Notes under the pieces: model-generated
What the model was told of the DNA's origin: nothing
What the model saw: the letters and a program-made list of their open reading frames with translations, nothing else
The model's database searches: none
Shown: positions 1 through 64,000 of the stretch, piece after piece
Layout of the letters: each line of letters begins with the position of its first letter
Numbering within the stretch: the stretch's first letter is position 1
Source of the DNA: Sphaerodactylus townsendi
Lineage: Eukaryota
Direction: 5' to 3'
NCBI RefSeq assembly: GCF_021028975.2
Contig: NW_025950352.1
Coordinates: forward strand, 682,001 to 746,000
DNA length: 64,000 bases
Translations under genes and position numbers: made by a program

Positions 1-3000
1 ATGGTGCCCCGGCTGGCCTGCGAAAGAACACGGACCTCGGCTCTCGGCCGGCCAAAGACCTGCGATCCGGACAGAGAAACTTCACGCTCCGCGCCAAGGA
101 GCACACGCAGCCCGGACTCAGCACAGCAACCCAGCCAAGTTTCTTGAGACACCCATCCCCCCCCCAGACCTCGGGGGCACAGCACCAGCTCAAGCAAGGG
201 CTGGCAAGAGCAGGAGACCCGGACAAGAGGGCACTCTGGCATCCCAGGCTCAGCCCACATCGCCCTGCCCCATACCCGGAGGTCTCCCGAGGCGGCTGCA
301 CAGAGAACTGCTCCGGCAGTCACAGCAGCTTCCTGCCGGTTCCCTTTTGCCGCGGCAACACACCAGCTCACGGGTGATGACCCGTCCAGGATCCGGGCAG
401 GTGGCTCCCTCCCTGCGCCGCGAATTGGTTGCTCAGGATGGCGTCCCCACCTCCTGAGAAAGATCCAAGAGCCCAGAGTTCCCGGATCTGGAAAGGGCAG
501 GCGCAAGGGGAGGCCAATTGGCCATGCTGAAAGCAGGGGCTGATGGGAATTGTAGTCACATAACATCCTGGAGTGCCAAGGTTCCCCACCCACTGGCATA
601 AGAGCTAATCCTGAATTCCCCAGATAAGCCTCCCACAGCTCAGGGCCGGCAGAGCTGGAAATCAAACCGGTTCCTCCAAGATCAGAGTGCACCTGCTCTT
701 CACACTCCTCGCCACTGCTGCTCCTTCCCGAGGAACCAGCCACATACAACACAGGACCTCCCCGCCACACAGTCCCAGTAGTAAAGAGGCGGGACTCCTC
801 CTAACAGCTTGCTGCTTTGAGCCTGCCTTTGGGAAATCTGATGACATGGGGGGAGGGCATGACCACCAAATGGCCCACTGAAGGAAGGCCCGGCCACCAA
901 CCACAAAATGGCTGCCACAGAAGCGCAGAGCCACCCTGCAGAGAGGAAGCCCAAGTGCAGAAGAGGCAGAAGAGGGGCAATTAAAGAATCCGCTTGGGGG
1001 AAAGGGAGGGGAGAGAAAACAAGAAGCAAACACCAAGGGGCAGCTGCCCCTGGAACAAGATGTTGTCACTCAACTTGCAGAAGACCTCTGCCTGGCCTCC
1101 CACCAGAGAAGAGTGTTGCGGGGCACCATGTTGGAGACGCTTGCTGGCATGGGAGGCCAGCACCCAGAGCCCCGGACCCTCGGTCCCCACCTTCCCTGGA
1201 ACGCAGATGGACAAGGGTACGAGGCAGCTGGCGTGGCGCCTCGCTTACCACTGAAATTGCACGCGTCTCTTGCGCCATGGCCCCCCAAGTGGACCCGGGA
1301 TGTGAGGTGGCGTTGGATCACGAGCCCCCCCCTCCCGGAGATGCCAAGAGAGCGCAGGAGAAGTCCAGCCTCTCCTTGATGTTGGTGGAATGGCCCGTGC
1401 ACGCTGCAGGATCTCGTCCCACATCTGCTCTGTTGGGAGGAAACAAAGGTCCGCGGAGGGACCCCCCCCTGCCCATTGCGGGCGCCACGACCTCCCTCCA
1501 GCCACGCCCTCGGACGCCCACGCTCACCCGCCATGCTCATGGGGCGGTGGGGGAAGGTGGAGAGCTGGATAGGAGGGAGAGTCAACCTGAGGGGCAGGCG
1601 GGCTGGACCCCCGGCCCAGAGCCCACCCACGTAATGCAGGCGATTAAGCCAAAGGCGAGGTCACAGCCGCCCATTACAGCTGGCCGGCTCAACCAGAATG
1701 GTGCTGGGGGGGCAGGAGAGGAAGATGTCACCCCGGTTCACAGCCAGCGCGGTTGGCCCCCCTGGCCCTCACCTCTGCCCCCCCCAAGCCCCTCTTGGGA
1801 AAAGCAGCCATCTGCCTGCCAGAGTCTGGTCTGGGACAGAAGATCCCCCCCCCCCCCGCACACACACACCTGTTTTGATCAATCAGGATGCTGGGGCCCG
1901 GGACGCAGTGGCCCCAGGAGAGATCCTCCAGCAGGTAGATGCAGGTGTCCTGGTAGCCCCCCTCAAAATAGCAGCGAGTCACCTGTGAAGCAGAGGCAGA
2001 CAACGGACAGGTTTCACAGGACCATCGTGTTGGGAAGGGCCACAGAGGCCATCTAGTCCCGCCCCCTGCCCAACGCAGGTTCAGCCGAGATCCCAGCAAG
2101 TGGTTGAAACGTGGGATTCTCTGCCTGGGAAGAATGTAACGACGGCCACACAGAGAGGCGGCTTTTGAAGGGGATCGGAGAGGCCTGCCTGCGGCGCCTC
2201 AAAGGACCTCTGAACCCCGTGCCTGGAGGCACCTCAAGGGAAGGCCTCGGCCTCGGTACCCTCTGGACAAGCAAGCAGGAAGCAGAGAAGAAGAAGAAGA
2301 AGAAGAGAAGTTTGGATTTATATCCCCCCTTTCTCTCCTGCAGGAGACTCAAAGGGGCTGACAATCTCCTTGCCCTTCCCCCTCACAACAAACACCCTGT
2401 GAGGTGCGTGGGGCTGAGAGAGCTCCGAGAAGCTGTGACTAGCCCAAGGTCACCCAGCTGGCATGTGTGGGAGTGTACAGGCTAATCTGAATTCCCCAGA
2501 TAAGCCTTCACAGCTCAGGCAGCAGAGCGGGGAATCAAACCCGGTTCCTCCAGATTAGATACACGAGCTCTTAACCTTTTGCGCCACTGCAATTCTCACA
2601 GCAGTGGGGAGTGAGCCGTGGGGCCCCACAGGGATCGGTGCTACACATGATGCTGCTTCACCTGTTCACAAACGGCTGAGATGTGGGGAGAGCAGAGGAG
2701 CAGCCCAGCTGGCAAAAACGGCAGCTCAACCCTAGAAGAGGCCGCCGGCCAGAAACAGACGGGGCCTATTTTGGAACAGCTCCGCTGGCTGCTAGCCTGT
2801 TTCCCGGTTCCATCCAAGGTGCCGGTGAGGACTTCTAAAGCCCTTCATGACCAGCGTCACCTTCCACGTTCCCCTTGGCAACAGCTATGGTCGTCGGGCA
2901 GCCATCTGCCAGCTATCCCTCCCACCGCTTAGGGTGGCCCATCTGGCATCGACTGTGGCCCGGGCCTTTTCCACCAGGGCTCCACTAAGGAAGGGGGGGG

Positions 3001-6000
3001 TGTCCCTGTCTTGAAGACCTTCAGGAGGCGATGAAAGGCCTGCCAGGGCTTGGGGGGGGGGGGTTTGAATGGCAGGTGTCTTCTAAGGTGGGAGGGGGGG
3101 AGGAAAGTTCTGAGGCTGGTTATTATACTTTTGGTTTTAGCTGCGGGTGGTTTCCATGATTGCTGTAGGTGCCTTGAACTAGAAAGACAGGCCAGATATA
3201 CATATTTTAAAATAATAAACAGACTCGCTTTTCCCGCTATCTAGTTCAGAATCCTACAACTTGTTAAAACAAAAATTGTTGGAAAGCGAATGGATTAATT
3301 TAATTAGGGCTGCTATGAAAACTTGTTCACCCTTACAACTTTCAATACCCCTATATCAAAACCGGATGGCTCCCTATTTGTATTTTTTGACTAATCCTAT
3401 GCAGAGAGGAGCCCTCACACTTGCTCACTTCAATGTTTTCCCCTCCGCTTTAGTGCGTGTTAGATTTAACAACTTGGAAACGAGCTAACTGGTATGCTCT
3501 TGTGGTGAACCACAAATTGAAACATTGGCACATCAACTGCTTTGCTGCCCTAGATCTGCTAATATCAGATCAAAATATTCCAATATTCTTTCTAGGATAC
3601 CTAGTGAAATGGGAGAATCAGGCAGACTTCCTTTCCTTCTGGACAATTCTGACAATGAAACTTGTGAATGGGTAGCACGATTTTTACTGGAGGTGATGCA
3701 CAATCAATAATTTATATTCTATCTTAAACCTTTGTATTTGTGTATCTTTTATCTCAGGTTTTTTATTGTGTTATGATTATTGTTATGCCAAATAAAGGCT
3801 TATTATTATTATAAATAATAAACAATTTTTTAGTAACTAGAATTCCCTCTCAGTGGAAGATACTATCAGAGGCAGCATTAAAATGGGGCTATCCAAATTC
3901 ATGGAGGAGAGAACCATCCGAGGCGACCGACCAGCCGCAGTGAATAAAGGGACTCTCCATATTCAAGGACGCCAGCACCGTCGCCAGGGGTGCGCTTCTT
4001 GGCACAATCCTCCTCGGCAACTGCTCTGGCTAATGCATGAAGCCAGTTGCTAGCCTAAATGGACAGTCGGCCTGATCCCACAGAGCTCTTCATAAGCTCC
4101 TCTGTCTGACTTTGGAGGTTCACCTTTGGCCCAGGGAGCGGGAGGGGATGAAACATGCCCTGTGGAAGCCCCCCTCCCCCTGAGCAAAAGGGACACACAA
4201 CCAGCTGAAGCAGAAGCCCCGGGTGAGAGAAGGGGGGCAAGAAAGAGACGAAGCCTTCACCTTCTCGACCCGGGCGGCTGCCTTGCTGGCGGGCACCGGC
4301 TCCTCCTGACCCAGCCCGCTGGTGGCGGTGCCCCTCACCCGGATGTCATCCACCAGGACGGCCCGGCTGGGGATGGTGAAGCCAAACTCCTGCAAGTATC
4401 TGAGAAGCCACATGCAGAGACCAGTTACTGCCGCACGCTGGCCACGTCCCGGTTAGCCCCCGCACGCGGTGGGGGAAGGGAGGCCTCACCTGGTAGCGAA
4501 GGAAGCCCTGAAGTCACCGGAGTGGCAGGAGGCGGGAGTGGCCGGGTGGCCCTTCGCCGAGCACATGAGAGCGCAGTCCGTCCGCTCGTAGCGCATGTGG
4601 AGAAAGGCCTCCGTGCTGATCTGGGCTCTGCTGGGCAGGCAGGAGGGAGAAGAAGAAGAAGAAGAGTTGGATTTATATCCCCCCTTTTTCTCCTGCAGGA
4701 GACTCAAAGGGGCTGACAATCTCCTTGCCCTTCCCCCCTCACAACAAACACCCTGTGAAGTAGGTGGGGCTGAGAGAGCTCTGAGAAGCTGTGACTAGCC
4801 CAAGGTCACCCAGCTGGCGTGTGTGGGAGTACAAGGGCTAATCTGAATTCCCCAGATAAGCCTCCGCAACTCAAGCGGCAGAGCAGGGAATCAAACCCGG
4901 TTCCTCCTGATCAGAATGCACCTGCTCTTAGCTAGAAGGTGGGGGGCTTCGAGCCAGACTCTTCCCTCATCGCCCAGAGTGCCACAGCACGAGCAGGCAA
5001 GGGGCCCAGCACCCAGACACCGCTGAGCCCCCTGCCCTCTGCCTCCAAGCACACACACACACAACCCCCGTGGCTACGGTGGCCTTGGCCAACCCCCACT
5101 TTCCCAGCCCCCTTACAGGTGGGCCCCTACCTGCGGAAGCCCTGGGCCACCAGAGCCTGGACACACTCCTCTTCCAGGGCTGCCACCCGCTCGTCCAGCC
5201 GGGCAAAGGCCTCGGGGGCATAGACCAGCGCACACGGCTCCTGGGCCTCGTGCACCACATTGGCCAGAGCCAGCCCGTAGGCCGACAGGATCCCGCTGTA
5301 CCTGCACACAGAAGGGGGAGAGGAGGGGCCAGCTGCACTTTGCCTTCCGGACCTCTGCCTCAACCGTCCCCTTTAGGGCCCCTTGGAAGGAAAAGGAGCC
5401 GCAGCAATTCTGGGCATGACCCACGGAAGGGCTGAGAGATGTCCCCCTCCCCATCCACAACATTCCTGCAGTTCCCCCCTCCCCCGCCACACACGCACGC
5501 ACGCACGCACGCAGCCCCCTCCTGCTCTCCCCTCCTGGGTCATGCTCAATGCACGGAGGACTCTGGTTGGGGTTTTGCAGGGGAGGCGGCCTCCGCTTGG
5601 AGGGCACAAGGAACGGTCCCCTGAAGCGGCTCACCCGAAAGGACAGCCCAGCAGAATTGCAACTCAGGCCTGCATGGGTTGGGAGTGCAGGAACGTCGGC
5701 TGGAAAGCACTCTGCACACTCCCAGAGGCTCATGTTTTCCAGCACCCAGCAATGAATGAACGAAAGTTGGCATCTCAAATCAATTCTCAGGCAAGGGGTC
5801 ATCCAGCCTGTTTGGAGTGCCACCCTCAGTCAGGAAGAAAGTTGTAGCCGGGGGGGGGGTTGGAAAAGCGTGGGCCCTGAGAATTCAAGCTTCAACCCCC
5901 CCTTCCCTCGCATACTTGTGGATAAACACTCTTCTCATGCCCAAGATCCGAGCGACGGCACAGGCGTGCTGTCCCCCAGCACCACCAAAGCAGGCAAGCA

Positions 6001-9000
6001 CATGACGCGCCGTATCGTGGCCCCGTGCCTGCCAAAACAAGGGGAGGCGAACTGTCAGGGGCAGAACCAGGTGGGGCAGTTCCTGGGCCTGGGAGGGAGG
6101 GGCTTCTGGTCCAGGTGCCTTGATGCCACGCCCAGCCACGCCCAGCCCTGCATCGTTCTCCCATGCAGAATGCCCAGATGCTGATCTTTTAAGAAGGGGA
6201 GGGAGGAGAGAGGTTTACATAAGAACATAAGAACTAGCCTGCTGGATCAGACCAGAGTCCATCTAGTCCAGCTCTCTGCTACTCGCAGTGGCCCACCAGG
6301 TGCCTTTGGGAGCTCACCTGCAGGAGGTGAAAGCAAGGGCCTTCTGCTGCTGCTGCTGCTGCTCCTGAGCACCTGGTCTGCTAAGGCATTTGCAATCTGA
6401 GATCAAGATTGGTAGCCATAGATCGACTTCTCCTCCATCAATCTGCCCAAGCCCCTTTTAAAGCTATCCAGGTGAGTGGCCATCACCACCTCCTGCGGCA
6501 GCATATTCCAAACACCAATCACACGTTGCGTGAAGAAGTGTTTCCTTTTATTAGTCCTAATTCTTCCCCCCAGCATTTTCAATGGATGCCCCCTGGTTCT
6601 AGTATTGTGAGAAAGAGAGAACAATTTCTCTCTGTCAACATTTTCTACCCCATGCATAATGTTTGGGGTTTGCTAGTTTACTTGGGGTTTTAACGGGGGC
6701 GGGGGCCCCGCAGGGAACTATTATTGCAATTTGCCTTGAACCACGAGGAAAGGTGGCATATAAATGTGTTAATGATAATCCATGAAGAAAGCAGGGCCTG
6801 GAACTCAAAGGAAATGCCAGCTCGGCCCGTTTCTCATCCAGGCCGCCATCCTCCTGGGACTGAGCAGTCACACCTGCCTGAGTCTACAAACGGCTGTGGA
6901 CTCAGAAGGGCGTGACTCTGCTTGCGGGCGGCAGAGCGGCGTCCTCCTTCCGGCTGCAGAGCGAACAACAGCAATTAAAATAATGGGGACGGCTTGATTG
7001 CTGCTCCTCATTCTAAGCGTCTCTCACGTGCTGCTTGAGAACCGTGAGTTGGAAATACCAGTGGGATTAGAAGCAGGAGAAAATCCCTGACTTTTGTGGG
7101 AAGGCTGAGAACTCATTTCGTGGACAGCGGCGGTCCCAGCTCCAAGCCTCCCTCCTCTGCCCGCCTCCAACTTTTCGGTTTGTAAGAAGAATATAACAGC
7201 CACCCCACGGGACCCGCCCCACTGAACGGGCTGCAGAGATTTCCTGGCCTCAGGCTGAAGCAGAGCTGTCCAAAGGGGTCATCAACGGACCCTCCCTCAC
7301 TTCCAATCACCCGCTCAGACTGGCAGGGCTGGGCCAGCATCACAGGCAGAGAACACCCCCCACCACCACCTGTTCCCTAAGAGTCTTAAGCGGTTGATGC
7401 CTGGCTCTGAGCTTGCTGCGCCCCCAGCGTCCTGGGCGCACGCTCCACCACTAAGCCACAGCCTCGGGTGGCCATGGCGGGGAGGAGGGCTGCGAGGAGG
7501 CTGCCCCTTCTGCAGGATCCTCCTTCGGTGCTCCAGCACGCTGGAAACAAGAGCCGGGGAAAGCCTCACCTGCGTCAAGGCGCGGATCGGCCGGCACATG
7601 GCTTCGTTGGCCACCCGGATGAAGCCCAGGGCCACTTCCTCCACACTGAGGGCTGACCAGGGCCCCAGGAAGGCATTGATGTCGGCAGTGAGCTTCCGAA
7701 AGGCCTGCAGGGGGGCGTCCTGCGAGAGCGGCTGGTCCTCGTGGGGCCCAAAGATGCACGGGAAATACTCGGGCAGAAGACGGCCGAGGCACAGGTTGGC
7801 ATCCGTCACAGTCAGGGGCCCTCCTGAAAACAACAAGGGGGGGGGGGTGAGAGAAAAATTTTAGGTACCCCCCTTGCCAGTCCCTGTCTGCACAGGCCAC
7901 AGATACCCAGGTCACCTCACCTTTCCTGTAGCAAGAGGGTCCCGGATGAGCCCCCGCTGACTCGGGGCCAACCACAAAGAGCCCAGATCTGCAGAGGGGA
8001 AAGACAGCTGGAACCAGCTGCCCCGGCGGCAGGGACAGGAGATCCCAAGGGACACGCTCCTGCCTCACAGAGGGCACAGGAGGAAAAGCGCCTTCCCAGA
8101 GGCCCTCACTGCTGGGTCATCGTTTCTACAGGACTTGGGAGGATGCGGCATTTTGGATAGATCCTGGGAACCTGCGTCAGGCCTGGGCTTCACCAGCTGT
8201 CTGCCCAGGAGCCTCTGGGGGCCCACGAGACTCTCAGGGCTGAGGATTCGGGGAGGGGGGAGAGTCAGAGGCCTCACACAGGCTGGCAAGAAGGGCCAAC
8301 GGTCAGGCGTGGTGCAGGGCAGAACAGAGCCAGGCAAAGCCATAGCGGGGGTGGTGGGGTGGGGTAGAGAAGCCAGGCCCACCTGAAGAAGAGCTGCGAG
8401 CCGCCCCCAGCAGCCACCGTGTTGATGTCCAGCTGTGGGGCCTGGATGCTGATGCCAGCAGTTGTGGCCTCAAAGACGTGCTCGTACTCCCCTGCGTAGC
8501 GGCTCACGTCCGTGGAGGTCCCTGCAGGAGAGAGCGGGTCAGCTGCATTGCAGGTCGGGGGGGGAGGGCACTGTCCCTTGTCGCTTGAGGCCACCAGAAC
8601 CCTTGCATGGGGGAGGGGGGGAGAAGACGCTTCAACTCCACCCCGCTGCCCTGCCAGGTGAGAAAGCCTCCTCCAGGCCGGCTCATCCCCTTGCCCCGCC
8701 CCGCCCCGACTCACCACCCATATCGAAGCCAATGACAGGCAGCCCACCCTCCTGGCGGTAGGTGGTGACCGCGTAGCCCACGACTCCACCGGCAGGGCCT
8801 GACACGATGGCGCGAGAACCGCTGAAGGCGTCCATGGGCGTGAGGCCGCCGTCAGAGCGCATGAACAAGACTGGCACACCCTGAAAGAAGGGAGCATGGG
8901 AGCGGGCTGGGCCAGAGCCAACAGGCCCCCCAGTCAGAGGTGAGATCCAGCAGGTTCTCACCAGTTCCCGAGAGTGGGTTACTAATTATTTGTGTGTGCC

Positions 9001-12000
9001 GAGAGGGGGTTGCTAATTGGGTCCGCTTTTCCACCTCCACGCCCTCGCCTCCCCGAGACTTTGGACGTGAAAGTTCCATATGGCAATTGCGACTAACAAT
9101 GTAACTCCCTGAACTGGGTTAATCCCTTCCAGGCACTGCAATTCATGGATTCTCAGCCTTTCTTACCTTTTATCTCACCAGTCTCTATCAAAGAACCTGT
9201 GTGTTTCACCATTGCTGTGTTCAGATTTGTGATTTGGGGCATTTTCTATAATGTGATGATGATTTAGAAATGACTTGGTGCAAAAAAAATGTGATGGGGT
9301 GGCTGCCCATTGGGGGGGGGATCCAACTCAGGTTTTGCCCAGGGCTCAGGTTTGCCTAGATACGCCTCTGCCCCCTTTGCTGAAGGGGGGCTGGCGAGGG
9401 AACCTGTTACTAAAATTTTTGGATCCCACCACTGCCCCCAACCCCTGCCCCAGTGACCAACTGAGAGGTCAGACGCCTCCCCTCCGGCCAGACCCTCCAG
9501 CCATGTGCTCGGCTGAAGTCAGGAAACTCTCAAGGAGACCCTGCCAGAGATGGGGCCAGGCCAACCCACCCCAGAATGAACTTGCCCAAAGGGTGGGTGG
9601 TCTGCAGGCCTCTGAAACGCCCCCCACTGCCCTGAACAATGGCTTGCTCTGGGAAATAAGCCTCAATCATTGGCCCCAAACAGGCCGGCCGTTTTCCGTT
9701 CCTGCTCTCCTTGACAGTCCATTGGAGGCCGTGGTCTCGCTCAGGTCAGGTGTTGGCATCCCAGGTGGAAAAACGAAGGCAGGTTTAGGGGAAGCACAGC
9801 GTTGCTGCGTGTGTTTCTCTCGCACACACACACACACACCCCGTTCTCCCATAGCCCCTTTGCAGAAACAAGGACAGCTTGATTCAAGATCTGGGAGACC
9901 CACAAGGTTTTCGGAGTGTGGGTTTTTAAGAGCCAAAAGTCCTTTTATCTGACCACAGGGAGAAAAGAGGGGGGTGCAGGTGGGAGCGGGGAAGAGCAGG
10001 GCTCTGCAACCAGGCCTCCACCAGCAGCATTTTGGGGGCCCCGGCACAAACAGTTTGTCTGATGAACGAACCCAGCCAGCAGGTTCACCGACTCAGCAGG
10101 GTGAAGCTGGTTAGTCTTGCAGCCGCCAGCCACCACCTCTCAAACCAGCCTACTTTACAGGGATGTTGTGGGGGCACAAAAGTGGGAACCGCAAACACCA
10201 GCCTGAGTTCCTGGCAGGGAGGAGGAATCAAAAAAGCGACACAAAGACCAGTCTCTTCCTAGTCCATTTGCGTGTTTTCAGGCAAGTCACCCCCCACCCC
10301 ACCCCCCTCCCCAGCAGGAACACCATCCATCATTCAGCTGTCTTGGGCTGGGGGCCTGCAGCTCCCACACAAGGTTCCAGGGACCGGGGGGGGGGGGGGG
10401 GAGTTTGCGGGGCCGGGGAGGAGCCAGAGGTGGGATCCAGCAGGTTCTCACAGGTTCCCAAGAGTAGGTTGCTAATTATTTGTGTGTGCCGAGAGAGGGT
10501 TACTAATTGGTGGTTTTGCCACGTGATTTTTGCCTTAGTTCCACCCCTCCTCTCAGCAGTAGCACGCAGAACTGGAAGCAGTCTAGCAGGAGGTGCACCG
10601 GCGTGCGTGGCAGCCTGCGCCTGCGTGCATTCGTTTCCCGCCCAAGGACCAGCTTAGTAGCTGCGTCCTTGCCACAGCCCCGCCCAGCAATGCCCCGCCC
10701 CCGGAATGCCCAGCCACGCCCCCGCCGTGCCCCGCCCAGCCCCATTGGTGCTATGCCACAGTTTGAATCCCACCCCCATGGGAACCTGTTACTAACATTT
10801 TTGGATCCCACCACTGGGAGGAGCCCAGGTCAAATCTGGCCCCCCCTCCTCCAGCATCGCTCAAGAGAATCCAAAAATGGCAGAGCACAGGGGCAAAGAC
10901 TTGTATGGCCAAAATGCCCTGCAGGTGGGGGAGTACATGACCCCCCCCCCAGCTGGTCCATGCAGCCACCCTCCTACCTGGGAGCCCACCAGAGGCATAC
11001 AGGGGGGAAATGGCGCCCGGAGACTACTCCTCCTCTGAGCGGCCTCCCTGCATGCTCAAGGGTGGGGGTTCTGGCATGGTGCCCCCCCCCCCCCCCACGG
11101 GCTCCCCAGAGCCTGAAAATCAGCTATAATACAAATGATCTTCGGCTTCAGGCAACCGCCTCCAGCAGCGCAAAAATTGTTTTAAATTTAGATGTTATGT
11201 TTTAATGTTCCTGTTTATTATATTTATTGTGTATGTTTTTATTGTTAGCCGCCTTGAGTCGCTAGAGAGACAGCAGGAGATAAATACAAGCAATAAAGAA
11301 ACAAAATGCAGAGGGCGCTCCTTCCTCAGGGGCCCGGTGAGCAACGGAGACAGGCCAGCCGGAGGCTCTGGAGAGGGCAAGGCCAACAACGGGACAGCCC
11401 AGACCCTCCTGGGCCACCCCGAGCAAGAACCCCGAGCCCCTCACTCCCAGCTAACCCTAACTCTACCAATTACTTTAGCTGTACAACAGTCCTGTAATGT
11501 AGGTCACACATTCAGAGGCAACACGGAGACAGCCTCAGAACCAAAGAGGCCAATGTTTCCTGTTCTGGCCTGGTCAATTCCAGGAAAGACACCCCCCAGG
11601 GAGAGCCCCCCCCCCCCCGTTCTCACCTGGAGTTGGGAAGCAAAGCCAGCCCGAAACCCTTCCAGATAGCGGCTGATGCAAGGGGTGAGGTAGGCGTCCG
11701 CACACGCGGTGTAGCCACGGGGCACGGCCCGCACCATCGGCATCACCTCTGAGGAAAGCGACACTTGCCGGAAGCCCAGATCACGGGCCAAGGCCCCCAC
11801 CTGCTGCTCATGGTTGGGCCACCTGTCAGGAACAGCCGATCAAGCTCTGTGCAGGGACCACAGGTGGCCAGGCACGGTAGAGATGGGGGCCAGCCCTTCC
11901 CTGGAGCCCTTCTGAACCGGGGCTGCATCGGCCCTGAAGGGAACCATCACGCACACCTTCTCCACGGACCCTCCATGCCTGGCCTGCTCCTGGCAGAACT

Positions 12001-15000
12001 AAGAGGGAGGTGGAGCAGGAGGGCAGCACCCCCCAACATCTGGCCCCTGCTTCCAAAACCCCATGCCCAGGGACTGATGTTCATCAAGCGCCCAAAGCTC
12101 GTCATATGTCACTTTTGGTTGCAAGTGCTGTTGTGTTCCCTGCCAAAACGCAAAGGCCACAACTGGGGGGAGGAGGGACCTGGGGGTGTGGAGACCGCAG
12201 GGCAGCCTCAAGCGCCAGGGCCTTGGTGTGGGCCCTCCAGGAGAGCTCATTCCCCAGCCCCCCTCTGGGTCACAAGAGGCGCGGACGCTGGCCCTCGGGG
12301 GCACCCAAAGCAGGCCTGTGCCCCTCCGAGAACAACACTGAGGCCACCTGGTGGGTCCCTGTTAGATGCTAGACATGCGCTAACTAATCAAATTGATATA
12401 TTTCAGCGGTGGCGAACCTTTGGCACTCCAGATATTATGGACTACAATTCCCATCAGCCCCTGCCAGCATGGCCAATTGTAGTCCATAACATCTAGAGTG
12501 CCAAAGGTTCGCCACCATGGATATATTTGTTTAGTTTCTTGCCAGCTATCTGGAGAGCACCCAAGGAGGGAGACGGCACAGCTGGGACGGAGAGGGGGGG
12601 CTGCCAAAAACAGAGCCCAAGTGGCTTGGAACGCTGCTCGGTTAGGAAGAGCTCCTCCCCGCCCGCAGCCACGCCCTGCAGCTATTGCATAGTTGGATCC
12701 AACTCCAAAAACCCGCCCATTTCGCTTGCCCTCCAAGTCCGGCCAGTCCCCCGCTTGCTTCTGCTGTGAGAGACATCGGCCTCCCCGGAGGTTTTGCGGC
12801 AGAGCCTCCCTCTGCAGGATTCCTGACGTGCCTCTCCCCAGACCCGTCCCCGGGACAAACGCTCCGCAAGATCAACACGGGGCCTGCCAGCGAGTGAGTT
12901 GGCAGCTGCCCAATGGGAATTTCCCCCAGGCGCCTTCCTGCTGGATTTGCTCCCCAGCCTCCTTTATCCACCTCTCATCTGAATTCTTTCTCGCAATTCT
13001 TGCATAACCAAGAGCGGATAGAGCTTCCCTCACATGGCTGGAAAGGAGTTGGCGGGGAGAGAAGCCGACCCAAGTGAATCTGGGACTTCAGCACAGACGT
13101 TGCCGTCTCTCGAGGGGTGGCTGGAATGGCGCCGGCTGGGGTGATTTTGGATTCTGCCAAACCCCCACCCCCCCCCCCACCCCGCATGCACGCTCACGTA
13201 CTTTGGGAACAACCCTGCCCGGTTGCCTCCCTCCCTGAGATGAGCCCTCTGCTCCAGGATGCTGCTTCTGCCACAAAAATAATCACACCAATGCGTGCTT
13301 ATACTCACAGAATGAGTAATATTTCAACCAATAATAAACTGAAATACAATTCTTTGTTCTCTTGGCAACGACTCAAAATATTCATTTTCATTTTAACCTT
13401 TAATGGCATATAGACTCAAAATATTATTAACATGGCTCAACCAGTAAGCATGTCGGCTGTTTGGCTATAAAACCTCTGGATTTGGTTTTTATTTCGATGA
13501 TTCTTTTTCAAGCTGTTATAATTCATGTGGGTTTTTTTTCTTTCTCCTCTACGAGTAAAACTATTCTCTTAAAGTTAACACTGCCCAATTTTCACTCCAA
13601 AAGGCTCTTCCAAATATAGTCCTTTAACTGTAGACGTTGGCATCAAAATCCATTATGGGCCATATTAACTTTAAGAAAACAGGTCTAGCTGTTGAATCGT
13701 ATTAATAATATTTTGAGTTGTTACCAAGAGAGCAACGATAGAATTGTATTCCAATTTATTATTGGTTGAAATATTACTCATTTTGTGAGTATAAGCACGC
13801 ACTGGTGTAATTACTTTGGTCTTTACCTGTTGTACACCAGCCTTGGTTACTATAGTAGCTTCTACCACAAAGACAGCCCCCTCCCCCCTCCCCCGCCAAG
13901 TTTGCAATGCAAGAACAGGCCCCACTTTGCTCCTCCCGTGCAGGTACCACTTCTTGGCATTCCCTTATGCCCGGCTTGTGTCTGAAATGATGGTGCCACC
14001 TCTGGGCCCCGTTCCCAGCTTCTAAAAGGCTTTGCTCAGGCAGAATCCGCCAGAGGTGCTGATCAGGCAGCACTGCAAAGGTGCAGAGCCGTCCACGGGC
14101 CCAGGGAGCCCCTGCCCTCCCCCACTCCTCTCCCTGGGGACGGTGAGCCCCCTGCCCCCCTGCCAGTTGGAGCCACGTCTCCCACATCACTGCATATCAT
14201 CAGTGCATGGAACTCCGCGCCACATAGGAGTGTAAAAGCGATCTCACGCGGCCAGACTACTACGGGATCCCTTTGCAAACAGTCTCGATGGCAGCCCCGC
14301 CCCTTTAGGGCATCCAGGGAATCCACAGAGTGCGGCTGCACCACCAAGTGAAGTTACGCCTGTCACACCTGGGCAGAGAAGCAGAACAGGACGCGTCCTC
14401 ATCTGGGGCTGGACCTCCCTCGACACGCACAAGCTCCTCCCAGGAGCCAGAAGCCGCCCCCCGTCATAATTCAGCGGCCCTGACCCCACCATTACCCCTC
14501 CTCAAACTAGGCAGGGTGTAGCAGCCTAGCCCACTCCACACCCTGCCTGCAGCCCGAGTCACACAGGTCTAGGTTGCAGCCAGGCTAGATTACTGCAACA
14601 CACGCCACGTGAGACAGCCCTTGAAGGCAGTTTGAAAAATCAGTGGGGGCAAAATGTGGCTGCCTTTGCCCTCGCTGCGATACGCTGGTAGCAGCAACCG
14701 CCCCAGGGCACCCCCCCCCCACATGCACTGACTGCCCACTTGCTTCCCTGGGGGCTCAATCATGCACGTAGGTAAGGGGGGGTTCTCGGGTTTGAACCCC
14801 CCCCATTCATGTCCGAAGCTCCGCCCACCCGTTTGAAAGCGCTTTAAAAAGCACTTATTTTAGTGCTTTTTTAGGTTTTGTTTCCGGCAGGGGGTGCATT
14901 TAATGGGCTAAAGGCACCAAACTTTCAGGGATTGTTTGGGGGACTCTCCTGATGATACTGCCCAGGTTTAGTGAGGTTTGGTTCAGGGGTTCAAATTTAT

Positions 15001-18000
15001 GGGACTCTCAAGCAAGTGCCCCATCCTCCATTGTTTCCAACCGGAGCTAATAGGAAGATGGGGGGGCTACACCTTCGAGGGTCCATAACCCTACCCTTGG
15101 GCCAAACTTCACAAACCTGGATGTATTATCAGGAGAGTCCTCTTATTGATAATTAATTAGGTTTTAGGAAAGCTATTCAGGGGTCCAAAGCTATGGATTC
15201 CCAAAGGGAGTGCCCCATCCTCCATTGTTTTCAATGGGAGCTAATATGGAAGATGGGGGGTTTTCACACCTTTATGGTCCATAACTTTCGACCCCTTGAA
15301 CCAAACTTCACTAAACCTAGGTGGTATCATTAGGGAGAGACTCCTAAATATTATCCTGTTTTGGTGCCTCTGAAGCTTAACAATTGCACCCTGACAGCAG
15401 AGCAATTCCCTGAATTTTTCCAGATTCTCGATTTAAATCCACCCTCTTAGGCATGGATTTAAAGTGGAGAACTTGGAGGTCCCTAGTTAAGAAGAAGAGT
15501 TTGATTTATCCCCTTTTCTCTCCTGTAGGAGACTCAAAGGGCTTCTTTACAATCTCCTTGCTCCTTGCTCCTCTCTGGCCAAAACACACCCCGTGAGGTA
15601 CTGAGGGAGTCTGAGAATCCAGCTGTGACTGGCCCAAGGTCACTCCAGCTGGCATGTGTGGAAGTGCACATAGGCTAATCTGAAATTCCCAGATAAGTCT
15701 TCACAGCCCGGGCGGCAGAACTCAGGGAAACCCGGTTCCTCCAGATTAGAATGCACCTGCTCTAAAACCACTACGCCACATTGAAATGATGCCGTTTCAG
15801 GGTGGGGATGAAATCCACCCTTAAACAGCATCACTTTTCATCGTTAGCTTAATCCAGGGGTCTCAGATTCTCCCTTTAAGGTGGATTTCCAAAAGGAGAA
15901 TTTGGGCCCCCATTTAAATTCTACTGAAAGTGATGCTATTTGGGTGTGGATTCCAGCATCACAGCAGCTGCCCGGGGAGGGGGGGGCACAAAACCTGTGA
16001 TTCTTTGCACCAGGCTCCATTTTCCCTCTATGCCTCTGCCCAGAGGGAGGGCAGGGGGGCAGGGCAGGAGTCTGCCATCCTCCCACTCCTCGAGAGCTGC
16101 TTTGCCACTAGGCCAGGGCGGCTTGGGGAGGCTGGCTGGCTTAGGGGCGGTGGGTGTGTCTCCCAATCCCCCCCATACAAAAAAATCTTAAGTACCTCCA
16201 CGCCCCGGGCTCAATCCAAGATGATGGTTTCAGCCTTTAAAGCACCAGTCCTCACAAAACTTGCTTCCTTCCGATTTCAGGTTTTCCCACTAACCTGGGA
16301 GTTCCCTCTGAGTTCCCTCACTTGCCCTCGGCCCCACTGAGCTGCGCACTTCTTCTTCCTGGAACTCTGCTCTACAAGCTCCAGGCGCAGTGGGTGGTGA
16401 ATAACCTTTGCACTCCAGATTATGGACTACTTATTCCTGCATCAGCCCCTGCCAGCATGGGCTACATCTGGCTATTGCTGGGCTCCAGAGCATAGACTAG
16501 CCCATAGTTGTATTTCAGCCTATTGAGAATCATGATAGGGATTTTAGGGTAGAAACACACAGAATCCAGGAGCGATTACTTTTGATTGGCTGGCCATCGC
16601 CAAAAAGCTGACATCCCTCCTGATGAAGGACGACGCGCTCATCCACTTCCACGACCGCTTCGTACAGGACCTCCGGCACGGACACGGCCTACACCACAGG
16701 GGCAGAGAGAAGGTTTATGGCTACCAATCTTGATCCTCTTTGATCTGAGATTGCAAATGCCTTAGCAGACCAGGTGCTCAGGAGCACCAGCAGCAGCAGC
16801 AGAAGGCCCTTGCTTTCACCTCCTGCAGGTGAGCTCCCAAAGGCCTCTGGTGGGCCACTGCGAGTAGCAGAGAGCTGGACTAGATGGACTCTGGTCTGAT
16901 CCAGCAGGCTAGTTCTTATGTTCTTATGGTCCAGGGGAAGACACGCAGGACGAAGTCAACCGTCAGTCAATGCTGGACAGCCGGGGGGTGGGTGGGTGGA
17001 GTTAACCTTCCTCAGGCCACAGTACAGATATGCAAGGAACGCTGCAGACATCCAGAGCACCAGCTCTTGTGAGCAGGCTCTTGAAGTTATGCACACGGAC
17101 GGAACATCCCTTTCCTGCTCACAGTTCAACACTAAATGAACAAAGGCCTGGCCATTCTCCTATGGCTGGGTGGAATACAGCCAGGCAGTGAAAGGGTGTT
17201 AGGAGAAAATATCCACCCCACCTGTCCCAAGGATGCTGCCCAGACCTTAGAGGTGAGCCCCAGGCCTGCAAACAATGAGAATTGCAAACAGCTGCTTTCA
17301 CAGGGGGGAGGGGCTGCTGATTCCCTTGTGTGCACATGGGTGGGGGGAGGGGGCACTTTGGCAGGTGTGGGAGTTTCCACAGGATCCAGTCGTGGAACCT
17401 CACTCCACGGCCATCGTAAAGAGTGATGCCGGCAGCCGAGGCGCTAACAGAGGGGTCGGCCACTAAACAGAGGGGGACACGTCACCCACCCCAACAGAGC
17501 CAGGTCCCCTGACTGACCCGACCACGGGGGTAGAGCAGCTCCCAATACAGCCCCCACCCAGCACCCTCCTTCAAGTGCTGGGTCCCAGGAGAACTTCCTG
17601 CTCCCCTGCTGACCATCCTCACTTCAAAGGCGTTAAGCAAGTCCTTGGAGTGTTGTCAAAGGCCTTCTCGGCCGGATTCAACTGGTTGTTGTGGGCTTTC
17701 CAGGCTGCGTGATCGTGGTCTGGTAGCTCTCGCTCCTAATGCTTCACCTGCACCTGTGGCTGGCATCTTCAGAGGTGTATCATAGAGAGAGGTGTCCTAT
17801 AGTAACAGTAAGCAGGTAACAGACTTCTCTCTGTGATAGACCTCTGAAGGTGCCGGCCACAAATGAGGGCGAAACGTTAGGAGCAAGAGCTACCAGACCA
17901 CGGCCACACAGCCCCCCGGAAAACCCACCACAACCAAATCCTTGGAGGATGGATTTATCAGCCGGGCCTGAGCAGAACTTCCAGCTCCAGCAGCGGCAGA

Positions 18001-19640
18001 CCCCTGAGGCCCCGGGGGGAGAGGCCAAGAGGCTTTCTGCCCATGGCTGGCTGCCGCTGAGCTCCCTGGACTCTGCCCCGATCCAGCCAGGCAGTTACTT
18101 ATTCCCTGCTGCTGGGGCCAGCTCAGAGGCTCCCTCGCAGCGCCCCCCCCCCCTCAGCCTGCTGCCCCTCAAGGGAGCCAGAGCTCTTAAGGACAACTGG
18201 GGCGGCTGAGAACCCCCTGCCCCACGGGGGGAGGAGGGGAGACGGGGTCCAACGCAGCCTGGCCCTGCTGGAGAAGGCGGGAGATGCGCAGCAATCCCAT
18301 TCAAAAAGGCAGCCCAGTAGGGTTGAGCGAGGGAGGGGCTGTGGAGCTCTCTCATTTGTTCCAGTGCATTGGAGTGCTGGGGAGGAGGGACACCTGTGCC
18401 CTGCGTGCCTCTCCAAATCGCTCCCCACCTCCACCATCCAATCCCCACAAGCTTAGCTTCAGGGGCCCCTCCGCCCCCCACCAGAAGGTAGGGGATGTTA
18501 CAAACTGGAGAAAAAGCTGAGCAAAGTTCCCGGGGGAAGGGCCCTGCCCCAGAGAGAAGGGTGCTCGAGGGGACCCTGCGCAGAAGGAGGGGGCCGCTGC
18601 GCACTGACCAGGTCGAAGATCTTGGGCCGGGCCTGGGTGCCCACGTACAGCAGGTCCCGGAAGCCCTTGGTGATCAGCAAGGCCAGCCGCTCGCCCTTCC
18701 GCTCCAGCAGGGCGTTCGTGGCCACCGTGGTGCCCATGCGGATCCACTCGACGTGCGAGGTGTCCAGCGGCTGGTCTTTCGGGAACGGGGTGCCACACTC
18801 CTGCGGGAACAAAGAGCTAGGACTCACGTAAGAGCCACCACCACCGGTCCCCCCCCCCCCACGGTGGCTGTCCAGAAAACACCTGCTTGACCCCAGGAGT
18901 CCTGGGGGGGGGGGGACAGCAGCGGGACAGACAGCGCCCCCGCAAACACCCTTCAAGGGGCATGAGGCCAGTCTCGGACTCCTCCAGCCATGCTCCTGCC
19001 AAGAATTTGGCCCCAGGGAGCCAGCCAGCCCCCCCCCCCCAGCGCCCAGCGTTTAGCAAGGGAAGTGGGGGGGGCTCATCCAGCCATCACCCCCCCCTTT
19101 TCGCCACAAGCTCGTTGTCGACGGGGGTGTCGTGCGCAGCAGCAGGTGAGAGGCCGCCCCAGTGAGGGCCCTGCCACCCGCCTCCTCGAAGCCCACCGGG
19201 GGCCCTCCTCCTCATTCGCTTCGGGTGCCGCCGGGGCCATTCCCTCTTTTTTGTCCGCCTGCCTGCCCGGGGTCTTTGGGGGGAGGGTCTGGTTCCAGGA
19301 GGGGAGTCCTGGGCTTAGCTGCCTAACCACTACTCCGCACAGTCACAGCCTCCTCCGCCCCCCGGGGAAAGCCAGTGCCAGCTCGTCCCTCGCCGTGGCG
19401 GCGAAAGCCTGGGCGGGGGGCCGGGCGGGGGGGGGGTCTGCAGCTGCCCCGGCCGGTCTCTCCCACCTCCTGCAGGATGCGGCGGATGCCCTCGGTGGGC
19501 GCGTCGCGGTAGTTGGCGGGGTCCTCGGAGAGCAGCTTCAGCACGCGGACGCGCCCGCCGAGTGCCCGCGCGCCGATGACGTCGGTGAAGGTGCCGCCGC
19601 GGTCGATGGCGAACTGGAAGCGCGCCCCCGGGGCCGCCAT
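1..19640 (-). CDS. OPLAH: 5-oxoprolinase (ATP-hydrolysing), 5' 18 coding exons; gene continues beyond left edge
   Basis: Exons in transcript order, bounded by GT/AG: 19467-19640 ([20 protein letters not shown]...EGIRRILQE), 18609-18800 ([16 protein letters not shown]), ~16580-16688 ([16 protein letters not shown]), ~14223-14368 (frameshifted), 11627-11822, 8715-8880 (FMRSDGGL...SGPAGGVVG...GFDMGG), 8383-8521 (TSTDVSRY...[10 protein letters not shown]), 7921-7988, 7570-7823 (TVTDANL), 5916-6028 ([11 protein letters not shown]), 5131-5301, 4490-4627, 4261-4399, 1870-1982, ~1528-1703, ~1249-1429 ([14 protein letters not shown]), ~372-487, 1-59 (ASRGHH). Phases are consistent for the clean exons; exons 4 and 15-18 carry indels. 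Confidence 0.95.
602..725 (-). mobile_element. Partial SINE (5' part), same family
   Basis: Matches the head region of the 2286-2590 element. Confidence 0.7.
2286..2590 (-). mobile_element. tRNA-derived squamate SINE (Squam3-like), full length
   Basis: Head carries A box and B box (GGTTTGATTCC) and the element has a (CTT)n tail. Near-identical copies occur elsewhere in the window. Confidence 0.8.
2755..3040 (+). mobile_element. Old L2-clade LINE fragment
   Basis: [11 protein letters not shown]...SKALH, a degenerate version of the same motif. Confidence 0.55.
3222..3812 (+). mobile_element. 5'-truncated non-LTR retrotransposon 3' end (RTE-X/L1-like)
   Basis: AT-rich, with a degenerate C-terminal zinc-knuckle-like HQLLCCP and an AATAAA + (TAT)n tail. 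12-bp target-site duplication AAATAATAAACA (3210-3221, 3813-3824). Confidence 0.65.
4647..4930 (-). mobile_element. SINE, same family, abutting the OPLAH exon 12 acceptor
   Basis: Near identity to 2286-2590; (CTT)n tail at 4647-4666. Confidence 0.8.
6218..6657 (-). mobile_element. CR1 LINE 3' fragment
   Basis: ORF2 C-terminus (TRTRGHPLK...[17 protein letters not shown]) and (TTCTTATG)n tail. Confidence 0.85.
8935..9434 (+). mobile_element. hAT-type non-autonomous DNA transposon
   Basis: Ends CAGAGGTGAGATCC / GGATCCCACCACTG; shares both ends with 10425-10816. Confidence 0.7.
10425..10816 (+). mobile_element. hAT-type non-autonomous DNA transposon
   Basis: TIRs CAGAGGTGGGATCC / GGATCCCACCACTG; perfect 8-bp TSD GGAGGAGC. 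Confidence 0.85.
12404..12520. mobile_element. Palindromic hAT MITE (internally deleted)
   Basis: TIRs and perfect 8-bp TSD ATATATTT. Confidence 0.85.
13278..13857. mobile_element. AT-rich insertion with ~105-bp inverted arms and 14-bp flanking direct repeat
   Basis: 13280-13383 vs 13706-13813 inverted; GCTTCT(G/A)CCACAAA at 13264-13277 and 13858-13871. Confidence 0.6.
14750..16010. repeat. Unclassified repeat with internal tandem subrepeats, containing a SINE
   Basis: GTGCCCCATCCTCCATTGTTT...GGAGCTAATA unit occurs twice (~15017, ~15210); error-rich sequence. Confidence 0.4.
15490..15780 (-). mobile_element. SINE copy (error-rich) nested in another repeat
   Basis: Degraded match to the 2286-2590 element. 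Confidence 0.65.
16712..16928 (+). mobile_element. CR1 3'UTR fragment
   Basis: Reverse complement of 6218-6420, ending TTCTTATGTTCTTATG. Confidence 0.8.
17652..17935. mobile_element. Penelope-like terminal repeats, inverted pair
   Basis: Same unit as 43758-44565 in head-to-head arrangement. Further fragments at ~23395-23530, 34050-34220 (GPAA1 3'UTR) and 37295-37457. Confidence 0.65.
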
Positions 19641-19863
19641 CGCCGCCCGTCGCAGCCGCCCGCACCGCCACCCGCACCGGCTGCAGCGCGGAGAAGCCGA
19701 GCCGGGGACGCCGTCGAGGAGCCTCTGGCCACGCCCCCACTCCCTCCGGCCACGCCCCTTCTCCCCGACACGGGGCGGTGCTCTCTCTCCCCGACCGCGC
19801 AGGCGTAGTGGCGCGGGGCATGCCGGGCGAGGTAGTCCTTCGCGGGGCGGGCTGGGCGGCAGC
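19641..19863. promoter_or_regulatory. Compact bidirectional CpG-island promoter between OPLAH and EXOSC4
   Basis: 223 bp between divergent ATGs in a CpG-rich stretch. Two GGCCACGCCCC KLF/SP boxes (19727-19737, 19748-19758), further GC boxes, and an NRF1-like GCGCAGGCGT (19797-19806). Confidence 0.75.
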
Positions 19864-21298
19864 ATGTCGGGGCTGGAGCTGCTGTCGGGGCAGGGCTTCC
19901 GCCTGGACGGGCGCCGGGCCGGCGAGCTGCGGCAGGTGCGCGCCCGCATGGGGGTCTTCGCCCAGGCCGACGGCTCCGCCTACCTGGAGCAGGGCAACAC
20001 CAAGGCGCTGGCCGTCGTCTACGGGCCCCACGAGGTGAGACCCCCCCCCCGCAGGCGGAGCACCGGGAGGGGGGAGGGAGGGAGGGCGGGGAGTCTTGGT
20101 GAGGGGCTTCGGAGTCTCCCCAACCCCCCCCCTTCTCGGCTGGGGTCTCCGGCCCGTGATGCCCCCATCCTGACCCCCCCCCGACTGGCTGTCCCTGACC
20201 CCTCCCCCCCCGGCAGATGCGCGGCTCCCGCAGCAAAGCGCCGCCGGACCAGGCGCTGGTCAACTGCCAGTTCAGCATGGCCACCTTCAGCACGGGCGAC
20301 CGCAAGCGCCGGCCCCACGGAGACCGCCCCGCCGCCGAGATGAGCCTCCACCTCAAGCAGACCTTCGAGGCCGGCATCCTCACCCGCCTCTACCCCCGAT
20401 CCCAGATCGACATCTACGTCCAGGTGAGCGCTGGAGGATGGCCGGGGGCCGGGCTGGCAGTGGCGGACCCCCCTGGCTCTGGAAACCCCAGACCCACCGC
20501 TGGGACTGGCTGCAGGGCTCTGTCCTGGGGGCTGGTGTGCCCCACCTCACCCCGAATGCAGGGTCTGGAGCAGCCCTTGCCAGGGGTCCTGAAGACTGAC
20601 CCTGGACCCCACGGCTGGGAGGGCTGCTTCTCCCCCGCCCCCCTTGCAGGCAGCTGCCCTCTGCCACACACCGGGCTACAGTGAACTGCAGGAAAGTAGA
20701 ACTGGCGAAGTGCCAGGCCTTGCTGTGCCCTGCAGCTTCCACGTAGGAATACTGCCAGCAGCCACCAACCCAGCACAGGGCTGCTCTGGGCAGTCCGAAA
20801 GCCCAGGGGCGCTGGCCGGGAGGGGGGGGGGTGTCCTTGGTCCAGCAGCCTCCACCCTCTCCCGACTGCCTCTTTTTGCAGATCCTGCAAGCCGGGCCGG
20901 TCAGGAACTACATGCCTCGTGGAACGCGAGCCACCCTGGCGTGTCATCGACGCCTCGGCGCATCCCCGGAGCGCGGATTACGCTTATGCGTTTTAAACGC
21001 TGCCTCGCCGGCTTCGCCGGAAGGTGACGCCCTTGGCTTCGACCTAAATCTGCTACGTGGAGGAAGCGTCAAGGGGGCCCCAGCTGGCCCTGGCTGCTGC
21101 CCAGGAGATCAAGACTGGTAGATGCAGCCCTGCCTGCTGGAGATGAACGCCCGGCTGCACGAAGACCACCTGGAGCGCATCCTGGAGGCCGCCAGCAAGG
21201 CCTGCAGAGACGTCTACGCCGTGCTCGACCAGGTGGTGCGGGAGCACCTGCAGGAGGTGACGGCAAGCTGCTTTCGGCAAAGTAGCTCCAGCCCCTAG
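19864..21298 (+). CDS. EXOSC4: Exosome complex component RRP41
   Basis: Exon 1 19864-20034 ([57 protein letters not shown]). Exon 2 20217-20423 ([22 protein letters not shown]...[11 protein letters not shown]). Exon 3 from 20882 (ILQA...[41 protein letters not shown]) has several indels. Stop at 21283-21285 or 21296-21298; AATAAA at 21539-21544. Confidence 0.93.
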
Positions 21299-22441
21299 GC
21301 TGCGCCGGTCCGCTCTTGCTTGCCTCCGGAGCTGGCTGGCTCTGGTCCCGCAGCCTCCTCAGGGTCCCAGAGGGGAAGGGGGGGAGCTGTGTGGGGAGGG
21401 GGGAAGCTGGGGGGACTCTTCCCTCCCTCGGCTGCTGTGCCCCTGCCGTCTGTTTGGGAAGAACCGGTGGGGTAGGGGGGGATCTGCACCTGACTGTTTG
21501 TACAAAATGCCGTCTTCTTTTTTTATTCATCATCAAAGAATAAATATTCTTCCAAAGAAAGTGTTGAGTGCGGATTAACCCGTTGTGTAGAAAAGCTGGG
21601 AGTCATCACCTAAGAGGCCTCAGATTTTTGTCAGGTTAAAGGTCAGCGGAGCCCGCTGGGCTGTGCCGTCCTTCCCTGGATTTTATTTATTTAACAGATT
21701 TAACAGCTGCTTTTCTTCCTTACGAAGCTCCAGGCAGCTTCCAGCAGAGGCAAAACACATCACGTGAAACACACAGAAAGCATAAAAACCAAGTTTTTAA
21801 ATCATAATTCAGGACCGTTGCTAAACTTAGCTCAAGTGAGGCCTACATAAAATGGTCTTCAGCTGCCTCTTGAAGAGTCACAGTGAGGGGGTCCCGTGGT
21901 TGTGGGGCTGCCCCTGAAAAGGCCCTGTCTCTGTCCCCCTCAAAGGAGCTCCTCTGATGGGACAAAGCATTGGTCCCTCTGGCAGGCTCGAAAGGTCCAG
22001 GCCTGGGGTCTGCAACCCATGCGGCCTCCTCCAGATATTCATGGCCATGCTGGCAGGGGCTGATGGGAATTGTAGTCCATGAACATCTGGAGAGCCGCAG
22101 GTTGCAGACCCATGGAACAGCCCCACAGATGCCCCAGTCTCAAGTCTTGTCGGGCTGTCAAGATGAGTCCCAAAAGGTGGCGCTTCGGCTGGTTTGGGCT
22201 CTTGGGAGCTCCCTCGTCAGCTCACGAAAGGAGCGATCGCCAGCAAAGAGCAGGCAGGGTCTGGCTCCAGCCTGCCCAGAAGATCTGGGGGCCTTCAGTT
22301 TGACCGGTGAATCAGCCTGGGTTCAGTTGAAAATATCTGGGATCGGCCAGTCTGAGGCTCCTGCACAGTTTCTCAGAAATACTAAGCCCTCCTTAATTCC
22401 TTTCCCACCATTAGGTCTTCCTTCAGCTCTTTTAATTCTCA

Positions 22442-22590
22442 NNNNNNNNNNNNNNNNNNNNNNNNNNNNNNNNNNNNNNNNNNNNNNNNNNNNNNNNNNN
22501 NNNNNNNNNNNNNNNNNNNNNNNNNNNNNNNNNNNNNNNNNNNNNNNNNNNNNNNNNNNNNNNNNNNNNNNNNNNNNNNNNNNNNNNNNN
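22442..22590. other. Assembly gap (run of N)
   Basis: Continuous Ns. Confidence 1.
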
Positions 22591-22599
22591 AAAGTTAGG

Positions 22600-23150
22600 T
22601 CAGGAGTGAGTGTCCATCAATGATAAAACTTAATTTAAAACATCATAATATATAATTTACATAAAATAATATATGTTTAAAATACCTCAAGACTACATGA
22701 TGGAAGCTTCTCTAACTCCCTCCCTCCTCCCCTTCTATATATACCCATGGGGAGGCCACAGATGTTCTTATGGCAGAGTTGACATATCATCCCCGGCCAA
22801 TGGTCTAAACGCTTCTTTGGCGGAACAGGTCCGTTTTACAGTGCCCTCTTGAAACTTTGTAAGTCCCGCGAGGGTGACCCTGAGCTCACTCTGGAAGCCT
22901 TATTCCCACCAGGTAGGGGTCAGGAGCTGTAAAAGCCCTGAGGTCTCTTGTAGGAGTGCCAGCCGGATAGCCTTGGGGCCAGGGATCGCAGTAGGTCTGC
23001 CTCCCGACGAGCCGGAGGGAGGGCCTAGAAGGGGCGAGTATAGGGAGAGACGGGTCCCTCAGGATAAGCAGGGCCAAGGCCACGAATGGCTTTGAAGGTC
23101 AAGACCAAAACTTTAAACATGACCCGGTACTCAATTGACAGCCAGTGCAG
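22600..23150 (-). mobile_element. L2-clade LINE 3' fragment
   Basis: Minus-strand [21 protein letters not shown], similar to 54273-54622. Confidence 0.7.
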
Positions 23151-23579
23151 TTTCTTATCTCTTTGTTTCTCTTATCTTTTATGTTTCTTATCTCTTTTTA
23201 AACTCATGGAATAATAAAAACATTATCATTGAAAAAACCCCTAAAGAGGAAATCCAACCTCTCAAGTTGGCCTTGGCAGCAGATGGGCAGTCGGAGTCAC
23301 CTGCTTCCGGTGGCCTGGTCCACCCACGTTTGCACCCACGGAGGGCACCGTTCTCCTCTCCTTTGCTTAGTTCTGCATAACTAACTCTGCACTGTATTGT
23401 GGAAGGCTTTCACGGCCGGAATCACTGGGGTGCCGTGGGGTCTCTGGGCTGCATGGCCGTGTCCTGGTAGCATTTTCTCCTGGCGTTTCGCCTGCATCTG
23501 TGGGGCTGGCATCTTCAGAGGATCTGACGGCAGTCAATATACACTCCACTTGCTTTACTACCATCACTACCCCCCCCCC

Positions 23580-23984
23580 CCCCCATGCGACGGGAGACCC
23601 GCCCTCGACAGCGACGTCACCCGCAGGTCCCGCCCCAGAGGAGGCGCCGGGCACGAGGCGGGGCCTGAGTCTGCTGCCGCCGGGAAGGAAGGCGGGCAGG
23701 CCGGACGGGGCGAGGGGGCGGCGCTCCCGCAACCCCCGGGCCTCCCTCGCACGGACAGTGCCCCCCCCCCGCTTTCCAGAAGGCGTGGCCAGGGGCGGGC
23801 CTTCCCCGGTAGACTGCGCCTGCGAGCGGAGGCTCTTGCCTGCCGCCGCTTCCCCCCAACCTGGGGGCGGTGGGTGCCGGTTCTGTCAAGCCGCCGCTCC
23901 CGCCTGGAGGTTGGCACCCGGGGCATCCTTCCCCCAGTCCCTTCGCCCCGTCTTTCCGCAGCCCCCCTCCCCTCTTGAGCCGCC
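23580..23984 (+). promoter_or_regulatory. GPAA1 CpG-island promoter/5'UTR
   Basis: Very CpG-rich, with GC boxes (GGTCCCGCCCC, GGGGCGGG) and a CRE-like GACGTCA at ~23613. Kozak GCCGCCATGG at the start codon. Confidence 0.7.
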
Positions 23985-25480
23985 ATGGGGCTGCTGTCGG
24001 ACCCCTACCGCCGCCGCGCCCTCGCCCGCCTCCTGCTGCGCCTGAACACGCCGCTCTGGTAAGGGGCCGGGGGGCCGGGGGGGGGGTCCCTGGGGGCGGG
24101 GGGGCAGCTCTCCCTTCCTCCTGGGTGCCCCCCACAGCCCCCCCACCCACCCACCTCCCCTCCCTCCTGCCCCGCTGCAGCCTGGCGAGCTTCCTGGTGG
24201 GGCTGGGCTGGTTCGCGGGTCTGGCCTTCCAGCCCTTCACGCTGCGCGCCTACATGTCCGAGAACGCCATGGGCTCCACCATGGTCGAGGAGCGCTTCGC
24301 CGCCGGGGACCGCGCCCTCTCCTACGCCCGCGAGTTCGCCGCCCACAAGAGGAAGGCCCGGTGAGAGCGGGGGGGGGGGGGCGGGGGGGGCGCTTCTTCT
24401 GGGCGGGGGGGGGGGGGAGCCCAAAGGGGAAGCCGGAGCAGGTGGCTGGAAGCATCAAGAGCCATCATCTCTTAAGGCAGACCGGGAGCGGGGGGGGGGG
24501 GGCTTTGGGATCCAGGGGGGGCTCACGGAGATGGGGGGGGGGGAAGCCCGGGAATTCTTGGCTCCTGGGAGGTATCCATTCCACGGCCACTATTGCCAGG
24601 ATCAGAGTCCAGTCAGGGTGACAAGAGATGAAATTATAGACCGCTTGGGGCACATGTGTCTCAATAGTTGCTGACCCTCCAGATAAAGTTAGTGGATTCA
24701 CATGTTCTTTCATCACCCCTGCCAGCATCATGCTGGCAGGGGATGATGGGAACTGTAGTCCATAACATCTGGAGGGCCACGAGTCTGGACTCTGATCCTG
24801 GAATGTCTTGGGGAAATTTAAAAACAATAAGTTTGCAGGTCCGTGTGGCAGATATCCAAAATTCTTTTTTCCCCCATTATTATTATTATTATTATTATTG
24901 ATACAAAACAGTTACACACAGCAAGCAAGATCAATATGCTGGATTTTGTATTACATCACACGTCCGACACTTCCTGCAAGCATTATAGGACTGTGTGATG
25001 TATCGGCGCCGAATAATGCGTGCAGAGGCGAAAGCAGGGTGGCTTCTCCTTTGCAGCTGACATATGGTGATTCTTTTGTCCGGCGCCAAATTGTTTTATG
25101 TGGTAAGTGCCGTTCAAGATCTTTTAGGCACTGCGCAGTCCAATGTGCCGATTGAATTTCACTCGTGGACCACCTTTTACTGGTTTGTGCCAGAAAGTCT
25201 CTTTGTAGTTCAATCCTCGTAAATCCTACCATGATATGGTGTAAGTTTTTTTCTCCAGTTGCTTCTCATCAGTACCTGCTGTCACCAGGAATTGCAACAT
25301 CAACTATCCACACTTTCTTTTTTTCCACAATCGTGAGGTCAGGAGTATTGTGTTCCAAAACTTTGTCAGTCTGAATTCGGAAGTCCCAGAGTAGCGAATT
25401 CAGACTGACAAAGTTGAATTCGCTACTCTGGGACTTCCGAATTCAGACTGACAAAGTTTTGGAACACAATACTTTGTCAG

Positions 25481-25540
<60 letters not shown>

Positions 25541-28500
25541 TTATTTTACTTTAATGCAAATACAAGATAACAGAAAAAGTTATTAATGTTTACAATGCAC
25601 ACGTAAAGAAAAATACCTAAAAGAAACAAACAGAAAGTTACAAGACAGAATGCTGATATACGGTAGATAAAAAATTAAACAACTTCCGAATACCTCTTTT
25701 CATAAAATACAAGGAAAAGAGGAAGATGTTTTTACAGAAATTCTTTTGAAATCTCTATCACAGCTGGTTCTGAACGTATTGAAGTCATATTTTGCCAGTT
25801 ATTCTGATAACCTTGTTCTAATTTATAATCAAATGTATCATAAACTTTAGCCAATTCAAGCACTTAAATTTGCTGTTCATGGACACAGGGGTCACGGAGA
25901 GGAGCAAATGCTGCCAAGGGTGAAGGGCAAAGGGGGCAGCTTCAACTGCAGAGGTGGCAAACCTCCGATGCCCAGTGCTGGGAAGGCCCCCCTGCCTGCC
26001 CTGTTACTTTGGCTGTCTCAGGGCAGACCCTCACTGGACCGATCCCGTAGGACTTTTCTTACCTTGACCACAGTTGGCTTCCCTGGGACGCAGTTGGAGA
26101 GGCCTCTTATTTTCTGGGTCAGAGGGACAACCTCAGCATAAGGTGGGGGCTTCCCTCCCCCAGTTTGAAGCTTGCCAGTAAACAATGCCAGGCACTTTCT
26201 TTCAGCGGAGCTTCGGGCACGGAAGATCTCCGTGTCCTCTGTGGGCTGTAAGTAATTTAGCAGACACGCCTTGTGCCTAAATGAGCTTGTTGGGAAAGTC
26301 AGTCTGTTTCTCCGGTCTGCTCCCAGTCTCCTGCGGGGGAGCCCTGCGGGGGCTGTGGGGTCTGGTGGGGGGCCGGTCTTGTCCACTCACCCTCCCCCTC
26401 TGTCCTCAGGGGCATGCCAGTGGCCTGGCTGGAGAAGACCATGTGGAACCTGGGCCTGGAGGTGTACAAGCAGAGCTTCTCCCGCACGCTGCCCTTCCCT
26501 GATGAGCTGCGAGAGAGATATGTACGCACCAAGCGTTGCGAGGGGCCTTGCGGTGGAGGTGGCGGGGCGGGGACAGCGAGGCTGTGCACTAAACATAAGA
26601 ACAAGCCTGCTGGATCAGACCAGAGTCCATCTAGTCCAGCTCTCTGCTACTCGCAGTGGCCCACCAGGTGCCTTTGGGAGCTCACGTGCAGGAGGTGAAA
26701 GCAATGGCCTTCTGCTGCTGCTGCTGCTCCTGAGCACCTGGTCTGCTAAGGCATTTGCAACCTCAGATCAAGGAGGATCAAGATTGGTAGCCATAAATCG
26801 ACTTCTCCTCCATAAATCTGTGCAAGGCCTTTTTAAAGCTATCCAGGTGAGTGGCCACCCCCACCTCCTGTGGTGGGTTCTTGCATTCAGGGGCTCTTGC
26901 ATTCAGGGGCGGGGGGGGGGGGGACCTGCTTGTTGCCCACGGCTTCAGAGGAGAGAAGTGTCAGCTGCCTGCACACTGGGCCCTCCTCTTTGCAGATGGT
27001 GAAAGGGACCAATGTCTACGGGATCCTGAGGGCCCCCCGGGCGGCCAGTACGGAATCCCTGGTGCTGAGTGTCCCCTGCAGTGCGGGCCAAGAGAACAAC
27101 CAGGCAGTCGGGCTGATGCTGGCTCTGGCGTCCTACTTCCGAGGTGAGCTGGAGGCGCTTTGTGGGGCCTTTCGGGGGAAGGGAGCTTTTCAGGACTGCA
27201 GCTGGGCCAGTGCTGGGGGGGACGGGGGGTGGGCTAGCTCCACATTAGCCCAGAACAGGCACTTCTGTGGGTTTCATTTTGTGTGTGTTGTAAAAGCTGG
27301 GCTTTAAATATTTGCACGCTCGTCCGGGGATTTTGGCCTTAAAAGCTCGCCGGAGTCGGTTGCTGCGATTGGTCTTGAGCGTTGCCCGCTTGGGATACGG
27401 CTCAGGCTGCCCCTCTGCCCCAGGTCAGATCTACTGGGCCAAGGACATCATCTTCCTGGTGAACGAGCATGACCTCGTCGGCATGCAGGCCTGGCTGGAG
27501 GCTTATCACGACGTCAATGTCACAGGTGAGCTCTGCCAGGCCAGGGCCTCCCTCCCGCCCGCCCTCCCCGAGGGCTCGGAGGCCCTTCTGCCCGCCCCGT
27601 GGGCTCCTGCGGCTGCCAGCCCGATTCCGACAGCCACGCGAGCACAGACTTCCCTGGGCTGCCCCGCCCCGAGTCTCCCCGCCGTCACGGCCTCCCCCGG
27701 GCATCACGGAGCTGCGTCGTCCCCTGGCCACTCCTCCCCCACAGCACACGCCCACAGGCGGCTTATCCCAACGGGGAACGGGCCCAGATGCATCATCGTC
27801 CCTTGCACGCAGGCCTTCCTCCGGTAGCCACCTGGGCCGCGCTCCCCCCTCACTGGCTGGGCGGTCTCTTCCTCCCTAGCAGTCCAGTCGTCCGGAATGC
27901 TGGGCCGGGCCGGAGCCATCCAGGCCGCCCTCTCCTTGGAGCTCAGCAGCGACGTCATCACCAGCTTCGACGTGGCCGTGGAGGGCCTGAACGGGCAGCT
28001 GCCCAACCTGGACCTGGTCAACCTCTTCTACGCCTTCTGCCAAAAGAGCAACCTGCTCTGCACCATCCAGGGCAAGGTGAGTGGGCGGGGGAGGGCCTGT
28101 CTGGTGTCCAACGCTGGCGCTTCAGGTGTTCTTGGACTACAATTCCCATAAGCCCCTGCTGGCATGGCCAATTGTAATTGCTGTCCATGACCTTCTGAAT
28201 CGCCAGAGTTGGACACCCCTGACCCAGGCCAAGGGGCCTGCGCAATTCATACAGGACGGCTGCCGGGCAGAGGGTTCTTGGTCCGACTCTGCTGGGTTCT
28301 CACTGGACCCACTTAATACTCAATAATACTTTTTCGTTTTCATTACAGGTAAACCCTTCGGGAGAGTATCAGCGATGTCCGTTCATGTCGCTGAATTCAT
28401 TCAGTTCATTATCACAAGGATACAGTCTCTGTTGTTGTCCTCTGTTCCTTCTGCAGTTTTTATCTGTCAGTTATTCCAAGAATATAGATATATCTCCAAA

Positions 28501-31500
28501 ATATTGTTTTCAAAGTATAAACTTATTCATCACTTCTGTGACCAAACAATATTTGTAATCTCCCTCCGGAGTCCGCTCATGAGTAACGATGAATAAGTTT
28601 ATACTTTGAGAACAATATTTCAGAGATATATCTATATTTCTGGAATAACTGACAGATAAAAACTGCAGAAGGAACAGAGGACAACAACAGAGACTGTATC
28701 CTTGTGATAATGAACTAAATGAATTCAGTGAAATGAACGGACATCGCTGATACTCTCCCGAAGGGGTTACTTGTAATGAAAACGAAAAAGTATTATTGAG
28801 TATTAATTGAGTATTGCATTTTTTGTATGTTGTATGATGAACTAGATTGTAAAAAATACACAAAATATATAGAAGCCACTGAGCAGCACACGTGCGTCAC
28901 GTGTTATTTTTGGTCCAATTGTTGTAAGCCTCTTAAGGGCGCACGCTATTCATTCATAATCTCTCACTGGACCCCGCAATTCTAGCCTGCTTTTCCTCAC
29001 TTGCTGTGCCCCAAATGGACTCCTTCAGTCCCTCATAGCAGCAGCAACGGTCCACTCTGCCCCCGACCTGGTTGACACCCCCCACAGACCCCCTCCCGTC
29101 CCCCTTCTCTCCCTGCAGCTGCAGCGCTCCGACTGGGACTCTGTTCCGGCGTACCTCCACTCCCTGCAGACGCTGCTGCTGATGGTGCTGAAGCAGGGGT
29201 CCGGGCGGCCGCAGGGCGACCACGGCCTCTTCCTGCGGTACCACATCGAGGCCATCACGGTGCGGGGCATCAACAGCTTCCGCCAGTACAAGTATGACAT
29301 GGTCAGCGTGGGCAAGTGAGTACGGCAGCCGGTTCAGTCACGGCAGGTGGGCAGTTGCGGCCGGGGGTGGGGGTGGGTGGGGGGAGGGGGAGCAGGCCAG
29401 GGGCGGAAGAGCAGGGCTGGGTTCAGGTTCAGGAGGGCGAGAGGCCGAAGGGAGCGATGCAGACGTGGGGGAACCCTTCTGTCCTCCCCAGGACGCTGGA
29501 GGGAATGTTCCGGAAGCTGAACAACCTGCTGGAACGCCTGCACCAGTCCTACTTCTTCTACCTGCTCCCCTCGCTCTCCCGCTTCGTCTCCATCGGGGTT
29601 TACATGCCGGCCTTCGGCTTCCTCATCCTCATCCTCGTCCTAAAGGTATCCTGCTGGGGGCTGCCAGCTGTCGCTGCCTCAGGGCTGGAGGGCTCTGGGG
29701 CAAGGAGCCTTCCAGGCCAGCCCCGGGAGTGGCGGGCAGCCGTGAACAACAGGCTCCACCCGCAGCCGCCGGGGCTGTCACCTCCCAGCCCAGCTTGGCT
29801 GGCTTGTCCCAGGAAAGTGGGGGCCTCCAAGGCAGGGGCTTGCAACGGCCAGCAACAAGGGCGGGGGGAGTCCTCCACACTGGCCAGCAGGATGGGGGCC
29901 CAGAGGTCTTCTGAGCATCAGCCATGGGGGGGGCTCTGAGGGTTGCCCTCCACCAACACCAGGGGCCACAAGGCTCCAGCGAGGGCACATCGACTGTCAC
30001 AGCCTCCACCCCCTCCCCCTCTGGGGTCCCCTGCTTCTTCGGATGTCGGGAGCCAAACCTGTGCCATCGACCCCTCATTCACAGGAGCACGAGGGAGGTG
30101 CTCTGCGTTTCAATCCCCAGCTGTTCTGCTTGCGGTGGGAGGGGGGGTCTCTGCCTCTGATCAGTGCAAGTGGACTCCACTACTCCCTTCCCTTGTGAGC
30201 TCTTCCGGGTAGATAGGGAGGGGCAGGATGCAGGGCCCCCTTAGCCAGAGCCACCGGAGGGGTGTCGCCGCAGCAGGCGGTATCAGACTAAGGCCTTGCC
30301 ATTCCAAGCGAGCCCCATCTCCAGTCAGCTTCAACCAGGCCTCAGGGCTGTTAGATGCGCCCTCTGTGCACCCCGGCCCAGGTCTTTGAGGGGTGGGTGG
30401 GCTACAGCAGTCGATGGGGCTCCTCCCCAGGGCAGAGAGGGGAGGGTTCCGCTGGGTGGGGCTTTGGTCTGGGCTATTCAGGCTCTTTGTGGATGGGTCT
30501 GCCTTGACGATCCCCAGGCTCTGGATCTGTGGATGAAGCTGAGCGGTTGTGACGTGGAGCCTGCTGACCAGTCGTGTGATGGAGGCCCCGTGGCGGCAGA
30601 GGTGCGTGGCGTGTGGCAGGCTCCCTAGTGGGTTGCCCAGGGGCAAGGCCTGCCTCAGTCCCCAGCAGGGTCCGTGGCGGCCCTCCTGCCCTAAGTGGGG
30701 CTGTTTGCTTCTGTTAGGTCACGGCTGTTGTTCTGGGAGACCACAGGACCCATTACGGGCGGCACACAGGAAACGCATCCCTTTGACTCTGACCCCGCCC
30801 CCTTCCTTTGCACCCATTACGTTTGAAAACCCTCTTGCAATGAGACCCTCGATCTCGTGGTGGCCCCTGCTGCAGTGAAGTGGGGCTCCCCTGACTTCTT
30901 TGGGGACAGATGAGGCAGCTGCCATGGACTCTAAGGAGTCCCTTTTCTATGAACAGGAAGCGGGGGCCATTTGCACAAGGAGAGTGACACAGCCGGGGAG
31001 GGGGTGGGGGGTGTCACTTTGCCAGATGGCTCCAGGGGGCCACATGGAAGGGAAGAGCCGGCTGCTGGAGGGTCTCCTTCAGGCCAGGACGCCAGGAGTG
31101 CTTGGCGGTCTTCCTGGCCTGGAGAAGGGGTCACTGGTGATGTGTGGGTGAGGGTTGTGTGTTGTGAATGTTCTGCACGTTGCAGAGGGCTGGGCCAGCT
31201 GGCCTCGGGAGTTCCTTCCAGCCGTGTGTCTATGACTCCTTCCCCCAGCCTGCCTGTCCCGGGAACAAACCCTTTTGGGACAGAGCTGGGCCTCCCATGT
31301 GGCCACCTGGGATTTTGCCTCTGAGTCTTTGGATCCTCCTCCATGCAGGTGCCCAGACCAAGCCTGCTCGCGCTGGTGCCACCGCTGCTCATCTGCCACG
31401 CCACGGGGCTTGCCCTGTACTTCGTGCCCATCCTGGGACAGCACATGGCCACGCACCACTTCCCCGTGTCCGAGTCGGAGGCCGTGGTGCTCACCGTCAT

Positions 31501-33840
31501 CGCCATCTACGTGGCGGGGCTGGCGCTGCCCCACAACACGCACAGGCGAGTGGGGGTTTATCCTCCCCGCCGGGGGCTGCTCTGAGTGCCTGAGGCGGGG
31601 TGGCCTCTGGGGGGGGCAGGGCCAGGCCGTGCACTGAGCCGCTCCTTTGTGCCCAGCAGGGTCCTGGCAGGCTCCGGAAGCGACCGCGGCTGGATGATGC
31701 TGAAGCTGCTCGCCCTCCTCTTGCTGGCCATGCAGCTGGGGTGCATCGCCCTCATCAACTTCTCCCTGGGCTTCCTGCTGGCCATCACCATGGTGCCCGT
31801 GGCCGCCGTTGTCCAGCCCACAGGGCCCAAGTACGTGTGGCAGCTGGTGCATCCCCGAGTCCTGGCAGCGATTGCTCCTCCCCACTCCGTGGCTGAGCAG
31901 CTGCAGCCTTGGGTGGAGACATCACGGGGACAGGGGCTGGGGCTCTGGGGTTGGAAACTGCTGTCAAGTTGTGGCAACCCCGTAAGGCAGGGGTGTCCAA
32001 CTGCTGGCATGGCCAGTTGGGCTGATGGGAATTGTAGTCTGTGAACTTCTGAAGTGCCAGAGTTGGACACCCCTGCGGTAGGGTTTTGGAGGCCAGAGAC
32101 GTCCAAGGGTGGCTTGCTCCTGGGTAGCAACCCTGGATCGATTCCCTTGGAAGGATCCCAGCCGAGGCAACCCTGCTTAACTGGCAGGATCTGAGAAGAT
32201 CACCCTCGCCTGGGCCGTCCCAGTCAGGGCAAGAGGCACTCAGAGAGGTCTGGCCACCGCCTGCCTCTGTCCCTTGGGGGTCTCCTGGCCGAGGCAGCCC
32301 CTGCTTGATAGCTTCTGTGGTCTCCTGTGATCACAGCCACCCAGGGCAGGGCAGGAGGTCCTGGAGGCAGCTAAAATCTGCAGCTTCTGCCCAGCCGCCT
32401 CCGCCTCCTTCTGTTGGGTTCTGCCCTCGTAGAGCTGGCTCTGCCTGCCCTCTGGTGCCAGTTGGCCGCCTGAGCCAGAAGTATTTGTGTCACTGGGCAC
32501 TTGGGTGCCCTTTGTGAGGAGTGAAAATCCCTGCTGTGCTGACTTCCCTGTGGGTGCCAAACCCAGAATACTCCTTTGGGCTCAGGAGCGCTTGACTGGT
32601 GGTCTTGGGGTAGCGGCCTGGTGAAAAAAATTACTTTTGTGGAACAGTTTTTGCCAAAGGAACCAGTCCGCATCTCCTGGTGGAACCCGGGTTCCTCCTA
32701 TGCAGTCCTCAAAGGAAACACTGGATTTGCTTCCCCCCAAAAAATGTTCATGTTTCTCAGTTTTGTCTCTGGATCCTTCTCCGTTAAGTTGGGCGTCGTG
32801 GAGGCAAAACGGAAGTGTTCTGGGGGCTCAGCCCTTTTCTTCTGTGTCTGGGAGGGAGGCGCATGCGTGCACGTTGCAGAGACTGGCTGTTGTGTAGCCG
32901 TGGACTCTTATCTGGTGAACTGGGTTTGTTTTTCCCACTCCTCTGCGAGAAGCCTACTGGGTGACCTTGGGCTAGTCCCCCTTCTTGCTGAGCTCTCTCA
33001 GCCCCGCCTACCTCACCAGGTGTCTGTTGTGGGGAGGGAAAGCGAAGAAGTTTATAAGCCACTTTGAGACGCCACTTTGAGGAGCAGCAGTGGCGTAGGA
33101 GGTTAAGAGCTCGTGTATCTAATCTGGAGGAACCGGGTTTGATTCCCCGCTCTGCCGCCTGAGCTGTGGAGGCTTATCTGGGGAATTCAGATTAGCCTGT
33201 GCACTCCCACACACGCCAGCTGGGTGACCTTGGGCTAGTCACAGCTCTTCTGAGCTCTCTCAGCCCCACCTACCTCACAGGGTGTTTGTTGTGAGGGGGG
33301 AAGGGCAAGGAGATTGTAAGCCCTTTTGAGTCTCCCGCAGGAGAGAAAAGGGGGATATAAATCCAAACTCCTCTTCTTCCTTATGATTGAGAGAAGCAGA
33401 GTATAAATCCAAATGTTCCTCTTCCAGGTGAAGCCTGCTGGGTGACCTTGGGCTATCCCAGTTCTCTCAGAACTCTCTCAGCCCCACCGATCTCACGAGG
33501 CGTCTGTTGTGGGGAGAGGAATCATCAGCTGCTTTGAGAAAGGTGGGGAACAGACCCAAGTCCTGCCTCTTCTCATCCTCCTGCTTTCCCCCCCAGGTCC
33601 CTGCAGGCCGTGCTGCTGGTGTTGGTCACGCCGGCTGCCACGCTGCTCTTCTCCATCTTCCTGTACCACGAGCTCATTGAGTACCCCATCACGGTGCTGG
33701 AGTGCTGGCAGCGGTTCCTGCAGGCCATTGCGGAGGGGCTCCTGGACCACCACCTCTACGGCTCCATCGTCTTCCCCTTCGTGGCTTTCTTCGTCTACCC
33801 CTGCTGGCTCCTGCTGTGGAACGTGCTCTTCTGGAAGTAG
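23985..33840 (+). CDS. GPAA1: GPI-anchor transamidase component GPAA1 (~619 aa, 12 exons)
   Basis: Exons 23985-24058 ([16 protein letters not shown]), 24181-24360 ([14 protein letters not shown]), 26410-26521, 26996-27143, 27424-27525 ([12 protein letters not shown]), 27880-28076 ([13 protein letters not shown]), 29119-29315, 29492-29645 ([14 protein letters not shown]), 30518-30601, 31349-31545, 31660-31830, 33597-33840 ([14 protein letters not shown]). Exons sum to 1860 nt, in frame. AATAAA at 34458-34463. Confidence 0.96.
24900..25401 (-). mobile_element. R4/Dong-type non-LTR retrotransposon 3' fragment inserted in (TAA)n
   Basis: Minus-strand [39 protein letters not shown] (PD..D restriction-like endonuclease). 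(TTA)n tracts on both sides. Confidence 0.75.
25481..25539. repeat. (ATT)n microsatellite
   Basis: About 19 perfect units. Confidence 0.95.
26593..26872 (-). mobile_element. CR1 3' fragment
   Basis: Near identity to 6225-6495. Confidence 0.8.
28313..28806. repeat. Long AT-rich inverted repeat (~219-bp arms, 56-bp spacer) in GPAA1 intron 6
   Basis: 28313-28531 is the reverse complement of 28588-28806 with few mismatches. Confidence 0.9.
29646..30517 (+). other. U12-type (minor spliceosome) GT-AG intron 8 of GPAA1
   Basis: 5' splice site GTATCCT. Branch point CCTTGAC at 30502-30508, ending 9 nt before the splice junction, with no polypyrimidine tract. Confidence 0.8.
31546..31659 (+). other. 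GC-AG intron 10 of GPAA1
   Basis: The donor AG|GCGAGT gives the required phase 2 joining ...PHNTH(R) to [11 protein letters not shown]; the nearby GT donor would be out of phase. Confidence 0.75.
33081..33400 (+). mobile_element. SINE, full length, with older partial copies at ~32886-33060 and ~33430-33520
   Basis: GCAGTGGCGTAGGAGGTTAAGAGC head through a (CTT) tail. Confidence 0.8.
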
Positions 33841-34682
33841 CTCTGTGCTTGGGACTGGCTCTCCTCCCCCCAGGACGAACCGGGGGCAGGGCACCCTCTG
33901 CTGAAGCGGAGGCCCGTGGGCCATCGCGGAATCTGCAAGGCAACACGTCGTGGGCAGAGGGAAGCCGGCACGCCTCCTGGAGCCTCTCGGTGCTTGACCC
34001 AGAGGGTTCGGGGGCTGGGACGTCAGGGGCCAGTATCAGAAGGCGAGGCTTGACTGGTGGTTGTGGGCTTTCCGGGTTGTGTGGCCGTGGTCCGGTAGAT
34101 CTTGTTCATCTGTGGCTGTGCAGGCGAAACATTGGGAACAAGATCTACCAGACCTCGGCCCCACAGCCCGGAAAGCCCACAACAACCAATTGAGTCCAGC
34201 TGTGAAAGCCTTCAACAATGGACGGCTTGGCCTTTGCAGAGGGGGCAGGACAGCCTCTGCTCCAATTGGGGGGGTAAGTGTTGTGCCCCCACCAGCCTGC
34301 AGCCCAGAGTCTTCCTCCTGAGGTGAGGGGGCTGTCCTGGTGGTCTCTGCTGGTCCCAGGTGCTATCGGGTGGGGGTGGGCTTCATCAGACCCCCAGCAG
34401 ATGAGGGTATGGGATGGCTGGGTGCGGAGTAAGGGGTGGTGTGGCTTTTGATATGAAAATAAAGAGTGGTGGCTCTGAGACCAGGCGTGCCTTCAGCTGC
34501 CTTCCTTCCTGCTAAACACGATGCAGTCCTCAGGTGCTGGCATCCCCCCAAAGCAGGGTGCAAGGAGGGCTGGGCCGGGGGTCATCCCCACCAGTTCCCC
34601 AGAAATGATGCCCAGCTGGGACGCCTTTGGAGGGCAGCTGCCACATCCCGAGCCCTCGGGCCGAACCCCTCAGTGGTGGGTG

Positions 34683-35215
34683 TGTAACCTCTAACTGTGG
34701 GTTCTGTGGGGCAGAACTTGGAATGAGTTTGCAACAACAAATTTTAAAAAAACAGAATGGTTTACTTTCTTAACATATAACATCAACATTTAACTTCACC
34801 CTTCAAGGTCCTGTTTAGGTTGCATTTTCAAGTCCTTCTAGTTACAGTCTACTGATACTGCCAAGTCCAATTCTTCTTTGCAAGTGGGTTGGCTCCTGAA
34901 GACTCCCGGGGCTTGGTGAACAGGACTCAACATGATGAAGGTTTCCAGGAGAACTCTCACCCATCACAACCACAAAAAGAAACCCTGAAACAATAAACTC
35001 CCACATTTACAACATAGCAAAAATAAACAACTACTTTCCCAGTAGTTCCCAACAACATTGCAGTTACCTTAACAAGGTGTTCAGGGCTTATTCAAACCAG
35101 GGTCCGAGTCTGGTAGCCTCGTCTCCTCCAAACTACATGAGGTCTGCTGCAGCCTCTTGCTGCTTTGAGTCTCCACCCCTTACTGGGTCAACCCATTCTG
35201 AGCATGGGGGTTACA
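34683..35215 (-). mobile_element. Solo LTR (ERV/Gypsy-type), 533 bp
   Basis: Starts TGTAAC and ends GTTACA (terminal inverted repeat), flanked by 4-bp direct repeat GGTG (34679-34682, 35216-35219). AT-richer than its flanks. An AGTAAA polyA-like signal on the minus strand suggests the orientation. Confidence 0.7.
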
Positions 35216-36099
35216 GGTGCTTCCAAGTAGGCAGTGGGGCGTGGGCAGAATGAGCATGTGGAGCTGGGGGGCGGCAGCGGGGGTCATTGCTGGTCTGTCT
35301 CAGCCAGGTCTGGTTCCTCAAGGTGACCAGTAGACCACGGCATGGTGATGGGATGGTAGCGGGGGCTGCCCCCCCCACCCGGAATTTTGCTGTTCCCCTG
35401 CAAATGAGCCCTGGCTGCTTCCTGCTCCTCAGGTAGAGAGATGCCCAGGCAATAAGCTTGGGGGGAGGGAGGGGAGAAATCCTGAGTGTTCATGCCCAGG
35501 CTTTGTGGCACAGGAACAGTTTTCCCAGTGGAGCCTGTACTGCTTGCCCCCCCCCCCTCCCCAGGTGAGCAGACGGAGTTGTGCAGAGCAGGTGCTTTGC
35601 TGTGCTCTAGAACCAAACCAGGGGTTACTTCCCCACAGAAAGGGCCCCAAATGATGCTCAGGTGGGCTTGCTTGGAGGGGCAGCTGGGGAGAGAGGGCCT
35701 GGGGCCTTCTGAGCGTGTGGGGGGTGCTTGTGGCCGGGAGACCAAAAGTTCACGTGTGCCCTCTGTCAGTGTGGGAAGTTGCGAGGGGGAATCTGGAGTC
35801 ACAGGCTGAGGTCAGCATGGAGCAGGCGGTGGCGCGTGCCAAGAGGGCGAGGCCTGTGGAGCCCCCCCCGCCCGCCTGTTTCCCAGCCTCTCTTAAGCGG
35901 GTGCAGCAGCTCAAGCAGCAAGAGGTGCCCGGGGGGGGGGGGGGGCGTGTTGTCCCCGCCCTCCTGCTGACTGCTGGGATGCTCGGGGGCGGGGCGGGTC
36001 CCTGGTCGTGGTTCGGGGCCCGTGGAGGAGCAGCCGGGTCTCCGAGGGGCTCGACGGCCGCTGGCCCCACTCGGCCCCGGGCTGCTGGAGCGGTGCCCG

Positions 36100-36352
36100 G
36101 GAGGACGAGGCGGCTGCGCTCCGGCCCTGCCGGGGGAGGGGGGAGTTGGCTGCCTTCGTGCTCTGCGCATGCGTGGGGGAGCCCTCCCGGGCGATACAGG
36201 GGCCGGCCCGGGAGGGGGACCTACGTAACCTCGCACGCAAAGGGGGCGTGGCCAAGGCGCTCGCCCTCCGGAAGTGACGCTCTGTCGCGCCCGCCCCTTC
36301 CGTCGCGCGGAGCCTTGTGGGGCGGCGGGGGGAGGCCCGGCTCCCCTCCAAG

Positions 36353-36360
<8 letters not shown>
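36100..36360 (+). promoter_or_regulatory. CYC1 CpG-island promoter with NRF1, KLF/SP, ETS-CRE and YY1 motifs
   Basis: TGCGCATGCGT at 36164-36174; GGGGCGTGGCC at 36243-36253; CCGGAAGTGACGC at 36268-36280; CAAGATGGCGGC overlapping the ATG. This set is typical of nuclear-encoded OXPHOS genes. Confidence 0.8.
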
Positions 36361-40242
<3,882 letters not shown>

Positions 40243-41003
40243 CGCGCTGCAGTGGCCTCGGCTGACTGACCTCTGGTGCCGGAGCGGAGCTGCCTTTCTG
40301 CTCCAGGAATGAATGCGTAGGCCGCAGATGGGCGCGCGTGCCTCTCCAATGCTGTTTCTGTTATTTAACGTCTCCCCCTCCATGCAATCACCCATGAAGC
40401 CTTGGGAAGAGGACCTTGGGAGACGGGGGTGGCAGGCAGGCACCCAATAAACACATGTCTTCAACCAGACAGGCCTCTGTCTTGAAATCCAGCAGTGGGG
40501 GAGCTGTGGGTGGGAACTGTGGGGGCACACAGCCCAGGAGACGGTGACCTTCGCGTGCTCCCCCCCCCCCCCCAGTCCCAGAAAGGAGCTCAACCTCAGT
40601 CAGTATCTACATCTTTATTGAACGGGTTGTTCATGCTTCTGGCGCACAAATATACATCGTCAGCCTTCCCCTGACCACATTCAGCTCCCCACAGCTGTGC
40701 AGGGCCCTCGCTCAAGCCAGAGGCAGGGCTGTGGGTGTCAGTGTCTTTGGCAGGAGTTCAGGGAAGGGCAGGAGGGCGCCTGGGAGAGCCTCTACCCCCT
40801 TACCCCTTGTTGTAGAGTGCAATACCTTCCTTTGGAGGCAGATACAGCTGTCAGCAAGTTGTGGGGAAGAGATCAGCCTCCACCCACCCCCAGCTCCACA
40901 AGGATGATGCATTAGTCAGCCACTACAGGGTTAAAAGTTGTGCGGAGCCTCTGTCTTCAGCAAAGGCGGACCTCACAGTTCCTTGGTCTTTGCAGACAGG
41001 TGT

Positions 41004-44000
41004 TCAGTGGCAGTTCTGACAACTGGGGTGGCACCTCTGCCCATCTACGTTGCACCGGCAGCCTCCGCTGGTGTCACCAGGACCCTGCAAGAGGGGAGCA
41101 GAACAGAGGCCTCAGGGCCAGGCATGCCTTGCCCCCCCCCCGCTTTAACAGAGCCTGGCATGTGCAGAGAAAGGGGCTGTCTAATCCCAGGTTCTGCATC
41201 CTCGCCCTAAAAAGCTTTGCTAAGACCAGTCCAAAAACACAGGGCACAGCATGAGGTTCTGAGTTATCCAGAGTTCTCCATCAGGCAGGGGGTAAGAATG
41301 GAAGCCGATACCAGTTGCCTGCCGCCCCCCCCCCCCCCCCCCACCTTACTAGTGGCTTCTTGCTCCCAGCACAGCAGGGGCCCTGCCTGGTGGCCGTCCT
41401 GTGCCAGCACCGAATCCCAAAAAGCATTCTATACAAGATGGGAGCCCGAAAGGACCTCCCCTCCCTTTGCGATCACCCAGCCCCTGTGCGCTCTGGAGAC
41501 TGGGACAGCTTACATTCTGTGCTGTGTTTGGGGTGGGGGGTGGGGGTTCTTAAACGGTATCTCCCACCTTTCTCTTAACAAAAAAATGCCCAAGGCAGCT
41601 AACGTAGATAAAGCACCCTAATAAAATACAAAAATCAGCCTTATCCAGCAAGGAGTGAAACGAGGCCCAGTTGGAGTCTCTATAATTGAGAAGTGAGGAG
41701 GCTGGTGGAAACTGTTGGAACATGTGTAAATGTTTAGATGCGCAAAATCTAAATGACAGCTGTACTCCTAGCAGGTGCCGTGTGCAGATTAGGACTGAGT
41801 GCACAGCTTGTACCGTGTGCAAACCTGATAAGGTGAGGGCGCCTGATTGGTACCACTTTTGTATATAGTTAGCACAGTGTGATGGGTGCCTGAAAACACC
41901 TGTGGGGCTTTGGGGCTGGAAAACACCCGCCTTTGGGGCTGGGAATGAGCACCACTGCTGCCCCTCCCTTGCCTTGCAGACGAGGGGCAGTGGGGTGCTG
42001 CTGTCCAGGCACAAAGGCTGGAATTTGGCACCAAGGCAAAGTGACCCCTGGCAGCCATTTGGGGCCTCACTTTCCTTTTGCTTGTGAAGCAGGGAGGGCT
42101 GCTCTGGCAGGCCCCACACTTTCTTCCTCCTGAGCCTCACCAGGCGCCGGCTGGGCCCTTTCACGTTCACCGTGGCAATCACAGGGCTATAAACAAGGCC
42201 ATAAAAAGCCCAAGGACGGCCAGGCCAGTAGGAACCAGCATTCTCTGCTGACAGCTGCACAGCCCTGGAGTGTCCTCTCCAAGCAGAGGGGGCGGATATG
42301 AGCCAATTTCCTTCCTGGGGTTCTGGCTGTGAATTCCAACCAGCCCTTGGGTATCAGGCAGGCAGCCAGGTCTGCTTTACGCACCGGAGGTCCCTGCTCA
42401 GTCCCTGGCTAAAGGAGCAAGCAGTGGGTGGCTGGAAAGGCCTCAGCTGCTCAGAGCAGGCAAGACTGATGGCAACAGACCCCCCGTGAGGGGGGCGGGA
42501 GGAGGCACGGGGTCTACTAAGGCAGTTGCACAGAAGGAGAAATCAACACTCATGGCAAAAAAGTGAGAAACCAAGAGCCAACCAGGGAGAGGGCAAAATC
42601 GTACCCCCTGCCGTCTTCCCCAGTGGATACCGGTCAAAAGATGGCAGCCAGTTCTTGGTGCAGAGTGTCGCTTGCTGGGAGGGGAAGCACTTGGCCACCG
42701 ATCCATGGGCCTCCCTGTCCAGCCTGCTCCCCCTCCCCCCTTCCAGCCCCCCAAGCCCCGGTGTGCTCACTCCTGGCCCCCAGCGAGGTCCTTTGGTCAC
42801 CCAGCAGATCTCTGTCTGGCAGACGGAGCAACGGAGCCAGTCGCAGCCGCCCTTCTTCTGGACCACGATGCGGCACACGGGGCAGTGCATGGCCTCCCCC
42901 ACCTGCACCAGCATCTGGAAAGGGGGGAAGGAAAGAAACCGTGGCCAGCTTCGTGGGAGGCAGAGCCCAGCCACAACAGCTGGATCGCGCAGGTGCTGAG
43001 AAGAAGAAACTGTCACCAGAGACAAGAATTTGGAAAATGAAGCTTGCTGAGCAGAATTTCACCTGGCTTCCACAAGGGGAAATCCTGCCACACCCACCTT
43101 CTGGACTCCTCTGAAAACAGGAGCAAGCACGTAAACGTCACATACTTGGACTTTTAAAAAGATTTGGAAGAGTTTCCCCACCAAGGTAACGAAGGACACT
43201 TTTGCAGCCGAGGAAGGAGAGGACAGCTCCTCTTATGGATTAGAAATTAGTTAAATGACAGAGGCCAAGTCTGCAGATGACGCAAAAGCATTCAGGGGGG
43301 TGAATCCCAAGGTTTGTCGTGGAGAGCACCACCAGGAGGAGCTCCACAAATTGGGGGGAGGGGAGGAGGGCCCTAGAAGCTGAAATGACTAAACTAAGGA
43401 CAGTGTACATTGGTCACATGACAAGAAAACTGGAAAAGACAATAACGTTGGAAAAAGTTGAAGGCAGCAGGAAAAGAGGAAGCCCCAACATGAGATGGAC
43501 AGACTCTATAAAGGAAGCCACGGACCCCATTTTCCAAGGCCTGAGCCGGGTGGTTAACCGTAGGACCTTTTGGAGGACACTGATCCACGGGGTCCACTTA
43601 AGCTGGAAGAGACCTGACAGCATTTAACCTGCGCACCCAGATTCAGGGCGGACGAAAGGAACAACTTTACACAATGAGATCAGAATGTGGAACTGGCTGC
43701 TGGTGAACGTGGAGACGGCCACAGGCACAGGTGGCTTTAAAAGAGATCGGAAAGATGGGAGTGTTGTGGGGTTTCTGGGCTGTGTGGCCGTGTCCCAGTA
43801 GCATTTTCTCCTGACATTTCGCCTGCATCTGTGGCTGGCATCTTCAGAGGATCTGATGGTAGTAAAGCAAGCAGAGTACATATATTTGGGTGCTGTGTGG
43901 TTTCGGGGCTGTATGGCTGTGTTCTAGCAGCATTCTCTCCTGACGTTTGGCCTGCATCTGTGGCTGGCATCTTCAGAGGATCCTCTGAAGATGCCAGCCA

Positions 44001-47000
44001 CAGATCCTCTGAAGATGCCAGCCACAGATGCAGGTGAAATGTCAGGAGAGAATGCTACTGGGACACGGCCATGCAGCCCAGATGCCACACAGCACCCAAG
44101 TGATTCCAGCTGTGAAAGCCTTCGATAATACAGAGTATATATATCTGCGGGATGTCCAGGGTGGGAGAAAGAACCATTTGCATTGGTTAACAAGTGTAAA
44201 GGGTGCACTTAGCAAGTGTGATTTGCATGTGTTGAGGCAGGAAGCAATCAAACGGATTAAAATGCCAGGCAATGACTATGCAGACGCCCTCGCTAATTGA
44301 TTATATGCTAAAAGGGGTGGATTCCACTCAACACATGCAAATCACGCTTGCTAATTGCACCCTTTACAGTTGTTAACCAATGCAAATGGTTCTTCCTCCC
44401 ACCCTGGACATTCCACAGGTATATATACTCCACACCATCAGATCCTCTGAAGAGGCCAGCCACAGATGCAGGCGAAACATCGGGAGAAAATGCTACTGGA
44501 ACACGGCCACACAGCCCGGAAACCCCACAACACCCCAGTGATTCCAGCCGTGAAAGCCTTCAACAAGGCATTACACCGATTCATGAGGGCCATGTCTATC
44601 AGCAGCAACTAGCAAATTACAGTATCAAATTACAGTATCAAGAGGCAACCTCAGGGGCAGGTCAGCCTCTAGGCCCGTGGTGGCGAACCTTTGGCACTCC
44701 AGATGTTATGGACTACAATTCCCATCAGCCCCTGCCAGCATGGCCAATTGGCCATGCTGGCAGGGGCTGATGGGAATTGTAGTCCATAACATCTGGAGTG
44801 CCAAAGGTTCGCCACCACGGCTCTAGGCCCTGTTGCTGGTCCTCCAGAGGAACTGGTTGCCCACTGGATGACTGGGGATGCTGGCCCAGATGGACCCTCG
44901 CTTGTCTGAACCAGCCGGGGTCTTCTTGTGCCCCTGCCTGACCCGTGAGGACTGAAGAAGGGCCTCCTTCTGTACAAGCTTTGTCGCCTGGCGCTACAGA
45001 ATGGCCAACCAGGCCAGCCCCAGGGGCGGGGGGGGGGGGAGGAGTGAGCTGCAGCCGCAGACAAGCCCCATCCCACTCACCTTCAGCATGTCGCTGGTCT
45101 CCCGGGCGGCAGCATCATTCTGGGCCTGGTACTGCAGCTTGTCCTGGTATTCCTTGCAGTTCATGCCCTCGTGAATGGCCTGTGGGTGAGAAAAGGCGCT
45201 CAGTCCCTCCGGGCTCCCTCTTCCCACAACTGCCCCACTTTGTCTGGCAATGTCTGCAGTTCCAACTGGCGTCCCAAGAGCCTGGCAAGAGCCAAGGGCC
45301 TGTCCGGCCTGGTTCCGTGGAATGAGGATGTCAAGTGGGTTCGTACCCCTTTGGCAGGCGGGTGGCCCATATTTCTGAATACTCCCAAAGAGGAGAAAAG
45401 CAGGAAGGAGTGAGCTCAACCTATTCAGGTGCACTGCACACGTCTCATTTGCATTCCAAAAAGACTGTTGTCACTTGGAGCCTGAAGGGATCCGGTCCAC
45501 TCAATTCTGCCCTGAGGTGGCTGCCTTAATAACTGCAGATGGCCACTGCCCGGCCTGCTCTCCCCCTTCCCTGCCCCAGTGGTCTCTTTTCTCCACACCT
45601 GCATAACAGCAACCCCAGGGACTGATGGGAATTGTAGTCCATGAACATCTGGAGCGCCATAGGTTGGCCACCCTTGGGAAAGACTGAGGCCCAGAATGCC
45701 ACTGGCAGTCTAGGAGGTTGGACCATGGAATCACAGAGCTGGAGGAGACCCCCAAGGGCCATCCAGCCCAACCCCCTGCCATGCTGGAACACACAATCAA
45801 AGCACTCCCGACAGATGTTCATCCAGCCCGGTGGTTCTCAACCTGGGGGTCGGGACCCCTTTGGGGGTCGAACGACCCTCTCACAGGGGTCGCCCAAGAT
45901 TCTCTGCATCAGTGTTCTCCATCTGTAAAATGGATAGATGTTAGGGTTGGGGGTCACCACAACATGAGGAACTGTATTAAAGGGTCACGGCATTAGGAAG
46001 GTTGAGAACCACTGATCCAGCCTCTATTTAAAAGCCTCCAAAGAAGGAGACTCCACCACACTCCGAGGGAGTGCATCCCACAGTCAAACTGTCGGTCAGG
46101 AAGTTCCTCCTGATGTTTAGGTGGAACCTCTTTTCCTTCACCTTGAACCCATCACACCTGACCTAGTCTCTGAAGCAGCAGGAAACAAGCTAACAAGCTT
46201 GCTCCCTCTTTGACATGACATCCCTTCAAATATCTAAACAGGGATATCCTGTCACCTCTTAACCTATTAAGGAGCTACAGTGGCGTAGGAGGTTAAGAGC
46301 TCGTGTATCTAATCTGGAGGAACCGGGTTTGGTTCCCAGCTCTGCCGCCTGAGCTGTGGAGGCTTATCTGTGGATTTCAGATTAGCCTGTACACTCCCAC
46401 ACATGCCAGCTGGGTGACCTTGGGCTAGTCACAGTTCTTCTGAACTCTCTCAGCCCCACCCACCTCACAGGGTGTTTGTTGTGAGGGGGGAAGGGCAAGG
46501 AGATTGTCAGCCCCTTTGAGTCTCCTGCAGGAGAGAAAGGGGGGATATACATCCAAACTCCTCTTCTTCTTTTGCAAGACAGTTAGCCCAAGGGACAGAT
46601 GTCTTTGCAGTGACTGTGACCACAGCCAGAAGCACAGGTGGCTTTAAAAGGGGGTCAGATGGATTCATACAGAAGAGGACCATCACCTGCTACAGGAAAC
46701 CTCCCTATGCAGAGGCAGGCAACCTCTGAAATCCAGCGCCAGGAAGGATCCTGAGGGGCAGGACCCGTTTGTTGGCCTGCTGAGGCGGCTTTGGATGAGA
46801 CAGACCCGAAGCAGCAGGGCTGCGCTGGGGCTCTTCTGCAGGGTCTGCTGAGAGGTCGGAAGACAAGCGTGGCCCCCTGCTCTCCCCCACGGCTGGGCTG
46901 GCTCACCTTGCAGACCAGGCAGTTGAGTGCCCAGCAGATGGGGCAGCGGAAGTCGTTGACGTCATCCTCGTAGATGCACCAGCCCAGGCAGTCGGCCGTC

Positions 47001-50000
47001 TGGCAGTGGTAGCTGTTCTGGGCACGGCTCTCAGCCACCGCCAGCCTCCGCTCCAGGAAGCGCTCGTACTCCCCCTGGGACACCAGCTGCAGAGACGGGA
47101 GCGGCTTCAGAGTGCCCCCACCCCAGGAGGGCGGGGGGGGGCAGGAAGACACAGGCAGCTGTGAGGGGGGGTAGATGTGGGGCTTCCAAGTCCCCAAAGC
47201 CAGCAGGCTTTGCCGGGGGGGGGGGGGGGCAGGAAGAAAGGCTGCTCCGTGGTCCCTCCAGCAGCCAGTCAGCCTGCCAGCCTGTGTGCAGGGCACGGCT
47301 ACCCAAGTTGCAGAAGCGGCCACTCACCGCCCGGATCTCTCGATCCTGAAGGTGGCTGCTGCAGGCGTAGCTGTCGTCCCGGAAGGGGCAGCCCACTTGA
47401 GGCTCCTCGCTGCAGTTGACCAGCTGCCGCAGGCACTCCCTGGGGGAGGAGGAGGGAACATGCCACCGTCGGGCTTATGGCTGCCTGCCCTTCTCCCCCC
47501 ACCCCCTGTGCCTGCCCTTCTCCCCCCACTCCCCAGACGGCAGGTGCAGATTACCTGCAGAAGCTGTGCAGGCATTCACGCAGCAGCACGCCCTCTCCTG
47601 GCTCCACGTCAAGGTAGCAGATGCGGCACTCGGTTGCCTCTTGGGTGGGCACCAGGGCCTCTTCGTCCAGCTGGCACAGTTGCTGGAAGTTCTGCCTCCG
47701 TTCCTGCTCCAAAGCCTGTGTGGGAGCAGACAACGAGAGCGGAGCAACGGGCACCCTGGCGGACACACCTGCCGGGACAGCACTCGGCCCAAACCAGGCC
47801 ACGAACCTCCTTGACGCCTGATGATGGCGCAGAAGCTCCATCTGCAAACCTTTGGCAAGCAAAAGTCACCAAGCTCCCCCCGCCCCGCCCCTTCGGATTT
47901 CAGGGCCCTCAGTCAGCTTCCACAGCAGTGCCACGGAGCATGAATGGTGAATGAGGCCACGGAGCATCTCTGGGCAGGACCTACCACAGTTTGTGGCACC
48001 TCTAATTCAACTAAAGCAGGAGGAAGTAGCTGCAGGAGAGAGGACCGAGCCCCACAAGCTGAGCAGAGCGACGGGGAGGGGGTGGGGAAACCACCAACCA
48101 TTTTGTCCTGGAGGCCTTTCCCTAAGAACATAAGAACAAGCCAGCTGGATCAGACCAGGGTCCATCTAGTTCAGCACTCTGCTACTCGCAGTGGCCCACC
48201 AGGTGCCTTGGGGAGCTCACGTGCAGGAGGTGAAAGCAATGGCCTGCTGCTGCTGCTCCTGAGCACCTGGTCTGCTAAGGCATTTGCAACCTCAGATCAA
48301 GGAAGATCAAGATTGGTAGCCAGAGATTGGTAGACATCCCTCCCATCTCCTGGGCTGCTTCAAGGTCAGCCTCTCCAAGCAATAGTTGAGGTTCCCGATC
48401 TCTGCATGGCCGGAGTGGGGGGTGGGGGGGCTTGGCTTGCTCCTTGCCTCCTTTCTACCTCTCAGGGGAACCTCCCCCTCCTCACCTGCCCAAGGCTCCG
48501 TGTATGGCTGGGTCTTGCTACAGAGCTGTATAGCGATCAGGGTCAGCTCTTGGGAGACGCAGGCTCAAATACTTGCTCCACCGTGGATGCTCATTGGATG
48601 ACCTTGGGCCAATCACAGCTGCTCAGCATGACCTTCCTCGCAGGATGGTGGTTGTGAGGATAAAATGGAGGAGGGGAGGGCAAGGTCGCGTGGCACTGTG
48701 AGCCCATCACGTGGCAAGAGTTGGGCCGGGAGTTTGACTTTCAGCAAGGGCATCTTGACAGTGTTCAGGAAGCCTCCAAAGACAGGTCAGCTGCCCGTTC
48801 AGAAACGGCACTCATCCAAACAGCACCAACCCCCAACTGGGCAGAATCCGTACCTGCCTGCCCACCCATCGTCCCCTCCCCCATCTTGTAGAACAGCCCG
48901 CCTGGAAAGGTTAGGAAGCCCCCCACTCCTCTGGCTTTCTGCAAACAACGAACCACTGAATTACTCCACAGGGCCTTTCCGCAAAAGTAATAGGGCAGCA
49001 CTGCGCAAAACAATTCAAAAGGTCACTTGAATGAATGATTAGGGACTGGGGGTGTGTATAGTTTGGATCTCCTATGTCAGTGTTGGCGAACCTATGGCAT
49101 GGGTGCCAGAGGTGGCACTCAGAGCTTACTCTGTGGGCACGTGCAAACAGAGAGCCCCCATCTAGGCGGCTGGCTGGAGCCACTGGGCAAATCCAATTAC
49201 TAGCATTAAACCTAAGACCTAGTTTTGGGGAAGCAGTGTAGGTAACCCTGTTAAGCGCTGTTAAAACCCACTGATTTTCATGCAAAGAACAAAAGCGCAA
49301 TCCTTTACCTGGGAGTAAGCTTGGTTGCTGGCAATGGGGCTTGCTTCAGAGCAAACCCTCCTAGGGTCGTGATTCACACGTTGGAAGAGATGCATGGTTG
49401 CTTCAAAGCAAAGCCACCGACTACCTCCAAGCTTACTCCTGAGTAATGCACGCCTCGGAGCCAATTGTTTTTTCTAAGCAAAAACCTCAGTATTCAGGTT
49501 AAATTGCCGTGTTGACACTTTGCGATAAATAAGTGGGTTTTGGGTTGCAGTTTGGGCTGCACTCGGTCTCAGAAAGGTTCGCCATCACTGTCCCATGTAA
49601 TTTTGACTGTTCTGACTCACTCCGGATAATTTGCCTGGAGTTCCAGTGAGAAAGGTGGACTATAAATAAATCAAATAAATGTAAATAAGTAAGGCGGGGT
49701 TGATGGGAGTCACCTGCTCATCTTGAGCTGGGAGTAGAAGAGGCTCATGCTGGAGCCCTACTCACACACCCCCACACACACACACGCGCTGCCACCCCAA
49801 AGTACTTCCTCCCCCTCTGCCTGGCGCGCCACATGCAGACTTCTGCAAGACAGGGATGCTGTGAGAGGGAGAGTCCTTCTGCTTGGGGGCAGCCGTTGTC
49901 CAGAGCACAGCTGCTTATGCCAGCAAATGGAAACCACAAGGAGCCCACGGGGTTTGTGGCGGCTCTTCTTGCCTGTCACACAAGCCCCTTATTCGCTTCT

Positions 50001-53000
50001 TCAACCCCCGGCCTCCCCACAGCTGGATCTACCACCCTCCACGCAGCAGCCACAGGGGCAGAACCGTTTGGTCTTTGCTGGACTCCCCCATCAGGGAATA
50101 GGAAGGTCTCCCAACCTGAAGGCCTCAGCAGGGGAGAGCAGAAGCATCTGGGGGGGGCACTTTTTGCCAATTTGTCTGCTCTTGAGGCGTGGTGGAGACC
50201 CCCCCCCCCCTGCTGTTTCTGCCTATCCCACGAAGGGACATGCATAGCCGCTTGGGAAAGCCATTTCCTGGCAGCAGTTCTGCAATGACCCCCTGGGCCA
50301 GGTCCACTGCTGCTCGCCCCCTGGTGTGTTGATGAGCCAGTCTTGGGGTCAGGGGAGCAGCCTTCGCCCCCCCCCCCCTTCAGGGACTGTGCTGTTTTTC
50401 TCAGAAAAGGACGTCGGGGCCAAATGAGCGCCTGCTGAGAGCCACAAAGGGCAGGCCAAACACTTTGGCTCTGTGGCCAATTTTCACAGGACATGATTCC
50501 CAGGAGGACTCTTCAGTGGGAGCTGACCAAAGCACCCCCGCCCCCTGCCGAGGCAGGCGCTGAACAGCCAGGCAAGGACCACGCGGCAGCAGATAGCTGG
50601 CAAATTCCTTGGCAGAGAGAAAGCTCCCGCTTGAGGGAATCTGGCTACGGACCGGCATGAGGCACGGCCACAACTCTTCTGCACGCCTCTTAAGCGGAGT
50701 TAGAATCGGTCCAGCTTCTACACAGGGAAATCCTCCCTGTACGGCTAAGGGCGGACATTGGGTACTTGACCCAGACGTTCAAGACGGATACTGAGAAAGC
50801 TGGAAAGGGTCCAGACCAAAATGGTCAAAGGCAGGGGTTCCATCATGCCCCACGAGGAGAGACTTAGGGAGCTGGGAATGCAGAGAAGGTTAAGGGGTGA
50901 CATGACAGCCATATTTCAATATTTGAAGGGATGTCATGTTGAAGAGGGAGCCAGCTGGTTTCCTGCAGCTCCAGAGACCAGGACCAGGACCAATGGATGC
51001 ACACGACAGGAAAAGAGATTCCACCTGAACATTAGGAAGAACTTCCTGACGGTGAGGGCTGTTTGACAGGGGAATATGCTGCCTTGGAGAGTGATGAAGC
51101 CTCCTTTTTTGGAGGTTTTTAAACTGGACGGCTGCTTGTCAGGAGTGCTTCGACTGTGTCTTCCTGAATGGCGGGGGGTTGAACTCAATGGCCCTTGGGG
51201 TCTCTTTCAACCCTGTGATTCTACGAATCATATTGCTCCTTAGAGTCCAACAAGATCTTCAGCAGTTGTCGTAAGCCAAAACTCCCTTCATCAGATACAA
51301 ACAAGAGCCTTCCACTGAAGTCCAATGCTCCAAAAACCATCATTTACTTGCCTTCTAATGCACCAAACAGTCACAAATAAGCTTAGCAGTTGGGACTAAG
51401 GGGAGAGGTGCTCATGGGGTTGAAAAACTGTCCAAAGGGCAGCGAGGAGGTATAAACAGGTAGTTCTAGGAAACGGCACCCAGTTCAGCTAATCAGAAAC
51501 AGACGCAGACAAAAAGTGGTGCTTATTTACTCAAGGAGTCGTTCTACTGTCAAGTTCACAAATTCACCTTCAAAACGGGGCTAGACAAATTCCTGGCAAA
51601 GAGATCCATGAATGACCACTTGCCCCAGTTACCAAAGAAAGCCTCCCCACTCAGGCAGGATACCTCTGACACCTCATGCAAGGAGGGGGCCATCAGAGAA
51701 GAGGCTCGTCCTCTGCCCCCATTTCTCAGCCTTTCAGGGTAACTGGTGTGAAGCAGGAAGAGGAAGTAGAGGGGACAACACAGATCTGACCCAGCAGAGT
51801 TCTTCCGTCAGGCTCTCTTACAAGAAACATGAATTTCTGGTCCTGTCCCTGAAGCTGCGGGCAGGCCTGGGGGGCAGTCAATGGGTCACGCAAGAATTAG
51901 CACTGAGGGGTGGGGATCAGTGGGGGCAGCCCCTAGACAGGCAAAAAAGGTCTTCTGGAGGGTCAGTTCCTTCCTCCCGACAGCAGGGGAACGCTGACAC
52001 CCGGTTCTTTCCCAGCCTCACCTTCGCCCCACAAATCCAAACAGCTCCAGCACCAGGTTGGCCTTTCTGGCCCACAGGAATCATTTAATAGAATAAGGCA
52101 CTTGTGCTCCAAGTCTCTTCAAATATACAAACACTTCACAGAAATAAAACCCGTCTCAAAAGGGCCCTTGAAACTTCAACGTCAGACAGAACACAGTGCT
52201 CAGTGCAAGGGAAGGCCGGTGCCTCCCCCAGCGGGATTTGTTCGGTCAAACTCAGGCCCTCAGAGGTTCATGGCCTGCAATTCCCAGCAGCCCCTGCTAG
52301 CGTGGCCAATTGGCCCTGCTGGCACGGGCTGCTGATGGGAATCGTAGTCCAGGAACACCTGGAGGGCCTGAGTTTGACACCTATGGATGAACTGGGGGGT
52401 GGCTGCCCCAGAAGGGCAGATTTGCACCAGACCCCCAAAGGCACAGACCCATCCCCTGAGAAGCCAACTTCTCTCTGGTGCAGACAAAGTGCTTGATGCT
52501 CCTGCTCAGCAGCTCAGGAAGCGTCTGGGGGGTGGGGGGTGGGGAAGGATGCTGCCTGCTCCGACCGTCAGCAGAGCAAGTTCAGCCCCAGTGGTGGGTC
52601 GCACCGAGAGGCCTCTTTCCTTGCGCGTCTCCTCTCCACAGGGCGGGGAGCAGAGCCCGGGGCACGGACAGCCTGCTCCTCAGAGGGATCAGCACCGGCA
52701 GCTGGACAAGGTGCCCCAGCATGCAGCGGGCCGAGTTGCTTGCAACAGCAGGCATGTGATGGATCCTTCATGTGGCACTAGAAGGCAGCAGCACTGGAAG
52801 CCCGCCCACCCACCCTCCATGATCCAGGGCCAGAACCCCCCAAGAGCGCTGATCAAGCCAGCCCAGGAGCCAAACTGGAGCCTTTCTGTGCAAGAGGCCC
52901 CCCCCCCCTTTGCAAGGAGGCTTTGGTCGGCAGAACTGAGCCAGAAGGCAAAGATCCCAGGAGATACCAACCAGCCCCAAGCAGGGGGTGATGGGGGGTT

Positions 53001-56000
53001 GCAGCAAGGACCCCCAACCACTGGGGCATTGTCATCTAGAGACCACCACGGCCATGCAACCTGCTCGTGTCACCACAGAGGCCTCCAGCTCCCCTGCGCT
53101 TTCACGGGTGCCTCTTCCCACAAAACTGCCTCCCCCAGCCTGAACGATCCAGGCAGCTCCCCGGGCTCAGCAGGCAACAGCAACATTGAACAAGTGATTC
53201 TCAGAAGCAAAACAAGGAGTCAGAGAGCCTGCCAGCAGGAGGCGCCCTTTCCTCCCCCGGCCTGGCTCCTCTCCGCAGCCACAAACGTCTCCCAAGAGGT
53301 CCTGCCTGCGGGCCAGCTCAACTCAAGGCCCGGCTGCAAAACAGGAGCTCCGCTGCTCAGGGCTCCGGATGACAGCTAGGAGAACTCCGAGGACAGGTGG
53401 ATGAAGTCATCCAGGGACCCGGGGCCGTGGGCACAGGGCACAGCCAGACCGTCTTCTCTCCTTCCCTTTTCCTGCCACAAGAGAAAAAAGAAAGAAGAGA
53501 AGAGAGTCATTGGGGGCTAGGCTCACCTAAAGGGGTGAAGACATGGGGCGGGGGAGAGAACAGAAGAATTCTGAAGAAAATGGTCATCCCCCCAAACAAA
53601 GACTTTCCCTTATTTTTTCAAAGGAGGAAAGAAACATTTGGCAAGCGCCAGACAGCCAATAAAACGTCATTTCTATAAAAGTTCAGATTTGTCATTTAAA
53701 ACAAGGTTTATACCAGAATATGTAACGTTAAGACTTATTTAAGAATCTGACTCGCAAAATAACTTTTTGTATGCTGTGGACACACGTGTATTTTCAAGCA
53801 TGTATGTGCTGCTTAAACTAGATTACTTTTGTCTATAGCAGTGGTGGCGAACCTATGGCATGGATGCCAGAGGTGGCACTCAGAGCCCTCTCTGTGGGCA
53901 CGTACAGAGTGTTCCCCATCTAGGTTGGCCTGGGCCACTGGGCTCGATTATTAGCATTAAACCTAAGACCTAGTTTTGGGGAAGCAGTATAGGTAACCCT
54001 GTTAAGCGCTGTTAAACCCCACTGATTTTCATGCAAAGAACAAAAGCGCGATCCTTTACCTGGGAGTAAGCTCGGTTGCTGGCAATGGGGCTTGCTTCTG
54101 AGTAAACCCTCCTAGGGTATTGAGTAAACCCTCCTAGGGTATTGAATCACCCATTGGAAGAGTTGTATGGTTGCTTCAAAGCAAAGCCACCGATTACCAC
54201 CAAGCTTATTCCTGAGTAACGCGTGCCTCAGAGCCAACCGTTTTTTCTAAACTAAAACCTCAGTATTCAGGTCAGTGTTGCGCCAACTGCACTGGCTTCC
54301 AGTAGAGTTCCGGATCGTTTTCAAGGTGTTGGTGCTGACCTTTAAGGCCTTACGCGGCCTGGGACCCTCGTATCTTCGAGACCGCATCACCCCATATGTT
54401 CCCACACGGCCTCTTCGTTCCGTAGAGGCCAATTTGCTAGTGGTTCCCGGCCCCTCGATGATGCGGCTGGCCTCCACACGGGCCAGGGCCTTCACAGCCC
54501 TGGCCCCGGCCTGGTGGAACGCTCTTCCACCAGCTATCCGGGCCCTGCGGGACCTTGGTGAGTTCCGCAGGGCCTGCAAGACAGAGCTGTTCCGCCGGGC
54601 CTTTGGAGAGACCAGCCGCTGATGGTGCCCCCCCCCTCTCTTTGGCCCTACACCTGGGCCTTTAACATCTATCAAGATCTGCCGTTCCTCTCTAGAGGGA
54701 AGAATTTAATATTAGGTATCGGGCACCACCTATACCTATATATATCTATGCTTTTATTCATTTTACATTTTATATGTTAATATACATGTTTATATGTTAA
54801 TATGTAGCTAGTTTCGCTGCTTTTATAAGTTTTAGCCTATTTATGATATTTTATGACTGTATCCACTGTGTGCTGTGCGCCGCCCAGAGCCCTTCGGGGA
54901 CGGGGCGGGATAGAAATTTAAAGTATAAAATAAAATAAATAAATAAATTGCTGCGTTGGCACTTTGTGATAAATAAGTGGGTTTTGGGTTGCAATTTGGG
55001 TACTCGGTCTCGAAAAGGTTCGCCATCACTGGTCTATAGTGTGCTATCTGAACAAGACGCTACTGCGTCATGTAACACACCCAGCGCTTCAAAGCTGCAG
55101 AGCTCCAAATAAGCTGTGATCCTGAGGTGATCCTGTGACCCTGACTCCTGAGGTGGCGCACCACATGCGGGGTCTCTTGGTTGGGTTTTGGGAGAGAGGG
55201 CAGGGCAGCGATTGTGGGGGTGGGGGGAAAGGATTCAAATTATATTTTGTATCCTGAGGAAACTACTGTCCGCTCTGGACAGCTTCCGAACTGAGGAGGG
55301 AAAACTCTCGGTTGTTTGTTCTCGAAGAAAACCGGGCCTCCTCTTCGGGGTGCTCGTCCTCCTAGCCAGACTCCTCCTCTGAGAAGAGTTCTCTCTCTTC
55401 CCTGAGGTCGTATTCGCCCTCGGAATCTGAGGAGGGCACTCTCTGAGGACTGGTGTGCCTGCACTTTTGGGCCGCCTTAATGGGCCAGGCTGCATCCCCA
55501 CCCCAAAGGAGTTGCATGTGGCTGGATCCGCAGCTGCTAAGGGGCTTGTGGCCCTCACGGGGGTGAGGCGTGGAGACATATCCATTAACCCCAGCCCTGG
55601 TAAGCTCTGCCCAAAGAGAACGTTCACCTGCTTCTTGAGGACTTCCTTAACAAAGACACGGAAGTCTGGTGGCCGAGGGGGGAGGGGGGACTGGGGGCGG
55701 GCACATTTCCCAATTGGGAATCCTGCTGAGAGGCACAGGGATTGATCAATTCCTCTGGCATGTTGCCAGAGCAGCTGGGAACTCCGGCTGCATTTCGGCA
55801 CGGTGTTGTTCTCGCTTTCATGGCTTAGGGAGCAATTTGGCCACTGTGTTCTTTGCCATTGGGACACCCTTCGTCAGCAGGGCTGCTCAGAAGACCGTGG
55901 ACATGCTGACGAAGGCTTCCAGGGGCCAGTTCCCCATATTCTTGGAGAGGAGGTTGGAGTTGGAGCCCCACCACATCTTAAGAGGCTGGGGAGGTGCCCC

Positions 56001-59000
56001 ACCACCTGTAAGGCTCCCGGGAGAGGAAGCTGTAAAGATCAGAGAAGAGGGGCCAGCAATCCCGGCAAGGGGTAGGTTGGAGGAATTAGAGTAAGGAGAG
56101 AGGGGAAGGAGACAAAAGAGGAACAAATGCACAAAAGAGGCAGGGTGGAGCAGGTAATCAGAAGCATGCTACTCCCCTTGGAGGCAGGAATCACACTGGA
56201 GCAAAGGAGAAGGGGTCCCTCTCCATAGGGAGAGGAAGAAATTTCATTTCCTGCCTCCCCAATGGGAACCATCCACAAGATGTCCTCTAGCTCAAGGGAG
56301 AACTACAGCATTTCCACTTTCAAACCCCATAAACGACTACCAAATAACGCCACTTAGACACTGAAGTATAAGTAGTGCATTTCAGGTAACTAAAGCAGTA
56401 AAATAAATTTCGTCTCACTAAACTGGTTTCCCCAACATGTAACTCCAAATACTTCAAACACAGTTTTCCTTCCCATAGCTTCAAAATCTACAGACGTTTT
56501 ACGCCTCTTGGCTCACCCTGGCCCACCTTCACTTGGCCAAGCCAGGGCCCCTTTAACTCCGCAGCACCTTGTTTCTGCCACGGCCACCCCAGTACTGCTC
56601 CACTCAAGCCGGCACCACCTCCCTTAAGTGCGGCACAGCCCAAGCGCGGAAACCTTGGGGGCCTAGGCCCCCCCACGGCCATCAATTGGGAAGGCACATT
56701 TGCACTCCACTTCGTGCCTGTGGGTTTCTTCCCAGGGCTTCAGCATAGTTATTACCCGGCTACTGTGGGAGACACCCTGAGTAAGCCCCCTACGGCCTGC
56801 CACTTCCCTCCAGAAAGGGGTAGGGGTCCCTGTTGCAAATAATCTCACTTCTTGCATTCTTTTATTCCTTCTCCACCAATAACTCACAACCCAGCCTGAA
56901 CACGCACACACAAAACAAGACGCACAACCTCACAGGTGAGGAACAGATCATAAAGATGAAGATCACGCTGAAGGGCAGCTGTTGCCCACTAAGCATCCAG
57001 CCAGACCTTGCCAAGACCACAGAACATTCCGCGGGGATTCCCTCACTCAGGCAGCAACTGGGATTCTCCCACAGAGTTTTTGAGCGGAGAAAAAGCGGCA
57101 TCTTTACCTGCTGGTACCGCAAGATTCCTTCTTTCTCCTGCTGCATCCGCCGCAGCTCCACGTCATCTGGTCTGTAGCTGCCAGGAACCACGTAAGCAGC
57201 AGGCCGGTCAGTGCTGCACATTTCACAGCCAGGGCGGGTGGGCTTGTTGATGAATGTGCAGGTGGGGCACGACCACCCAGCCTGCAAGACAAGCAGAGGA
57301 CCCTGGCTGAGCGGCCGCTCCGTGCCCTGGAGCCCCCCCCTTCACCTACAGTCCCCCCCAGGATTGAGGCGCATCTCCCACAGGGGACAGAGGGTCCTAC
57401 CTGGGTGGGGGAAGGGGGGGCAACCTCTGGAGGGGCTCGAGTGTGGCTGGGAAGGAAGTTGGAGAGCTGCAGCGCAGACAGCCTCTCCTCGAGATCCACC
57501 TTCTTGCTTCCATGCGATGCACCTGCTGGTGAAAAATGCACCAGGGAGAAACGTTACCTCCTCGCAGGGAGACAGAGGAGGAGGCTGGCAACCGGCTGAT
57601 GCAAGCGTAGGGCCACCCACCTGTCTTTGGCAGAGGGCTGGAGGATGGCTGCCCAACATTAGAGCCGTCCAAGAGCGAAGGTGGGGCTGGCTGCAGCAGC
57701 ACCCAATCTCTGTCCTCTTTGTAGCGCTGCTCTGAGAGCTTCGCAACCTTGGCCGAAAGCAAGTAGAGAAAGGCCGTGTCTCCATCCTTGCAGATCCCGT
57801 AGGAGCCCACAGTCCGGTCGTCCACACAGAGACACTGGCCGATAATCCAGCGCTGGACGCTAGGGTGAAAGCCATACTCCTGAAAGACCTTCGAAAGGGC
57901 AGAAAAGGAACTAATTAGTCCAAGTTACCAGTCCCTCCGTTATGACCTCTGAAGCTCTCTGGACCCCTCCCTGACAGGGAACACCTTTGGGGTGAGAGAG
58001 CAAAAGGCAGAGCAGATTCTCTGGGCTCCTCTTTCTGCCCCTTCCCTGCCCCCCCCCCCCCGGGGCCACTCGCTACCTTCTGTCGGAGAGCAGCAACGGT
58101 GGTATACGTGTGGACCCGAATGGTGATGTTTGCTGAGCACGTAGCATCTTCCACGCCCACCTTCATGCTGCAGGGAAGGGACACGGTGAGCCAGATGACA
58201 AGGGGAGAAAAGCCACACCATCAGATGGCCCTGTCACCCTCAGGGGAAGCTGGCCCAGCCACTGGCTCCACGCGGGCACACAGACCTGATCTCGCTCGTG
58301 GGGTAGCAAGACTCCTTCAGCAGGACACGCAGAGCAGCCTGCTGCTGAGCCAATGCTGTGGCACAGCGCACAGCCTCTTCCTGGTTCCCGAGCCCAATAG
58401 CCACAGACAGCTGGAACGCCAGGTCTTCTGCGGAGAGAAGGACACATAGACAAGCAGGGGCTGACCAGTCTTCTTACTCTCCAAGCTGCCCGCGTCCCCC
58501 TCGCAGGGAAGCTTCAAGCAGTCACAACATTCCCCTCCCGCCTCAAAAATCTGGCTGAACCAAACAATTCTGCAGGCTTCTCGTCACCATGCAGGACTGC
58601 GTTCCCCGAGCCCATTTCTACAAGCTCCAATGACATCTGCAGCAATGCATTCTCCTCACTCGCTCCCCTTGGCACAGACCAACAATCTCTCAGAGAGCCA
58701 CCCCTGTCTCCCACCTCAGAGTGGTCAGAGGAAAGGTCCCAACCCACTGATGCCCTCATCCCTGAGGACTGGGCAGACTTTGTAGCCAAGGAAGCAAATC
58801 TGAGTAGCTGAGCACTATTTTCTTTCAAGCACGACGACTATGGCAAAATGTCCAGGCTGCACAACCAAGGTCTTTCCTAGTAAGTTTTGCTATTGTCCGT
58901 CCTCCAACGCTACTTGTCCACTGAAACAGTTGGAGCAAGCCAGATTTCTTGCAGCCTCCAGTGGCCCCTTTCCCAGTCCTGCCAGCCACCAACCTTTCAT

Positions 59001-60810
59001 AGCCAGCTCCAAGGGCAGAGACGTCTCTGGCTCTGATGCAGGCAGAGAATTCGTAGCAGCTGAGTGATGGAGATGAGATCTTCCAGTCATCACGTGCGGG
59101 CTCTCGGCAGCTGGGGGAGAGACAGGGAGGACGTCAGAGACCCAGAGACTTGTCCCAGAGCTGCCCTGAAAGCCCGACACGGACTGCAAAGCAATGGCAG
59201 AGTGCAGGGAATGAATCAGTATTCCCTGGGGAACATTTGCTCCAACTCTTACTGGCAGCTGCATCAAGAAGAGGCTTCTGGAAGCCTAGAACGCCACCCT
59301 GGAAAGTCAACAAACCTCTAGACAGCGATCTAGGCATTATAGATCTTTAACAATGCACACTGCCCTTAAGAAGTGGGAGGGGCAGCAGATAATAAAGGGC
59401 TGTGAGATCCGACAGCAACTATTCACGTACTGTTATTTACTGTGTTATTTAAACACGGAATGGTTACCACCGCTGTGGGAGCGCCTGTGCACAGGACTCG
59501 CGCGTATGCACTGGGCGCTGCCAGCAAGTACAGGGCCAAAGCCTTGGCACAACAGGATGGGCACATCTTGCGTCCTGCCAGCCAACCCATTTGGAAGGGC
59601 TCCAGGACTGGTACAAGCCAAGCCTTCAACGCACACAGTCTGAGGCCATTCTCCACAATGCACAGAAGAAGTTTATCAGCACCTCCGACTCTCCCGTTCT
59701 CTCAGGCTGATGCTCACAGAGGCCTCATTTGCAGTTCTAATGGGGCCATGTTCTATCACCCACAGGTGTGAGCATCTGGCCTCCTGGCTGCAAATACAGC
59801 TGTGCTTGGCATGAGCAGCCGGCCGGCCATCTCCTCTCTGACCCAACGCCTGCCCTCTTGCCAGCGCCTTCCTGGGCAGCAGCTGACCTTTCTGGACTTC
59901 CCGAAGGGAGCTGCTGACGACTGCCCACCATTCATGCGCCTCATGGTCATCCTCGAAGTGGAAGACAATGGGGTCGTCTGGGCGAGCCAAGACTTTCAGC
60001 TCGTGGCACGTGGGAGTCTTCCTCTCGTAGGAAACCTCTCTGAGGCTGTACTCCACCAGGCTCTGGGGGCAGGAGAAGGCCGTTGAGGGGCTGCACGAGA
60101 ACAAGCTGCCCCAACCCGCCTGAACGATGACAGCCCGCATCGACCAACCCCCCCGCCCCCCCGAACACGCTGCTAAAAAGTGCCCCCCGCCAACCTGACT
60201 GGCCGGCAGCCCCTCCCTCCCGCCACACAGAGCAAAGCGACCCGGCAGGATGAGTGCCCGACCAGGCTCCTTGTAGGGGGGAGCAGGGAGACCCGCCCCG
60301 CAGCACTGCTGCTGCCGCTGCGTCGGGGCCTCCCCCCCCCATCTGTCCCCCACCCCCTCGGGTGGGAAACACGAAGCTCCTCGACAGGGGAGGAAGCCCG
60401 AGGCCAGCGACGCACGGCGACCCCCCCCATCTTGCCCTGGGGGTCGGTGGGGGAGGGAGGACGCGAGCAGAGACCCCCCTCCCTCCCTCCCTCCCTCCCT
60501 CCCCCCCAGAGCCGCCCCATCGTCGGGCAGGAGGCAGCAGGCCCAGGCGCCCCCCCCTCCCCGCAGGGTCTCCGCTCCCCGCCACTGTCCGGCGCTCCCC
60601 CCTCCCGCTCCTCACCGCTTCGGGCCCCGAGTCCGGCCCGCCCCTCAAGCCGATGCGGAAGCGGTCCTGGTCGGGCGCGGCGCTGAGTTGCAGCCGAAGG
60701 AGGCGCCGCCCTGCGCGGCCCGGGAGAGGGAGCGGGGAGGGCCGCGGCACCCAGGCCCGCGCCGACGCCAGCACCGCCGAGCCCGCGCCCCCCGACGCCG
60801 CCGACGCCAT
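41004..60810 (-). CDS. SHARPIN: SHARPIN-locus gene with HOIL-1L/RBCK1-like RBR: PH-LTM-UBL-NZF-RING1-IBR-RING2 (~669 aa, 14 exons)
   Basis: Exons 60616-60810, 59888-60062 (PH fold, [14 protein letters not shown]), 58994-59059, 58286-58427 (LTM), 58077-58167 and 57621-57888 ([19 protein letters not shown]), 57401-57522, 57108-57281 ([23 protein letters not shown]), 47555-47715 and 47328-47439 (RING1), 46907-47086 (IBR), 45081-45179, 42771-42914 (RING2, [11 protein letters not shown]), 41004-41084 (GDTSGGCRC...CHPSCQNCH*). Exons sum to 2010 nt, in frame. Minus-strand AATAAA at 40614-40619. Position tail-to-tail with CYC1 matches SHARPIN synteny. Confidence 0.92.
43372..43630 (+). mobile_element. 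RTE/BovB-like LINE 3' end
   Basis: [50 protein letters not shown]. Confidence 0.75.
43758..44565. mobile_element. Cluster of Penelope-like terminal repeats in both orientations with hammerhead-ribozyme cores
   Basis: Four copies of TCCT-CTGAAGA-TGCC..GGC-GAAA(C/T)GTC-AGGA-like unit plus GTGAAAGCCTTCGACAA-like end. Inverted arms at ~44135-44235 and ~44325-44430. Confidence 0.7.
44675..44820. mobile_element. Palindromic hAT MITE, perfect 146-bp palindrome
   Basis: Two 73-bp arms centred on CCAATTGG; 8-bp TSD CTCTAGGC. Related copies or halves at ~510-590, 22040-22110, 24720-24780, 28105-28220, 31988-32075, 45620-45675, 52250-52385, 61215-61281. Confidence 0.9.
45722..46265 (-). mobile_element. 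CR1 3' fragment (second subfamily) interrupted by SPIN
   Basis: Reverse-complement similarity to 50890-51225 on both sides of 45829-46014. Confidence 0.7.
45829..46014 (+). mobile_element. SPIN (Space Invader) hAT non-autonomous element
   Basis: TIRs C(G/A)GTGGTTCTCAACCT and perfect 8-bp TSD ATCCAGCC. Internal sequences GACCCCTTTGGGGGTCGAACGACCC and CACCACAACATGAGGAACTGTATTAAAGGGTC match the SPIN/URR1 ends as I recall them. Confidence 0.85.
46271..46570 (+). mobile_element. SINE, full length
   Basis: Same family as 33081-33400. Confidence 0.8.
48123..48322 (-). mobile_element. CR1 3' fragment
   Basis: Same 3'UTR and tail as 6218-6420. Confidence 0.8.
49078..49590 (+). mobile_element. hAT non-autonomous element (~510 bp)
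   Basis: TIRs CAGTGTTGGCGAACCT / AGGTTCGCCATCACTG; TSD TCCTATGT/TCCCATGT. Confidence 0.85.
50780..51225 (+). mobile_element. CR1 LINE 3' fragment (second subfamily)
   Basis: Peptide EERLRELG...[16 protein letters not shown]...[15 protein letters not shown]. Confidence 0.8.
53376..53471 (-). CDS. Candidate alternative terminal exon of the SHARPIN-locus gene ([31 protein letters not shown])
   Basis: Long pyrimidine tract followed by TTGTGGCAG acceptor ending at 53472. Phase 0 matches the exon 8 donor; TAG at 53376-53378. Downstream ATTAAA (minus strand) at 52084-52089. Confidence 0.55.
   Translation of the reverse strand, partial: EKGRREDGLAVPCAHGPGSLDDFIHLSSEFS
53839..55031 (+). mobile_element. 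Same hAT element with nested LINE insertion
   Basis: Perfect TSD GTCTATAG; colinear with 49078-49590 except for an insert at ~54273-54944. Confidence 0.85.
54273..54944 (+). mobile_element. L2-clade LINE 3' fragment
   Basis: [36 protein letters not shown]2 C-terminus, open for 115 codons; (TAAA)n tail. Confidence 0.85.
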
Positions 60811-61210
60811 CCGCCCCCCAGCCCCCGCCGGACGGATGCGGAAGCAGCAGGCGCGTTTCCGCTTCCGTCGCCCGCCTCAGGCAGCCCCGCCCTTCGTCTC
60901 CCTGACGCGCCCTCCAGTTGGGACGAGGGGCGGGGCCGCGCCAGGTCACGTGACCTTTCCTCTCGTTCCCCCTGTGCTCCGCCCCCTCTTGCCCAAACCT
61001 CCTACGCAACGCGAGGGCGGGGCCCATTCGCTCGCTCGCCTCCGGGAGGTGGGGGCGTGGCTGGTCCATCCCCGCGCCGCCGCCCCTCCCTCTGGCGGAA
61101 CTCAAAGCCCAAAGGACCGCCGCTGGCCTGAAGCCCCGCCCCCCGCCCGAGCAGGCTCAGCGCCGCCTCCCCGAGGAGGGGGAGGAGGACGGGGGGTTTC
61201 ACAGCCTAGT
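60811..61210 (-). promoter_or_regulatory. SHARPIN-locus CpG-island promoter
   Basis: CpG-rich. Tandem ETS sites (TTTCCGCTTCCG, ~60856-60867), GC boxes, and a perfect 14-bp palindrome AGGTCACGTGACCT (60943-60956; E-box/CLEAR). Confidence 0.75.
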
Positions 61211-61280
61211 TGCGTGGTGGCGAACCTTTGGCGCTCCAGATGTTATGGACTACAATTCCCATCAGCCCCTGCCAGCATGG

Positions 61281-64000
61281 CCCCTATATCTCCTTGAGAG
61301 GAGGTTGAGCTGGAGCCCCACCACATCTTTAAGAGGCTGGGAGGTGTCTCCACCACCTGTAAGGCTCCCCGGAGAGGGAAGCTGTAAAGATCAGGAGAAG
61401 AGGGCCAGCAATCCCGGCAAGGGTAGGTTGGAGAATTCAGGAGTAAGGGAGAGAGGAAGGAGACAAAAGAGGAACAAATGCACAAAGAGGCAGGGGTGGA
61501 GGAGCAGGTAACTGTGAAGCATGCTACTCCCCCCCTTGGGAGGCAGGAATCACACTGGAGCAAAGGAGCAGGTCCTTCCATAGAGAGGAAGGCCTCATTC
61601 TGCTCTCCCCCCCACGGGGAACCATCCACAAGATGTCCTTCTAGCTCAAGGGAGAACTACAGCATTTTACTCTCAAAACCCCATAAACGACTACCAAATA
61701 ACGCCACTCTAGACACTGAAGTATAAGTAGTGCATTTCAGGTAACTAAAGCAGTAAAATGTAAATCTCTGGCCTCATTTCAAACTGGTTTCCCCAAACAT
61801 GTAACTCCAAATACTTTCCAAACATGCTTCTTCCTATACTTCCTTCAAATTCAAGCAGACGCTTTTTATCACTTCTTATTCTCACCCTCTGCCCACCTCA
61901 CTACGCTTGCGGGCCCCCTTTAACTCCGCGAGTAATCTTGTTCTCGCCAATGCCACCCCAGCAATTGCCCACTCGGCCGCACCACTCTCCTTGCGCGTGC
62001 ACAGCCTGCTGAAACCTTTAGCCTAGGGCCCCCACGGCCATCAATTGGGAAGGCACATTTGCACTCCAATTTCGCTCGTGGGTTTTCTTCCCAGGCTTCA
62101 GCATAGTTATTACCCGCTACTGTGGGAGATTACCCTGAGTAGTTTTCCCCTACGTCTTTCCGTCACTCTCCAGAAAGGTAGTCCTGCTACCAATCTCACT
62201 TCTGCATTCTTTATTTCTCCACCAATAACTCACAACCCAGCCTGAACACGACACACAAAATAACAAGACGACAACTCACAGGTGAGGAACAGATCATAAA
62301 GATGAAGATCACGCTGAAGGGCAGCTGCTGCCCACTACATCCAGCCAGACCTTGCTAAGACCACAGAACATTCGCTGATTCTACCCAGGGCAGCAACTGG
62401 GATTCTCCTCCCACAGAGCTTTTGAGCGTGAGAAAGCCGCGGATTCCTCATCTGCTGGTAATCAAGAAGATTCCTTTCTTTTCTCTGCTGCATCCTCAAA
62501 TGCAGGCTCCAATGGCCATCTGGTCTGTAGCTGCCAGGAACCAACGAAGCAGCAGGGCCGGTCAGTGCTGCAATACTCTCTACTAAGCCAGATGGTGGCT
62601 TGTGCTGATGAACGTGCAGGTGGGGCACCCACTCACCCAGCCTGCAAGACAAGCAGAGGGACTTCTGGCTGAGTCGTCAAGTGTCTTCTGGTGCCCCCCC
62701 CCCTTCGGGCCACAGTCCCCCCTAGGATTGAGGCTGCTCCCAATAGGGACAGAGGGTCCCTACCTGGGTGGGAAGGGGGGCAACCCCCTGGAGGGGCTCT
62801 CGAGGTGGCTGGGAAGGGAAGCTGGAGAGAGGCTGCAGCGCAGACAGCCTCTCCTCGATCCACCTTCTGCTTCCATGCGATGCACCTGCTGGGTGAAAAT
62901 GCACCAGGGAGAACGCTACTCCTCCTTGCAGGGAGACAGAGGAGGAGGAGGAGGCTGGCACCGGGATGCAAGCGGTGAGGGCCACCCACCCGTCTTGGGC
63001 AGAGGGCTGGAGTGATGGCTGCCCAACATTAGAGCCGCCCAAGAGCGAAGGTGGGCTGGCTGCAGCAGCACCCACCCTGTCCTTTTCCTTTGTAGCTGTT
63101 TGAGAAAGCTTCGCACCTTGGCCGGTATAAGTAGAGAAAGGCCGCGGTTCCATCCTTTTGCAGATCCCGTAGGGAGCCTACAGGTCCGGGGTCAGCCCAC
63201 ACAGAGACACTGGCCGGCCAATCCACGCTTGGACGCTTAGGGTGAAAGCCATAATTCTGGAAAGACCTTCAAAGGCAGAAAAGGAACTAATTAGTCCAAG
63301 CTATTAGTCCTCTGTTATGACTCCTGAAGTTTCTGACCCCTCCCTGACAGGGAACACCTTGGGTGAGAGAGCAAAAGGCAGAAAGAGATTCCTCTGCCTC
63401 TTTCTGCTCCCCTTTCCCCTGCCCTCAGCCACTCGCCACCTTCTGGTCGGAGAGCAGCAACGTGGTATACGTGGACTAATGGTGATAAATAGCTGATAAC
63501 GTGAGTATCTTCCCACGCCCACCTTCATGCTGCAGGAAGGACACGTGAGCCAGATGACAAGCAGGAGAAAGTGCCACACCATCAGGATGGCCCTACAATT
63601 TCAGGGGAAGCTGGCCTGCTCACTGGCTCCACGCCGGGCACACAGACCTGATCTCGCCTCGCGGGTAGCAAGACTCCTTCAGCAGGACAGAGCAGCCTGC
63701 TGCTGGAGCCACCGCTGTGGCACGCGACAGCCTCTTCCTGGTCTTGTTTCTCCAATAGCCACAGACAGTTGGAACGCCAGGTCTTCATGGAGAGAAGGAC
63801 ACATAGATAAGCAGGGCTGACCAGTCTTCTTACTCTCCAAGCTGCCCGCCCGCAGGGAAGCTTCAAGCAGTCACAACATTCCCTCCCGCCAAAAAATCTG
63901 GCTTTCGAACCAAACAATTTCAGGAGGCTTCTCGCCACCATGCAGGATCATGCTCCTCGAGCCCATTTCTACAAGCTCCAAATGACATCTGCAGCAATGC
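61281..64000 (-). pseudogene. Degraded direct duplicate of ~55932-58648 (SHARPIN exons 4-8 plus introns); probable false duplication
   Basis: Colinear, same-orientation copy with many 1-3 nt indels that break the UBL and NZF frames. Its left junction truncates a MITE. Confidence 0.85.

What the first reader, a model, noticed from the sequence alone, without database searches (positions are those of the whole stretch)
41004..60810. SHARPIN-locus gene encodes a complete HOIL-1L-like RBR ligase: a potential extra catalytic LUBAC subunit
Seen in sequence: 14 phase-consistent exons give PH-LTM-UBL-NZF followed by RING1-IBR-RING2. The catalytic Cys context (KKGGCDW; human HOIL-1L KKDGCDW) and the atypical C-terminal zinc tail ending CHPSCQNCH are intact. 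Established: mammalian SHARPIN, next to CYC1, ends just after the NZF and is non-catalytic, while HOIL-1L has the RBR but no PH domain. Inference: this reptile keeps the ancestral SHARPIN/RBCK1 architecture. Its LUBAC could therefore contain a third active RBR with HOIL-1-type ester/glycan ubiquitylation, lost in mammals. Similar SHARPIN-RBCK1-related models are annotated in some non-mammalian vertebrates, so the architecture is probably not wholly new, but I know of little functional work on it.
Basis: partly seen in the sequence, partly recalled or inferred. Interest (0 to 1): 0.8.

Follow-up and report, generated by a model that had tools for sequence, protein, structure and literature searches.

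The report
Gecko SHARPIN gene keeps RBR ligase
The gecko counterpart of mammalian SHARPIN still carries a complete, well-conserved HOIL-1-type ubiquitin-ligase module that mammals lost; the gene model is already in RefSeq for this genome and over 100 other species, but I found no functional study of it.

Summary
On the minus strand, 60810-41004, 14 exons with AG/GT borders and consistent phases give a 686/687-aa open frame: Sharpin_PH, LTM, UBL, NZF, RING1, IBR, RING2. The catalytic Cys, the Zn2/Cys6 spacing and the C-terminal His of HOIL-1 are all present. GPAA1 and CYC1 lie next to it, as at human SHARPIN.

It is not new as an annotation. The DNA is identical to a Sphaerodactylus townsendi assembly record, where RefSeq calls it "sharpin isoform X1". 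More than 100 such models exist from sharks to birds.

Trees show two old paralogue clades, SHARPIN-locus (PH+RBR) and canonical RBCK1 (no PH). Both occur in squamates, a turtle, a salamander, gar and sharks. So the RBR is ancestral and mammals lost it.

Intron 8 holds a conserved alternative last exon (53471-53376) that gives a mammalian-type short isoform.

No RNA run of this species exists. Spliced contigs from four relatives join exons 9-13 at my borders, and their differences are mostly synonymous. The exon 8-9 joint, ligase activity and LUBAC membership remain inferred.

The scan has not noted this on other DNA.

The parts
60616..60810 (-). Exon 1: ATG at 60810, N-terminal half of the Sharpin PH domain, in a GC-rich (0.65) promoter region
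   Evidence: Sharpin_PH 19 bits, profile 3-59
59888..60062 (-). Exon 2: C-terminal half of the Sharpin PH domain
   Evidence: Sharpin_PH 70.8 bits; Sharpin 4EMO, E=0.015
58994..59110 (-). Exon 3: low-complexity linker, phase 1 to 1
58286..58427 (-). Exon 4: LTM (LUBAC tethering motif)
   Evidence: PF25393, 65.7 bits, full length 1-42
58077..58167 (-). Exon 5: first part of the UBL
   Evidence: UBL shown through the identical protein P0127 (Sharpin UBL 5X0W 98.1 bits, HOIL-1L UBL 4DBG 71.8)
57621..57888 (-). Exon 6: rest of the UBL plus linker
57401..57525 (-). Exon 7: linker. Tandem CAGCAG acceptor: RefSeq uses 57525 (687 aa), my model uses 57522 (686 aa)
57108..57281 (-). Exon 8: NZF plus helical tail, ends ...YQQ in phase 0. 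This is the branch point between the two isoforms
   Evidence: (78 bits to HOIL-1 NZF 3B08)
53376..53471 (-). Alternative last exon in intron 8: 31 codons (EKGRRED...[13 protein letters not shown]) plus stop, strong polypyrimidine tract, phase 0. ATTAAA at 52089. Gives a short isoform of about 459 aa without RBR
   Evidence: a Logan mRNA contig of another species carries the whole short CDS
47555..47715 (-). Exon 9: helix plus first half of RING1
   Evidence: spliced contigs of relatives
47328..47439 (-). Exon 10: second half of RING1
   Evidence: (joint 47554/47438)
46907..47086 (-). Exon 11: RING1-IBR helix and IBR
   Evidence: IBR; joint 47328/47086
45081..45179 (-). Exon 12: end of IBR and IBR-RING2 helix
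   Evidence: (joint 46906/45178)
42771..42914 (-). Exon 13: RING2 first zinc site. Catalytic Cys codon at 42845-42843 (Cys636/637), followed by D-W. Also the Glu and the first Cys of the Zn2/Cys6 cluster
   Evidence: (joint 45081/42914)
41004..41084 (-). Exon 14: rest of the Zn2/Cys6 cluster (C-x-C-x6-C-x3-C-x2-C), C-terminal His codon 41009-41007, stop 41006-41004. AATAAA at 40619

Best explanation
This is the SHARPIN orthologue of the gecko Sphaerodactylus townsendi. Shown: it is one 14-exon open reading frame next to CYC1 and GPAA1. Its N-terminal half is SHARPIN-type: PH, LTM, UBL, NZF. Its C-terminal half is a complete HOIL-1-type RING1-IBR-RING2. It belongs to a gnathostome-wide clade that is the sister of canonical RBCK1, so the RBR is ancestral and was lost in mammals. 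Intron 8 holds a conserved alternative terminal exon, so the gene can also encode a short, mammalian-like adaptor. Inferred: both isoforms enter LUBAC through LTM and UBL, as mammalian SHARPIN does. The long isoform would work like HOIL-1. RING1 binds E2~Ub, ubiquitin passes to Cys636/637 in KKGGCDW, and the C-terminal His helps transfer it to hydroxyl or amine acceptors. This would give the complex a further HOIL-1-type catalytic centre whose presence depends on 3' exon choice.
For: Exon structure and frame. Domains per exon. PDB matches. Key HOIL-1 residues as defined in PMC9834252: catalytic Cys, Trp two residues after it, Glu, C-x19-C-x-C-x6-C-x3-C-x2-C, terminal His. All are present with exact spacing across the exon 13/14 joint. 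Synteny. Identity with the RefSeq model. Over 100 PH+RBR models from sharks to birds. Canonical RBCK1 coexists in Rhineura, Podarcis, Pelusios, Ambystoma, gar and sharks. In the trees the SHARPIN-locus clade has SH-aLRT 97 on the whole protein and 96 on the RBR alone. Spliced contigs of four relatives join exons 9 to 13 at exactly my borders and carry 29 nt upstream of exon 9 that do not match the intron. Of the 29 listed exon differences, 24 are synonymous third-position changes (p=6e-8), including TGC>TGT at the catalytic Cys. Short-isoform tail conserved from teleosts to birds and present in mRNA contigs.
Against: No RNA run of this species is on record, so the exon 8 to exon 9 joint is not seen directly here. 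In the relatives the contigs stop 29 nt upstream of exon 9 and the letters were not shown. Every Logan transcript-derived protein of this clade that I retrieved is the short isoform, so the long isoform may be the minor one. Two annotations model the RBR exons apart from the SHARPIN part (Crotalus adamanteus P0196, Gekko japonicus P0316). Human His469 is Gln here; its role is unknown to me. A canonical RBCK1 in this gecko, ligase activity and HOIP binding were not tested.
Confidence: 0.8

Rival explanations
1. The RBR exons (47715-41004) are a separate transcription unit, an 'RBCK1-like' gene with its own promoter and first exon in intron 8. Gene predictors fuse them to SHARPIN only because the phases fit.
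For: The Crotalus adamanteus annotation splits the locus into 'sharpin' (460 aa) and 'RBCK1-like' (492 aa). A Gekko japonicus RefSeq model (292 aa) starts with a different 33-aa exon spliced to exon 9. All Logan transcript proteins found are short isoforms.
Against: Exon 9 has no start codon before RING1 and begins in phase 0, exactly matching the end of exon 8. The alternative first exons of the split models have no match in the window. In three relatives the contig carries exactly 29 nt upstream of exon 9. That is what a 31-mer assembly graph gives when the upstream exon is shared with another path whose next base is also G, as for exon 8 going to the alternative exon or to the intron (inference). 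More than 100 independent models join them.
Confidence: 0.07
2. The long isoform is made, but its RBR is not an active ligase. It would serve only as a scaffold or as an allosteric ubiquitin-binding module.
For: No activity data exist. One position differs from human (His469 to Gln). In mammalian LUBAC, SHARPIN works without any catalytic domain (established knowledge).
Against: Every residue shown to be needed for HOIL-1 catalysis is kept: the catalytic Cys, the Zn2/Cys6 ligands and the terminal His. They have been kept across about 450 My in this clade, with branch lengths as short as in canonical RBCK1. Changes are mostly synonymous.
Confidence: 0.12
3. In this gecko the gene is not an extra subunit but the only HOIL-1 equivalent. 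Canonical RBCK1 would be absent, and one gene would supply both the SHARPIN and the HOIL-1 roles by alternative splicing.
For: No canonical RBCK1 of any gecko (or bird) appeared among the 115 hits. The scan has no note of RBCK1 in this genome so far.
Against: Canonical RBCK1 is present in two other squamates, a turtle, a salamander, a marsupial, gar and sharks. The search is limited by shared words and by length, so absence from it means little.
Confidence: 0.1

Closest known systems
Mammalian SHARPIN (LUBAC adaptor subunit)
   Same: Same locus next to CYC1 and GPAA1. Sharpin_PH domain, LTM, UBL and NZF in the same order. The LTM-UBL scores higher against Sharpin than against HOIL-1L (127.8 against 97.2 bits). 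The short isoform of about 459 aa has the same architecture.
   Different: The long isoform continues from the NZF exon into six more exons that encode a full RBR. The short isoform ends in a conserved 31-residue tail (…[13 protein letters not shown]). From memory, mammalian SHARPIN lacks that tail.
HOIL-1/HOIL-1L (RBCK1), RBR E3 ligase of LUBAC
   Same: LTM-UBL-NZF-RING1-IBR-RING2 order. The RBR scores 402 bits against human HOIL-1 8EAZ over 279 residues. It has the catalytic Cys in KKxGCDW, the Trp in place of the usual His, the Glu, the Zn2/Cys6 binuclear cluster spacing and the C-terminal His. The NZF with helical tail scores 78 bits.
   Different: It is a paralogue, not the orthologue. 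It falls in the sister clade. A true squamate RBCK1 scores 476 bits on the RBR and 172 bits on the LTM-UBL against HOIL-1. This gene has an N-terminal PH domain, and its RBR is optional through an alternative last exon.
RefSeq/UniProt models 'sharpin', 'RBCK1-like' and 'sharpin and rbck1 related' (shrprbck1r) of non-mammalian vertebrates
   Same: Identical architecture. The S. townsendi model 'sharpin isoform X1' is this very gene.
   Different: Nothing structural. Names are inconsistent: 'sharpin' in sauropsids, 'RBCK1' or 'RBCK1-like' in fishes and amphibians. I found no functional paper; the symbol shrprbck1r occurs in one paper of the library and not in its main text.

Membership tests
SHARPIN orthologue | N-terminal Sharpin-type PH domain | tested here: met
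   Pfam PF16764 on exon 2 (70.8 bits) and exon 1 (19 bits). Sharpin PH 4EMO at 38.5 bits for the identical protein.
SHARPIN orthologue | LTM followed by a UBL that is closer to SHARPIN than to HOIL-1L | tested here: met
   LTM at 65.7 bits. 5Y3T Sharpin 127.8 against HOIL-1L 97.2 bits; UBL 98.1 against 71.8 bits. The pattern is reversed in a true RBCK1.
SHARPIN orthologue | NZF after the UBL | tested here: met
   PF00641 at 34.8 bits on exon 8.
SHARPIN orthologue | Conserved synteny: convergent with CYC1, with GPAA1 beyond it | tested here: met
   Cytochrom_C1 at 38600-39390(+) and Gaa1 at 28960-33837(+). The same genes are called in the assembly record. The human gene order is from memory.
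SHARPIN orthologue | Groups with mammalian SHARPIN in a tree | not tested
   No mammalian SHARPIN sequence could be retrieved as a usable id. The trees hold only PH+RBR proteins, canonical RBCK1 and invertebrate outgroups.
SHARPIN orthologue | Binds the HOIP UBA and the HOIL-1L LTM within LUBAC | not testable with these tools
HOIL-1-type RBR ligase (works like) | RING1 (C3HC4), IBR and RING2 in order, with all zinc ligands | tested here: met
   Residue-by-residue alignment to human HOIL-1 8EAZ, 402 bits. Pfam RING and IBR on single exons.
HOIL-1-type RBR ligase (works like) | Catalytic Cys (human C460) with Trp at +2 and the Glu (E471) | tested here: met
   The motifs GGCDW and TEIC in exon 13. 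Residue roles taken from PMC9834252.
HOIL-1-type RBR ligase (works like) | Zn2/Cys6 binuclear cluster C-x19-C-x-C-x6-C-x3-C-x2-C and C-terminal His (H510) | tested here: met
   Exact spacing across the exon 13/14 joint, and the protein ends ...CQNCH.
HOIL-1-type RBR ligase (works like) | Thioester intermediate and ester or glycan ubiquitylation | not testable with these tools
   This needs biochemistry.
RBCK1 orthologue | Falls in the clade of canonical RBCK1 (no PH; HOIL-1L-type LTM-UBL) | tested here: not met
   It falls in the sister clade with SH-aLRT 97 (whole protein) and 96 (RBR only). It also has lower PDB scores than the true squamate RBCK1 P0271.

The most novel reading that the evidence does not exclude
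In all non-mammalian jawed vertebrates, SHARPIN would be a switchable subunit. The choice between a conserved terminal exon in intron 8 and the six RBR exons decides whether LUBAC receives a passive adaptor or a second HOIL-1-type ester-forming ligase, making three RBR centres together with HOIP and RBCK1. Mammalian SHARPIN would then be the relic left after the RBR exons were lost.
Probability: 0.5. Interest if true: 0.6.

Novelty: already known. Interest (0 to 1): 0.45.

Why it matters
LUBAC biology rests almost wholly on mouse and human, where SHARPIN is a non-catalytic adaptor and HOIL-1 is the only ester-forming RBR. The data here show that the mammalian state is derived. The SHARPIN lineage kept an intact HOIL-1-type RBR under purifying selection for about 450 million years, alongside canonical RBCK1, and paired it with a conserved alternative exon that removes it. 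This explains why SHARPIN and HOIL-1L look alike. It also gives chicken, Xenopus and zebrafish as systems to ask what a second HOIL-1-type ligase does in the complex. As a sequence finding it is ordinary, because the model is already in RefSeq. Its value is as a pointer to an unstudied function.

Tried and rejected
- RNA evidence in this species: none on record. The single read-laying run was therefore spent on four small runs of relatives. It could not cover exons 8 and 9 together, because they lie 9.4 kb apart and the limit is 6 kb.
- Candidates for canonical RBCK1 that turned out to be truncated models of the same SHARPIN-locus gene: P0147 Terrapene, and P0207 and P0211 bird 'HOIL1, partial'.
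- The ESM Atlas search of the RBR without PH clusters gave only generic RBR clusters.
- Five literature searches found no paper on a SHARPIN with an RBR. The fifth served only to find the HOIL-1 structure papers.
- Exact look-ups of P0271 and P0095 returned nothing.
- The upstream LTM-UBL-NZF copy (61282-64000) was first considered as a second SHARPIN gene. I rejected that: it is riddled with 1-4 nt indels and no gene is called there.
- Joined-model step left out. All database searches used single exons by reference, or the database's own identical protein P0127. The joined 686-aa model was sent to no search tool. Exons were concatenated only inside local scripts, to check frame and stops and to classify variants.
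- No complex prediction was sent, and no binding is claimed as shown.
Full report
**Observation**

The gene lies on the minus strand. I rebuilt it from the sequence, guided by tblastn of database homologues. The borders were checked in a script.

There are fourteen exons from the ATG at 60810 to the stop at 41006-41004. Every internal border is AG/GT, the phases are consistent, and the total is 2061 nt with no internal stop.

Searched exon by exon by reference:
- Pfam finds Sharpin_PH (exons 1-2), LTM (exon 4), the RanBP-type NZF (exon 8), and RING and IBR (exons 9, 11, 13).
- The NZF exon scores 78 bits to the HOIL-1 NZF structures.
- The RING2 exon scores 84 bits to human HOIL-1, with KKGGCDW against KKDGCDW.
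- The PH exon weakly hits the Sharpin PH structure 4EMO.

**Identity of the locus**

GPAA1 (Gaa1, 28960-33837, +) and CYC1 (Cytochrom_C1, 38600-39390, +) lie just downstream and converge on the gene. From memory, human 8q24.3 has the same order: GPAA1, CYC1, SHARPIN.

The gene DNA is letter-for-letter identical to GCA_021028975.2 JAHVXK020000019.1:713004-752810. That is an assembly of the gecko Sphaerodactylus townsendi. Its RefSeq protein 'sharpin isoform X1' (P0127, 687 aa) matches every exon translation at 100%. The only difference from my model is the choice within a CAGCAG tandem acceptor at exon 7 (57525 against 57522).

So the 14-exon model is already public for this very genome.

**How widespread it is**

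A search seeded with the PH exon, and then searches with full-length relatives, returned more than 100 clusters of 600-750-aa proteins with Sharpin_PH + LTM + UBL + NZF + RING/IBR. They are named 'sharpin' in birds, lizards, snakes and turtles. They are named 'RBCK1' or 'RBCK1-like' in amphibians, coelacanth, ray-finned fishes and sharks.

**Relation to RBCK1**

A length-restricted search on the NZF-RING1 region finally brought in canonical RBCK1 proteins of about 500-520 aa without PH. They come from Rhineura and Podarcis (squamates), Pelusios (turtle), Ambystoma, a marsupial, gar, cod and several sharks. In most of these species, or in close relatives, the PH+RBR gene was also found.

PDB scores separate the two genes cleanly:

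| Protein | LTM-UBL vs Sharpin (5Y3T) | LTM-UBL vs HOIL-1L (5Y3T) | RBR vs human HOIL-1 |
|---|---|---|---|
| Gecko protein P0127 | 127.8 bits | 97.2 bits | 402 bits |
| Rhineura RBCK1 P0271 | 96 bits | 172.4 bits | 476 bits |

Maximum-likelihood trees of 37 proteins give two clades, each holding cartilaginous fishes, ray-fins and tetrapods:
- On the whole protein, the SHARPIN-locus clade has SH-aLRT 97 and the RBCK1 clade 91.
- On the last 262 residues (RBR only), the values are 96 and 64.

Three invertebrate RBCK1-like proteins served as a long-branched outgroup. P0127 stood in for the window's joined model, which I did not use.

The RBR of the SHARPIN-locus gene is therefore old and vertically inherited, not a recent fusion. 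Mammals are the lineage that lost it.

Mammalian SHARPIN itself could not be placed in the tree, because no usable sequence id was retrievable. Orthology to it rests on synteny, the PH domain and the PDB scores.

**Catalytic features**

PMC9834252 defines the unusual HOIL-1 active site:
- C460, with W462 where other RBRs have His;
- E471;
- a Zn2/Cys6 cluster with spacing C-x19-C-x-C-x6-C-x3-C-x2-C;
- the very C-terminal H510, needed for transfer to substrate.

The alignment to 8EAZ and the exon translations show all of these. The x19 spacing is preserved across the exon 13/14 joint. All RING1, IBR and first RING2 zinc ligands are kept. The catalytic Cys codon is at 42845-42843. One difference is Gln at human His469, and the paper assigns no role to that residue.

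By sequence, the gene meets every testable criterion of a HOIL-1-type RBR.

**Expression and selection**

No RNA run of this species is on record; the holders of the stretch look like DNA. I laid contigs of four small runs of four coded organisms on 42600-47900.

In all four runs, contigs skip the introns at my borders and are 89-93% identical in the exons. Two or more of these four joints are seen in each run:

| Joint | Places (from/to) |
|---|---|
| Exon 9/10 | 47554/47438 |
| Exon 10/11 | 47328/47086 |
| Exon 11/12 | 46906/45178 |
| Exon 12/13 | 45081/42914 |

The contigs are therefore spliced RNA of the orthologous gene, and the RBR exons are transcribed and correctly spliced in relatives.

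Of the 29 exon differences listed, 24 are synonymous third-position changes (binomial p=6e-8 against one third). One of them is TGC>TGT at the catalytic Cys. Only the best-supported differences were printed.

In three runs the contig carries exactly 29 nt upstream of exon 9 that do not match the intron. With 31-mer assembly, that is the length expected when the upstream sequence is shared with another path whose next base is also G. Exon 8 followed by the alternative exon, or by the intron, fits this. It is an inference: the letters were not shown, and exon 8 was outside the 6-kb limit.

**Two isoforms**

Many annotated proteins of 460-500 aa, and five or more Logan transcript-derived proteins, end after the NZF tail with a conserved EKGRRE...[12 protein letters not shown][SC]. 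The window encodes this tail at 53471-53376. It follows a strong polypyrimidine tract and an AG, in phase 0 after exon 8, with ATTAAA at 52089.

A 1690-nt Logan contig of another species carries a whole short CDS in one piece, so it is mRNA.

This agrees with the scan's separate note s1-743303. The gene thus offers a mammalian-type adaptor and an RBR-bearing form. Every transcript-derived protein I retrieved for this clade is the short form, so the long one may be the minor product.

**Mechanism**

Shown: the architecture, the residues, the conservation, the paralogy and the splicing of RBR exons in relatives.

Inferred: LTM and UBL place both isoforms in LUBAC as in mammals (5Y3T). The long isoform acts like HOIL-1. 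RING1 recruits E2~Ub, ubiquitin passes to Cys636/637, and the terminal His helps transfer to Ser/Thr or sugar hydroxyls.

Whether this is a third RBR, or in geckos the only HOIL-1-like one, depends on a canonical RBCK1 in this genome. That was not testable here, although two other squamates have one.

**Novelty and score**

The sequence feature is already annotated, here and in more than 100 species, so I class it as already known.

Five literature searches found no functional or evolutionary treatment. The nomenclature symbol shrprbck1r occurs in one paper of the library but not in its main text.

Interest is moderate. LUBAC specialists working in mammals would likely find an intact, conserved RBR in SHARPIN noteworthy, and it is directly testable. 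The finding adds no new sequence knowledge.

The joined spliced model was not sent to any search tool. Searches used single exons by reference, or the database's own identical protein.

Noticed in passing
window 61282-64000 (continues to the equivalent of 66103 in L001:4708-9529): There is a head-to-tail tandem copy (period about 5.3 kb) of the gene's 5' part, from the ATG to 1.2 kb into intron 8. It is 83% identical but has 481 gap positions in 5091 columns. The copied exons 4-8 each carry 7-20 indels of 1-4 nt and keep their AG/GT. No gene is called there. Indels outnumbering substitutions looks like unpolished long-read sequence, meaning a false duplication in the assembly, rather than an old pseudogene. 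This could not be settled without reads.
   Followed up: partly
window 57522-57527: Exon 7 has a CAGCAG tandem (NAGNAG) acceptor. RefSeq uses the upstream AG, which adds one Ala and gives 687 aa. The downstream AG gives 686 aa.
   Followed up: yes
window 44547-46670: Intronic repeats attract very high contig depth in all four runs laid (up to about 1.3e5 at 46317-46493). There are many repeat-to-repeat joints and loose ends. These are high-copy interspersed elements shared among the relatives.
   Followed up: no
proteins P0067, P0196, P0316, P0006 (other species): Several public models of this gene are faulty or split. Pelodiscus isoform X2 skips exon 10 and reads the IBR exons out of frame. 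The Phrynocephalus model ends in the wrong frame of the NZF exon. Crotalus adamanteus and Gekko japonicus annotate the RBR exons as a separate 'RBCK1-like' gene with unrelated first exons.
   Followed up: partly
one search hit list (other species): No canonical, PH-less RBCK1 of any bird or gecko appeared among the hits. The bird 'HOIL1 protein, partial' entries all map to the SHARPIN-locus gene.
   Followed up: no
window 22442-22590: A run of 149 N (assembly gap or masked stretch) lies between the left part of the window and GPAA1. I left it untouched.
   Followed up: no

Follow-up and report, generated by a model that had tools for sequence, protein, structure and literature searches.

A terminal exon inside intron 8 of SHARPIN is used in RNA of the gecko Sphaerodactylus townsendi. 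Very probably it forms one arm of an alternative-last-exon choice, which would account as a whole for a locus with two 3′ ends: a proximal end giving a 460-aa PH-LTM-UBL-NZF protein (429 residues plus a tail of 31), and a distal end giving a 687-aa protein with an RBR module. A sequence-only reading of the window (the whole stretch of 64,000 nucleotides analysed here) had proposed the exon from its splice acceptor, open reading frame and ATTAAA signal. All three are present, and their combination is far more than chance would give. The same reading had assigned a short PH-LTM-UBL-NZF form and an RBR form to one locus, and both are now supported, the first by a spliced junction in sequencing run X4 and the second by RefSeq protein XP_048338527.1. 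The sizes it gave, about 442 and 669 aa, are superseded by those above. It had also called the exon hidden, which is apt for the protein set of this gecko, where the exon is missing, but not more widely: annotated SHARPIN proteins of several other species already end with it.

We are highly confident that the locus is the genuine SHARPIN gene of S. townsendi and that it includes the proximal terminal exon. The window sequence is identical to GCA_021028975.2, and its SHARPIN exons, on the minus strand, are identical to XP_048338527.1 (sharpin X1, 687 aa); RefSeq for this species holds long RBR forms only, X1 and the 686-aa X2. Pfam places Sharpin_PH, LTM, ubiquitin, RanBP zinc finger and RING/IBR in that order along XP_048338527.1, with matches above the curated cut-offs and a borderline one for ubiquitin; the SHARPIN order Sharpin_PH-LTM-UBL-NZF is present there and in the Gekko short form. 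CYC1 lies on the plus strand at about 38555-39745 of the window. MAF1 and CYC1 flank SHARPIN in Crotalus and echidna, and CYC1 neighbours it in Oenanthe, turtle and owl, placing the gecko gene in the orthologous MAF1-CYC1 neighbourhood.

The two forms share a donor at the end of exon 8 (57108..57281, minus strand). This exon, delimited by its sequence, translation and X4 joints, encodes the NZF zinc finger (Pfam Zn_ribbon_RanBP) and a HOIL-1L-like helical “NZF tail,” modeled by AF2 as a helix over residues 414-433 with Gekko as proxy. It ends in phase 0 at 57108 (...RYQQ, then gtaaag). Run X4 has joints at both of its ends, 57280/57400 and 53470/57107. The latter is the junction 57108->53471 predicted by the sequence-only reading; it removes a GT..AG intron of 3636 nt (53472..57107, minus strand), listed in the run as a skip of 3636 with CT..AC (cut +1). 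One X4 contig carries it, at a depth of 247.7, compared with 370.2 over exons 6-8 and 1-5 over the intron; these contig depth ratios are rough. Two further canonical introns are spliced out in X4, and because of its spliced joints we take this single run as RNA-like. DNA runs X1-X3 from the same organism contain no contig with 57108->53471 or with the other splice joints of X4.

The exon starts at 53471, directly after a polypyrimidine tract and CAG acceptor (53472..53511, minus strand) rich in UCUU/CUCUCU, a conserved candidate for a regulated 3′ splice site. All 40 nt of the tract are identical across Sphaerodactylus, Gekko and Crotalus, and its 20-nt core, TCTTCTCTTCTTTCTTTTTT, is identical in Xenopus too and almost identical in owl; the intron flanking the tract has no alignable sequence among the compared species. 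The coding part comprises 31 codons (53379..53471, minus strand): a purine-rich start encoding EKGRRED, a variable linker and, in the last 13 codons (53379..53417, minus strand), an acidic-aromatic short linear motif with the LIR-like core F-I-H-L, conserved across species. The TAG stop codon (53376..53378, minus strand) occupies the same position in Gekko and Crotalus. Some 1.3 kb of 3′ UTR follows (52066..53375, minus strand, down to the putative cleavage position at 52066), delineated by an X4 depth of 111-248 over 52299-53470 versus 4.8 immediately upstream of the acceptor. Identity to the Gekko 3′ UTR is patchy, at 74-86%. A hairpin/MITE-like repeat is found within the UTR at 52260-52390.

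A conserved 3′-end processing block (51996..52229, minus strand) combines U-rich/UGUA elements, ATTAAA and a GU-rich downstream element. It is 82% identical to Gekko over 237 nt (blastn); in the alignment of 51980-52240 mean column identity is 87%, with ATTAAA and the next 25 nt invariant. The ATTAAA at 52089-52084 is the sole AATAAA/ATTAAA on the minus strand between 53376 and 50000, and ATTAAA is the first signal past the stop codon in gecko, snake, turtle and owl. X4 depth drops from 171-248 to 58.8 across this region, although contigs cannot show transcript ends; the contig of depth 58.8 continues about 1 kb beyond ATTAAA, to about 51034.

We suggest that the SHARPIN pre-mRNA has two fates after exon 8. 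In the first, splicing to the acceptor at 53472, with cleavage and polyadenylation at or after ATTAAA, would yield the 460-aa protein ending in a disordered 31-residue tail. In the second, the terminal exon would be skipped and exon 8 joined at 47715 to exon 9 (47555..47715, minus strand), the start of the RBR (RING1) and the competing distal acceptor of the long form, which follows exon 8 in phase 0 in RefSeq X1 and X2; the product would be the 687-aa form with its HOIL-1-like RBR ligase module. Two such alternative fates amount to an alternative-last-exon (intronic polyadenylation) choice. The invariant UCUU-rich tract of 20-40 nt and the purine-rich exon start may tune this choice, with PTB-type and SR-type factors as conceivable mediators.

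The exon is widespread among vertebrates. Its peptide ends public short models of Gekko kuhli (463 aa) and Crotalus (“sharpin,” 460 aa), and likewise of Ophiophagus, Micrurus, Xenopus laevis, echidna, Monodelphis and Gracilinanus; counting both public models and introns, orthologous tail peptides occur in 14 other taxa. We found the tail ORF within intron 8 in a turtle, Carettochelys, and an owl, Strix, both annotated with the long form only; a search for it in the passerine Oenanthe did not find it. Spliced cDNA contigs with the tail come from a bird-like sample (L005) and a fish-like species (L003/L004). The tail exon is followed by RBR exons in Crotalus, Gekko, Xenopus, turtle and owl. In echidna none were found downstream, where CYC1 lies about 1 kb away, and the exon is orthologous to the end of monotreme and marsupial SHARPIN, which bears out the proposal that this locus models how mammalian SHARPIN lost its RBR. 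On these comparisons the exon is the ancestral SHARPIN terminal exon, already known in the models of other species, and the two-ended arrangement goes back to the ancestor of tetrapods and probably further. By the same evidence amphibians and sauropsids kept both ends; mammals kept only the short-end exon and lost the RBR exons.

What the tail does is less certain. DDFxxL is selectively conserved in reptiles, birds and an amphibian, the comparison that the sequence-only reading had proposed as a check on the motif. Gekko, Crotalus, turtle, owl and echidna share the last 13 residues with few or no differences, and an aromatic-xx-aliphatic core occupies the equivalent position in 11 of 15 taxa, ranging from the fish-like species and Xenopus to echidna. 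DD or ED precedes Phe in nine of the 15, the window included, and the xLIR pattern likewise fits nine of the 15. The tail is predicted to be disordered, residues 435-463 having a pLDDT of about 30 and no secondary structure (AF2 on the Gekko short form, with a shallow 13-row alignment). We infer that SLDDF[IV]x[LIV]SSEF is a short linear motif for docking a partner, and an ATG8-family protein is the leading candidate.

The sequence-only reading went further, taking DDFIHL as a working LC3-interacting region (LIR), so that the short isoform would be an autophagy-receptor-type adaptor binding ubiquitin and ATG8 and the long isoform an E3 ligase. We regard this as possible but less likely than not. 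F-I-H-L does fit [W/F/Y]-x-x-[L/I/V], the fuller pattern [DE][DE][WFY]xx[LIV] is matched by only 0.4% of random 31-mers of equal composition, and the site falls within the predicted disordered tail. The p62 LIR is DDDWTHLSS, and the gecko tail is alike over DD-aromatic-x-HLSS; DDFVYI of the fish-like species is similar to the F-type LIRs of ULK1/ATG13, and bird FIHV is compatible with a GABARAP-interaction motif. However, elapid snakes (FIHF, with a non-canonical last position) and placentals lack an intact core; in placentals Leu or Pro replaces Phe with hydrophobic spacing retained, which suggests hydrophobic docking of a more general kind. The combined acidic and core pattern fails in these two groups and in marsupials (DG/DA), and conservation reaches past the core, into SSEF. 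Strings of the form [WFY]xx[LIV] are moreover frequent, the majority of such candidates fail to bind, and our literature search found no paper connecting the SHARPIN C-terminus with LC3. More speculative again is a fuller scheme, which we think rather unlikely as a whole: the tail would be an F-type LIR/GABARAP-interaction motif conserved for about 350 million years or more, ancestral short SHARPIN would link ubiquitin, bound by the NZF and its helical tail, with membranes coated in ATG8, the ratio of this adaptor to the PH-domain-bearing HOIL-1-like ligase would be set at the conserved UCUU-rich acceptor, and mammals would first have lost the ligase exons and placentals then the motif.

A different account would have the exon act at the RNA level only, reducing RBR output as a decoy or by premature termination, with a peptide that has no function. 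The most extreme conservation does lie in non-coding or synonymous positions, namely the pyrimidine tract (20-40 nt), the purine-rich first 17-20 nt of the exon and the ATTAAA block, and dS is low in the last 13 codons. Yet differences in those codons fall mostly at third positions or are conservative, the same motif is written in different codons in Xenopus and in the fish-like species, conservation in the comparison with Gekko and Crotalus ends at the stop codon, and mammals that have no RBR retain both exon and motif (identical in echidna, near-identical in marsupials). We therefore consider an RNA-only role unlikely.

Still less credible to us is that two separate genes lie here and there is no switch, SHARPIN ending at the terminal exon and the RBR exons belonging to a further gene under a separate promoter; the assemblies of Crotalus, Gekko kuhli and Xenopus laevis do annotate a separate gene over them. 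Exon 9 lacks a start codon, follows on from exon 8 in phase 0 across intron 8 (57107..47716 when measured to exon 9) and is collinear with HOIL-1; exons 8 and 9 are joined in RefSeq models of S. townsendi, Euleptes, turtles and dozens of birds, and a PH-to-RBR protein of 718 aa is known in sturgeons. Also against two genes, the X4 contig over exons 6-8 stops exactly at 57107, the exon end plus a G common to both continuations, which fits a branch in the assembly graph, and the tail path leaves about one third of the depth of that contig unaccounted for. Splicing noise or a single-assembly artefact is scarcely believable: the evidence in this gecko is one RNA-like run and, within it, one contig that extends 30 letters into exon 8, but the depth of that contig reaches two thirds of that over the upstream exons and exceeds the intron depth about 50-fold, and the same junction occurs in independent cDNA or transcriptome sequences of snakes, a bird and a fish-like species as well as in the gene models of many taxa.

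Alternative last-exon choice in SHARPIN bears on both annotation and biology. The gecko RefSeq protein set appears to omit the apparent major SHARPIN isoform of the single RNA-like run, and other assemblies divide one SHARPIN locus into two genes. Studies of SHARPIN come from mouse and human, and the region after the NZF is held to be unconserved and unimportant (PMC9884707). Outside placentals the gene carries three extra features: a predicted HOIL-1L-like helix following the NZF; a C-terminal motif found from frogs (probably fish) to echidna; and an alternative 3′ end by which a complete RBR ligase would be added. The locus also suggests a route to the non-catalytic mammalian SHARPIN, in which the short isoform pre-existed and the distal exons were lost. 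Chicken cells or Xenopus would be suitable systems for the balance between adaptor and ligase and for the partner of the tail; binding of the tail to ATG8 proteins, if real, would form a direct link between the linear-ubiquitin machinery and autophagy that is invisible in placental models.

Among known systems, the tail resembles the LIR of p62/SQSTM1, DD-W-T-H-L-S-S-K-E against DD-F-I-H-L-S-S-E in the gecko, both acidic, with aromatic-x-x-aliphatic spacing, and disordered. The F-type LIR of ULK1/ATG13, DDFVM[VI], is close to DDFVYI of the fish-like species. The gecko tail differs from p62 in having Phe for Trp, in its extreme C-terminal position and in a core that is broken in elapids and placentals. 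For the RBR on/off choice by RNA processing, the nearest precedent by analogy is the paralogous locus RBCK1/HOIL-1L, which produces a full UBL-NZF-RBR ligase and, as splice variant RBCK2, a shorter form without the RBR. It is a different gene using a different exon, and it has neither a PH domain nor a DDF tail. RBCK2 inhibits the ligase, according to the title of its report (Tatematsu et al., 2008, J Biol Chem 283:11575, cited in PMC10511788); such antagonism is known for RBCK2.

The closest relative of the exon itself is the last coding exon of monotreme and marsupial SHARPIN (echidna XP_038616009.1; Monodelphis XP_007488798.1), which is orthologous, follows the NZF exon and lies in the same MAF1-SHARPIN-CYC1 neighbourhood. 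Marsupial SHARPIN ends in SLD[GA]FLHLSSEFS, and the echidna end is identical in the motif. Unlike in the gecko, the tail exon is the sole 3′ end of mammalian SHARPIN, which also has no long helical linker after the NZF; in placentals the motif is without its Phe (Myotis, felids), and the mouse protein terminates before the motif. A review of LUBAC describes SHARPIN as having no NZF tail helix and a post-NZF region that is unconserved and seemingly unimportant (PMC9884707). Non-placental SHARPIN presents the opposite picture, with a predicted HOIL-1L-like helix and a deeply conserved terminal motif.

Positions 39004-62810 of the window are base-for-base identical to contig JAHVXK020000019.1 of the Sphaerodactylus townsendi assembly GCA_021028975.2. 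RefSeq names the gene "sharpin" and lists two isoforms, X1 (687 aa) and X2 (686 aa), both with the RBR; Pfam assigns Sharpin_PH, LTM, ubiquitin, RanBP zinc finger, RING and IBR domains to X1, and CYC1 lies downstream on the opposite strand, matching SHARPIN loci elsewhere. On the minus strand, exon 8 (57281..57108) codes for the NZF finger plus a linker and closes in phase 0, GTAAAG following. Inside intron 8, a pyrimidine-rich tract of 40 nt ending in CAG at 53472 is followed from 53471 by a frame of 31 codons, comprising EKGRRED, a variable stretch and a 13-residue terminal motif, and closed by the stop TAG at 53378-53376. ATTAAA stands at 52089-52084, with no other canonical poly(A) hexamer between 53376 and 50000 on the minus strand; the first RBR exon (exon 9), likewise in phase 0, begins at 47715. 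The exon, acceptor, frame and ATTAAA of an earlier sequence-only reading are thus all present at the coordinates it had proposed; its isoform sizes of ~442 and ~669 aa become 460 aa (429 + 31) and 687 aa. The sole run of N in the window is at 22442-22590, and an Rfam scan of the whole window matched no family.

We found this tail exon in use in RNA. Four sequencing runs of S. townsendi, none on record as RNA, were compared over window positions 51800-57700. Runs X1-X3 (distinct from the RefSeq isoforms) cover introns and exons evenly with zero splice joints and therefore behave as genomic DNA; run X4 behaves as spliced RNA, with three canonical intron removals at 57525/57621, 57280/57400 and 53470/57107. 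Of these, the third takes out 3636 nt, with GT..AG on the minus strand, and the contig across it, at a depth of 247.7, covers 30 letters of exon 8 and 573 of the tail exon, so the junction predicted from 57108 to 53471 is present in an RNA-like run. In the same run depth is 370.2 over the exon 6-8 contig, 1-5 in intron bins and 4.8 in the bin directly preceding the acceptor. The contig of exons 6-8 stops at 57107, the exon end plus one G common to both possible next exons; a break here would be expected in an assembly graph if two continuations exist. The tail path takes about two thirds of the depth, a rough figure, contig depths being means. Another X4 contig (depth 58.8) extends ~1 kb beyond ATTAAA, and therefore some transcription runs on. 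The X4 contigs are broken by repeats, namely a hairpin/MITE-like repeat in the short-form 3' UTR (52260-52390) and very high-copy repeats filling part of intron 8 (53770-55148), where depths in the DNA runs are as high as 10^4 to 10^6. Two polymorphisms were also seen in the S. townsendi runs: 53446 A>G (+ strand), by which Leu at tail codon 9 becomes Pro, the residue of Gekko and snakes, and a 9-nt insertion behind 52636 in the short-form 3' UTR.

Searches expected to find a short SHARPIN isoform of S. townsendi returned none, and as far as the collection searched shows, the tail exon is missing from the protein set of this species. It had been called hidden, which holds for that protein set but not for several other species, where it is already annotated; it is the ancestral last exon of SHARPIN. 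Public models or transcript sequences ending in the same C-terminus come from Gekko kuhli (463 aa), Crotalus adamanteus ("sharpin", 460 aa), Ophiophagus, Micrurus (a UniProt entry), Xenopus laevis (OCT75099.1) and the sharpins of echidna, Monodelphis and Gracilinanus. The tail is also present on a spliced cDNA contig of a bird-like sample and on a full 500-aa mRNA with DDFVYI (a Logan transcript, SRR6291289/90), which grouped with ray-finned fishes in a tree rooted at the midpoint only (ultrafast bootstrap 93, SH-aLRT 96). The conservation check proposed with the exon gave a tail ORF and terminal motif in the orthologous intron 8 of turtle and owl: Carettochelys and Strix have the long form only among the retrieved protein records, and in both a tail ORF is flanked by the NZF and RING1 exons, ending in 12- and 13-residue versions of the motif, respectively, with a single ATTAAA 2.4 kb and 1.3 kb downstream. 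Intron 8 of the passerine Oenanthe, read in every frame, gave repeat arrays only and no tail ORF, a non-detection rather than proof of loss. These arrays are microsatellite-like, and pieces of the RING1 exon start recur in them; the Oenanthe melanoleuca locus also carries a tandem series of at least ten partial NZF-exon starts upstream of the real exon (13762-15137 and 15328-16870 of locus sequence L008). In a 305-aa RBCK1-like protein of Salmo salar (P0032), the sequence after YQQ reads EKERKE and includes a DQDNWLTHS string, perhaps a divergent counterpart of the tail exon in fish.

Conservation is concentrated at three places. The 40 intronic bases before the tail exon and its first 17 bases are identical across three squamate lineages, and a 20-nt acceptor core, TCTTCTCTTCTTTCTTTTTT, is unchanged in Xenopus and almost unchanged in owl, the adjoining intron being unalignable. 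Within the tail peptide the middle varies freely and the last 12-13 codons are conserved, with mostly third-position changes; different codons specify the motif in Xenopus and the fish-like species, and similarity collapses directly after the stop. A dN/dS estimate on 13 codons was too noisy to carry weight. Against Gekko, the ATTAAA block is 82% identical over 237 nt by blastn (87% mean column identity in a slightly wider alignment), with the hexamer and the following 25 nt invariant. Database proteins stood in for the S. townsendi product, and in an AlphaFold2 model of one of them, the Gekko kuhli short form (P0001), residues 435-463 have pLDDT of about 30. Taken together, this pattern and the model indicate a candidate regulated splice acceptor, a probably real poly(A) site and a putative short linear motif in a predicted disordered tail.

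This tail is much more likely to be a docking motif for some partner than to have no function. Its DDFIHL does fit, as had been claimed, the acidic-aromatic-xx-aliphatic pattern of LIRs, matched by 0.4% of random 31-mers; it matches the xLIR pattern of the iLIR work as well, and it resembles the p62 LIR beyond the core. Of 15 taxa, 11 have an aromatic-xx-aliphatic core at the homologous position. However, elapids have FIHF, placentals have Leu in place of Phe, and conservation reaches past the core into SSEF; we regard binding to ATG8 proteins as possible but doubtful, and an autophagy-receptor role of short SHARPIN as hypothetical. FFAT, PKI-type nuclear export signals and the PUB-interacting D-hydrophobic-Y motif were poor fits by eye, the 31-residue peptide gave no match even at E = 10 against PDB sequences, and the literature searched yielded neither a SHARPIN LIR nor any account of the tail motif.

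The tail exon precedes the RBR exons in Crotalus, Gekko, Xenopus, turtle and owl. Annotation calls the RBR exons a separate downstream gene in Crotalus (16362-23120 of L001), Gekko kuhli (22770-27770 of L002) and Xenopus laevis (23694-28479 of L007), and RefSeq joins them into one gene in S. townsendi, Euleptes, turtles and dozens of birds; neither style records both isoforms. Sturgeons have a 718-aa protein running from PH to RBR. Echidna retains the tail exon without RBR exons, with CYC1 within about 1 kb downstream, which upholds the suggestion that the locus models how mammalian SHARPIN lost its RBR. Placental tails (Myotis X1, felid X3) keep ...RREDG...SLD.LL.LSGDL with the Phe lost, and mouse SHARPIN stops before the motif. 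The window also contains a direct partial duplication (61352-64000 versus 56001-58648; 82.6% identity over 2773 nt) of SHARPIN exons 5-8 and the first 1.1 kb of intron 8, which runs off the window end; since the copied NZF exon (about 62335-62652, minus strand) has a disrupted frame, the duplication appears to be a pseudogene remnant immediately upstream of the genuine exon 1.

With the X4 junction and the conservation shown, choice of an alternative last exon is the best-supported reading of the locus. Splicing to the proximal exon and cleavage at ATTAAA or beyond would yield a SHARPIN-like adaptor, and skipping that exon the RBR ligase form. By analogy with other UCUU-rich and GAA/GGA-rich elements, PTB-type or SR-type factors might act on the tail-exon acceptor. 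The original observation is confirmed and its interpretation partly borne out: the RBR on/off switch and the evolutionary model are supported. The literature searched yielded nothing on an RBR-bearing SHARPIN outside mammals or on tail exon choice, and it seems to contain no description of the two-ended locus, the strongly conserved acceptor or the terminal motif.

The Gekko model also predicts a helix after the NZF (residues 414-433), which resembles the "NZF tail" of HOIL-1L; window positions 57108-57200 of exon 8 correspond to it. In these predictions a HOIL-1L-like helical extension is kept in non-placental SHARPIN, and it may alter linear-ubiquitin affinity. A review of SHARPIN variants describes SHARPIN as without the NZF tail helix and its C-terminal region as unconserved and seemingly unimportant (PMC9884707), a description that holds for placentals only. 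RBCK1, the paralogue of SHARPIN, has a splice variant without the RBR, RBCK2, which inhibits the ligase, according to the citation of Tatematsu 2008 in PMC10511788.
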